The position numbers and the translations under genes are program-made. A model generated the notes under the pieces. The model was not told where the DNA came from, made no database searches, and worked only from the letters and a program-made list of their open reading frames with translations. Of a stretch of 46,178 bases of DNA, positions 1-46,178 are shown piece by piece (within the stretch, counting starts at the first letter, position 1; every line of letters begins with the position of its first letter). The DNA is from Macrostomum lignano. Its lineage: Eukaryota. The stretch lies in the NCBI GenBank assembly GCA_002269645.1, contig NIVC01004431.1, positions 1-46,178 on the forward strand. Direction: 5' to 3'.

Positions 1-171
1 TCAGAGTTTTTTGCACATACTTATTGCAAAGCGCCATCGCTGAGTTCTCATTGGCCACGAGCTTTGTCTATGGCCAAATCCGACAGTTTGACGCTTCTTT
101 ATTTGTAAATTGTACAAATATCGCATATTGCCTGTCCAAAGTCTCAAAATCAAGTTTTATGAAGTCTATTT

Positions 172-650
172 TAATCTAATGTCAATCTAATCTAATCTCA
201 GTCTAATCTAATATAATCTCATCTAATCTCAGTCTAATCTAATCTAGTCTAATCTAATCTAATCTAATCTAGTCTAATCTAATCTAATCTAATCTAATCT
301 AATCTAATCCAATCTACTAATCTAATCTAATCTAATCTAATCTAATCTAATCTAGTCTAATCTAATCTAATATAATATAATCTAATCTAGTATAATCTAA
401 TCTAATCTAATCCAATCTAATCTAATCTAATCTAATCTAATCTAGTCTGATCTAATCTAATCTAATCTAATCTCAGTCTAATCTACTAATCTAATCTAAT
501 CTAATCTATCTAATCTAATCTAATCTAATCTAATCTCAGTCTAATCTACTAATCTAATCTAATCTAATCTAATCTAATCTAGTCTAATCTAATCTAATCT
601 AATCTAATCTAATCCAATCTAATCTCAGTATAGTCTAATCTAATATAATC
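172..650. repeat. (TCTAA)n pentanucleotide microsatellite
   Basis: Long, slightly degenerate run of TCTAA units read directly; lies in an intron of DEG/ENaC gene A upstream of the 754 exon. Confidence 0.95.
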
Positions 651-753
651 AAATCACGGACTACTTAATTGTCGTTTATACTTAAGTAGTCCGTGAATCA
701 AATCTTATCAAATGTCAATTTAATCTAATCTAATTGAACCTCATCTCATTCAG

Positions 754-3722
754 GTGGCAGTCGTGCCCACAGGCCAGTACCCGCGCCTCTCTGACACAGT
801 GGCAGTGAGCCCCGGCCAGCACGCGGAGCTGAAGCTGCGCTATGACCGCAGCGTCCGGTACCCGAAGCCCCCCGGCCAGCCGTGCGCCCGGACTCTGCCG
901 GCGGTCAGCTACGCCCTGCCCACCTGGAACACTAGCTGGGAATATGTTGCTCGACTGCCATGGTGATTGACGTGATTCAGCAGCTGTCTTAGTGTGCACC
1001 ATTGCAACAGTTTTGCCTTTAGAACGGTGGAATCTGAGTTTATGACAATGACCACATGGTTTTACATAGACACTGCACATAGCAAAAGGACTTAAAGTAC
1101 ATAGAAAAATATTAATTTTCAGTAGTTGAAGCAAAACCACAAGCTTGAGCAGTCAGTTCTAGATTCTTCTTCTTCTTCATCAGTTCTAGATGTAGACATA
1201 GGGCCTGTCTGTGCGCCTACTTTCCAATTCTTCAAGTTACTTACGAAAATTGATCCGTCGTTCGCGCAGGCACACCTCAATCAACCTGGCCATGCTGTAC
1301 TCAACACCAAATTGGATTGATAAAATCGAAATTCTGAAGACGATCTTGGCTGCGAAGGAGACTGGCACGTGAGTGAAAGAAATGATTTTATAGTGAGTTT
1401 TTGTAGCACTAAAATCACAATATCTCTCACCTTCTGGACTTTTGAACTACAAACTGAACAAGTGTCTCTCCTGTCTGATCCCTTAGCTACCTATGGCTTA
1501 GCTGCAGGGGGGTTCCGGATGCAGCGGGGAGGCGTTGGCGCTCATTCCGCTAATTCCTGGCGACCACGGGCAGCTGGTGCTGCGGTGTCGCGCATGAAAG
1601 ATCTGTGGTGCTGGTGCCAGCAGCGTCGTCCCCCTCCGGAGAGTCCAGGAGGTGGATGTTCGCTCGCCCGGTAGCTCTTAGGTAGCGGACGAGCTGGCAG
1701 AGATTCTCGGGCCTGAAAACGTTAGAAAGGTCCGGGTTTAGGCCGAAGTAGGTGAGCCTGTCCCGTTTAATCCGAGTGGTGACAACAGGGGTAGGGGTTG
1801 GGACCTTCGTCGGCACCTGACGCTTCTGGCCGATGCGTGGAGTCCGATCTGGCATTCGCAGAGTTGCCGGCACCCTACTCAGAGGCGGCAGATGAGGCGG
1901 CTTCCGCTTTTCTCTGTTTTTCCGCTATTGTTCTGTCGGCTTAATTCCTGGAAGCGAGCGATGCTTTAGACCTTGATACAGGCCTGGATGTGGAGATCGG
2001 GCAGACTCAAGGGCACCAGAACAAGTTCCAGTGCTGCAAAATGTCCACTTGTTCCAGCGCGTTCCAGCAGCATCAAGGGACGCGGTGGTTGTACGTTGGT
2101 TACTAAATAGATCGCCAAAAAGTAGATGTGGGCAAGCTGAGAGACTAATGGGCTGTAAACCCAAGCCCAACTGCCAGCCAAAAGATGGGACCGAGAAACT
2201 CCCCGGTTGAGAGCCCAGCTAAAGGTCCATCAACGCGGTGCTACACTCGGCCCCTTGAGAGAGACTAGGAGGCTGTCACCGGAGCCTACGGACTGGCCGC
2301 ATACCCCGTTAAGCCCAGAGGGTACCTGCTCCTCAGAGCCGTTGCTAAAGCTGTCTGATGCGCACAGATGCACTTCCGGGTAGAACCCGTTCCCAACACG
2401 GCCAAGACAGAAGCCGAGACCCCGGATGGGAGCCCCCAGTCAGTCCAGCAGTCCTAGAGCTGCCTGTAAAAAATGCTCGGCTTTGAGAAAGTTCTCCTAC
2501 CATTCCTGCACCGGATCGATGGCGGTGCAGGTGTGTAGCATTGCAAACCTTAACTCGTATGCCTGGTGGTCTAGGCGTACTGAGCCCACCGTGGGTCAGT
2601 TAGTATTAGTTTTCTTTTTTGTTTAAAATAGCTAAAAAGTTAGCCAAATTATAAACAAATGCTTTGACCTGTATGTACAGAACTGAGCAAAGCGATTGAT
2701 CTTTAAGATAACTTTGAACTACAAAATTCTTCAACTCAACCAACATCCTCACGCTCAGCCGTCCCACTGGCGACTCCGTTCGATTCGAATCGGCCACTCA
2801 GGAAGACTGCATCTTCGCCTACAAAGTGCGCCAGTTTCTCAACCAGTGCGGCTGCCTGCCCTCCTTCCTGCCCATCCCAGTGGAGCTGAAGACCAGCGGG
2901 CGAGCGTTCTGCTTCGGCGAGCCGGCGGCCAGCTTCGGAGGCGCCGAGCAGCTGGACAAGTTGGAGCAGTGCGTCAGGGAGCAGATCCGCCTGCAGGTGC
3001 GTCACGAGCGGGACGCCAGGCGCTCCGAGTGTCCGCCACCCTGCGAGACTCGCGCCTACTCGCTGCGCCAGGCCGCCTACCCGTGGCCGGGCCTGACCAC
3101 CGAGAATGCGCACAGATTCCTCATGGGCAGCCTGGGCGGCTGGTCCTATCCCTACAACTTCCTGCGGTCTCGTGGCATTGCAAGCCTCTACTATGCCTAC
3201 CTGAGGTCCTACGACTATTCTGTGCTCAATAAGAGAGTGTACGATGCCTTCCATATGCAGACCTTTGATCAGGAGGTGCGCATGGTGGAAAGGCGACTAG
3301 TCAAGGCCACGGTGCAGGCGGCCAGCGACTTTGGACAGGATGTCACCGAGGAGCCGTCCTACACCATCAAGAACTTCATGGCAGACCTGGGAGGTGAGTC
3401 TGGCTCTGGCGACAAAGTTCCTGGGGGTTTGAAGCCACATAAATTTGCAGTCTGCTTTTACTTGCTAGATTTCGTGTAAACACTCAAAACATTTCAACCC
3501 GCTGCCGCAGGCGCCCTCGGCCTCTGGTCGGGCGTCTCAGTCCTGACCGTGTGCGAGCTGATCGAGCTGGCTGCCCGCATCATCGCTCTCGCCGTCCATC
3601 GCCGTTTTCACCGAGGCCTGACGGCGACCTCGCTGTATCAGCAGTCAGCTGAGGCCAGCAGGCCAGCAGCCAACGAAGATAAAAAAGAGCTTGGCTCTTC
3701 GACAGCTGATGAGAGAGTTTAA
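754..3722 (+). CDS. DEG/ENaC family channel, paralogue A (3' three exons only; 5' part is left of the window)
   Basis: Exons 754-962, 2759-3393 and 3511-3722 have AG/GT boundaries with compatible phases (2, then 1). They encode [10 protein letters not shown]..., the thumb cysteines (EDC...QCGCLP...C...C...PCET), [12 protein letters not shown]|[19 protein letters not shown] (pre-TM2/TM2 with GxS filter) and stop TAA at 3720-3722. Confidence 0.9.
1460..1790 (-). mobile_element. 3' fragment of a non-LTR retrotransposon (LINE)
   Basis: Encodes [35 protein letters not shown] near-identical copy at about 31885-32215 carries the upstream zinc-knuckle remnant ENAEHFICECP, typical of LINE ORF2 C-termini. 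Boundaries approximate. Confidence 0.6.
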
Positions 3723-3733
3723 AGCACCAGACT

Positions 3734-4014
3734 GAGATTCCATCCAGTGAGATCCCATCCAGTGATATCCCATCCAGTGAGATCCCATCCAGTGAGATCC
3801 CATCCAGTGAGATCCCATCCAGTGAAATCCCATCCAGTGAAATCCCATCCAGTGAAATCCCATCCAGTGAAATCCTATCCAGTGAGATCCGATCCGGTGA
3901 GATCTCATCCAGTGAGATCCCATCCAGTGAAATCCCATCCAGTGAAATCCTATCCAGTGAGATCCGATCCGGTGAGATCTCATCCAGTGAGATCCCATCC
4001 AGTGAAATCCCATC
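3734..4014. repeat. 15-bp minisatellite (GAGATCCCATCCAGT)n
   Basis: About 19 tandem units starting just after the gene A stop codon; explains the MGFHW/RSHPV repeat ORFs. Confidence 0.95.
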
Positions 4015-5550
4015 AAACTGAGTAGCTAGCCATAAAACCTGATATCATTATATAAATATAATATCACAACAGTTTTAAAACCAACCATAGCTACCTGTAA
4101 CTAAAAGTTCAGATGACATACTGAATGTTGTGTCGCAGTGCAAGTGCACCTTGCCCTCCCAGACGGGTTGAGTCACCCCTGTTCGCATGCATTTTTTTAT
4201 AACTCGCGTATGCCGCAGCCAGTGGCTTAAGTCTGGTATTATTTCTCTCGCCCTGCGCGGCGATTGGTTGGGCCAACTCAGCCGTGTTAGCGATTGGCGG
4301 AGCCTGGCGGCGCGTTTGGTGCTGCCGTCCCCGGGCGGGGTGGTTGGCTCGGGGTTGGTGGGGTAGTGCGCTGGAGAGCGTGTGGCCATCCCCCCTGCGC
4401 GGGCGTGTGCTATTTAGCAACGCTCGCAGCGGGTTGGGGCGGTGCGCCTCTTGGCTATCCCTCGCTCTTACTACTCTGAAATTTAACCAGCTAACTAGCC
4501 AAACTAGCTAGACGGCTCCCTACTGCCAAGGCTACGGCCATACTGCTGCACAGCAAAATAAATCAAGAAAGGCCACCAATTCGTACCGGCCCTGGGCGAC
4601 AGCCGCCAGTTGAGTAAGTGCGCACTCTGCCTTCCTTATTTCGGTTGCCTAGGCGGTGAAAGAGAGTCCGTGTGTCCTGACGCCGACTCGGCTCGATTAG
4701 AGGGGGACGTCGGTAAGGTACAAATCGTACGTACATACTTCTGTACGCCAGCCAGCGCGTCCCGACGCCTCGCTGAAGGCGGACGACACCACTGCGTCCC
4801 GAAGGCTGCGTGGGTGCGTCCTGACGCCCCAGACTTTGGGAATTGCTCGCCCTAGCGCCCGAGCGCAGGCTAAGCAAGGACCCGCCCTTACCCAGTACTG
4901 TACTCTGTAGTACCACCCTACTGCCGGGCCGGGGGCTGCAGGGATACAACATTAAAAAAATTACTTGAGTCCATTTTTCCAAAGGAATATGACTGCTGTT
5001 TTTATTTCAACTTTCATTTCAAAGACTTTTTATTTCACAGAACCGCACGGAAACAACAACAACCTGGTGAACTGCTCTCCGGGTACCAAAGGTCAGGCGA
5101 TTGCAGCTTGGGTGGCTCCATGCCTAACGGCGATAACAGGGCCCAAGAGTTGCAGTCGTCAGATTAGTGCGGCTTGGAGAGTGCCACGCCTCACGCCGAC
5201 AAGACAAGACAACAAAAACAACTACAACAGCAATAACAACAAGATGAACCAAGCTCCTTTTCCTGAGAATCATTTACACTTTACAAAAAGTAACCCTGGA
5301 TCTAGTAACCCTGGATCAAATCTAGTTAGAAAATCTAGTTTTACTAATCAATTTCGTCAACAGTTTGTACTCCCTTTGTGCTTACAAATATTTAGGTCAC
5401 CAAGCTTAGGCCTTGCAATGTCTAGAATTAACTTGATGTCGACCCCTCCCAAGCAGTCGGGCAGCTGGACAAAACTTACGGGTTGTAAATATTCCACAAA
5501 TTCCACAATTACAGAAGCAGTATGAACTGACACAGAGTTAAATATGACCA

Positions 5551-5860
5551 TAAGGGGTTGTAGCCTGTGGTTAGACCGTCGGACTCACGACTGAAAGGTC
5601 GGGGGTTCAATTCTCGACCACTCGGAACATCTTGTGCTTAAGACACTTAACTCTATATTGCTTCAGTTCACGCGGCTGTAAAATGGATACCAGTACTAGC
5701 TGGGGTAATTGAGGGTGTGTGTGGTGACCACCCAGTCCTTGGACTGAACAGCCGTACGCAGCCTTCCGATGCGCCGCGCGATAGCTGCAGATGAGCTGTT
5801 GGTTGCATAAATGCCCATTGGGCAGGTGTAATCAATTACTCGTATTACCTTGTTATTATT
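5551..5860 (+). mobile_element. tRNA-derived SINE, family B (CORE-like middle domain)
   Basis: tRNA-like head (GGGGTTGTAGCCTGTGG...GGTTCAATTCTC), middle AAGACACTTAACTCT...TTCAGTT...CTGTAAAATGG resembling the MIR/CORE domain, (TTA)n tail, and direct repeat ATATGACCA at 5542-5550 and 5861-5869. Related copies at 19250-19545 and 42805-43070. Confidence 0.8.
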
Positions 5861-6371
5861 ATATGACCACGTTACGGAAATACAAGAGCTTCTATTCAAA
5901 TAGTTTAATGTACTCGCGTACACCAGAAGTTCCTCCCCGAGCAGCATACGCCCAGAGACCTGTGGCTGTGCATCTCCCAGCTCTTACTCAGCTCCCAGTC
6001 TCCCGGATGCGTCAGCTAAATTAATCCTCGACATTCACATGTGGATTTTAACAAAGCCGCTGTAACTTTTCTTTACTTGAATGAAACGCTTTGAAATTTT
6101 ACACATGCCATGGTATTTCGAGTCAACCAAGTTGAAAAACGTATAAAAGAACTTGACATTTGAAAAACGCTTCTACGTATAAAGTTTAAAGCCTGTACGA
6201 GCTATTAACCTGTAAATTGTTTCTTTATGTGCGGAGCATCATGACAAGTTCAAACTTGTGATTCTCCGCCACTCCAGCTTTTCTGCTAATTCGCAAAAGT
6301 ACATTTGGACTAAAATACACAATTATGCTGTGACACCAGAAAAGCTGGTGTGCCAACGCTGCCGATCGAAT

Positions 6372-6536
6372 TGTAAGAACAAGCGAAAACGAGAAATTGG
6401 CTTAAGGCGTAGACCGACTCTTGGCTGCCCAGGGCGCCAAGGCATTCACTTATATATTATCATTGTACAGCGAGCAAATGTACATAAGAGCTAGTGAACG
6501 TGCGCACACGCAATCAACTAAGCAAACCATCTTACA
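6372..6536 (-). repeat. 3' LTR of the Gypsy element
   Basis: TGTAAGA...TCTTACA 7-bp terminal inverted repeat; purine tract GAAAGAAGGAGAGCAT (minus strand of about 6537-6552) adjacent as PPT. Confidence 0.95.
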
Positions 6537-6717
6537 ATGCTCTCCTTCTTTCAAAAAGTGTTCCACTCACTTTCTGCATTTTTCGTTGTGTTAAAAAAAA
6601 GTTACGAGTATGAGTTCGACGAATTCTGATCGAATATTTGAACGAATAAATATTTGAGGGAAATAAAAGTGGAAATTAAAATGAACTTAAGCAATGCCAA
6701 TGTTTAAAAAAAACTAT

Positions 6718-9655
6718 CTAAGAAAATCTGCATTCAATGAGTATACACTTCACCAAAAAATTCTGGCGGGGCACGGGCCCTCTCACTTCGGCGCAATACA
6801 GGCTGTTCTGGATGCTCTGGAACATCAGCAGGGGCGCCGACCGGGGCGCCGATTGGGGTGCCGGCTGGGGCGCCGACCGGGGCGCCGACTGGGGCGCCGG
6901 CTGGGTCGCCGGCTGGGGCGCCGGCTGGGTCGCCGGCTGGGCGCCGGCTGGGTCGCCGGCTTGGGCGCCGGCTGGGGCGCCGGCTGGGGCGCCGACCGGG
7001 GCGCCGACTGGGGCGCCGGCTGGGGCGCCGGCTGGGGCGCCGGCTGGGGCGCCGGATGGGGCGCCGGCTGGGACGCCGTCAAATCTCAGGTCGTCCTCGT
7101 CAGGATTGTGCTGTTGCGCCGCTGGTTGCAATTGAGGTGCTGCAGCTGGACTGGCCGTGTTGCATGGCTTCAGGCGATTGAAATGCACCACCCTTCGCCG
7201 TCGTGCATTGGCCTCGTGCTGAATGCGGTAGGTGACGTCTGAGATCTGCTTTTTAACGCGCCATGGCCCAGTCCACCATCGATGAAATTTTCGGCTCTCG
7301 CCTCGCTTCAGCGCCGGATTGTGCAGCCAGACCAGATCGTTCTCGCTGAATGCCTCGCCGTGGCACCTCCTGTCGTACGCTGCCTTCTGGTGCAGTTGCG
7401 CTGCCTCCAAGTTTTGTCGCGCCCTCTCGTGCGATGTCTGCAGCCGGCTCCGCAGCTCGGCCACCCATTCACAAGGACGTTGCCTATCCGGCGCCAGACC
7501 TCCGTATGCCAAGTCCAGTGGTAGTCGCAGTTCCCGGCCGAAATGCATCGCCGAAGGTGTCTGACCAGTCGACTTGTGGACTGAAGTGCGGTAGCCCATC
7601 AGTGCAATCTGCAGATGAAGATCCCAGTCTCGCTGATTCTCGTTCACCCATGCTCGCAGCAGCTGCACCAGTGTCCGGTTCATCCGTTCGCAACCGCCGT
7701 CTCCTTCAGGGTGGTAGCCTGTCGTCCGAGTCTTGTCGATTTTCAGCAGCCGCATCGTCTCTTGAAACAGCTGTGACTCCCAGTTCCGACCCTGGTCGGT
7801 GTGCACCGACTGCGGGACTCCAAAGCGAGCCACCCACTCGTTGACAAACGTCCGGGCTGTGGTCTCAGCGTCTTGAGACGGCAGTGGAAAGGCCTCAGTC
7901 CACTTGCTGAAGGTGTCGATGACTACCAGGATGACTGAATTTCCACGATCGGTCCTCGGCAGGCCCACCATGAAGTCCATTTCCAGTCGCTGGCCAACGC
8001 TGCCGACCGCCATGCTCTGTAGAGGTGCCCGCCTGTGCTGGCCAGAATCTTTCAGTGTCGCGCATTCGAGGCACGCAGCACACCAGTCAGTCACATCTGC
8101 TGTCATTCCAGGCCAGTAGAGTCGCGCCCTGATCTTTTCTATGGTCTTCTGCGGTCCGCAGTGGCTGCCGCTCGTTCCAGCATGAGCTTCGACAAAAACA
8201 TCGCGCTGTAGACTCTCTGGCACCAGCAGCTGCTGACAAAAGGCGCTGCCATCTTCGGATTCCCATCGGCGGCACAGCAGTCCGTTCACCAGTGTCAGCC
8301 GCTTAAACTCGGACAGCAGTTGCCGCTGCCGATTGCTCCAGCCGTCCGTCTCTGCCTTATCCGGTGGTTGCCCATCTCGCAAGCAGTTCGCCAGCTTCTG
8401 CATGCACCGATCCTCTGCCTGTGCTCGTCGAATCGCGCTGTCGTCATTGAACTCGACAGCGAGCGCAGAGCCACTGCACAGGCAAGGTCCTTTTCGACAC
8501 GGTCGCCGACTAAGTGCGTCTGCATTTCCATGTTTCTCGCCCTTGCGATACTCCGTCTGGTAGTCGAATTCGCTTAGCTTATCCAGCCACCGTGCCAGCT
8601 GACCATCGGGATCTCGAAAGCGCAGAAGATGGATCAGCGAGGCGTGATCAGTACGTAGTGTGAATCTTTTTCCTAACAAGTAGCTGCGATAGTGACCGAC
8701 GAAGTGCACAATTGCCAGCAGCTCACGCCTCGTTGTGCAGTAATTTCTCTCTGCTTTGGACAGAATGCGACTGCCGTACGCCACCACCTGCGTCCTGCCA
8801 CCACGGCGCTCTTGAAGAACTCCGGAGATGGCCACGCCAGAGGCATCGGTATCCAGCACGAACTCAGCGTCTTCTGCGAATGTCGGCATGATGAGGACTG
8901 GGCTGGAAGTAAGGCACTGCTTTAGGCGATTAAATGCTGCTGAGCATTCGAGAGTCCAGCTGAAGGTCACGTCCTTTTGCGTTAGCTTGTACAGCGGTTC
9001 AGCAATCTCACTGTAGTTTTTAACGAAATGACGATAGTAGCCACATAACCCCAGGAATTGTCGCACTTCTGAACGATCTTCGGGCGTTGGCCACTCCTGC
9101 ACTGCTTTCACCTTGTCCGGGTCAGTGGTCACGCCATCTTTTGAGATTCGAAAGCCAAGAAATGAGATCTCCTGATAGCACAAGTGGCACTTGGTCGGCT
9201 TCAACTTCAGGTTAGCGGTTCTGAATTTCTGCAACACAAGCTCAAGACGCCGCAGATGCTCCTCGAATCCTTTCGAAAAGATGACAACGTCGTCAAGAAA
9301 TGACAGGCACACTTCCCATCGGAGGCCCTTCAGAACGAGTTCCATCAGCCTTGAAAACGTGGCAGGACCATTGCACACACCTTGCGGTAGTCTCTTGTAC
9401 TGGAATAATCCTTGTGGCGCAGGAAATGCTGTTTTTGCGCGACTCTCTGAGTCCAGCATCACCTGGGTGTACCCGCTAGTGAAGTCGAGCGTTGAGAACA
9501 TTGTGGATCCTGCGAGAGCATCGATCAGATCGCTGGTGTGAGGCAGTGGATGACTGTCTTTGACGGTCACGGAGTTGAGCAGTCTGAAGTCGTTCACGAA
9601 GCGCAAACTGCCGTCCTTCTTCTTCACCAGAATGACCGGGCTCGACCACGGAGAA
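6718..9655 (-). CDS. pol: Gypsy pol: reverse transcriptase, RNase H, integrase
   Basis: LRFVNDFRLLN, LPQG, FLDD, FLGLCGYYR, DTDASG, HHCC zinc finger, D-D-E core and GPW motif. Joined to the protease ORF across a +1 indel at about 9656. Confidence 0.95.
6830..7078 (-). repeat. 12-bp GC-rich tandem repeat (GGGGCGCCGGCT)n inside the pol C-terminus
   Basis: About 20 imperfect units; translated as (AGAP)n then (PAPQ)n in the pol ORF. Confidence 0.9.
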
Positions 9656-10732
9656 TTTCGAAGGCTCTACGATGTCGTCTCTCACCATCTGCTCGACCAT
9701 CTCTGACACAGCTCGCTGGTTCGGCGGCGACAATCTACGAGGAGGCACTCTGATAGGTTTCGCCGACCCGGTGTCAATTTTGTGGTCAAGGAGTGAAGTG
9801 CAGCCCAGGTCGTTTGGACTTTTCGAGAACACATCCTGGTACTGATGCAGAAGATCTTTGACACACTGAACTTGATTGGCTGTAAGATTTTTCTCATCAA
9901 TGTGCACATTTGGTACATGCTCGGCGATTTGACCTTTCACTGTCTCAACTTGCATTGACAACTCTGCATCGGCACCATCTGACATCGGCTCAAAAGTCCC
10001 CAGTCTTGTTCCGGGGTAAAATGTATGCGGCTTGGTGTCCGTATTGACATAGTGAACAGCGATGAGTCCTCCTCGCAACACCGAGAGGCTGCGCGCTCCA
10101 CACATGACCGTGGAGATGTCCTTCGAATTGTCAGGCTCAAAAATGCCGCACTCACCATCAACAGCTGCATCTGACTCACTTGCCAATCTCGCTGGGAAGA
10201 CGATTTCGTGACCAGCGGGCACGGTTGTCCTGTCTGCTACCTCAACGGCGAATACACAGCTACTTGCTGCCGATGACTCCATTTTTACTTGCTGACCGCA
10301 CACAGTGAGCGTTTGGCGATTGCAGTCGATGACGCAGCCACAGTTTGCCAGGAAATCTGCACCCAGCAAAAAATCCTTGGCCAGATTGTCGACAACTAAA
10401 ACTCTTTGTCGAACCGTTGCCACACCGAAACTTAGCTGCACTTCCTGCCAACCACAGGCAGCCAAATAGTTACCGTCTGCCAGCTTCAACTGCACCGGAG
10501 TCGTCAAAGGCAGGAGCCTCTCATTCAGCTTGCGAAACAGGGAACTTGACATCAAAGACTGGGAACACCCAGTGTCAACTAGACAGCTGGCAGGGACACA
10601 CATTGGCAGGATGCGACAGTTTACCAGCATGTTGGCACCAGTGGCTGAGCAGGACACCTCTACGACTGGTTGCGCCGGGATTCTCACTTGCGGAACGGCA
10701 CCCCGGCGGTCGCCGCTCCATCGAAGTTTCCC
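9656..10732 (-). CDS. Gypsy aspartic protease and start of RT (in the -1 frame relative to gag)
   Basis: LVDTGCSQS active site, FLLGADFL, YQDVFSKSPNDLG, HKIDTGSAKPI...MVRDDIVEPS RT leader. Confidence 0.92.
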
Positions 10733-11526
10733 GACTTCTGAGTGCAAAATTTTTGAACATGGCCCGGCTTACCGCACTTCCAGCATGTCACAACTCTGCG
10801 TCTGTCGCCGCTCTGACGATGATCCTGGTCCTTTGACTCCCAGCGGCTAAGCTTGTTGGACAGCTCCTTCAGGGACCGTTGAATTCCGACTGCAAAGGCT
10901 TCGGGAACCTCAGCAGCTAGAGCCGTAGCAGTGCCTCCTTGCGACTGTATCGATTCCACGAATCGCGCTGTTTCAACTGTATCAGCGAATGTCGCCTTTG
11001 CCTGCATCTGCGTCTGCATTCGCACAGCTGGGTCCCTCAATCCGGATAGAAACCGACCTTTGAGAAGCTCGTCCTTCGCTGTCACCGACGTCTCCTGCTC
11101 GGCACTTGCTTTCGTGTCCATCAGACTCGAGAACGCACGCTTTGCCGCAACGATCAGGGCATCGGAATAATCTGCAACCGACTGACCGTCCTTTTGAGTC
11201 AGATTGAAGAACTGCGCCTGCAGCTCAGCAGAGGATGTTGATGGCCGAAATCGATTTTTCAGAGCCTTCTCAAAGTCGTCGTAGGACAGGGCAGCATCCA
11301 AATTGCTGGCCGCTTGATATGATTTGTCGTCGAGGAATGACAGCAGAGCATTCTTGCGCTGATCCACAGGAAGAGATGATGCGAAATTGTTGAATCGTGC
11401 CAGCCAAAGTTCAAAGTCTTGTCCATGCTGGTATTGAGGCGGCCGCAAAAACATGTTGACAAAACTAGCTTGGGGCTGAGTCACCGCCACTGTAGGGCTC
11501 TCTGCACTGCCTTCATTTTCAGTCAT
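10684..11526 (-). CDS. gag: Gypsy gag with C-terminal CCHC zinc knuckle
   Basis: ATG at 11526 immediately after the PBS; CWKCGKPGHVQKFC knuckle; WLARFNNF and DELLKGRFLSGLRD are gag-like. Confidence 0.9.
   Translation of the reverse strand: MTENEGSAESPTVAVTQPQASFVNMFLRPPQYQHGQDFELWLARFNNFASSLPVDQRKNALLSFLDDKSYQAASNLDAALSYDDFEKALKNRFRPSTSSAELQAQFFNLTQKDGQSVADYSDALIVAAKRAFSSLMDTKASAEQETSVTAKDELLKGRFLSGLRDPAVRMQTQMQAKATFADTVETARFVESIQSQGGTATALAAEVPEAFAVGIQRSLKELSNKLSRWESKDQDHRQSGDRRRVVTCWKCGKPGHVQKFCTQKSGNFDGAATAGVPFRK
10692..10732 (-). promoter_or_regulatory. Candidate -1 programmed ribosomal frameshift signal (gag-pol)
   Basis: G GGA AAC in the gag frame (10732-10726), 6-nt spacer, then 8-bp stem GGAGCGGC/GCCGTTCC with a 12-nt loop; pol continues in the -1 frame. 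Confidence 0.75.
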
Positions 11527-11531
11527 AGCCG

Positions 11532-11543
11532 CCGCTGCCACCA
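11532..11543 (-). promoter_or_regulatory. Primer binding site, tRNA-Leu-like
   Basis: TGGTGGCAGCGG lies 1 nt inside the 5' LTR and is complementary to ...CCGCTGCCACCA, the 3' end of metazoan tRNA-Leu(AAG/TAG). Confidence 0.75.
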
Positions 11544-11544
11544 A

Positions 11545-11709
11545 TGTAAGAACAAGCGAAAACGAGAAATTGGCTTAAGGCGTAGACCGACTCTTGGCTG
11601 CCCAGGGCGCCAAGGCATTCACTTATATATTATCATTGTACAGCGAGCAAATGTACATAAGAGCTAGTGAACGTGCGCACACGCAATCAACTAAGCAAAC
11701 CATCTTACA
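11545..11709 (-). repeat. 5' LTR of the Gypsy element
   Basis: Identical by eye to 6372-6536; contains TATATAA on the minus strand at 11623-11629. Confidence 0.95.
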
Positions 11710-12238
11710 GAATGAAGAATTCAAATTCGACAACTGAGACCTGGGTTCGAATATTCGAATTTTTAGATATTAGAATGTTAGAATATTGTATTAGAATATT
11801 ATAAGTTACCTGTAGCATGATACCTGGCTCCCCGCTGCAGGTGGCTTTTCAGCTTAAGTTGATAATCAACTTCGGACGTAGCATCCATGGACTGGCAATA
11901 AGCATCTGGAAACCATGGAGCTCACGTGCCCTCATATTATTCTTAGTAGTCTGTATGCTATGACTTAGTAGTCTGTACGTACGCTAAGCGTATCTTTGTC
12001 AGTCGCAACCACAAAGGATCCACGGCTGAAAAGTCCTCTGGTTGGTGTAGCAGACTCTAAATGAACGCCCAAGCAGAGTCCCATCTTTGACTTCCCGAAT
12101 AGCTCAAACAACTCCCGATCATCAGGGCTCGCCGAGTGTAAGAGTTGGAAGTGATGATGTGCCCGCTCATAACGGGTAGTGGCAGCCTCCCAAAGGGGTC
12201 CGTAAAAAGTCTCTCCCTCAGGCTTGAACGTTACCTAA

Positions 12239-12595
12239 TTTTTTTTTAGAGGCAGTGGGGTTGTGTGCACCCTGGCGCGCTTTAAGCGACATAGGCACAC
12301 AACCGGCGAGAGGCATTACTGCCCATTCCGCCGACTCCCCTGAGCAGGCATACAAGCGCGCGGATACGTACGCAGGCACACACTCACACAGGAGTGTACA
12401 GCGGCCCTAACTTTATTTTATCATTAGTTACTTCACTGTGCCTTGGGGGGGTTGGCTCTCAAGGCCGTTAATTGCACGAGCAGAGCCAAGCCGAGATTCC
12501 AATTCAGCCCCAGATTAATGTGACTGCACTTGGAATCGAGCCTGGGTCGCTGGCACACCAGAACCTGCACTAGACCGCTGGGCTACGGCCCCCCC
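12239..12595 (-). mobile_element. tRNA-derived SINE, family A, full length with TSD
   Basis: Head GGGGGCCGTAGCCCAGCGG (A box)...GGCTCGATTCC (B box), poly(A) tail, and 14-bp direct repeat TGAACGTTACCTAA at 12225-12238 and about 12596-12609. Confidence 0.88.
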
Positions 12596-13252
12596 TGAAC
12601 GTTACCTAAAAATCCTAAAGAAATTGAGGTGCATTACTGAACTCTCTACCATTGTCTGGGTAAAAGTCCTACACAACTGCAGCTTGTCCTGTGCTGACTC
12701 TATGGTGGTTGCAACTCTCATCCTGCATTTCTAGAGCAGCTCGGAGCTGCCACCCAATCACAGTCAGATCTGCTGGGGCTGCGGCTTAATTTTTTCATAG
12801 TTAATTCGCTCAATATGTCTAGTGCTGTGCTGGATACACCAGTTCATTTATCGGCGGTTCCGCTTCCCAGCCGTTTCTATATGCCGTGTAGATTGGGTAG
12901 TTTTGAGACTTACGAGCTAGATAGCAGAAATTAAATGCCAAACTTTTTATGTGCGGCTAGTTAGTTATAAAGCCCCATGCCGGGTTGAGGAAGCTGGAAA
13001 TTTCGTGAATACAATTTATAATTTCAACCCCCTGTTTAATTAATTGCATACTGTTGAGCACATGAAGTCAGATGTATCTTGACAAACAAAACTGCACGAA
13101 TGCTGGTTTTAAAAATGGGGGTAATTAGCAAGCTGCATGTGTAGTGCTGCGTAAATACTGAGCATCTGGCTGCCCAGCTCACAATCTATCTGTTGAAGTG
13201 ACTAGCTGTTGGACTTTGCAGATAGATATACCTCATTAAGAAAAATCTACTC

Positions 13253-16200
13253 ATGTCCGAGAGGAGCAACGAAGCATCTGACGGCAGCGTCCGTCGCAGC
13301 TACCTGAATGAGTTCTGCAACTACACCACCGCCCACGGACTGGGCAGATTCGGGGCCCAGGCCAGCAACTTCGGCAGAACCCTGTGGCTCTGCTTCCTGC
13401 TGGGCACCTACGGCGGGTTCACCTACCACATGTACACCCTGGGCCTGCAGTTCGCCAGCGTGCCGCTCTCCACCAGCCTGTCCACCTCGCTGCCGTTCGA
13501 GTTTCCCGACGTGTACTTCTGTCCCACAGACACTGTGACCATGAGCCGAGCCAGTCCTCAGGTGGACATCTTTTCCCTGACCCGGCAGATCACCTGCGAC
13601 TCCGACTGCAAGCGACAGATGAAGTTCGACGTTTTCAGATCGGACGCCGTTCAGTACGGCGTGCCCGCCGTGGAGCTGCTGGATGCGATCACGGCTGTGG
13701 AAGAGAATGTGACTGATGCACTGCATTATGACAACACCTGTAAGTGTGCATTGAGTAGATAACAGAAGTGCACTCTTTGCCTTTCGGAAGGCCTGGAAGG
13801 AGGTCTTCATCGGCAGCGGCAGTGCTGAAGCCCAAATCATGCACATGAAATAAGATATAATGAAAATATGAAGTAAGAAATAATGGACACGAGGATTCCT
13901 GAACCATAGACAACTAAACTCGAAGGACGCAACACTCGAAAATACGAGGTAGTTCAGGGGGGTGTTTCTCGAAACTCACGTAAGTTCTATGGTAAGTTAG
14001 ATCGTAAGAAAGAAATTTACGTGTAGCGTAAGTTTGCTCGTAAGACGCTTTCTCAAAACTCACTTAGACTTTGCGTGGCTTACGCTGTTCGTAAGTCGTA
14101 TCTGAAACGAAAAGTTGCATGTCTATGGTCTTAAATCTGCAAATATCTTTACTTAGTCTGTCGTAAGTTGCTTCCGAGAAAGACCCACCTTCGATAAAGT
14201 TTAACTTGACTTGGCTTGACTAAAGCTTCACGTACTATGCGATTAGTGCTTAAGTGCGTCTTACGACTGATACCGAGCAGTCGTAGGGTTAAGATCAACC
14301 TTACGAAAGACCATAGACATACGAACGTTTTGAGAAACAGTCTTTTGCGCAAAGTTACGAACTCGTAAAGTTGCGATCAATCTTACGCATAGCTAACTTG
14401 CGAGCCTTTCGAGCAACCCGTTAGTGTAGCTTACCCAACTTACGTCTATGGTCGATCGTAAGTTGCTTTCGAGAAAGACCCCCCAGATTTCGCTGGAGAC
14501 TGGTTTTCGCTGCAACTTCGATGTCGAAGTTTTCAGTCTTAGACTTTCAGATTGCAAATGAAGCCAGTGTTGTAGTTTCCGCTACCGTCCGTGCGGACCG
14601 CAGACGGGGTGGTCGGGGTTCGGGTACTGCATGGACTGTCTAGAGCCTGCCGAGTGTGATAGGAGAGGACCCCTAGGCGCACAAACACTGCGGGGCGTAA
14701 GTGGATGGGCCGGGAGCGTACTGACACTCCTACAATCCTGCAAGAGGGAGGTGAGAGCCGGGCAAGGGCCGTGCGCGCGCATAAACACTGCAGCACTCAG
14801 TGAGAGCGGGGGCTGGGTGGGGCTTAGCCACGCGGGCTAAGGGGGGGGGGCAAAACTCACCGAGTTGAAGGGCAAAAGAGAGAGAGGGGAAGCCAATCCA
14901 GAGACATGATTGGACTGGCCCAACGAGAGAGGAACTGAAAGGGGCAGCCAATTTAAATACAAACTACGAGACATCTTAAACGAAAACAAGAATGGCAACT
15001 TCAGACAGAGGCAGTCTAGAATGAGCCAGCGGCAGAGAGAGGAGAGGCGGAGAGCGAAAGGGTCGGGCTATAAGGGCATTGTAAAGCGCAGCTGACAACA
15101 CAAGTTTGAGTTTCATTTGAGACACGTTCGTTGCTGTTTCATCCTGCCATCTTGGACAACTTCAGAGATTTGCAGACTGCCTGAAAAATCATTTTTCAAA
15201 AAACTTCCGACTGGTAATTTTCGTCCAGGCTTGTCCCGAACAGTCGGGGCAAGCATCAGGAGTATTTAGTAGTCCCTGAGTGCGGGTTTCTGTGTCGGTA
15301 CACGGGGTTTACGTCAGAACTCGGGACGGGACCTAGTCCGAGCCCTGGCGGTCTTTATTTTATCAAATTCGACCCCTCTTCCGTTGCAGTGCCTTTGAAC
15401 GTGTGCCGAAAAACTCCGGGTGGAGAAGAGTACCGCGGCAACCTGTCCCGGGTGCCCGTGTTTAATGCTTCCATCATTGTTGCAAAAATAAAAATGTACT
15501 TTCTGTTTTTTTATTATACACGTTTCCAGTGGAAAGACCAGCCGCCCCATGTGAGCTACAGCGACTGCATCGGCTGGAATGAGGCCGCCAGGGAGCTGCA
15601 GGCGGCCGGACTGCGCCAGCTGGCTGGAAGAATCTTCGCCGCTGGCTTCGCCGACAGCCACCGCAGCTGCAGGCAGCCAACCGGCCTGCCGCTCACCGCC
15701 TTCGACGACAATGCGACGCGTGAGTGGCAAGAGATGGCATTTTAAAAGTTCTACTTGTATCACGGATATGATAATAAATAGATTGGTGCGTAGTTCATTT
15801 GAAGCATTTTAATGTTCTTTCGGACATGACGGTGCTCCTGAACAGACATAGAGCAACTCAGGCTCACAAAATGCAGGCCAACTTTTTCCTGCGCACCTTC
15901 TCAAAGAAGAATCAAGACGCCAGCCCTTCGGAACGTCGAGATATTCAACGATTCACCCAGACACTTGGATTTTTCCATAAGTGCCAGTGCGTATCTCACT
16001 GCTGGGTATCCTCAACAAAGTTCACAAGAACTTCAGTCATCCCCCAAAGCTGTCGGCGTTTCAGCAGATGACACCAGGTGACAAAGTTCGAGTATCCGAG
16101 TATTAGGCTAACTCGTTGAATATCTCGACGGTCCGAAGGGCTGGCGACTTGATTCTTGCTTAGGAAGGTGCGCAGCAAAATTTTGACGTGTCCTCGAATT

Positions 16201-19200
16201 TCGTGCGTCTTAGTTCCGTGCGGCGCAGCAATAAAAAGGGCAATTCCTTCTTTGAATGAAAACTCACATTCCTACCTCCCAGCTTAACCCCTCCAATCCC
16301 AGCCTCACCGCCCAATCTTCATTGTCTGCTTCGGTGTTCCAGCCTCAAGCCTCTTTGCATATTTTTAGTTGTGCTGTCTGACGTACTCATAAATTACGTA
16401 CAGCTTCACTAATATATTTTAGTCTCGCTAAGATATTTACCGGTACGTCTCGTCAACAATAGCTGACGCATTATTCCTTGCTACTGAACTGAAAGCGGAT
16501 TTCTGCAACCGGGTGTTCAAATGCAGGTCCGCTGCAAACTTACGTCGGTTGCTTGCCCGCAAGCGACGCAGAAGGCACAGGGCTGCGGCAGCACAAGTGC
16601 CTGAGCGGCTTCATGTTTGACCAGCTCCGGCTCGGCCTGTGCGCAGAGTGCTGCTACAACGCTGCCTACAGCTACATGAGCCTGCTGGCTGGCGACACCT
16701 GCTACTGCGGCAACGAGCTGCCTGGCAACGATAGCCTCAAGCAGAAGAACTCTGCGTGCGGAGTTCGCTGCCCAGGAGATGCTAAGGAGATCTGCGGAGG
16801 CGAGAGAGCGCTCAGCGTCTATCTGGTGCGGAGTCTGGGTGAGCGTCACGAGTGCGTTTGTGCAATCCAGTTGTCAGTGCGCAAAATGAACACGACCTTC
16901 CATCGATTAAAATTGTGTCACTCTTTTCAAGACATTTTAAGTTGGAGATTAAGCAGTCCTGCTAAGCTTTCCTGAATCATTTCATATTCTGTATGTGCGT
17001 GGCATTATGGCTCATTTGCTAAGGCTGAGCTGCAGTTTGCCCTGCCGTCTGTGATGTTAGCTGTCACACCTTAGCACCTTACAACGGCGTATCTAGTCCT
17101 ACAGAAGACACTTGCGCAATGCACCCAATGCACATGTAATAGTTAATTACAATACGAGCGTTGTTTTTTAATGCATTCGATGCTCTGGCATGCGCAGGCA
17201 TTGATTAACTTTACTATTTCGATTTCTCACCTGCAGACCCCAAGCCTCTGTTCATCCCGTTCAGCCCCGCATTAGACAGCCTCAGAGTCGGGCCCTACTG
17301 CTTCTACAGAGCCGCTGGGGGCCGCCTGGGTGCCACCTACTGCAATGTGCCTTACTGCCGTGAGCACCGCTGTTTTTACCTGGGAATTTGTTAATTTTTC
17401 AGTCATTACAGTTACAACTTCTTAGTATATAAAATTAGCAATACAATTACGAGCAATAAGTTTTCAGCAGTTTTTGTAAAACTGCTAATTAATTAAACTT
17501 TGTAATTACAAAAATTTTCAACAATTTTTGTAATCGACTCAACAGTCCTTATATTAATAGCATAGGCACACAACCGGCGAGAGGCATTACTGCCCATTCC
17601 GCCGACTCCACTGAGCAGGCAAACAAGCGCGTGGCTACGTACGCAGGCACACACTCACACAGGAGTGTAAATGGACCCTAACTTTATTTATCGTTAGGCA
17701 CGTAAACTTCCCTGAGCCTTGGGGGTTGTTCATTAAGGGCGTTAATTGCACGAGCAGAGCTAAGCCGAGAATTCAATTTAGCCTCGTCGTAGTCGTAGAC
17801 GTCGTAGTGTGACTGTACCTGGAATCGATACCGAGCCACTGATACATCAGAGCGCCCCACTAGACCACTAGGCTGTGCCCCCACCCATATTGATGATCGA
17901 TTCGACCTTTAGCCCTTGACCAAATACTTGCCAGGCCTCAAAGCTTTGATACTCTGGCCTTATACAAGAAACTACAAGTGACCAAAAGCTACTTTTTCTA
18001 GTTTACCTGTTGAGCGCCAATAGTTTTGGTCATATCAAGCAGATATTTCTTAGCGTTGAAGGAGCGACTACTCTGAGCTACTTAAGTCCTTTGTTGCAAT
18101 CCGACAGCTAGCTACAAAAGGTCAAAAATTAAAACTAATTCAACAATTGCAGCAAGACGGCATTGTTTTAACTTCATGACTTGTTTTCCGCATTCCCACA
18201 GCCATTTCCTCATCCTTCGACTGTCTATCCAGCAGCAACGATGGCTCCATCAGTGATTCGCAGTACCTACGCTACACCGGCCACAGATCCAAGACCAAGA
18301 CTCGCGACAACTGCCTCAACTGGTCTGATTTAGAAACCACATTTTTAGGCCAGTGGAATTCTTTCAAATTAAGTTTCAGATTGCTTTCCTACGATGTGAG
18401 AATGAGTAAGTTTTTATTGCAAGACGTGTTCAGAAAAAATAATTAGAGTGCTACTGACAGTGCGCACTAGAAATGTATAAGTGACTTTAGAAAAACTCTG
18501 CACCACTGGAGGTTTTCTGCAAGAAACCACCGGAAAAAACAGCCTCATCTACAAAAACACAAAAACCAACAACCACCACAATCAGTGCTGGGCGCCGCCG
18601 AAGCAGGTCACTTGGGTCAGGTCAGCGTGACGGTTGAGTGCGGCGTTGCTGACTCAATCGTCAACTTATTAGCGTTTCAAAGCTGAGATAATAACACTTT
18701 ACAAGCGGTACACAGATATGCACCCAGCGGGTCAGGAGTATTTCAATCTATTTCAGTTACTCTCCAACTCAACTAAACTCAATGGACAGAAATTTTATTA
18801 TACAGCAAAGCCACAAAAACTTTACAACTTTCGCAGTTGAAATAAAAAAAATGTACGTTGAGACTCCGGACTACAGCTTGTACACGAACAAGACGGGAAA
18901 CTTCTGCCGGGCTGCCAGGGTGGTTATTGATGCCTTCGTCTATAAGACCGGCAGATCTGATGGGTACTACTTTATGTGAGTATTGACGGGCGTTCTTGGA
19001 GTATCGCGATTGTCAGTAGAGGTTCCCAGTCCAGACTCAACTGTCGTTTTGAGCACACAGAATCCAGATATGAAGGTCTAGAACTAGAAATTCGAACAGG
19101 AAGCAGAGCTCTGTCACCAGCAATTTTCTTTACAACATTTAAGGCCATTAAATGTTCCTTAAGTAAGACCTTGCCCGAGTAAGTCTAAAGAGACAAAATT

Positions 19201-22200
19201 GCGAATCTGCTAGCTTAGATTAGTTGAATTTTCCACACTCCATACCAATAATAATAATAAATTGAATCCGCGTTAATGGGCAGATGTGCAACCAACAGCT
19301 CAGCCGCAGCTATTGCCGGCGAATCTGAAGGCTGCATGCGGCTGTTGAGTCCAAAGACTGGAGGGTCGCCACACACACCCTTAGTTACCCCAGCTGTTGG
19401 CTACCATTTTACAGCTGGGTGAACTGAAGCAATACAAAGTTAAATTTCCTGCTCAATGACACCAATTATTTCGAATCTGTAGAGAATCGATCTCCCGACC
19501 GTTCAGTCGTGAAACCGACGCTTTAACCACTAGGCTAGGACGCCCCTATTACATTCAATACATTTCTTAATGTTATACCAATATTTAATAGCTTTACGTG
19601 TCTTTTTTGTTTCATTGGATGCACGAGCCTTCATTTTTTAAAAATTGCGAAAGTCACAAGTTCCCCACACACCCAGCCGTCACCAGATTGTCAAATCCGA
19701 TACTCCTGTCTGCTTCGTCATGATCAACCAGAGAAGTGCGATCCTGGGCGCCTGCAGAGTGGACGCCTGCTGTGAGTGGTTTTATTGATTTAATTTGCTA
19801 GAAAGGCGGGATTCCATTCAAGGTTGATCGATACAAGTCTTTTCAAGCCAAGTCAAGGTCGTTACAAGCCTTTAAACCTTCATGAATTTAGTGAGTATTC
19901 AGTTAAGGCGCTGGGCACTGCCGCTAATCAAGGAGACAGCCAGAGTGAACGCAAGCAGTCATGTCCATACCGCAGACCCCTGAGCATGCACACGCTCACA
20001 CAGGGTGCACAGCAGCCCTGCTTGTCTAATCGTCAGGCGGTAGAACATTCTGTGCCCTGGGGTTGGCACACGGAATCAAATCTGGGTACTCTGGCGCGAG
20101 AGTCAGACACGGTAGCCGCCGAACTACTGAGCCCCAAAGCTCATGGCTAGGTTCAAAGCCTTATTCAATTTCGTGATTGATTCGAACTGATCCTGAGACG
20201 CTGCCGCAACCAAAATCTCTTACGCCAGCCCGAGTGACGCAGAGCATCCCCGGCCTGGTGCGGGACCAGGTGGGCAACGCCCTGCTGGCCAGCCGGTTCG
20301 GCAGCAGCATCGGCATCGGCTTCACTGGCTGCTCTTTCGGCAACCAGGCCTGTACAATGGAGGACTTCACCACCCTGCTGCACCCGGAGCTCGGACTGTG
20401 CCACCGGTTCAACCAGGAAAAGTTCGTCGGGCTCACCAAAGATCTCAAGGCCACGGAATCGTTGCTGTCTTTTAATTACTTCACCGACTCTACAGACTCC
20501 AAGGGCCGGCGGCTGCCCGGTCTGAGCCGGATGGCCAAAGTGATTTTTCCCGGACTGGTCGACGCGAATGACGACACGCTGAGCGCCATGAAGGCAAGAA
20601 CTTTGTCCCAAAACTTGCGGCAAACTTGCGTAAGCCGCTTAAATAGTACTGCCTGAATAGAGATATAAAAATATTGTAAGAGCCGAGAATTTAGAGTCAA
20701 CTCACGAAGTATATTTGGCATGCACGATAACTGGGGAGCGATTATAATAGTCCGCGATAGAAAGGTTATAAAAGGACTCACCCAACTGGGGTGGTGGCAT
20801 GCACAGAGTAAAGCGAGATGCAAGTGTTGTAACCCGGGTCGGTTTGGGTGCCCAGTCCCGAGTACAATATATATTATACGTAAGATACAGGCGTAGTGAC
20901 GCTCTGTCTGTACTTTTATGGATACGAGCAGGCGTGCGACGCTCTGCGATAATAGTTCGATCCCTCTGGTGTTGTGACACTCAGAGTTCACGCTGCGGCT
21001 CGGGGTGTGGTGACACTCTCGAGTGCTTCTAGTCTCAATACTGTAGGTTGTACACACTATATAGAGTAGACGGTACAATACTACAAAAAGCTATATGATC
21101 TCCCGGCGTTATGACGCTCTGGCAAGAACTCGGCCTAACAAGCTCCCAGAAAAGAACGAACTCAAGCAGCAGGCGGCTTACCAGTGGCCAAATCGCCGTT
21201 ACGTTTATTGATTCGCTCGTGCAGGTTCTAACTTCCAAGATTCTTCTCAAGGCTCTTCTGTTTCTTTTCTCGTATTCAATAGCTAGAATTGCTGTTTAAC
21301 GGTCTAGTCTCGCACTTGTACTCTCCGAGCACACCAATTCAAAACACAAAACAGCACGAACAGAACAAACAGAACAAACAGAGCAAACAGAGCAAACAGA
21401 GAAAACCGAGCGAAGGGCGTGAGCAAGGCCCAGAGCCGCATTAAATAATAATCAAACCCTGGGGCAGATGGCCCCACCGGCTAAGCCCAACCAAACAAGC
21501 TACCCCAACAAAATAGAGACTGACCGCGCCGGCCAGCCAATCAAAACCCCGCCTAGGGGGGAGGGGCCGCACCCGCGCCAAAGCTGGCCCGGCCGCAGCC
21601 AACCAGCCCTGAGCACGGGGCAGGGGCACGGCTGGGGAGGGGCACGCGCAAAGCCCGGCCGGCGGCCAGACCCTGCCACGCCCGCCAACCCCCCCCCCCC
21701 AACCAGACCCAAAGTGCAACGCGCCCTGCCAACTGACAGAGCAGCCCCCACCCCAACTCCACAAATCAAACGCAACCTCACAATATTAACGAACTAGACT
21801 AGAAATGGTGGGCAGGGCGCTCATGACTCAGAAAATGGAGTATAGAGCGAGAAAAAACGTTTCCGCAATAGCAAGTAACTACAACAGGGGCTTATGGTTT
21901 GTTCCAGACCAGTTACTTCCAATTGAAATGAATAATGGCAGCCCGAAACCCTCCAGGTGATTCTGGTTCCTAAGGGCCAGTTTCCCTGGCGAGAAAACGC
22001 CATCACCGCCAGCCCGGGCCAGCACCTGCAGCTGAACATTCGCTTCGACAAGCTGAACAGGTATTCGAAGCCTCCAACGCAGGAGTGCCGTCCGCCCGCG
22101 GGGCCCACAGTCTACCGGATTCCCTCGTGGCGCACCAGCTGGAACTACTCAAGTCCTGAGTTGTGAGCTTGAATTTTCTGTTTAGCATTGCACAGCCTTT

Positions 22201-23357
22201 GAACTGACAAGCAGAGCAAAAACGTCTTGAATTAAAATCTCCAGAGATTCATTCAATATGACGACTACAATTTCCTCACTGAACTGGTCAGCAAAGCTCC
22301 AGACTTTACGAGGCCGGCTGAGGACTGTAAATAGCAGCATGTAAGTTCCTCTCTTGCAGGGCATTGCTGCTCTCAGCTTTCGCTTTGCCCTTTTCTGCTT
22401 AAACTTATTCCATTGCGACTTGCAGCAGTCCGATGAGCGAAAACTTGACATTCGAGATGCAAGATCAGCGCGACTGCGTCAACCTGTATGCGGTGAAGAA
22501 GTTCATCGAACACTGCGGCTGTCTGCCCTCGTTTCTTCCTGTTCCGGTGCAGCTCTTCCAGAACTACACCTACTGCTTCAACCAGACAGACATGGAGAGC
22601 ATCAAGAGGATGGAGAAGTGTTACACAGAGCGAATGAGCTCAATATCGCGTTACGAAATGGAAGCCCGCCAGGTCTGCCTAACGATGTGCAACACTCGCT
22701 TCTACACTTTCCGACCCATCACCTACCCGTGGCCCGGCCTGACCATCGAGACAGCGGTGGACTTCATGCAGAACAGCCAAGGGGACTGGTCCTACCCCTA
22801 CAACTTCCTGTTCTCCAAAGGCATCGCGAATCTGTTCTACCTGGACATCCGGAGTAGCGAAATGTACAACCGCTCAACGATGCTCTCGGCCTCTGAGCTG
22901 CTCGATTTTAGAAACAAGCTGGAAGTTTTGCAGGAGAGCCTGGTCAAGGTGTCAATCAAGCCGGTCAGCGACTTCGGACAGGAGATGACGGAAGAGCCTT
23001 CTTACACCATCAAGAATCTGCTGGCCGACCTTGGCGGTGAGCATTTCAAAGCTACCGTGTTATGCTGTCATTTGCAGTTCCGAACAATGGCTAATATGTA
23101 AGCATTTTTTAGGCGCTCTCGGTCTCTGGTCCGGCATCTCAGTTCTCACCGCGTGTGAGCTGATTGAGCTGCTGGTCTACCTGGTGGCAGCGACTCGACG
23201 TACAGAGCAGCCCACCCAGCCGTCAGGGCCTGCGACTGGCAACGCTGAGCAGCAAGACAGCGGCGAGATGAAAGCTGACGACTCAGCCACTGAGGTTGAA
23301 ATGACAGACAAAATGACAGACATTGCAGCACCTGAGGTCTCCATCTCGGTTCCTTGA
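13253..23357 (+). CDS. DEG/ENaC channel paralogue B with a kringle[WSC]-kringle extracellular insert; 11 exons, 1038 aa
   Basis: Exons 13253-13739, 15390-15719, 16527-16838, 17237-17359, 18202-18405, 18837-18975, 19677-19771, 20229-20593, 21957-22162, 22426-23036 and 23113-23357 join in frame (3117 nt). Motifs: EFCNYTTAHG (HG), TM1, FPDVYFC, GCSFGNQAC...GLCHRFN, thumb cysteines, [16 protein letters not shown] (TM2). Confidence 0.9.
13958..14483. mobile_element. MITE, PIF/Harbinger-like, in intron 1 of gene B
   Basis: Terminal inverted repeats GGGGGT(G/C)TTTCTCGAAA, 3-bp direct repeat CAG on both sides, many internal CGTAAG/CTTACG motifs, no coding capacity. Confidence 0.7.
15390..15719 (+). 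CDS. Gene B exon 2: N-terminal half of kringle 1
   Basis: C...GEEYRG..S...CIGW...SCRQP matches kringle C1-YRG-C2W-C3RNP; phase 1-1 exon. Confidence 0.75.
16527..16838 (+). CDS. Gene B exon 3: WSC domain
   Basis: YVGC...CAECCYNAAYSYMSL...CYCGN...CGVRCPGDAKEICGG..ALSVY; phase 1-1 exon. Confidence 0.9.
17237..17359 (+). CDS. Gene B exon 4: C-terminal half of kringle 1
   Basis: DPKPLFIPFSPALDSLRVGPYCFYRAAGGRLGATYCNVPYC matches kringle PWC...YCxVPxC; not in the supplied ORF track. Confidence 0.8.
17561..17882 (-). mobile_element. SINE family A copy (intron 4 of gene B)
   Basis: Aligns by eye with 12239-12595 over most of its length. Confidence 0.8.
18202..19771 (+). CDS. Gene B exons 5-7: kringle 2
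   Basis: FDC...YTGHRSKTKTRDNCLNW (18202-18405), GNFCR (18837-18975), PVCFV...GACRVDAC (19677-19771): six cysteines in kringle spacing. Confidence 0.75.
19250..19545 (-). mobile_element. SINE family B copy (intron 6 of gene B)
   Basis: Reverse complement of 5551-5860 with (TTA)n tail. Confidence 0.78.
19955..20145 (-). mobile_element. Degenerate SINE, family A-related
   Basis: Shares CCCTGAGCA..CACAC.CTCACACAGG.TG.ACAGC.GCCCT and a tRNA-like head; more diverged than other copies. Confidence 0.45.
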
Positions 23358-24209
23358 GAGCGCCTAACGAACAGCAGTTAATAACTAACGGAACAGCAAA
23401 TACTTGAGGTTAACTTGAGGTCTCGTGCTGATCAGGATTGCATCGTTTAAAATGCGGATTTTTTAGAATGGTAAAAAATCGTCGAATTTATATTTTTTGC
23501 TGATACAAGCTGATTCAAAAGCAACCTTGCTTTTATTTTTAATAGAGTTTGAATTATTGCCATAATATTATACGAGCGTACCTTTGTCTAGACCTGATAC
23601 AGTTGCAGTGCTTTAATGATAAATGTCTATTTGTCCCATATCCTCAGTGTATTTCTGCCTAGCAAAACTACCCCAGTTGTGACTGCTTTTTCAGCTTGAA
23701 TGCCACAGAGAACCAATAGTTTTTTTTTTTTTTTTGAATTGTATTTCTTGCTCTATTCGCGCTGTTGCAAGTTAGTTTACTAAATCATTGTATTTACCAT
23801 CGCCGTTGTGTAGCCCTTGCTGTCAGGATTTTGGTCTCTCTCTCTCATCATGAGCTCCAGGTATTGCCTCGATATTATATTCTTTTTCTCCACGTACTTT
23901 TTTGCAATACATAGTAACGTTACTTTAATATCAGACCAGATTTTATCATTGGTGGAACCTTTGGCATTGCGAGAAATGCTGACTAGATCGCAGAACTCAA
24001 ATAACGTCAAAGGTTGAGTTTCGAACACGGTTTTATTGCTTTAGCTAAATTTTGGAGCTTTCGTCCAGTGAGTGATTCCATCCGGTGAGTCGTTTCGTCC
24101 GGAGATAGGGCCAAGCGCGACCTCAGGGCGGCACTGGTTCGCGCTGCAGCGTTGCCGGAGATCCTGCACTGCACAATCGAATTGACTGCTCAAACCATTT
24201 GCAGGTGGC

Positions 24210-24645
24210 ATGGTGGTGTGCGCTTGGTGGGGAATGTTCAGGAAGTCCAGCCTGCTGCCAGCGATTCGTGTTGACGTGTGCTGCGTTTGAGCTCACTGTC
24301 ACAGTACAAAGTACATGTAGGTCTGCTGCTTACTTCCTGGTTGGAAAACCAACCAGTCTGACTGGGACGCATAGCAGTGCACGCCCACATCCGCTGCAGT
24401 TGTCTGAGGCTGTCGCAGCAGGGTCTGTTTTATTTCACCAATTGCTAATCAGAACACCAGGCTTTGACGTCTTGCAAACTCAGCTAAAATCCTGGCTCGG
24501 CAAGGTGGGCATCAGTGCGGCCGGGTACTCAGTGCACGGCTTGCAAAGAGCTTCGGATACTTGGGCAGCCCGGGCCGGACTGAATGTCCACCAGTCGCCC
24601 GTCCTGCGCATGGCAGCTGGCGCAGCGATGGGGTGAACTGCTGAT
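24210..24645 (+). mobile_element. Degenerate tyrosine recombinase remnant (DIRS/Ngaro-type retroelement)
   Basis: Across frames: AWWGMFRKSSLLP (box I Arg), KTNQ, YSVHGLQR..TWAARAGL (box II), HGSWRSDG; interrupted by stops and frameshifts. Confidence 0.65.
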
Positions 24646-25870
24646 ACCTTTTTAAAACGATGCGGCGTTTTTTGCAGCTCAAAAATTGGAAGCTTCGGTG
24701 CTGGCGCTGTTTCGAATAGTTATTTTTCTTTACTCAATTGCCAGAGACTCTTGCTATTTTTTTATTTTTGCTCGCGGTTTTTGTCTTGGCTTTAGGAGGG
24801 AAATGTGCCCTTGTTTCTGTTTTTGCTAGTTCTTTGTTCTGTCCCCGTTCTGCTTTTTTTGCGGGTGGCTGTGGAGACTTATACGTCTTAATTTTTTGGA
24901 GACTTATATACGATAAAACAACAAAAACAAAAACAAAATACGCTGTCATAGGGTATTAATTAAATCAATAGCAGCGTCACAGGCCGTGACCCAGTGCTAG
25001 AGCTCGAACAATGACCGCCCCAGCCGACCGAATCCTGGGTGTCTACAACATTAGCAGCAGCTCTTGCACTGGCCGAGGGTTGTACAACTGGTGTCGTGAC
25101 GGTAACTCACTGGATGTTGATCTTGAAGGCGGTGTGTCAGCTTGCTGTTCTCGGCGTTGTACATCAGGACGGTCTCGATCAACGCCTGGAACAGCGCCGC
25201 TCTCTACTGGGAATCAAACAGACGAGCTAGACATACTGCTGACAGAAGTTCCGTCGCCCTTATGTCAGCCAGACAGGATCAATTCAATGTCAATGTGAGC
25301 AACCCTGTGACTGAAAGAGCAAGTCATTTTCTAGAAAAAAAACTCAATTAGTAAATATGCTACAAAAACGGATTTTCGCAGCACTTCATCATTTGAAGAG
25401 ACCGTCGATCAAGTAGTTAGTTCAAGTTTTTGAGTACCCTTAGTTCGATGCTGTGCTCAAACAATCTTTACTGACGTTCTCCGACACTATTGCAAGAAAA
25501 ATCTCGAGTTGCAAGTTTTCATCAGAATGATTGATTATTCATTCAACATGAATTACTTTATGTTGATACGCAGTTTATACAGACTAATTCCACGGTCGGA
25601 GCACGAAGCCAGAGAGACGCGAACTTGGGGGAATGAGGCACGCAGACGAGCAAAAGAGCCCCAAAGACTTGGGACAATAAAACGATTTATTGAGTTAAAC
25701 AAGCGATCGGAAATAAACTTATAGATAAGCGCGACGGAGGGGGCGCGACGGAGGGACAGAGAGTACGCACGGAGTACAAAGCGGCCAGAGCAGGGGGGAG
25801 AGCGCAAAGGAGCGGACCCCGTAAAGGCTCACGCTTACGGGCAATTACCACCGGACCACCAGTGGACCAC

Positions 25871-26110
25871 GGGAGCCCAGTGGTCTAGCGCGGAGCTCTG
25901 ATGTGCCAGCGGCTCAGGCTCGATTCCAAGTGCAGTCACATTAATTTGGTGCTAAATTGGAATCTCGGCTTGGGACAACTCGTGCAATTAACGCCAACTG
26001 AGGCCCAACCCCCAAGGCACAGTGAAGTGTACATGCCTAACGATTAATAAAGTTAGGGCCGCTGTACACTCCTGTGTGAGGGTGTGCCTGTGCTTATGAC
26101 TGCGTACGAA
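25871..26110 (+). mobile_element. SINE family A copy, 3' truncated
   Basis: A/B-box head and body match 29583-29943. Confidence 0.78.
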
Positions 26111-26239
26111 TCGATGATCTGTTAAAGATGCAGCCGGAGCTTGATACTGTCTCATTGCGACACAGCCTGCAGTAGTTGCCTGAATATCCATCACCAGTAG
26201 CTTCTGAGCCTCTATATGGTATACTTCGATCTTTATCTA

Positions 26240-27000
26240 CTACCTATATCTCCATCTAGTACCTGTATCTCATTCTACTACTTGAATCTTTATCCAGTAC
26301 CTGAATCTCTATCTAGTACCTGAATCTTTATCCAGTACCTGAATCTTTATCCAGTACCTGAATCTCTATCTAGTACCTGAATCTTTATCCAGTACCTGAA
26401 TCTTTATCCAGTACCTGAATCTCTATCTAGTACCTGAATCTCTATCTAGTACCTGAATCCCTATCTACCACCTGAATCTCTATCTACAACCTGAGTCTCT
26501 ATCCAGTACCTAAATCTTTATCCAGTACCTGAATCTCTATCTACAACCTGAGTCTCTATCCAGTACCTAAATCTTTATCCAGTACCTGAATCTCTATCTA
26601 GTACCTGAATCCCTATCTACCACCTGAATCTCCATCTACAACCTGAGTCTCTATCCAGTACCTAAATCTTTATCCAGTACCTGAATCTCTATCTACAACC
26701 TGAGTCTCTATCCAGTACCTAAATCTTTATCCAGTACCTGAATCTCTATCTAGTACCTGAATCCCTATCTACCACCTGAATCCCCATCTACAACCTGAGT
26801 CTCTATCCAGTACCTAAATCTTTATCCAGTACCTGAATCTCTATCCAGTACCTAAATCTTTATCCAGTACCTGAATCTCTATCCAGTACCTAAATCTTTA
26901 TCCAGTACCTGAATCTCTATCCAGTACCTAGATCCCTATCTACTACCTGAATCCCTATCTACTACCTGAATCTCTATCTACAACCGGAGTCTCTATCCAG
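26240..27000. repeat. 19-bp minisatellite (AGTACCTGAATCTYTATCY)n
   Basis: About 40 tandem units with higher-order variant patterning; between the 3' ends of genes B and C. Confidence 0.95.
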
Positions 27001-27381
27001 CACTAGTGTAAACTATGAAGACAAGACGAATACTAAATTTGACTGTCGGGAAATAAAATAAAAAAGTCGACCGCATCGCAGCTCTTGAGTTTTTTTCTTA
27101 GACACACAAGACCAGCAAGAGCATCTGTTGACGTTTCGAACTTCTGAGCTCGAATTTCCAAGGAAAATATTGTCTCATAGTGCTCAACTTTTATAATCAA
27201 ACATTATCGAATGGCGATGAAGTAAGAAACAATTAGCATATTTCTTCAAAGCAAAGACATAAATTTTATCATTTAATATTGTAAATATTGATGGGTACAT
27301 AAATATACTAAGACTTACCATGGCTAAAACTATTACATGTTAATAAACAAAGCATTGACAGCATATTTAATTAATCATCAC

Positions 27382-30300
27382 TTAAACACAATCGGAAATC
27401 GAGACTGGGTTCTCGTGCTCACTCTGCCGGGGTGCGCCGTTCTCTGACACTTGGGTGTGACCGAGCTTCTGCTGCAGAGCGATGGCCAGGTACACCAACA
27501 GCTCTATCAGCTCGCATGCCGTCAGGACCGACACCCCGACCACAGACCGAGAGCACCTGGTGGATGGGGAACAGATGATGTCAATTTTTCCCCAGCCCTT
27601 GCATCAGAGCAAGTCACAGCGTAAAATTTTTAACCAAGCACAGATGACCTCGGCTACAGACACGTGCACACTGCGCCCTGGGGTCGTCCTTACGTGAATC
27701 GAAATTTTCGTGTACCAGACATTGGCATGGGAGTCTAAAGCGTAAACAACTGAGCCAAAACAGCCGGTCTAGTTATTGAGACATGAATATTTTGGGATAC
27801 CGTGACTGACTGACACAATTTGACTTCTATCAATTTGACTGCCGATGACATTTGACTACCCACGATTTAGGTCAGGTCTAGGGTTAGAATTGGGTCAGCA
27901 GTCAACTCGCTGCAGTCAATTGTCGTAGACTCATCCATTGTAAGGAGCTGAGTCACTTGATCTCTATTTGCCCATACATTTCCCAAACTAAATCTATACC
28001 AGGTGGCTTGGTGCAACTCTTCTGACTTACCGCCTAAATCAGCCAATAGGTTCTTGCTTGTGTACGAAGGCTCCTCCTTGATCTCCTGACCGTACAGACT
28101 CGAAGCCTGCACAGTAACTCTGACAAAGTTCTTTTCAATCAGACTGAGATTTTCTGTGAGCTCCTTGACGGCCGTTGCCTTGTTAATACTGCCGTCTACA
28201 GAGGTGTCCATCTGGCTCACCAGTCTGGAGAAATAGTTTAGTCCAAATAGAGTTGAAATTCCCTCGGAGCCGAGAAAGTTGTTCGGATAATTCCAATCGA
28301 AGAGGTGGCTCTGGAAGAAATCGTGAGCATTCAGCGTGGATATCTCTGGCCACCGATAGCTGGCCAGCTTCACAGAGTAGCTGCGAGTTTCGCACAGGGG
28401 GACGCAGGCTTGGCGAGCGCTTTTCTGCAGTGAGGCCAGCTGTTCAATCTGGCTCTGGTAGCACTGCTCCACTGAGCCAATGCCCTCTAGCGAGGTCACA
28501 TTGAAGCACTGCTTGACCTCGGGCGGGAACGCGCCCACTCGGACAGGCAGGAACAGCGGGAGGCAGCTGCAGTTCTCAAGGAATCGGCGCGCAACGAACT
28601 CGTCTATGCAGTCGTCCACAGTGCTGGCTGCGAATCGCATGGTCGGGCTGATTGCCGATCTGAAACGGGTTGAAGATTGGCTCAGTAATGAAAAATTCCA
28701 GGACATTTTTGGTTATAAATTTTTCTGAAATCGATCACATAGATTCGTATAGGACTAGTATATAGGACTAGCAAGCAGCGAAAATTCTTTACTTTTGACA
28801 CAAGATCGACCTAAATTTGCGATGCTTAACAAATCTCTTGATCGATTTTTGTTGACAACCGTTTGATTTTAGCTAGCAAAAGTAGCTGAATTAATATGCA
28901 AAGGGGATGTCAACTTAAGCACCAGAATGGAGCCCGAAGTTCAGCTCCGGCCCAAACCGACTGCAATCGATAACTTGTCGGCCCAGACGACTAGAATCGC
29001 CGAGACATCCCATCCGGCTCCCTTCCTTGGGGTCCCAGGGGATAAAGGGGATAAAATGGCGATTCTAGTCGTCTGGGCCGACAAGTTATCGATTGCAGTC
29101 GGTTTGGGCCGGAGCTGAACTTCGGGCTTCATTCTGGTGCTTAAGTTGACATCCCCTTTGTTTTTTAGAGTTTCTTTACAGCTATAGGGCGAGTATTTCA
29201 GTAGCTAAGTGAAAGCTCTAATATTTTAGAAGTCTACTTTTCAAAGACGCACCTTCCGTTGGTTTGTCCTTCGAGCATTTCACGAAGCAGATCCGTCCTC
29301 TCCATCCAATCGGAGGCTGATTGAAATGCTGTATAGTTCACATTCTCTCTGTAATTCGTTTTGTAGCATTTCTGGAGTAATCCTTTGGAAGTAGTTGAAA
29401 AATTGATATTGGCAGGAGGGCTGCAAGCCCCGACGTGGCACAACTCTATCGACGAATTGTACAGCCAGCGGGGAGGCAATTCTGCCATTCGCCAATACTG
29501 TACGCATAGGGTGTACACCCGCCCTGACTCTAATCGTCAGGTATGTGCACTATCTGTGGCCTGAACTTGATGACTGAGAGCAGGGGGGCCGTAGCCCAGC
29601 GGTCTAGCGCAGGTTCTGGTGTGCCAGCGACCCAGGCTCGATTCCAAGTGCAGTCACATTAATTTGGGGCTGAATTGGAATCTCGGCTTGGCTCTGCTCG
29701 TGCAATTAACGGCTTTGACAGCCAACCCCCCAAGGCGCAGTGAAGTGTACATGCCTAACGATAATATAAAGTTAGGGCCGCTGTACACTCCTGTGTGAGT
29801 GTGTGCCTGCGTACGTATCCGCGCGCTTGTATGCCTGCTCAGGGGAGTCGGCGGAATGGGCAGTAATGCCTCTCGCCGGTTGTGTGCCTATGTCGCTTAA
29901 AGTGCGCCAGGGTGCACAAAATCCCCTGCCTCTAATAAAAAAAAGATGATCGAGAGCAATTGGCACCGCAGCTCACCTTCTATTCTTATCAAACAGCCGA
30001 AGCGAGGACTTCCAATTCGGCAGAACGTATTCCACAGGCTGGGCCGAGGCAGCGCATTCTTTATCGGTCAGCTTCGAGTATCGAACGGTTCGATCGTATC
30101 GGATCATGAGCCTCATGTGCTGGCCAGGACCCACGGTGACTGTGTCTTGAGGCCTGGGATATTGCCCCGGTGGCACTATAATCACCTGTAGATATAGAAA
30201 TAGTTGTGCTATTGACTGGATTTTACTGGGGATTGAGCTTAATAATGTCAGGTTTCTTGCATGCAGCAGTAGTCTTTCTATTATTGCTTTCATTTCAGCT

Positions 30301-33300
30301 CACTTGTCCCAACGGGTCAACAAAGAAGTAAAAGAAAATTAAAATGACCCGCAATTTGTTCATTTTGAATAGTCCTTGATAAAAATGACCTGACTACATC
30401 CTGGGTTATATCGAAGATAAATGTGTTTAAAAGTTTTTTGAATTTTACTGACCTTCATCGCTACTTTCTCGTCAGCTTCCAGTGCCCAGTGCGAAAGCGC
30501 GTTAGTCAGGAGTTTCGTGCCAGCGAACTGGCGGCCGCGACTGTCCGTCGCATCCGTGAAGTAGTTAATCACGAGTTCTGTGTCGTCGACATTAGAAGAT
30601 TCTGAGTTAATTAACCTGGCTCCGCCCTGATTGAACCGATGGCAGACGCCCAGATTCGGATGATGCAGTGTTGTGAAGTTTTCCATGCGGCAGCGGCGAC
30701 GACCGAGGCGGCAACCGCTGAGTCCGATGCCCAGATTGCTGCCGAACCTGCTGAGTAGCAGCTCAGCTCCAACTCGGCTCATTACAACAGAATACTGACA
30801 GCCGAGAACATTGTCTGCATAAATAGTTTTTAATGGAACATTAAGTCTGAAAGCTATCTTAGCCCAACCTAAACTCACTACGGAGAATGTCTTAGGCTAC
30901 CTTAGAATTTCCTAAATCGAAGTCTTCCTGCCTAAAAGTGCAAGAAACTGCTAAAAGCGCATTTTTAGCTACGAGACGACAGAGAGCAGAAATGGGAGAC
31001 AAGAGAGGAGAGGAGAAGAGATGAGACGAGAGAGAGAGGAGAGAGAAGACGGGAGAGAGAAACGAGAAGAGAGTGGAGAGATTAGAGAGGAGAGAGGAGA
31101 GATCGTTTCAAAAGCCCCAAATTATAATGTTGTACACCGATCCGAATCCAATGTACTTTTATTTTCAGTCGTTGCCCCAGCGTTTAATTTATTTGTCTGT
31201 GTCCCAAGCAGCTACCGACTGACTCTATTAAGGCTTGCCTCGACTTATATCGTTTTAAACAAAATATAAATGCAACTTAAGCCACGCTCTTCGGCTCAAC
31301 GCAGTGTCAACGCATAAAATGCAACATTCAATTTACCAAAATTTACTCTAAGCTTTTTTACCTCTATCCTAACTTAACGACTACTAGACACTAAGTGTTC
31401 GTAGTGGTCCTTGTTCTAACTACTCGTTTTCACAAGTTTTTGTCGTAGCATGGCTTCAGATTTAAGATATAAAGAAAAACAAAAACATTAGAAATAGTAG
31501 AAATACTTTAGAAATAGTTCCGGGGATTGAAATTCAAGCAGGTAAAATACCCGCGGGTTTCAACAGCTTGTCTTTTATAAGATCCCGGGGTTTACGCTCT
31601 GTCCCGCTAAAAAAAGCAATGACAGCTGCTGACTGGCCTTGCAGCAACCCTCCTGGCTTACAGCAGAGCGGAATGCTGCAGTGTCCGATGCGGGCCTCGC
31701 CAGACTTTGCATAGGCGCAAGCAGCGCTGGAGAACTCGTGGATCTTGCGGCTGAAATGAAAAAATACAACTTCTGCTTAACGATATTTAACAGATGCACG
31801 GTGGGGATCGACTCCCTCGTTAGGCCGGTTCGATTCTGTGTGGGTGTTAGCAAAGCCGTGGTTGCACAAAGCCAGCCGTGATCCTGCCTCCCCGGTGTTG
31901 AGAATGCGGAGCACTTCATCTGTGAATGCCCGGTCTTTACTCAGGACAGGCTCACCTACTTCGGCCCAAACTCGTACCCTTGGAAATTTTCAGGCCCAAG
32001 AATCTCTGCCAGCTCGTCCGCTACCTAAGGGCTACCGGGCGAGCGACCATCCCCTTCCTGGACTCTCCGAAGGGGAACCACGCTGCTGTCACCGGCACCT
32101 CCGGATCTCCCTGCACGAGCTGCCCGTGGTCCCCAGGGGTTAGCGGAATGGGCGTCGACGCCTCCCCGCTGCATCCAGATGCCCACAGCCACCTGCGTCT
32201 GAGTCAAGTCCAACGACCATGCTCGAAGTTTTTATTAGAGGCAGGGGGCTTTGTGCACGATAACACACTTTAGGCGACATTGTCACACAACCGGCAAGAG
32301 ATTACTGCCATTCCGCCGACTCCCTGAGCAGGCACACAAGCGTGTGGATACGTACGCAGTCATACGCACAGGCACACACTCACACAGGAGTGTACAGTGG
32401 CCCAGACTTTATTTATCGTCAGGCATGTACACTTCATTGTGCTTTGGGGGTTGGCCCTCAAGGGCGTCAATTGCAGGAGCAGACCCGAGCTAAGATTTCA
32501 GTTAAGTCCCAGATAAATGTGAAATTTGAAATCGAGCCTGGGCTATAGAATTTGTATAGACATGAATACGCCGAATAAAAAAATCAACTTATATCACCCA
32601 TCGATCGAAATGAGTTTGGCTGAAGCTGCAACCATTTTCTACATTGTTGTTTGACCCAAAACTTGTCTGGACAGGGTCCTGGGATTTGCTGTCTATTTTA
32701 ATATAGTCTGTGGACTGTAACATAGTTTGGAAGACTTTGAAATCACATGTAAGAGTACATCCCCAACTCGCATGTAAGAGTACACTCCCGACTCACATGT
32801 AAGAGTACACTCCCGACTCACATGAAAGAGTACATCCCCAACTCACATGTAAGAGTACATCCCCAACTCACATGTAAGAGTACACTCCCGACTCACATGA
32901 AAGAGTACATCCCCAACTCACATGTAAGAGTACACTCCCGACTCACATGTAAGAGTACACTCCCGACTCACATGTAAGAGTACACTCCCGACTCACATGT
33001 AAGAGTACACTCCCAACTCACATGTAAGAGTACACTCCCGACTCACATGTAAGAGTACACTCCCGACTCACATGTAAGAGTACACTCCCGACTCACATGT
33101 AAGAGTACACTCCCAACTCACATGTAAGAGTACACTCCCGACTCACATGTAAGAGTACACTCCCGACTCACATGTAAGAGTACACTCCCGACTCACATGT
33201 AAGAGTACACTCCCGACTCACATGTAAGAGTACACTCCCGACTCACATGTAAGAGTACACCTCCGACTCAAACTCGTAGACAATCAAGTCAGCGACCAGG

Positions 33301-36059
33301 CGAACGGCTCGGCAGTGGTTGTAGGGCACCGGGCTGCAGTCTCTCATTTGGTAGTCTGGTGTCTCTACGTCCAGACTCACCACTCGAGCTAAACTCGAAG
33401 CGGAGGGCATAAAAATGAATTCAATGGAATTCGAAATTGAATGCTAAAAAACTCGTCTACTGTCAGGTGAGTTTCTTACCTACTCTATTCGCAGAGTATC
33501 TGATGTCCCAGGTGTAGTTCAAATTCCCGGAAAGCACAAGCACCCTGAAGCTGCGCCAGTCCATGCAGCCTTCGCCGCTTTCCGTAAAGTTCACGAAGCC
33601 GGAGTACCTCGCTATTTGAAGGTCGTCTGCTTGAGAAGCATCATTTGTCCGCAGACAGTCGTTGTCATGCGACATTTCTGAAGCCCAAAATTGTTTTATT
33701 GGATTTTGAGGGGCTGCTCTGTTTAGAGTACACAATATTTGAATGCACTCGTGTCCTCACGGCAGTAGGGTATGTTGCAGTAGGACGCAGACAGACTGTT
33801 TCTGGCGTCCCTAAAAAAGCAGTACGGCCCATTGCTCAGGCCTGCCAGGTTGGGCCTGAACGGCAGTACGAAACCCGGAACGCTGCCTGAGTGAAAAAAG
33901 AGTGAACGTCAAGCTGAGGAATTCTCCACTTATCCTCGGTACTACTCATGGCTTACCAAGAGCAATGACTCTGTACACAGACAAGTAGGCTTCGCTTCCA
34001 TCGCCTCCGCCACAGATCTGGTTGAGATGTCCCGGACACTTTTCAGTGCAAGAATTGTCCGCGTTGGTATCGAGGTAATCTTTCCGGTCAGAAACTATTC
34101 GATCGGAGCAATAGCAAGCGAACCGATGCACCCCGGCGTAAGGAAACTGCTTGTTGTAGCAGCACTGCCGGCACATGGTCACCGTCATGACATTGAACTT
34201 GGTCTCAATGCAAGTTTCATTCTCCTGCCAGGCCCTCAGTCCAATGCAACCGACGAACTCCGATACCGGATCTGCCATTTTTACGACTGTGGTGTCATGA
34301 CAAAGCTGAAAGCTTGAATAGCCATACTGTGACCAAACAACTCACAGGTAAAATTTTGCTTTAGAGCCGTCAACGGCAGATTGGGAGGCTGCCTGCAGCT
34401 GCGGTCGGTGTCAGCGAAGCCTGCACTGAAAACTCTGCCAGCCAGCTGGTCCAGGCCCGCAGCTTGCAGCTCCCTAGCGGCCTCGTTCCAGCCGATGCAG
34501 CTGGTGAGTGTCACATGGGGTTTGGCTGGCGCAGTCGTGAGGGCGACATTCCTGAATTCTACAAAGAGACTTTCGTAGACGGGGACCACGGAGAGGCTGC
34601 CTGTGTATTCTTCGCCAGCCGCTGTGACACGACAGGTGTCGCTAGAAGCTGGAGAGAGGCGTGTCGGCGCGAGAATATTTTTATGGCGAGTTTTGAGAAT
34701 CAAAACAGAAACAGGCATAGGGTCGAAAATTTGGTTTGTTGAAACTATCTTATGAGCTTTTATGGTAAAATAGACTTATTTTATGCTCTCCCTAAATGGG
34801 ATGTCAAATTAAGCACCGGAATGCAGTCTAAAGTAAAGCGGAACAAAACCAACTGGAATCAAACTGGCTGGCATGTCATGTCTAGTTCGGAGCTTTGCTT
34901 GTAAGTCCATTGTGTTGCTTAATTAACCCGGCATTCCTTTCGATGCCTGCCTGCACTGTTTAAAGCAAGCGGCCCCGTGTCGTCATTCGGCCGCGCACCG
35001 ATACTAAAATTATGCGTCCGATGCTGTAAACATAAACGCTGTTTACAGCATCGGAAAACAAAGCATCATGGAGTTTATGAGTATCAACTGAAACCATTTT
35101 CTGCTCTGGTTCTGGATGTTAGGTTGATTCACTAGCTCACATTTTTGTTCAAGAGTCTTGACTGCCTTTCTGCTCTCGACATGTGAATGGAATATTAACA
35201 TTGATTCCTTTGTGAATTTGTGATCCTTCTACAAAGTAGGATACACTGCCACTCAAATGATTGATTGCTAGGATGGAAAGTAAAATTGATTCTTTGGATA
35301 ATTGGATCAGTTTCTCGACCTTTTAGACTATAGTTTTGTTTTATTACTACAAGCCCGTCAGGCACTCGTCACACCAAACATACCCTTCAGTTGACGACCA
35401 ATACTGGCACGAGAAATTCTAAGTCTAGATGACCTTCCAACGCGCTCTTATTGAGGTTTACCTCCTTGAAATTACGAGCTTAGACTGGGAAAATGTGTCT
35501 AAGAAAACATAAATGCAGCTTAGTCCAGTTGATTTTCATTCAATTCAAACGTCAATAGAATTTTCTCACTTGTATTGCCATATTGCAGCTCGTTCAGGAC
35601 GGCCTCCTCTGCTGAGATGACAGTATTGAGCAGAGCCTCTGTGCTAGCACTGTAGCTGACTTTAGAATTGATCTCGAACAGTAATTTTCTCAGAACGCAC
35701 TCGCTGCTGCAAAGACTGTTTCTTAATATTTCGTTGGTGTCAATTGGTGCGGCCAGCCGGCTCATGGTCACGGTGTCTGTTGGACAGATGTACACGTCGG
35801 GAAACTCGAACGGCAGCGAGGTGGATAGGCTGGTGGAGAGCGGCACGCTGGCGAAATGCAGGCCCAGGGTGTATATGTGGTAGGTGAAGCCGCCGTAGGT
35901 GCCCAGCAGGAAGCAGAGCCACAGGGTTTTGCCGAAGGTGCTGGCCTGGGCCCCGAATCTGCCCAGTCCGTGGGCGGTTGTGTAGTTGCAGAACTGCGTC
36001 AAGGAGCTGCGGACTCCGTCGCTGGACTGGGAAGATTTCTCCAAGCCCGATTTCTCCAT
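27382..36059 (-). CDS. DEG/ENaC channel paralogue C with the same kringle[WSC]-kringle insert; two apparent lesions (possible pseudogene or assembly errors)
   Basis: Exons 36059-35570, 34648-34346, 34271-33957 (WSC), 33886-33761, 33677-33480, about 32707-32562 (uncertain), 31750-31662, 30814-30453, 30185-29977, 28659-28031 and 27556-27382. Intron positions and phases match gene B. 1-nt deletion in TM2 at 27534-27537 and in-frame TAA at 32591-32589. Confidence 0.85.
28899..29160. mobile_element. Fold-back/MITE-like inverted repeat (103-bp arms, 56-bp loop)
   Basis: 28899-29001 is the reverse complement of 29058-29160 with one mismatch; explains the mirror ORFs at 28927 and 29132. No TSD seen. 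Confidence 0.85.
29583..29943 (+). mobile_element. SINE family A, full length
   Basis: A/B-box head, poly(A) tail, imperfect direct repeat GATGACTGAGAGCA / GATGATCGAGAGCA. Confidence 0.85.
30975..31083. repeat. GA-rich low-complexity microsatellite
   Basis: Degenerate (GAGAG/GA)n tract. Confidence 0.8.
31885..32215 (+). mobile_element. LINE 3' fragment, second copy
   Basis: ENAEHFICECPVFTQDRLTYFGPN then [19 protein letters not shown]; same family as 1460-1790. Confidence 0.65.
32229..32545 (-). mobile_element. SINE family A copy, 5' truncated
   Basis: Body and tail match 12239-12595; stops at the B-box region. Confidence 0.75.
32747..33268. repeat. 25-bp minisatellite (CATGTAAGAGTACACTCCCGACTCA)n
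   Basis: About 21 near-identical tandem units in intron 5 of gene C; no unique spacers. Confidence 0.95.
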
Positions 36060-37719
36060 GAACTCCCCCTATTATTGATTCTGATCACGCGCGAATCGAT
36101 ATCTCATTTGTGCTGAAATATATTTCAAGCCAAGCAGTTCACAGTGAGGTATCGAAATAGTCTGATTCCGACACGCAGACACATTAGTTTTGGAGTCTGT
36201 GGACACAAAGATCGCATGGTTCCACTACCCAAAAGCTTCAAGCGACAAAATAACAAACCGAAGCTCATGTAGAAAAGATAGAGTATAAAGATAAAATCTG
36301 CTTAAACTGGCTAGTCGCAATGGAGTTTGGATAGGACTCACCTTCCGGAGCTTATTCCGAGAAATTAGTCATACTGTTACGCTGGGAGTGCAGAGATGCC
36401 TGCCAGCCTGCCAATATTTAGCAGTTCCCAAAGGCATTCAATAAGCTCAACTTTGTGCAGCAGATGCTGCCTGATTAATTGGCTGATGCCTCGTCCATCT
36501 ACCTCAACCGTACCGTTGATTGGGCTGAAAGATTTTGAGTCCTTAATCAGTTATAATTTTTTCTGAGAGAGTGGCAATTAGGAGTGGCAAACTACCATCA
36601 TCCCTGTGCATAGTCAGGCGGTACCCCTCGTACTGCATATTGAAATTTGCAGACTAACAACCATGGATGCTTCAAGGTAGAAATCTGGAAGGGAAACCTG
36701 GACAGCTCTGACCTGACCACTGGATACGCATTTTCAACGAATTTTAAGTCAATGAAATTCTCCATTTACACACAAGAGATGGACCGAAAATTTCAAAAGC
36801 ATATCGAAAATAGTTTCTTTTGTAATCGAAACTGCGCGTTCGATTTTTAAAAGCGTGAACGCATTTTAAAGCTGGATAACCTATCCACAACTCCATTAAT
36901 CACAAGCAGTTCCAACTAATCACAAGCATTATAATTTTACGAGTTTATAAAACGTAAGAAATCTTATCAATCTATAAATTATAACAAAGCAAAAATCCGA
37001 TTAGCTATAGAAAGTTTATTTAGCGTCAAAGAACTCTCAGGCAGTTGTGCGAGTATGGTACACAGCTCTTGGTTGAGTGCAGATGGGCAAATTACAAAAA
37101 TACAGAAAACGATTTTGAGACTGCCGCACCAGATTCTAAAATTAATTGGGCTGACGCATCCGGGAGACTGGGACGCACGGTCACATCTCTGGGCGTCAGC
37201 CGCTCAGTGAGGAACTGTCCGGTATAGGTGAGCATATTAAACTATTTTAATAGAAGCCATTTTATCTAACTAAGAGATTTTTCCATACCCTGCGCAGGCT
37301 CAATTCTGCATCCCTCCCCCTCTCTTTAGTAATTAAAGAATATTTATAGCCCCGTGGGTTTCGGTCCATCTACCAGTCTGCTTGGGCGTGGTCGATAATG
37401 ATTCAGTTCTATAGAAGCTGCAAGCTGAGCCTGGTAGACGAAGTTGACTTATTAAGCGAGCGCTCAGTCCTGAAAACACAAACAAATGAGTTGGCTACAG
37501 ATAATCTGTCTGAAGACTTTTCTCATCCGAGCTTGAAACGATTCGATTTAAGCTTGAAGATGTACACTTCACTGCCACTCTTTCACAAAGAACAGAACAA
37601 AGAGCTGGCGAAAGCTAAAAAGAGGGCACAGAGCCTGCCCAAAGCCGAAGCCAGAGACAGGCTGTGCTCTGAGTACTGATGCCCGCCTCGCAGAGACAGG
37701 ACTTTAACTGCGAGTCTAG

Positions 37720-37930
37720 TTAGCGAGACGTCTTGACGTTTGGTGATCTGATAAACAATTTACGGAAGAAAACAGACCCTGCTGCGACAGCCTCAAATGA
37801 ATGCAGCGGATGTGGTCTTGCAGTGACGCAACGGGATGAAGCGGGTGGCCGGGTGTCGGTGCTGGAAGCAGCAGTCTGTTCGTCCCTGTCGAACTGGTTA
37901 GTTTTCCCGTAGCGGAAATTGAGCAGCAGA
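37720..37930 (-). mobile_element. Second tyrosine-recombinase element remnant
   Basis: KTNQFDRDEQT...; shares CCACATCCGCTGCA...GAGGCTGTCGCAGCAGGGTCTGTTTT with 24385-24430. Confidence 0.55.
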
Positions 37931-38719
37931 CCTTCTTTACACCTTGACGGCGAGCTCAAACGCAGGCGCATCAACGCAAGGACGACTTAAGTAGAAGGAC
38001 GGGAAACCTCGTTTCTTAGAAAATTTAGAAGGCAGGTTTTCCCGAAAAAATACACTGCGGAGATAGGAAGTTTTCATTTTTTCAGCACAAAAATTGTCAT
38101 TGCTTTTGATAGGAGGCGGATCCAGTGTTAATCTTTTGATATGTTGTGCCTTTCTTATTGCTCTATCGATATTCATAAAGCTTTTCGTTCAGAAAATTAG
38201 GATTCTATGTTAATTTTTTATTCCGATCCGATATTAAATTATTGTACTATGTTTAGTAAAAATTCGTTTGCAAATACAGGACACTTATTCGACATTTATT
38301 AATAAAGCACTGCAACAGGTATAATATACGGTGTAATATTGTTGTAATAATTCAAAAATCTAAAAAGGAAAAGTAAGGTTGCTTTTTAAAACGGCTCGAA
38401 AAAGCAAAAATATGAATTTGACAATTTTAGAACTCAGCTCTTTAGGTGACTAGCGTAAGTAACTGTTGTGTCGTGACAAGGAAGGGCTTAAAAGGGCCGT
38501 TTTGCTAAATAACAAGCTTAGGTTTATTTAGGGTATCTTTCTTACTACTCTACTATAAGTAGGCTTTTACGTATTAGAATATATAATAATTATTGCTCGG
38601 ATTCAAATAGAAGCGCGGGGTTTTCAAACTGAGTGAAAGGATTGTTTTTTCGGATTCTTACTTGCCCCAATTACGAGTATCTGCCGCTCTCTGAGTTAGT
38701 TTATCGGAGACATCAAAGC

Positions 38720-38870
38720 AACCTCAAGCATTTGCTGTTCCATCAGTTATTCACTGCTGTTCGGTAGGTGCTCTCAATGAACCGAGATGGAGACCTCAGC
38801 TGCTGCAATGTCTGTCATTTTGTCTGTCATTTCAACCTCAGTGGCTGAGTCGTCAGCTTTCATCTCGCCG
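38720..38870 (-). pseudogene. Orphan inverted copy of the gene B C-terminus plus 3' UTR
   Basis: 151 bp matching 23261-23411 at roughly 90-95% by eye (GEMKADDSATEVEMTDKMTDIAA(P/A)EVSISV(P/H)*); no TM2-coding sequence precedes it. Confidence 0.8.
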
Positions 38871-39352
38871 ACATCTCGACAACCGGCAGCTCGTTCTGTT
38901 GGAAAGATTAGCGATCGGGCAATGCAGACTGAGTTGTTCTGTATCACGACAGCGCCAGTGCTCAGACCGTGGCACACATTAATTAATAAAAAGCTAACTA
39001 ATAAACAAGCAGACCTGTCTCATTTTTCAGCAAGCCTTCATTGCCAACAAAATTTCAACAATCAGTTCGACAAAGCCTGCATTGGCTGGGTTGATTTATT
39101 ATTTATTAATTTCTTAAGAATTTAGCGCCATAGAAAAGCAAAAACAAGCATATCGCTTGGTTGCGGATGATTCACAGTAGTAAGGCTCTGCTAACCAAAC
39201 AAGCAGCACTGCGAACAGAGAGCAACTCTTGGACCGCACTAATTGACAACAAAAAGAACAGTTCAAGTCGGCATATAATAAATCCAAATCGCTAACTCGG
39301 CTATTCGGGATAAACAGATGAAGCATCAGTTTGCGCAGATACAGATAGAGAA

Positions 39353-42300
39353 TCATTGAGTCGACGACGCCTCATCCTCCGGCATTGGCGACGGCGGCCT
39401 GACGGTTGGCGACGCCTCGCCGGAGAATTCGCCCTCGCCTTCGCCTTCTGCGCCCGCCGTTTTTGTTGCTGTCGATGCTGCAGCGGCTGCGGCGGCTGCG
39501 GCAGCGGCGGCGGCGGCAGCTGCGGCTACGCCTCCATCCTGCAGCAGAGGATCGAAGTGCGACTGCAGAGACGGCGAGGCCTGCTGCTGGGCCAGGTCGA
39601 TGAGCGCGGTGCACATGTCCTGGAACTCGGCGCTGAGCTTGCTGGCCCCCGACGGGCTCATACAGGTGACCAGGCAGGTGATGAGGTGCAGCGCGTCCTG
39701 GTAGAAGTGAGTCCGGCGGTGCCGCACGGCGGTCAGCAGGTGTTGCGCGCAGGCAAGCAGAGGCTCCGGCGGGGAGCCGCCACTGGCCAGGGCGCAGTCC
39801 CGCTCTACCAGCTCCCGGCAGGTGCGCAGACAGCCGTGCAGGTCCTTATCGTGCGCAACTAGCTGCTCGCACACCTGGGCCAGGTAGCGGTTCTGCTGGT
39901 CCGGGTCGGCCACCCAAAGCTGGCCGAGAGCGGGCAGGGAGCCGGGCAGGTTGGCCTTCACCTGGGAATTGAGAATTGATATTGAGAATAGAACGCCTAA
40001 TTCAGTCAGGTAATGGTAAATTAAGTATTGCGCAAGTCCCCAGTTCACTAGGGACGCAAATCCCCAGTTCACAGGGACTCAAATCCCCAGTTCACAGGGG
40101 ACTCAAATCCCCAGTTCACTAGGGACTCAAATCCCCAGTTCACAGGGGACTCAAATCTCCAGTTCACTAGGGACTCAAATCCCCAGTTCACAGGGACTCA
40201 AATCCCCAGTTCACAGGGACTCAAATCCTCAGCGCAGAGAAAAGCCAATTCCAAAGCTCACACACGCATGAAATGATGACCCACCTGTTCCCACAGCCGG
40301 TCCAGCACAGGGGTGCCGCACAGCCGGACCACTTGGGCAGCCGGCGCCAGACAGGCCGACTGAGACTCGGCAGCGGCCACCAGCAGCTTCAGAGTGGCGG
40401 CCCGGGGCGCCTCGGCCAGCTGGGGACAGCGGACGCACAGGGTGGCGGCGGCCTCGCACATGACCCGCCTGACCTGGGCCTGCTGGTGCTTGGACTGCAT
40501 AGCAGGGATGAGCAGGTCGTTGAGCAGCCAGGCGGTCCGCTCGACGCCCAGGTCCAGCTGAGCGGCCAGCTGCTTGACGGCGGCCGCGCCCTGAGCTCTG
40601 AGCGGCCAGTAGGCAGAGCGAATGGCCTGTCCGAACAGGGTCAGCGCCTCGGACACGCAGTCGGCCAGAGCGGTGGCCGAGCCGGCGCAGTCTGTCCAGG
40701 CCTCCTTCCACAGCGCGGCGTCTTCGGCGGCCGCGGCGGCGGCCTCAGCCTCAGCCGGGTCGGTGGCCGCGGCAGCAGTAGCGGCGGCCTCGGCGGGGTC
40801 GACAACATCAGCGGCGGCCAGGAAGATGAGCGGCAAAGCAGAGGCAGAGTGCCGGCGCAAGATGTCGGAGGCGTGCCTGGCGCAGGCGTGGAACAGCTGG
40901 CCGCAGGCGCGGCGCATATAATCGTCCTCCTTCTCCAGGTACCAGGCGCGCACGTGGGTGAGCAGCTTCTCAACGCTGGCCTGCTTGGCGTAGCTGATGA
41001 GCTGGCCGATGGCCAGGGACATGCAGCGTTGAACTACTGGGTTTCTGTCCGCCACGCCGTACAGCAGGGCGGCAAGCAGCTTGCCGGTGTAGGGGGCCAC
41101 GATGGAGCCGCAGTGGTCGGTGATGCTGACTAGCAGCTGGGCGGTGCCGCATTTGGTGCCAAGGCCGACACCTTTGCGGATCAGCTCGGTGAGGTGCGGC
41201 ACCAGCGAGTCCAGGGTCTGTTGGGTGCGGTTTCAGGGTAGAGTTGTGCTCACTCAGATAGATAGGGGAGTGCTCACTTAGATAGCTACGAGAGTGCTCA
41301 CTCAGATTGATGGGGAGTGCTCACTCAGATAGCTAGGAGAGTGCTCTCTCAGATAGCTAGGAGAGTGCTCACTCAGATAGCTAGGAGAGTGCTCACTCAG
41401 ATAGCTAGGAGTGCTCACTCAGATAGCTAGGAGTGCTTACTCAAATAGCTAGGAGTGCTTACTCAAACAGCTAGGAGTGCTTACTCAAACAGCTAGGAGT
41501 GCTTACTCAAATAGGTAGGGGAGTGCTCACTCAGATAGCTAGGAGAGTGCTCACTGGGATAGATAGGAGAGTGCTAACTCAGATAGATAGGAGAGTGCTA
41601 ACTCAGATAGCTAGGGGAGTGCTAACTCAGATAGATAGGAGAGTGCTAACTCAGATAGCTAGGGGAGTGCTCACTCAGATAGATAGGAGAGTGCTAACTC
41701 AGATAGCTAGGGGAGTGCTCACTCAGAAACTTATCTAAAATTCTCAAGAAGAACTCACCGGTTGGTCCACCTGTTTCACGCAGACTTTGAGCAGGTCAAA
41801 CACTGGTGTAGTCTGCATAGCGCTAATTCTAGCCGTGTCCACCTGCTCCCTGGCCGCGCCAGACAGCCGCTGGCTGAAGGTGATGAAGGCCGCGGGCTCC
41901 AGGCCGGACAAAGCCTGCAGGAGGTCGGTGACAAGCTTCACCAGATGAGGCCGGAGCGCGGCCTCAGAACTACGGGCCAACTCGGTCAGGCAGCGCAGGG
42001 CGGCGGTCCGGGCCTCGGTGGCGCCGGAGGCGAGGCCCAGCTCAAGCAGCACCGGCAGCAGTCCGGGCAGTGAGGTCCGGGGTTCGCGCGCGCGCCAGCC
42101 GAGAGCAGACGTTGAAAGCCTGGCCGGCCGCCTCTCGGACAGTGTCCCGGGAGTCGTCCATGAGACGCAGCAGGCAGGAGACGAGGCGGGGCAGCAGAGC
42201 CGGCAGCTGCTGGGAGGTGGCGGCGGACGGCCGGGTGAGCAGGGCGGACAGGGCCAGGCAGGCGGACTCGCGGAGCCGCCAGTCGGCGCTGCCAGCGGCG

Positions 42301-45300
42301 ATGAGCTGCTCGGCCAGCAGCGGCTCCAGCAGACGGTCGGCCAGGCTGGCCTCCAGGCCGGACATGGCGCGCCAGACGGCGCCGGCCTGCGGTTGCAGAC
42401 GCGGCTCGAACTGCAGCCGGCAGAGACGGGGCGCCAGCTGGTCCAGGTGAGGCCGCAGCTGGCGAAGGGCGCGCCGGCCGGCCAGGCCGCGGATGTCGGC
42501 GAACGCGGCGAGGTCGGAGGAGGCGCAGGCGAGGCTCATTAGTGGATAGGCGAGGGCGCGGAGGCCGGCGGCGCGGCAGGCGGTGGCGAGCTCGGCGTAG
42601 GGCGCGGCGGCGCCGGTGCTAGCGTTGAGCAGGCCGGCGGGCAGGTCAGGCGTGGCGGCCTCGCCAAGGACTTCACTGGCCAGGCAGAGGCACCGGCAGG
42701 CCAGCTCCTGGCGTAAGAATAAAATGTATAAGTTTGAAGTTTAACTACTTACAGTAGAAAAAGTAGCATTTTAATGTTAAATATGGCTACGTATAGGATG
42801 TTAATGGCCAGATGTGCAACCGACAGCTCAGCCGCAGCTATTGCGCGGCGCATCTGAAGGCTGAGTACGGCTGTTCAGTCTAAGGACTGAGGGGGTCGCC
42901 ACACACACCCTCAATTGCCCCAGCTAATGCTGACACCCATTTTACAGCTGGGTGAACTGAAGCAATGCAGAGTTAAGTGTCTTGCTCAAGGATACAAATT
43001 GTTCTGAGTGGGTCGAGAATCGAACCCCCGACCTTTCAGTCGCGACGCTCTAACCGCTAGGTTACAACCCGCACTGCTCAATGAATGATAACTATCGAAT
43101 TAGTTTACAGCCGATATGCATAGCAAAGCAGCATACCTGGCTCACTGCGTCCCGGTCGGTAAGGCAGGGCGCGTGGCAGCGTGCAGCCGAACCAGGGGCA
43201 TCTCCGGGTGTCTGGCCAGCCGGCGCAGCAGCCCCAGCACCAGGCCAGTCCAGCCCCCCTGTTAGCCGGCTCCGAGCACGTCTTGCACACCTGATCGCAA
43301 GCCCATAGCAACAGCTCGGACGATTTAGTTGGCACCTCCAACGGGTACTCGCGATCGAACCACTGACCACGATAGGGGCTGGCGGAGCCGAGGCTCAGCG
43401 CGCAGAGAGTCTCCGCGATGGACAGGTGCAGCTCCGGGTCGCGCTGGTTGCACAGCTCCACCAGGCCTTCAGCTGCCAGGCGGCTGTGCGGCATCTGCGG
43501 CTCGCCGTGCGCCAGGCCTGCCAATGCGTTCGGGGGTTGGCGACCGGCGGCTTGCATTGGCCTCTGCATCCCGCAGGGTCCTAAGATGGGCCTCTGCATC
43601 CCACAGGGTCCTAAGATGGGCTGCTGCATCCCACAGGGTCCTAAGATGGGCCTCTGCATCCCACAGGGTCCTAAGATGGGCCTCTGCATCCCGCAGGGTC
43701 CTAAGATGGGCCGCTGCATCTCGCAGGGTCCTAAGATGGGCCTCTGCATCCCACAGGGTCCTAAGATGGGCCTCTGCATCCCACAGGGTCCTAAGATGGG
43801 CCTCTGCATCCCGCAGGGTCCTAAGATGGGCCTCTGCATCCCACAGGGTCCTAAGATGGGCCTCTGCATCCCACAGGGTCCTAAGATGGGCCTCTGCATC
43901 CCACAGGGTCCTAAGATGGGCCGCTACATCCCGCATGGTCCTACAATGGTCTGATGGACTTCCGCATGGTCCTACGATGATTTGATCGATCTCACAGGGT
44001 CCTACAATAGTTTGATCGATCTCACAGGGTCCTACAATAGTTTGATAGATCTTAAAGGGTCCTACAATAGTTTGATCGATCTCACAGGGTCCTACAATAG
44101 TTTGATCGATCTCACAGGGTCCTACAATAGGAATGCTTCAGGGATGCTTCAGTTTGATAGATCCCACAGGGTCCTACAATAGGAATGCTTCAGGGATGCT
44201 TCAGTTTGATAGATCCCACAGGGTCCTACAATGGTCTGATAGATCTCACAGGGTCCTACAATGGTTTGGTAGATTTCGGAGGGTTCTAAAACCTACCGCT
44301 AAAACTTTAAGAGGATGAAGCGACCTACCGAAGGAGAGTAGCCTACAGCCCTTTCAAGCGCCACCCTTACCGCTGATAGCGCGCAAGGCGGCCTCCCTGC
44401 ACTGCCGATCCGTGGTCGTGGACTTGACCAGAGCCAGCAGCCGCTTGACCAGGGCCTGCTTATTCGGCCAGGTGTCCTCCGCCTGGCCGCCGGCCGGTAG
44501 GTGGGCCAGCAAGCCCGCGTTGCCAAGGACGCTAATGCCGTTGCATAGCACCGTACAAGCGGGATGCCTGCCGGGCGACTGCAGGCGCTTCTCGGCCTCC
44601 TTGAGCAGATCGGTCACGTGACCAGCCAGGGTCATGCGGCTCTTGGCTTTGCCAGCCGAGCCGGCCGCTTTTTATAAGCCAGCCGGTCCAGCAGGTGGCA
44701 CAGGCCTAGCAGGGCGCCCTGGCTGGTGTCCGGCTCCTTGGCCGCAGCTTGCTGGCGTACTCAGCCAGAGTGGCGTGCAGCTGCTCCTTGGTCTCCGTCT
44801 CCGCTGACACCAGCGCCAGGATGGTGGCGCACTCTGATCGGCAGGCGGCGCCGCGGCTTGTGTAGAGTACGTTGGTTCGAATCTTGTCGAACACCTGCTT
44901 GCAGTTGGTGACTAGGTCTCTGTCGGTGCGAGGAGGTGGGGAGTGTGGAGTCAGGCTTCAGTAGGAGGTCATGGGCTCGATTTCTGGTATAGGACACGCA
45001 ATCAGATTTTAGGTTCTTGTATGGGAGCCCCTACCCTTCTCTCAGGGATGCTTCAGTGGGAGCCGCTACCCTTCCTCAGGGATGCTTCAGTGGGAGCCGC
45101 TACCCTTCCTCAGGGATGCTTCAGTGGGACCCGCTACCCTTCCTCAGGGATGCTTCAGTGGGAGCCGCTACCCTTCCTCAGGGATGCTTCAGTGGGAGCC
45201 GCTACCCTTCCTCAGGGATGCTTCAGTGGGAGCCGCTACCCTTCCTCAGGGATGCTTCAGTGGGAGCCGCTACCCTTCCTCAGGGATGCTTCAGTGGGAG

Positions 45301-46082
45301 CCGCTACCCTTCCTCAGGGATGCTTCAGTGGAGCCGCTACCCTTCCTCAGGGATGCTTCAGTGGGAGCCGCTACCCTTCCTCAGGGATGCTTCAGTGGGA
45401 GCCGCTACCCTTCCTCAGGGATGCTTCAGTGGGAGCCGCTACCCTTCCTCAGGGATGCTTCAGTGGGAGCCGCTACCCTTCCTCAGGGATTCAGTGGAGC
45501 CGCTACCCTTCCTCAGGGATGCTTCAGTGGGAGCCGCTACCCTTCCTCACGGGCGACCGAAAAGTAAAAAATGTCACCTGGTATGGCCCAGCAGAACTTC
45601 TTGCAGATAGGCTGTGAAATGTGACGTCACCGGCTGAGTGAGAATCACCACCTGGATAAGCCGGAAGTAGGTGTCAACAGCACGACGCCCAGCGGACACG
45701 CGCCATCCGGCCCGGGCTCCTCGGCCATGTAGTGTCGACATTGCGCATGATTCTATGGTGAAACTCGGCCTCCTCCTCGTACTGTAGCGGATCGGCGACG
45801 CCCTCGGGCAGACCGTCGTTGCGGCCAGCAGACAGAGCCGAATGAACTCAACAACAGGTATGAGGCGGCACACGTCAACAAAGGGATTCTTTTTGGCGTA
45901 GTGTGTGTCGTGATTGACAAAGTCAACAAATGGCGGCATTTTGATTCGGCCATCGACAATGTCCCGCATGACGTTGGGCTGCGTGCAGTAGGCGAACGCC
46001 TTCTGCGCTCGCTCTTCACCGTCTCGTCGCTAGAGTGAGATGGGGGATAAGGATGCTTATTCTGGTGATTTTCCGCTAGCGC
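39353..46082 (-). CDS. ECM29: Proteasome adaptor and scaffold protein ECM29 (HEAT repeats), 3' portion; several frameshifts
   Basis: Approximate exons 46082-45650, 44915-44371, 43517-43137, 42707-41759, 41217-40285 and 39961-39353. Recognised motifs: PRLCRLQFEP, WRLRESACLAL, LLQALSGLEP, ELIRKGVGLGTK, YTGKLLAALLYGVADRN, WYLEKED. The 5' part lies right of the window. Confidence 0.88.
40036..40228. repeat. 23-25-bp minisatellite (CCCCAGTTCACAGGGACTCAAAT)n
   Basis: About 8 units in the last ECM29 intron. Confidence 0.92.
41244..41727. repeat. 24-bp minisatellite (GTGCTCACTCAGATAGCTAGGAGA)n
   Basis: About 20 units with 22-24-bp variants in an ECM29 intron. Confidence 0.93.
42805..43070 (-). mobile_element. 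SINE family B copy (ECM29 intron)
   Basis: Matches 5551-5860 and 19250-19545. Confidence 0.8.
43557..44265. repeat. 30-bp minisatellite with two subtypes sharing CACAGGGTCCTA
   Basis: (GGGCCTCTGCATCCCACAGGGTCCTAAGAT)n grades into (TTGATCGATCTCACAGGGTCCTACAATAGT)n at about 43950. Confidence 0.93.
45020..45548. repeat. 34-bp minisatellite (CCCTTCCTCAGGGATGCTTCAGTGGGAGCCGCTA)n
   Basis: About 15 units in an ECM29 intron; explains three repetitive ORFs. Confidence 0.95.
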
Positions 46083-46178
46083 CTGCAAGTTAAGCAGGGT
46101 TGGCCGCGGTTAGTACTAGATTTTAGCGCAACTTAGCATTCAAAATTCTAGGGGGGTAAATGACCCCACGACCTATAT

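What the first reader, a model, noticed from the sequence alone, without database searches (positions are those of the whole stretch)
13253..23357. DEG/ENaC ion channel carrying an extracellular kringle-WSC-kringle module
Seen in sequence: 11 exons splice in frame into a 1038-aa protein with all core DEG/ENaC motifs (HG, TM1, FPxVxxC, GxCxxFN, thumb cysteines, ADLGG, GLWSGIS). Exons 2-7 add about 400 aa between FPDVYFC and the beta-ball cysteines, with two six-cysteine kringles and one WSC domain. Established knowledge: this position is the finger domain, the variable gating region (peptide site in FaNaC, protease-released inhibitory tract in ENaC); kringles bind proteins/lysine; WSC domains are putative glycan binders, and the two co-occur in Kremen receptors. 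Inference: a receptor-channel fusion gated by a protein, glycan or matrix tether. I do not recall this architecture being described, but could not check.
Basis: partly seen in the sequence, partly recalled or inferred. Interest (0 to 1): 0.92.

Follow-up and report, generated by a model that had tools for sequence, protein, structure and literature searches.

The report
Flatworm sodium channel with kringle/WSC insert
This is a real gene of the flatworm Macrostomum lignano for a DEG/ENaC-type sodium channel whose outer "finger" region carries about 385 extra residues (a WSC domain nested inside one kringle-like domain, then a second kringle-like domain), an architecture found only in this species' gene family and never studied, which could act as a built-in anchor or ligand sensor.

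Summary
Pfam confirms ASC (E 9e-38) and WSC (E 8e-11). Both kringles fail Pfam's threshold, but profile comparisons support them as divergent kringles: hhalign 94-95% against reference kringles versus under 0.2% for cysteine-rich controls, and the K2 family profile hits almost only kringle chains in the PDB.

The topology is not kringle-WSC-kringle in series. The WSC domain is one phase 1-1 exon inserted between Cys3 and Cys4 of kringle 1, and kringle 2 follows. The module replaces about 60 finger residues of FaNaC/ASIC5 with about 470.

The organism is Macrostomum lignano. The window holds three clustered paralogues, and the genome has at least six lineages. All 22 module cysteines are conserved at about 30% identity. 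Full-length paralogue ORFs in GenBank come from RNA-seq-based annotation. An exhaustive HMMER search found the whole module only in M. lignano. No paper describes it.

Function is inferred: a ligand- or matrix-binding appendage coupled to gating. I rate it a new variant of a known kind, of moderate-to-high interest.

The parts
13253..13739 (+). Exon 1 (aa 1-162): cytoplasmic N-terminus with HG motif, TM1, FPDVYFC, and the first helical part of the finger. Ends in phase 1 at a GTAAGT donor.
   Evidence: 64-68% identity to P0001
15390..15457 (+). Exon 2 (aa 163-185): start of kringle 1 with Cys1 (NVCRKTPGGEEYRGN). An alternative donor lies at 15451.
   Evidence: P0045 supports the junction ...NLSRVP|WKDQ
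15530..15719 (+). Exon 3 (aa 186-248): kringle 1 Cys2 (CIGW) and Cys3 (SCRQP). Ends in phase 1 (GTGAGT).
16527..16838 (+). Exon 4 (aa 249-352): a complete WSC domain (10 Cys, CGG motif) on one symmetric phase 1-1 exon of 312 nt, inserted between Cys3 and Cys4 of kringle 1.
   Evidence: Pfam WSC E 7.6e-11. Foldseek to yeast Wsc1 7pz2, TM 0.74, and to Kremen1. Same exon boundaries and phases in paralogue L001 and in the minus-strand paralogue.
17237..17359 (+). Exon 5 (aa 353-393): C-terminal half of kringle 1 (GPYCFY, YCNVPYC = Cys4-6), phase 1-1.
18202..18405 (+). Exon 6 (aa 394-461): kringle 2 Cys1 and Cys2 (DCLSS...YLRYTG...NCLNW).
   Evidence: (junction confirmed by P0003)
18837..18975 (+). 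Exon 7 (aa 462-507): kringle 2 long loop and Cys3 (NFCRAA).
19677..19771 (+). Exon 8 (aa 508-539): kringle 2 Cys4-6 (PVCF...GACRVDAC). Ends in phase 1.
20229..20593 (+). Exon 9 (aa 540-661): return to the channel body, with the alpha3-like helix and beta-ball cysteines (GCSFGNQAC...GLCHRFN). GC donor at 20594; an alternative GT donor follows 20629.
   Evidence: (donor position conserved in L001)
21957..22162 (+). Exon 10 (aa 662-729): palm/beta-ball strands (VILVPKGQFPW...).
22245..22340 (+). Exon 11 (aa 730-761): extracellular linker with N-glycosylation sequons.
22426..23036 (+). Exon 12 (aa 762-965): thumb cysteines, palm, wrist, ADLGG.
23113..23357 (+). Exon 13 (aa 966-1046): TM2 (GLWSGISVLTACELIELL), cytoplasmic C-terminus, TGA stop.
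   Evidence: aligns to FaNaC GLWMGISVLTIMELMEL
27427..36065 (-). Second, apparently complete paralogue with the same TM1 / K1N / WSC / K1C / K2 / channel / TM2 order and the same phase-1 exon boundaries around WSC.
   Evidence: UniProt fragment P0010 maps here at 92-98% identity
748..3614 (+). 3' part (palm/thumb/TM2) of a third paralogue whose 5' end lies off the window.

Best explanation
Identity (shown). Window 13253-23357 is a protein-coding gene of Macrostomum lignano for a DEG/ENaC (ASC-family) channel subunit. Its finger domain has been enlarged by an exon-shuffled, disulfide-rich module of about 385 residues: a divergent kringle (K1) that is itself interrupted between Cys3 and Cys4 by a complete WSC/PAN-like domain, followed by a second divergent kringle (K2). 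Every module boundary is a phase-1 intron. The gene belongs to a tandemly clustered, lineage-restricted paralogue family.

Mechanism (inferred). The subunit assembles like other DEG/ENaCs into a trimeric, FaNaC-like cation pore. The three K1[WSC]-K2 modules project from the finger, which is the region that in relatives binds peptides (FaNaC) or carries protease-released inhibitory tracts (ENaC) and communicates with the thumb to gate the pore. My preferred reading is as follows. K1 is as conserved as the channel core and is the scaffold packed on the channel. The faster-evolving WSC and K2 surfaces bind an extracellular macromolecule. That binding, most likely to glycan-rich matrix or mucus as a built-in tether, is transmitted through the finger to modulate or mechanically gate the channel. 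Paralogues would differ in partner.
For: Gene and channel:
- 13 in-frame exons with GT/GC-AG junctions.
- An exact 365-aa match to UniProt A0A1I8H6Q0.
- Pfam ASC 130.9 bits against a cut-off of 23.6.
- The closest solved chains are FaNaC 7yvb (9e-13), ASIC5 and ENaC, with an identical GLW-GISVLT pore motif.

WSC:
- Pfam 42.5 bits against a cut-off of 27.8.
- AF2 plus Foldseek: top hits are the yeast Wsc1 mechanosensor domain (TM 0.74, rmsd 2.6 A) and Kremen1.

Kringles:
- The K2 family profile against PDB sequences returns almost only kringle chains, with best E 4.6e-7.
- hhalign against nine reference kringles gives K2 95.2% (E 2.8e-8) and K1 with WSC excised 94.0% (E 1.5e-7), with the cysteines aligned in register.
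- Negative controls: WSC against kringle 0.05%, and K1 against WSC 0.19%.
- UniProt names the K2 fragment of a paralogue a 'Kringle domain-containing protein'.

Nesting:
- The WSC domain is one 312-nt phase 1-1 exon flanked by the K1 halves in the focal gene, in L001 and in the minus-strand paralogue.

Constraint:
- All 22 module cysteines are conserved across paralogues at 25-56% identity. K1 is as conserved as the channel core, while WSC and K2 are less conserved.

Transcription:
- The full-length paralogue ORFs P0001, P0157 and P0153 come from GenBank annotation built from RNA-seq transcript assemblies.

Mechanistic context:
- The Kremen1 KR+WSC pair forms one rigid ligand-binding unit (PMC5014086).
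- WSC/PAN domains mediate protein and carbohydrate binding, and Wsc1 is a wall mechanosensor (PMC9024836).
- ENaC shear sensing needs extracellular tethers to the matrix (PMC6955349).
Against: - There are no functional data at all.
- There is no direct transcript evidence for the focal gene itself; only paralogues and a gene-prediction fragment support it.
- Both kringles fail Pfam's gathering score.
- K1 alone gives only E about 0.7 against PDB sequences.
- AF2 models were low-confidence (pLDDT 58.6 for the insert, 42.9 for the full length). Neither the kringle folds, nor the reunion of the K1 halves, nor the position of the module on the channel could be seen.
- The canonical kringle lysine-binding residues are absent.
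- One paralogue lineage (P0157/P0007) has a degenerate WSC that Pfam no longer detects. That argues against a strictly WSC-dependent mechanism in all members.
- C. elegans EGAS channels, the nearest precedent, gave no currents in oocytes.
Confidence: 0.55

Rival explanations
1. The module is a receptor for a soluble secreted protein or peptide, a Kremen-like KR+WSC binding surface. The channel is then ligand-gated or ligand-modulated rather than tethered. The paralogue expansion would reflect different ligands.
For: In Kremen1 the DKK1 interface is formed jointly by the KR and WSC domains. The finger is the peptide site in FaNaC, which is the closest solved relative. WSC and K2 evolve faster than K1 and the core, as expected for diversifying ligand specificity.
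Against: No candidate ligand is known. The module is nested, not the serial KR-WSC of Kremen, and shares no specific similarity to Kremen beyond domain type. WSC and PAN domains bind carbohydrates at least as often as proteins.
Confidence: 0.25
2. The module has no gating role. It serves folding, assembly, localisation or clustering (for example anchoring the channel at cilia, adhesive organs or epidermal mucus) or protection of the ectodomain.
For: Wsc1's cysteine-rich domain is proposed to drive sensor clustering. One lineage tolerates a degenerate WSC. The module is large and glycosylated, with sequons at aa 180, 246, 316, 433 and 479.
Against: The insertion sits precisely in the gating-relevant finger rather than at a terminus or a peripheral loop. 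K1 is conserved as strongly as the channel core.
Confidence: 0.15
3. The cysteine-rich regions called K1 and K2 are not kringle homologues but a novel flatworm cysteine-rich fold that mimics kringle cysteine spacing.
For: Pfam Kringle scores are 13-23 bits against a cut-off of 34.3. The K1 profile gives only E about 0.7 against the PDB. AF2 predicts long beta hairpins and helices in the loops and gives no Foldseek kringle hit apart from Kremen chains. The loops are much longer than in any canonical kringle.
Against: hhalign gives 94-95% with all aligned cysteines in register, while cysteine-rich controls give under 0.2%. Nearly all PDB hits of the K2 profile are kringles. The signature motifs YxG, CxxW, (N)xCRxP, GPYCF and YCxxPxC are conserved. 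UniProt's automatic annotation calls K2 a kringle.
Confidence: 0.1
4. Annotation artefact or pseudogene: the insert exons belong to another gene, or the focal copy is a decaying duplicate.
For: The focal gene is represented in protein databases only by fragments (P0003, P0045). Exon 9 needs a GC donor. M. lignano is highly duplicated. A stray duplicated C-terminal fragment lies at 38780-38902.
Against: The 3141-nt ORF is uninterrupted across 13 exons, with all motifs and cysteines intact. The same contiguous architecture occurs in three transcript-derived full-length paralogues. There is no separate start, stop or signal peptide for the insert. The GC donor has a strong AAG|GCAAGA context at the position where paralogues have GT.
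Confidence: 0.04

Closest known systems
FMRFamide-gated sodium channel FaNaC (Aplysia 7yvb; Malacoceros FaNaC1 8on7)
   Same: It is the closest solved relative by sequence (E 9e-13). The topology, HG motif, beta-ball and thumb cysteines are the same, and the TM2 motif GLW-GISVLT--EL-EL is nearly identical. The finger is its ligand-sensing region.
   Different: The FaNaC finger has about 58 residues where this protein has about 470. It has no WSC or kringle. Peptide gating was not tested for this family. The three M. lignano DEG/ENaCs tested by Dandamudi et al. (Mlig049925, 051885, 041003; no peptide response) are different genes.
Kremen1/2 (Kringle-WSC-CUB Wnt/Dickkopf co-receptors)
   Same: It is the only well-studied animal protein family that combines a kringle with a WSC domain. 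There the two pack into one rigid ligand-binding unit. Kremen1 chains are the second-best Foldseek hits.
   Different: Kremen has the domains in series plus a CUB domain and a single-pass TM. Here WSC is nested inside the kringle, a second kringle follows, there is no CUB, and the host is an ion channel. There is no specific sequence affinity to Kremen in the exhaustive search.
C. elegans EGAS-1..4 (EGF plus ASC domain channels)
   Same: They are a precedent for DEG/ENaC subunits carrying an added adhesive, cysteine-rich extracellular module. They are also functionally uncharacterised, with no currents in oocytes (PMC10424705).
   Different: The module type differs (EGF) and, as far as I know, it is not placed inside the finger (from memory, not checked). 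The phylum is different, so the acquisition was independent.
ENaC alpha/gamma finger (GRIP domain with protease-released inhibitory tracts) and glycan-tether model of ENaC shear sensing
   Same: In both, an expanded, lineage-specific finger insertion controls gating. An extracellular tether to the matrix is needed for the force response (PMC6955349).
   Different: The ENaC insertion is a short beta-rich peptide tract, not autonomous domains. In ENaC the channel's own N-glycans are the tether, whereas here the channel would carry the lectin-like or protein-binding domain itself.
Yeast Wsc1 cell-wall integrity sensor; polycystin-1 (WSC-containing mechanosensory receptor, from established knowledge)
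   Same: The WSC/PAN-type domain at the tip of a membrane protein is implicated in sensing mechanical stress through contact with extracellular polymers. The Wsc1 domain is the best structural match, and the CGG motif is conserved.
   Different: Those are single- or multi-pass receptors signalling through cytoplasmic partners, not pore-forming DEG/ENaC subunits.

Membership tests
DEG/ENaC (Pfam ASC, PF00858) | Profile match above the curated threshold | tested here: met
   130.9 bits, E 8.9e-38, cut-off 23.6, split into three stretches by the insert
DEG/ENaC (Pfam ASC, PF00858) | Two TM segments flanking a large ectodomain, a pre-TM1 HG motif, a post-TM1 FPxVTxC motif, and a TM2 G-x-S motif | tested here: met
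   TTAHGLGRF aa 25-33, hydrophobic aa 43-65, FPDVYFC 84-90, GLWSGISVLTACELIELL 969-986 aligned to FaNaC and ASIC5 TM2. The TM segments were read from the sequence, not from a TM predictor.
DEG/ENaC (Pfam ASC, PF00858) | Conserved ectodomain cysteines (beta-ball, thumb) | tested here: met
   GCSFGNQAC...GLCHRFN aligns to FaNaC 209-238 and ASIC5 184-217. The thumb motif CGCLPSFLP aligns to ASIC5. Conserved in all paralogues.
DEG/ENaC (Pfam ASC, PF00858) | Channel fold / trimeric amiloride-sensitive cation channel | tested here: inconclusive
   The full-length AF2 model had pLDDT 42.9 and was not usable.
WSC domain (PF01822) | Profile match above the curated threshold | tested here: met
   42.5 bits, E 7.6e-11, cut-off 27.8, covering profile positions 1-82 of 82
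WSC domain (PF01822) | PAN/apple-like WSC fold | tested here: met
   Foldseek: Wsc1 7pz2 E 4e-4, TM(target) 0.74, rmsd 2.6 A over about 100 residues; Kremen1 5fws/5fwu/5fwv prob 0.99-1.0. Local pLDDT was about 70-80.
WSC domain (PF01822) | Carbohydrate or protein binding | not testable with these tools
   Needs a glycan array or pull-down
Kringle (PF00051) | Profile match above the curated threshold | tested here: not met
   K2 18.4 bits (E 0.0028) and K1 with WSC excised 13.1 bits (E 0.12), against a cut-off of 34.3. Paralogues score 14-23 bits.
Kringle (PF00051) | Six cysteines in kringle register with the flanking signature motifs (YxG, CxxW, xCRxP, PWC/PYC, C-x-x-P-x-C) | tested here: met
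   Invariant in six paralogues for both K1 and K2. Aligned in register to reference kringles. The 1-6/2-4/3-5 connectivity itself is not testable here.
Kringle (PF00051) | Remote homology by profile methods, with controls | tested here: met
   hhalign 95.2% (K2) and 94.0% (K1) against controls of 0.05% and 0.19%. The K2 profile hits HGF, tPA, ROR1/2, prothrombin and plasminogen kringles, E 4.6e-7 to 1e-2.
Kringle (PF00051) | Kringle 3D fold | tested here: inconclusive
   AF2 pLDDT was mostly under 70 in K1 and K2. There was no independent kringle hit in Foldseek.
Kringle (PF00051) | Canonical lysine-binding site (acidic D-x-D after CRNP plus aromatic Trp/Tyr) | tested here: not met
   K1 has CRQPTGLPL and K2 has CRAARVVID at that position
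Kremen family | Serial KR-WSC-CUB ectodomain on a single-pass TM protein | tested here: not met
   There is no CUB hit, WSC is nested in K1, and the host is a two-TM channel
FaNaC (peptide-gated DEG/ENaC) | Activation by FMRFamide-type peptides | not testable with these tools
   Only sequence proximity is shown. Other M. lignano DEG/ENaCs tested in the literature did not respond.
EGAS (EGF plus ASC) | EGF domain(s) fused to ASC | tested here: not met
   No EGF family hit in Pfam at E up to 10

The most novel reading that the evidence does not exclude
A naturally 'self-tethered' DEG/ENaC: the channel carries its own matrix-, glycan- or protein-binding domains (a WSC nested in a kringle, plus a second kringle) in the gating finger. 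Force or ligand binding at the module would then be transmitted directly to the pore. The clustered paralogues would form a repertoire of sensors with different extracellular partners. It would also be the first documented case of a domain inserted inside a kringle.
Probability: 0.3. Interest if true: 0.85.

Novelty: new variant of a known kind. Interest (0 to 1): 0.6.

Why it matters
How DEG/ENaC channels are coupled to extracellular matrix or ligands is a long-standing question. Tethers are inferred for MEC-4 and ENaC but are structurally undefined.

A channel that has fused candidate tether or receptor domains into its own finger would give a single-polypeptide system. In it the tether can be deleted, swapped between paralogues or titrated with ligand. 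M. lignano is transgenic- and RNAi-tractable.

The nested WSC-in-kringle, bounded throughout by phase-1 introns, is also a clean example of exon shuffling into an intra-domain intron of an ion-channel gene.

If the module proves irrelevant to gating, the finding reduces to a lineage-specific decoration of modest interest.

Tried and rejected
I built the model by hand and then with tblastn guidance instead.
- Earlier exon choices were replaced. Model A/B had exon 6 ending at 18372 and exon 2 ending at 15451. P0003 and P0045 showed the better junctions.
- I looked for a K1 C-terminal half between 15720 and 16526, and for a K2 N-terminal half between 16839 and 17236, which would have rescued a serial K-WSC-K order. 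Neither exists. That interval holds only an inverted-repeat element.
- The spliced window protein could not be submitted to the representative search, the structure prediction or the contig look-up. I used P0001, P0003 and P0045 substrings instead.
- Both homologous-protein searches returned only M. lignano clusters, so they gave no outgroup.
- AF2 of the insert (pLDDT 58.6) resolved only WSC. AF2 of the full-length P0001 (pLDDT 42.9) was unusable and was not sent to Foldseek.
- The K1 profile against the PDB was nearly empty.
- Literature searches found nothing for degenerin plus kringle domain, ENaC plus kringle plus WSC, or the Mlig gene identifiers.
- I did not attempt dN/dS, because paralogues are too diverged and no homeologue DNA was available.

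Full report
**1. Is it there?**

The window is eukaryotic, with short ORF islands separated by introns. I read splice sites directly. I then guided the model with tblastn of the only strong database hit, P0001 (Macrostomum lignano BOX15_Mlig007204g1, 1052 aa).

This gave a + strand gene of 13 coding exons, from ATG 13253 to TGA 23355-23357, encoding 1046 aa.

- A 365-aa UniProt fragment (P0003 = A0A1I8H6Q0) is an exact substring of my model over exons 4-9, which independently validates those junctions.
- P0045 supports the exon 1-2-3 junctions.
- Two junctions stay ambiguous. The exon 2 donor is at 15451 or 15457. Exon 9 uses either a GC donor (AAG|GCAAGA at 20594) or a GT donor 36 nt downstream. 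The GC position is the one where both paralogues examined have a canonical GT.

**2. What is the organism and the family?**

Exact look-ups show the proteins are from Macrostomum lignano. I ran an exhaustive HMMER search of the 393-aa insert of P0001 against 1.84 billion representative proteins. It found 510 hits at E up to 0.001. Among the 150 hits listed, only M. lignano proteins cover the whole insert; the others match only the WSC part, query positions about 100-210.

- At least six paralogue lineages exist: P0001; the focal gene; P0005/P0153; P0007/P0157; P0004/P0006; P0068; and P0010.
- Three family members lie in this one window. They are a 3' fragment at 748-3614 (+), the focal gene, and a complete inverted copy at about 36065-27427 (-) with the same domain order and the same exon phases around WSC.

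**3. Channel part**

Pfam ASC scores 130.9 bits (E 8.9e-38). The closest solved chains are FaNaC (7yvb, 9e-13), ASIC5, FaNaC1 and ENaC. The HG motif, TM1, FPDVYFC, beta-ball and thumb cysteines, ADLGG and a FaNaC-like TM2 (GLWSGISVLTACELIELL) are all present.

Query aa 17-99 and 573-602 align to FaNaC 67-151 and 209-238. About 470 residues therefore sit where FaNaC has about 58 and ASIC5 about 69.

**4. The insert**

Exon 4 alone encodes a complete WSC domain (Pfam E 7.6e-11). In an AlphaFold model of the P0001 insert, this was the only well-predicted part. It matched the yeast Wsc1 mechanosensor domain (TM 0.74) and Kremen1.

The flanking cysteine-rich sequences fail Pfam's kringle threshold, at 13-23 bits against 34.3. 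More sensitive tests support kringle homology:

| Test | Result |
|---|---|
| Profile of six paralogous K2 segments vs PDB sequences | Almost only kringle chains (HGF, tPA K2, ROR1/2, prothrombin, plasminogen, apo(a)); best E 4.6e-7 |
| hhalign, K2 vs nine reference kringles | 95.2%, E 2.8e-8 |
| hhalign, K1 with WSC excised vs nine reference kringles | 94.0%, E 1.5e-7; aligned across kringle columns 4-78 with the aligned cysteines in register |
| Control: family WSC profile vs kringles | 0.05% |
| Control: K1 vs WSC | 0.19% |
| hhalign, K1 vs K2 | 42.7%, E 2.5e-4 |

UniProt's automatic annotation independently labels the K2 fragment of a paralogue a kringle. Taken alone, K1 is weak against the PDB: two hits, both kringles, E about 0.7.

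**5. Topology**

Kringle 1's Cys1-3 lie in exons 2-3, and its Cys4-6 (GPYCFY...YCNVPYC) in exon 5. The WSC exon sits between them, inside the loop that in canonical kringles is the short CRNPDxD...PWC segment.

No alternative K1 C-half or K2 N-half exists in the neighbouring introns. The module is therefore K1[WSC]-K2, a nested architecture, not K-WSC-K in series.

Every module boundary is a phase-1 intron: exon 1|2, 3|4, 4|5, 5|6 and 8|9. The WSC exon boundaries and phases are identical in two paralogues. This is the classic signature of class 1-1 exon shuffling (established knowledge, Patthy), here into an intra-kringle intron. Because exon 4 is 312 nt and symmetric, skipping it would restore an uninterrupted kringle in frame. 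That is a testable possibility for which I have no evidence.

**6. Is it functional?**

- All 22 cysteines of the module and the signature motifs are invariant across paralogues that share only 23-56% identity in these regions.
- K1 is as conserved as the channel ectodomain. WSC and K2 diverge faster.
- GenBank's M. lignano annotation derives from RNA-seq-based transcript assemblies with TransDecoder ORFs (PMC5730564). The full-length paralogue proteins (P0001 1052 aa, P0157 1033 aa, P0153 1091 aa) therefore show that TM1, module, channel body and TM2 are in one mRNA.
- I have no direct transcript evidence for the focal copy.

**7. Mechanism (inference)**

The finger is the ligand- and modulator-sensing region of the family (FaNaC peptide site, ENaC inhibitory tracts; established knowledge). 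The relevant comparisons are:

- In Kremen1 the KR and WSC domains form one rigid unit that jointly binds DKK1 (PMC5014086).
- WSC/PAN domains bind proteins or carbohydrates, and Wsc1 senses wall stress (PMC9024836).
- ENaC shear sensing requires tethers between channel and matrix (PMC6955349).

I therefore favour a binding appendage coupled to gating, most likely a built-in matrix or glycan tether (about 0.35). A soluble protein ligand site comes next (about 0.25), then a non-gating localisation or assembly role (about 0.15).

The canonical kringle lysine-binding motif is absent, so lysine or fibrin-type binding should not be assumed. One paralogue lineage has a degenerate WSC.

**8. Novelty**

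I found no paper combining degenerin or ENaC with kringle or WSC, and none naming these genes. The M. lignano DEG/ENaCs tested electrophysiologically by others are different genes.

The proteins already sit in public databases as uncharacterised entries. C. elegans EGAS channels (EGF plus ASC) are a precedent for module-bearing DEG/ENaCs. I therefore classify this as a new variant of a known kind.

**9. Limits**

- AF2 was uninformative for the kringles and for the whole channel.
- The search tools gave no outgroup species.
- The spliced window protein could not be submitted to several tools.

Noticed in passing
window 27427-36065 (- strand): A second, apparently complete kringle/WSC DEG/ENaC paralogue in inverted orientation. 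It is 62% identical to the focal gene in the TM1 exon, 56-57% in the K1 halves, and only 27-31% in WSC and K2. The phase-1 exon boundaries around WSC are the same. UniProt fragment A0A1I8HZ70 (P0010) maps here.
   Followed up: partly
window 748-3614 (+ strand): The 3' part (palm, thumb, TM2) of a third family member. Its 5' exons lie beyond the left edge of the window, so this is a tandem/inverted cluster of three paralogues within 46 kb.
   Followed up: partly
window 6718-11544 (- strand): A Ty3/gypsy-type LTR retrotransposon between the first and second paralogues, with long open gag (Retrotrans_gag, zf-CCHC), aspartyl protease and RT-RNaseH-integrase ORFs (Pfam). LTRs were not mapped.
   Followed up: partly
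window 38780-38902 (- strand): An isolated fragment 78% identical to the last 41 residues of the focal protein's C-terminal tail. It looks like a stray duplicated piece of exon 13.
   Followed up: no
window 39353-41202 (- strand), GC about 60%: Exons of an unrelated gene. The 314-aa ORF matches the HEAT-repeat domain of proteasome adaptor ECM29 (Pfam E 8.8e-25).
   Followed up: partly
window 43105-43900 and 44943-45617: Two coding-looking tandem repeat arrays: about 11 copies of a 10-residue unit (MQRPILGPCG), and repeats of about 30 residues (GMLQWEPLPFLRDASVGAATLPQGCFSGSRYPSS). They were seen in the ORF list.
   Followed up: no
window about 15800-16320 (intron 3 of the focal gene): An inverted-repeat element whose two arms translate to similar peptides on opposite strands (FLRTFSKKNQDASPSERRDIQRF / MLRTFLSKNQVASPSDRRDIQRV). 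It is possibly a MITE-like insertion.
   Followed up: no
window 20594 (exon 9 donor): A probable GC-AG intron (AAG|GCAAGA) at a position where two paralogues have canonical GT donors. An in-frame GT donor 36 nt downstream would add 12 residues.
   Followed up: partly
window 15452-15529 (intron 2): The start of this short intron reads through in frame as ...RVPVFNAS..., which resembles the exonic sequence SVPVFGNS of paralogue P0005. In paralogue L001, K1N is a single exon. The intron may therefore be a recent gain within formerly coding sequence.
   Followed up: no

What the first reader, a model, noticed from the sequence alone, without database searches (positions are those of the whole stretch)
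15390..17359. WSC domain nested inside kringle 1 (domain-within-domain)
Kringle 1 cysteines C1-C3 (CRKT..GEEYRG; CIGW; SCRQP) are in exon 2 and C4-C6 (GPYCF; YCNVPYC) are in exon 4, with the whole WSC exon between them. Gene C shows the same order. With canonical kringle disulfides (1-6, 2-4, 3-5) the WSC domain would be displayed from the kringle loop. Kremen has the two domains in series, not nested. Profile searches may miss the split kringle, which could explain why it was overlooked.
Basis: partly seen in the sequence, partly recalled or inferred. Interest (0 to 1): 0.8.

Follow-up and report, generated by a model that had tools for sequence, protein, structure and literature searches.

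The report
WSC domain inside a split kringle
In a family of sodium-channel genes of the flatworm Macrostomum lignano, a WSC domain encoded by one in-frame exon sits inside a loop of a strongly diverged kringle domain, a domain-within-domain layout that standard domain searches miss and that I found described nowhere.

Summary
The layout is real. The window is Macrostomum lignano DNA. The gene at 13253-23357 (+) is a DEG/ENaC-type channel. Exon 2 carries three cysteines, exon 3 (16529-16840, 312 nt, phase 1-1) is a complete WSC domain, and exon 4 (123 nt, phase 1-1) carries three more. The paralog on the minus strand and five further M. lignano paralogs have the same order, and all six flanking cysteines are invariant.

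Is the host a kringle? Pfam's Kringle model gives no hit. The AlphaFold model of the exon 2+4 fusion is confident and compact but has four helices and no significant Foldseek match (best hit a kringle, E=1). However, a profile of the fusions aligns end to end with 17 true kringles (hhalign 96.4%, P=1.3e-9). All six cysteines are in register, and the WSC falls in the C3-C4 loop. 200 column shuffles reached a score of at most 22.7, against 54.1 observed.

So the WSC is nested in a kringle-derived but heavily remodelled domain. Disulfide pairing could not be checked. The whole cassette (split kringle with WSC, then a second kringle-like domain) is itself inserted in the channel's extracellular finger region. 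It was found only in M. lignano. I rate it a new variant of a known kind, of moderate interest.

The parts
13253..13739 (+). Exon 1 of the host gene: N-terminus, TM1 and the start of the DEG/ENaC extracellular domain. It ends ...ACC T|gtaagt (phase 1).
   Evidence: Pfam ASC PF00858, profile positions 1-84, E 7.4e-12. Exon end read. tblastn of P0003 and P0004.
15390..15457 (+). Exon 2a: start of kringle 1, with C1 and the G-EEYRG motif (PLNVCRKTPGGEEYRGNLSRVP).
   Evidence: Aligns to kringle positions 1-17 in hhalign and to the N-end of each of the 7 kringles of P0012.
15458..15529 (+). 72-nt in-frame AT-rich mini-intron within exon 2 (GT...AG, no stop codon). It lies in the C1-C2 loop.
   Evidence: Spliced in model P0003 (SRVP|WKDQ) and retained in P0002. 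The paralogs have 15-17 coding residues here, starting V[FY] like the retained version.
15531..15720 (+). Exon 2b (its first base is 15530): kringle 1 C2 (CIGW), a predicted helical hairpin (WNEAARELQAAGLRQLAGRIF), C3 (SCRQP) and the linker TGLPLTAFDDNAT. It ends in phase 1.
   Evidence: C2 and C3 are in register with kringle CQxW and CRNP. Helices 38-47 and 51-59 have pLDDT of about 90.
16529..16840 (+). Exon 3: a complete WSC domain (104 aa, 10 Cys) on one symmetrical phase 1-1 exon of 312 nt. This is the inserted domain.
   Evidence: Pfam WSC 6e-13, profile positions 1-82 of 82. PDB sequence hits to yeast Wsc1 at 7.7e-6 and to Kremen1. Foldseek matches Kremen1 at 4.8e-6 and Wsc1 at 2e-5 with TMt 0.70.
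17237..17359 (+). Exon 4: C-terminal third of kringle 1 (DPKPLFIPFSPALDSLRVGPYC4FYRAAGGRLGATYC5NVPYC6). 123 nt, phase 1-1.
   Evidence: hhalign to kringles. Top PDB sequence hit is the neurotrypsin kringle. Beta-hairpin at residues 210-214 and 220-224 in the model.
18202..19771 (+). Exons 5-7 (18202-18405, 18837-18975, 19677-19771): a second kringle-like domain (K2). It has a 54-residue C2-C3 stretch and a 35-residue C3-C4 loop. Intron phases are 1, 2, 1.
   Evidence: The K2 N-half aligns to kringles at hhalign 83.7%. Pfam Kringle gives sub-threshold hits in the paralogs, and UniProt names fragment P0018 'Kringle domain-containing'. K1 and K2 are collinear from C2 to C6.
20229..23357 (+). Remaining exons of the DEG/ENaC channel: about 20229-20611, about 21957-22150, a small exon near 22250-22340, about 22425-23036, and 23113-23357 with the stop codon. 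They include the CxFxxxxC...GxCxxFN motif and TM2.
   Evidence: tblastn with paralog P0004. Pfam ASC profile positions 296-455, E 1.8e-19. Splice sites of the last intron read.
33761..34648 (-). Gene C (a paralog spanning 36002-27427 on the minus strand), same nested cassette: exon 2 at 34648-34346 (C1-C3, no mini-intron), WSC exon at 34271-33957, exon 4 at 33886-33761 (C4-C6). All are phase 1-1.
   Evidence: Pfam WSC 4e-9 and no Kringle hit. 61% identical to the focus gene over the flanks.

Best explanation
The gene encodes a subunit of a DEG/ENaC-type (amiloride-sensitive-channel family) cation channel of Macrostomum lignano. Its variable extracellular 'finger' region carries a cassette of about 380 residues rich in disulfide-forming cysteines. 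The first unit of the cassette is a kringle-derived domain whose chain is interrupted between its third and fourth cysteines by a complete WSC domain. Exon 2 gives C1-C3, exon 3 gives the WSC, and exon 4 gives C4-C6. The two flanks come together into one compact domain, presumably stapled by the three kringle disulfides (inferred). The WSC therefore projects from the C3-C4 loop. A second, uninterrupted kringle-like domain follows.

The host kringle is strongly remodelled. It has a long C1-C2 loop and a helical hairpin between C2 and C3, so only its two ends and its cysteine framework still look like a kringle.

The arrangement most likely arose by exon shuffling. Either a symmetrical phase 1-1 WSC exon was inserted into a phase-1 intron of a kringle, or half-kringles were lost from a KR-WSC-KR array. 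It then spread by gene duplication within the lineage. This origin is inferred.

The function is also inferred and untested. The cassette may act as an extracellular ligand-, glycan- or matrix-binding appendage on the finger domain, and so could couple binding or tethering to channel gating.
For: Gene identity. The hits are M. lignano proteins at 95-100% identity. Pfam ASC matches exon 1 and the 3' exons. The closest PDB relatives are FaNaC, ASIC and ENaC.

Position of the cassette. It lies between the post-TM1 'FPDVYxCP' strand and the CxFxxxxC..GxCxxFN motif.

WSC domain. Pfam gives 3e-12 to 6e-13 over the full profile length. Foldseek matches Kremen1 and Wsc1.

Conservation. An exhaustive HMMER search of 1.84 billion representative proteins with the fusion profile found five further divergent paralogs (33-48% identity). 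Each was hit as two stretches flanking a WSC. All six flank cysteines are invariant in the 7 paralogs. Exon boundaries and phases are identical in three paralogs.

Kringle homology.
- The fusion alignment against 17 kringles gives hhalign 96.4%, P 1.3e-9, over template positions 1-81 of 81, with all six Cys in register. Against the 7 P0012 kringles alone it gives 97.1%, P 5.6e-11. 200 column-shuffled controls reached a score of at most 22.7, against 54.1 observed.
- The K1 profile hits the N-end and the C-end of each of the 7 Pfam-verified kringles of P0012 in strict alternation.
- A 10-kringle HMM gives three collinear fragments in every paralog, and 0 of 300 shuffles reach the real score.
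- The top PDB sequence hit is the neurotrypsin kringle.
- The neighbouring K2 is kringle-like and collinear with K1.

One domain from two flanks. AlphaFold gives the deltaWSC fusion pLDDT 82.8 and pTM 0.79. The secondary structure of the flanks is the same with and without the WSC. Three cysteines on each side is an odd number, so cross-links between the flanks are needed. The first and last strands of the WSC fold are neighbours in Kremen1, which suits insertion into a loop.
Against: Pfam Kringle PF00051 gives no hit on K1 in the focus gene or in any paralog, even at E<=10. Against vertebrate kringles alone, only the last 22 residues align (hhalign 60-76%). The full-length alignment depends on the kringles of P0012, and P0012 was itself selected by this profile out of the whole library. 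The nominal P value therefore overstates the significance. I estimate that a correction for about 1e5 kringles would still leave about 1e-4.

The confident model of the fusion has four helices, whereas kringles are 'low in secondary structure'. It has no significant Foldseek match; the best is a kringle at E=1.0, TMt 0.22. In the full-module model the C1 region (residues 1-16) and C6 have pLDDT below 50, so the C1-C6 link is not predicted with confidence. No coordinates were available, so disulfide pairing is untested. The alignment has only 7 sequences, all from one species. The proposed function has no direct evidence.
Confidence: 0.7

Rival explanations
1. The WSC is nested, but the host is effectively a new fold. 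In this reading only short kringle-like motifs survive at the two ends: C-x-T-x-G-x-EY-x-G at the start, and GPYCF...YCNVPxC at the end. The body of the domain, a beta-hairpin plus a helical hairpin, is a lineage-specific invention, so calling it a kringle would be misleading.
For: There is no Pfam Kringle hit. The AlphaFold fusion model is confident yet has four helices and no significant PDB neighbour. Vertebrate kringles align only over the last 22 residues. The cysteine spacings are non-canonical.
Against: hhalign aligns end to end with all six Cys in register at 96-97% probability, far above column-shuffled controls. In P0012 both the N-end and C-end motifs map to the two ends of the same kringle unit, 7 times out of 7. 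'CIxW' aligns with 'CQxW' and 'CRxP' with 'CRNP' in the middle of the domain.
Confidence: 0.2
2. The arrangement is serial, not nested. A C-terminally truncated kringle remnant (exon 2), a WSC domain, and an N-terminally truncated kringle remnant (exon 4) would behave as three consecutive units. Their odd cysteines would pair with WSC, K2 or channel cysteines, or between subunits.
For: In the full-module model the regions around C1 and C6 have low confidence. Foldseek aligns the whole module sequentially to the serial KR-WSC of Kremen1, though with rmsd 16 A. Each of the three exons is an independent 1-1 module.
Against: The deltaWSC fusion is predicted as one compact domain with pTM 0.79. A half-kringle has no independent fold, and its three cysteines need partners. 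All six cysteines are invariant across the paralogs, whereas the WSC cysteines are not: P0008 has lost some. The WSC has an even number of cysteines (10), so none is left over.
Confidence: 0.07
3. The layout is an annotation or assembly artefact, or the gene is a pseudogene. In this reading the WSC exon belongs to another transcript, or the locus is dead, so the nested protein is never made.
For: No single public protein model covers exons 2-3-4 of this exact gene copy; P0003 stops after exon 2 and P0001 starts inside exon 3. Some older M. lignano models are clearly chimeric or unspliced.
Against: Strand, order, splice sites and phases are the same in three genomic paralogs. Five full or long paralog models join the three parts. 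The reading frames are open throughout. The cysteines are conserved at 33-48% overall identity, which indicates purifying selection.
Confidence: 0.03

Closest known systems
Kremen1/Kremen2 ectodomain (Kringle-WSC-CUB)
   Same: It is the only well-known protein that combines a kringle and a WSC domain in one rigid extracellular unit. Foldseek puts Kremen1 at the top for the full module (4.8e-6). The canonical kringle disulfides and the WSC fold are defined there (PMC5014086).
   Different: In Kremen the domains are in series (KR, then WSC, then CUB) on a single-pass receptor. Here the WSC lies inside the kringle's C3-C4 loop, there is no CUB, a second kringle-like domain follows, and the carrier is an ion channel. 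Sequence similarity to the Kremen WSC is weak (E 0.2). The Foldseek match is driven by the WSC alone (rmsd 16 A overall).
Canonical kringle domains (plasminogen, HGF, neurotrypsin; the 7-kringle GPCR P0012 from a TARA Oceans scaffold)
   Same: The framework of six cysteines is in register. The shared motifs are G-x-EY-x-G, C-x-x-W, C-R-x-P and GP(W/Y)C...YC-x-(I/V)P-x-C.
   Different: It is below all Pfam thresholds. It is 126-143 residues long without the WSC, against about 80 for a kringle. C1-C2 is 30-47 residues instead of 21. A helical hairpin replaces the proline-rich C2-C3 loops. The C3-C4 loop is about 140 residues because of the inserted domain. There is no significant Foldseek match.
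Finger-domain elaborations of DEG/ENaC channels (ENaC GRIP domain, extra cysteine-rich domains of C. elegans degenerins; from my own knowledge of the family)
   Same: It is a lineage-specific insertion in the variable region between the first palm strand and the conserved CxFxxxxC..GxCxxFN motif of the extracellular domain.
   Different: The insert here is built from mobile extracellular modules (kringle, WSC) bounded by phase-1 introns. It is not a family-specific elaboration. My literature searches found no DEG/ENaC channel with WSC or kringle domains.
Yeast Wsc1 cell-wall stress sensor domain
   Same: It is the best sequence and structure match for the inserted domain alone (7pz2: phmmer 7.7e-6; Foldseek TMt 0.70, rmsd 3 A).
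   Different: Wsc1 carries the WSC at the N-terminus of a single-pass sensor. Here the WSC is an internal insert with 10 cysteines rather than 8, in an animal channel.

Membership tests
Kringle (PF00051) | Score above the Pfam gathering threshold (34.3 bits) | tested here: not met
   The exon 2+4 fusion gives no hit even at E<=10, with or without the mini-intron. There is also no hit on K1 in gene C or in any of four paralogs.
Kringle (PF00051) | Six cysteines and the flanking motifs in kringle order and register (profile-profile homology) | tested here: met
   hhalign of 7 fusions against 17 kringles gives 96.4%, P 1.3e-9, template positions 1-81 of 81, with C1-C6 aligned. 200 column shuffles reached a score of at most 22.7, against 54.1 observed. 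Caveat: the result depends on the kringles of P0012, which this same profile selected. Against vertebrate kringles alone only the C-terminal 22 residues align.
Kringle (PF00051) | Compact fold of about 80 residues, low in secondary structure, superposable on solved kringles | tested here: not met
   The AlphaFold fusion model (pLDDT 82.8) has four helices and two hairpins. The best Foldseek hit is the neurotrypsin kringle, but at E=1.0, TM 0.15/0.22, rmsd 5.6 A over 56 columns.
Kringle (PF00051) | Disulfides C1-C6, C2-C4, C3-C5 | not testable with these tools
   Model coordinates are not returned. Only indirect support exists: three cysteines on each side, all invariant, and one compact domain predicted.
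WSC (PF01822) | Full-length match above the Pfam gathering threshold (27.8 bits) | tested here: met
   46.9-49.3 bits, profile positions 1-82 of 82. Gene C scores 37 bits. Paralogs P0004 and P0017 score 39-41 bits.
WSC (PF01822) | WSC/PAN-like fold | tested here: met
   Foldseek matches Wsc1 (7pz2) at E 2e-5, TMt 0.70, rmsd 3.1 A, and Kremen1 at 4.8e-6.
DEG/ENaC channels (ASC, PF00858) | ASC profile match covering the TM1 side and the TM2 side of the protein | tested here: met
   In the focus gene, exon 1 matches profile positions 1-84 (7.4e-12) and the 3' exons match positions 296-455 (1.8e-19). Paralogs score 1e-26 to 1e-51. PDB relatives are FaNaC, ASIC5 and ENaC.
DEG/ENaC channels (ASC, PF00858) | Forms a functional trimeric cation channel | not testable with these tools
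   This needs heterologous expression and electrophysiology.
Kremen family | Serial KR-WSC-CUB ectodomain on a single-pass membrane protein | tested here: not met
   There is no Pfam CUB hit. The order is KR(N)-WSC-KR(C)-KR2, and the carrier is a two-TM channel. It is not a Kremen.

The most novel reading that the evidence does not exclude
The nested cassette would be a functional gating appendage. The kringle scaffold would hold a WSC domain out from the finger of a DEG/ENaC channel, so that binding of a glycan or matrix ligand, or mechanical pull through it, opens or modulates the channel. Because exons 2, 3 and 4 are all symmetrical (phase 1-1), the worm could switch between WSC-bearing and WSC-less kringle isoforms by exon skipping. 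That would be a new way to couple an extracellular sensor domain to this channel family.
Probability: 0.12. Interest if true: 0.7.

Novelty: new variant of a known kind. Interest (0 to 1): 0.5.

Why it matters
Kringles are small, triple-disulfide modules that usually behave as indivisible beads on a string. A whole 100-residue domain tolerated inside the C3-C4 loop, and kept through many gene duplications, shows that this loop is a permissive display site. The second kringle-like domain has a 35-residue expansion in the same loop. The case is also a clean genomic example of a domain-within-domain architecture built from symmetrical phase 1-1 exons.

It documents a blind spot of routine annotation as well: all family members are labelled only 'WSC domain-containing' or 'amiloride-sensitive channel'.

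For channel biology, it defines a lineage-specific DEG/ENaC subfamily of at least 7 paralog lineages in M. lignano, three of them in this window. These channels carry putative carbohydrate- and protein-binding modules on the finger domain, the region that controls gating in ASIC and ENaC. M. lignano is a tractable model flatworm, so this gives testable candidates for ligand- or matrix-coupled channels.

Tried and rejected
- Pfam scan of the exon 2+4 fusion, spliced and unspliced versions: no Kringle hit.
- phmmer and hmmsearch of the fusion profiles against PDB sequences: only marginal hits. The neurotrypsin kringle came first at E 0.5-0.75. Talin and ribosomal eL8 hits at similar E-values are noise.
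The full-length match appeared only after I added the seven Pfam-verified kringles of P0012.
- Foldseek of both AlphaFold models: the full module matches only through the WSC. The fusion has no significant neighbour.
- Library hits P0010 and P0011 from the exhaustive search are repeat-summed artefacts, one a low-complexity repeat and one a 4900-aa T/G/S-rich repeat protein. I discarded them.
- I tested whether the WSC exon sits in an intron homologous to the C3-C4 intron of K2. The K2 intron is phase 2 and at a different distance from C4, so this gives no support.
- I looked for an uninterrupted (WSC-less) paralog or an exon-3-skipped product. None is present among the 11 library hits, and all long hits have two stretches. 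The public protein sets do not even contain a full-length model of this gene copy, so skipping cannot be judged.
- Literature searches for kringle + WSC + ENaC, degenerin + WSC, kringle + domain insertion, and Macrostomum + amiloride-sensitive found nothing describing this architecture.
I solved this by aligning the full paralog modules to the fused window sequence.

Full report
What the window is. The 46-kb window is eukaryotic DNA. The translated region of the finding matches Macrostomum lignano (free-living flatworm) proteins at 95-100% identity. All relatives found later are also from this species. The window holds three paralogous DEG/ENaC-type channel genes:
- a 3' fragment at about 748-3602 (+);
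- the focus gene at 13253-23357 (+);
- 'gene C' at 36002-27427 (-).
In the focus gene, exon 1 matches the Pfam ASC profile at positions 1-84 (7.4e-12) and the 3' exons match positions 296-455 (1.8e-19). The closest solved relatives of the family are FaNaC, ASIC5 and ENaC.

Checking the observation.
- Exon 2 runs 15390-15720.
- Exon 3 runs 16529-16840 (312 nt, phase 1-1).
- Exon 4 runs 17237-17359 (123 nt, phase 1-1).
All have canonical AG/GT sites. Public gene models use the 1/2, 3/4 and 4/5 junctions of this gene (P0003, P0001). Five paralog models use the 2/3 junction. Exon 2 encodes three cysteines (CRKT..GEEYRG, CIGW, SCRQP). Exon 3 is a complete WSC domain (Pfam 3e-12 to 6e-13, profile positions 1-82 of 82). 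Exon 4 encodes three cysteines (GPYCF, YCNVPYC). Gene C has the same three exons in the same phases (34648-34346, 34271-33957, 33886-33761) and a WSC hit of 4e-9. One correction: exon 2 holds a 72-nt in-frame mini-intron (15458-15529) that is spliced in one public model and retained in another.

How widespread it is. I built a profile from the exon 2+4 fusions of the two window genes and searched 1.84 billion representative proteins exhaustively. There were eleven hits at E<=0.001.
- Five are long M. lignano DEG/ENaC paralogs (P0004-P0008). Each was hit as two stretches that flank a WSC domain.
- Three are fragments of the window genes.
- Two are repeat artefacts.
- One (P0012, E 2e-5) is a protein with seven Pfam-verified kringles and a rhodopsin-type GPCR domain, from a TARA Oceans scaffold.
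Across the seven paralog lineages (33-48% identity to the focus gene) all six flank cysteines are invariant, while some WSC cysteines are lost in P0008. In the genomic locus of P0004 the three exons have the same boundaries and phases. No WSC-less relative and no relative outside M. lignano was found.

Is the host domain a kringle? The evidence is mixed and I give both sides.

Evidence against a kringle:
- Pfam's Kringle model gives nothing on this domain in any family member.
- PDB sequence searches give only marginal hits, although the neurotrypsin kringle is first.
- Against ten vertebrate kringles, hhalign aligns only the last 22 residues (69-76%).
- AlphaFold2 predicts the deltaWSC fusion as a confident compact domain (pLDDT 82.8, pTM 0.79). 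That domain has two beta-hairpins and four helices, whereas kringles are poor in secondary structure (PMC5014086).
- Foldseek finds no significant PDB neighbour. The best is again the neurotrypsin kringle, at E=1.0 and TM 0.15-0.22.

Evidence for a kringle:
- A small kringle HMM run without filters gives three collinear fragments in every paralog (G-EY-G, C-x-x-W, GPYC..C-x-x-P-x-C). Scores are 10.5-16.4 bits, and none of 300 shuffles per sequence reaches the real score.
- The K1 profile hits the N-end and the C-end of each of P0012's seven kringles in strict alternation.
- Against 17 kringles (P0012's seven plus the ten vertebrate ones), hhalign gives 96.4%, P 1.3e-9. The alignment covers the whole kringle with C1-C6 in register, and a single large gap between 'CRxP' and 'GPYC' marks where the WSC sits.
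- Against P0012's kringles alone the figure is 97.1%. 200 column-shuffled controls gave a mean score of 11.0 (SD 2.3, maximum 22.7), against 54.1 observed.
- The next domain in the protein (K2, exons 5-7) is independently kringle-like (hhalign 83.7% for its N-half; sub-threshold Pfam hits; one fragment is named 'Kringle domain-containing' by UniProt). It is collinear with K1 from C2 to C6.

Because P0012 was picked by the same profile, the nominal P value is optimistic. I estimate that a correction for 1e5 kringles would still leave it significant. My reading is that K1 descends from a kringle and keeps its cysteine framework and both ends. Its interior has been rebuilt: the C1-C2 loop is 30-47 residues, and a helical hairpin (WNEAARELQAAGL.QLAGR) lies between C2 and C3.

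Is the WSC truly nested? Several points support it.
- The full module model (pLDDT 73.5, pTM 0.66) and the fusion model give the flanks the same secondary structure.
- The fusion is predicted as one domain.
- Each flank has an odd number of invariant cysteines, while the WSC has ten.
- In the WSC fold the first and last strands are neighbours, so its termini can leave and re-enter a loop.
The pairing itself was not shown, because coordinates are not returned. In the full model the residues around C1 and C6 have pLDDT below 50.

Larger context. Exons 2, 3, 4 and 5 and the block of exons 5-7 all begin and end in phase 1, so the whole cassette (exons 2-7) is bounded by phase-1 introns. This is the classical signature of shuffled extracellular modules (established knowledge, after Patthy). 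The cassette lies between the post-TM1 strand and the conserved CxFxxxxC..GxCxxFN motif. That is the variable finger region of the channel's extracellular domain. The architecture is therefore doubly nested: a WSC inside a kringle-derived domain, inside a DEG/ENaC extracellular domain.

Mechanism.
- Shown: the gene structure, its conservation, the WSC identity, and the kringle-register homology of the flanks.
- Inferred: the flanks are stapled by the three kringle disulfides and display the WSC from the C3-C4 loop. The arrangement arose either by insertion of a 1-1 WSC exon into a kringle intron or by loss of half-kringles from a KR-WSC-KR array. The cassette serves as a ligand-, glycan- or matrix-binding appendage that can influence gating through the finger domain.
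- Not tested: the function.

Comparison with known systems. Kremen1/2 is the closest known kringle+WSC unit, but there the domains are serial and followed by CUB on a single-pass receptor, so this protein is not a Kremen. It is a member of the WSC and ASC families by their Pfam criteria. For the kringle family it meets the cysteine-register criterion, but it fails the Pfam threshold and the fold-similarity test. Literature searches found no description of a domain inserted in a kringle, or of a DEG/ENaC channel with WSC or kringle modules.

Verdict. I classify it as a new variant of known kinds. It is of moderate interest for protein-module evolution and as a lead for flatworm channel biology.

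Noticed in passing
window 15458-15529: There is a 72-nt AT-rich in-frame mini-intron with no stop codon inside exon 2. It is spliced in public model P0003 and retained in P0002. The paralogs have 15-17 coding residues at this spot, and the retained version starts 'VFNAS', like the paralogs' 'V[FY]...'. This looks like intronisation of former coding sequence (an exitron-like element).
   Followed up: partly
window 18202-19771 (exons 5-7): The second kringle-like domain (K2) has a 35-residue expansion in the same C3-C4 loop that holds the WSC in K1, and a 54-residue C2-C3 stretch. Its internal intron before C4 is phase 2, so it is not obviously homologous to the introns flanking the WSC.
   Followed up: partly
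window 748-3602 (+), 13253-23357 (+), 36002-27427 (-): Three paralogous DEG/ENaC genes lie within 36 kb. One is cut by the window edge and one is in inverted orientation. This is a local gene-family expansion.
   Followed up: partly
window 6718-11544 (-): There is a retrotransposon with intact long ORFs. One gag-like ORF of 286 aa has a CCHC knuckle. A 423-aa ORF contains a protease-like region. A 969-aa ORF has reverse-transcriptase and integrase motifs. It looks like a Ty3/Gypsy-type element. It lies between the first two channel genes and has a GGGGCGCCGGCT minisatellite (6831-7078) in its 3' coding end.
   Followed up: no
window 172-655, 3733-4014, 26229-27000, 32743-33270, 40033-40232, 41246-41727, 43559-44288, 45022-45549: The window has many minisatellites, with periods of 5-52 nt and 8-97 copies. 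One (32743-33270) lies inside gene C.
   Followed up: no
window 39353-44635 (-): This GC-rich stretch (about 60% GC, against about 48% elsewhere) has long ORFs encoding Ala/Leu-rich, helical-repeat-like protein segments. It appears to be a different gene, and I did not identify it.
   Followed up: no
L002 (TARA_SAMEA2620871 scaffold_7346) 501-3755: An intronless ORF encodes seven kringles fused to a rhodopsin-family 7TM receptor (Pfam Kringle 7e-99, 7tm_1 1.5e-18). This is an unusual kringle-GPCR from an unidentified marine eukaryote. Its kringles are the closest canonical relatives of K1.
   Followed up: partly
protein clusters of P0003, P0004, P0007: UniProt names for fragments of these genes ('Peptidase_M16_M', 'Mab-21', 'GON domain-containing') suggest that older M. 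lignano gene models are chimeric or fragmented. Database architectures for this family should not be trusted without the genome.
   Followed up: no
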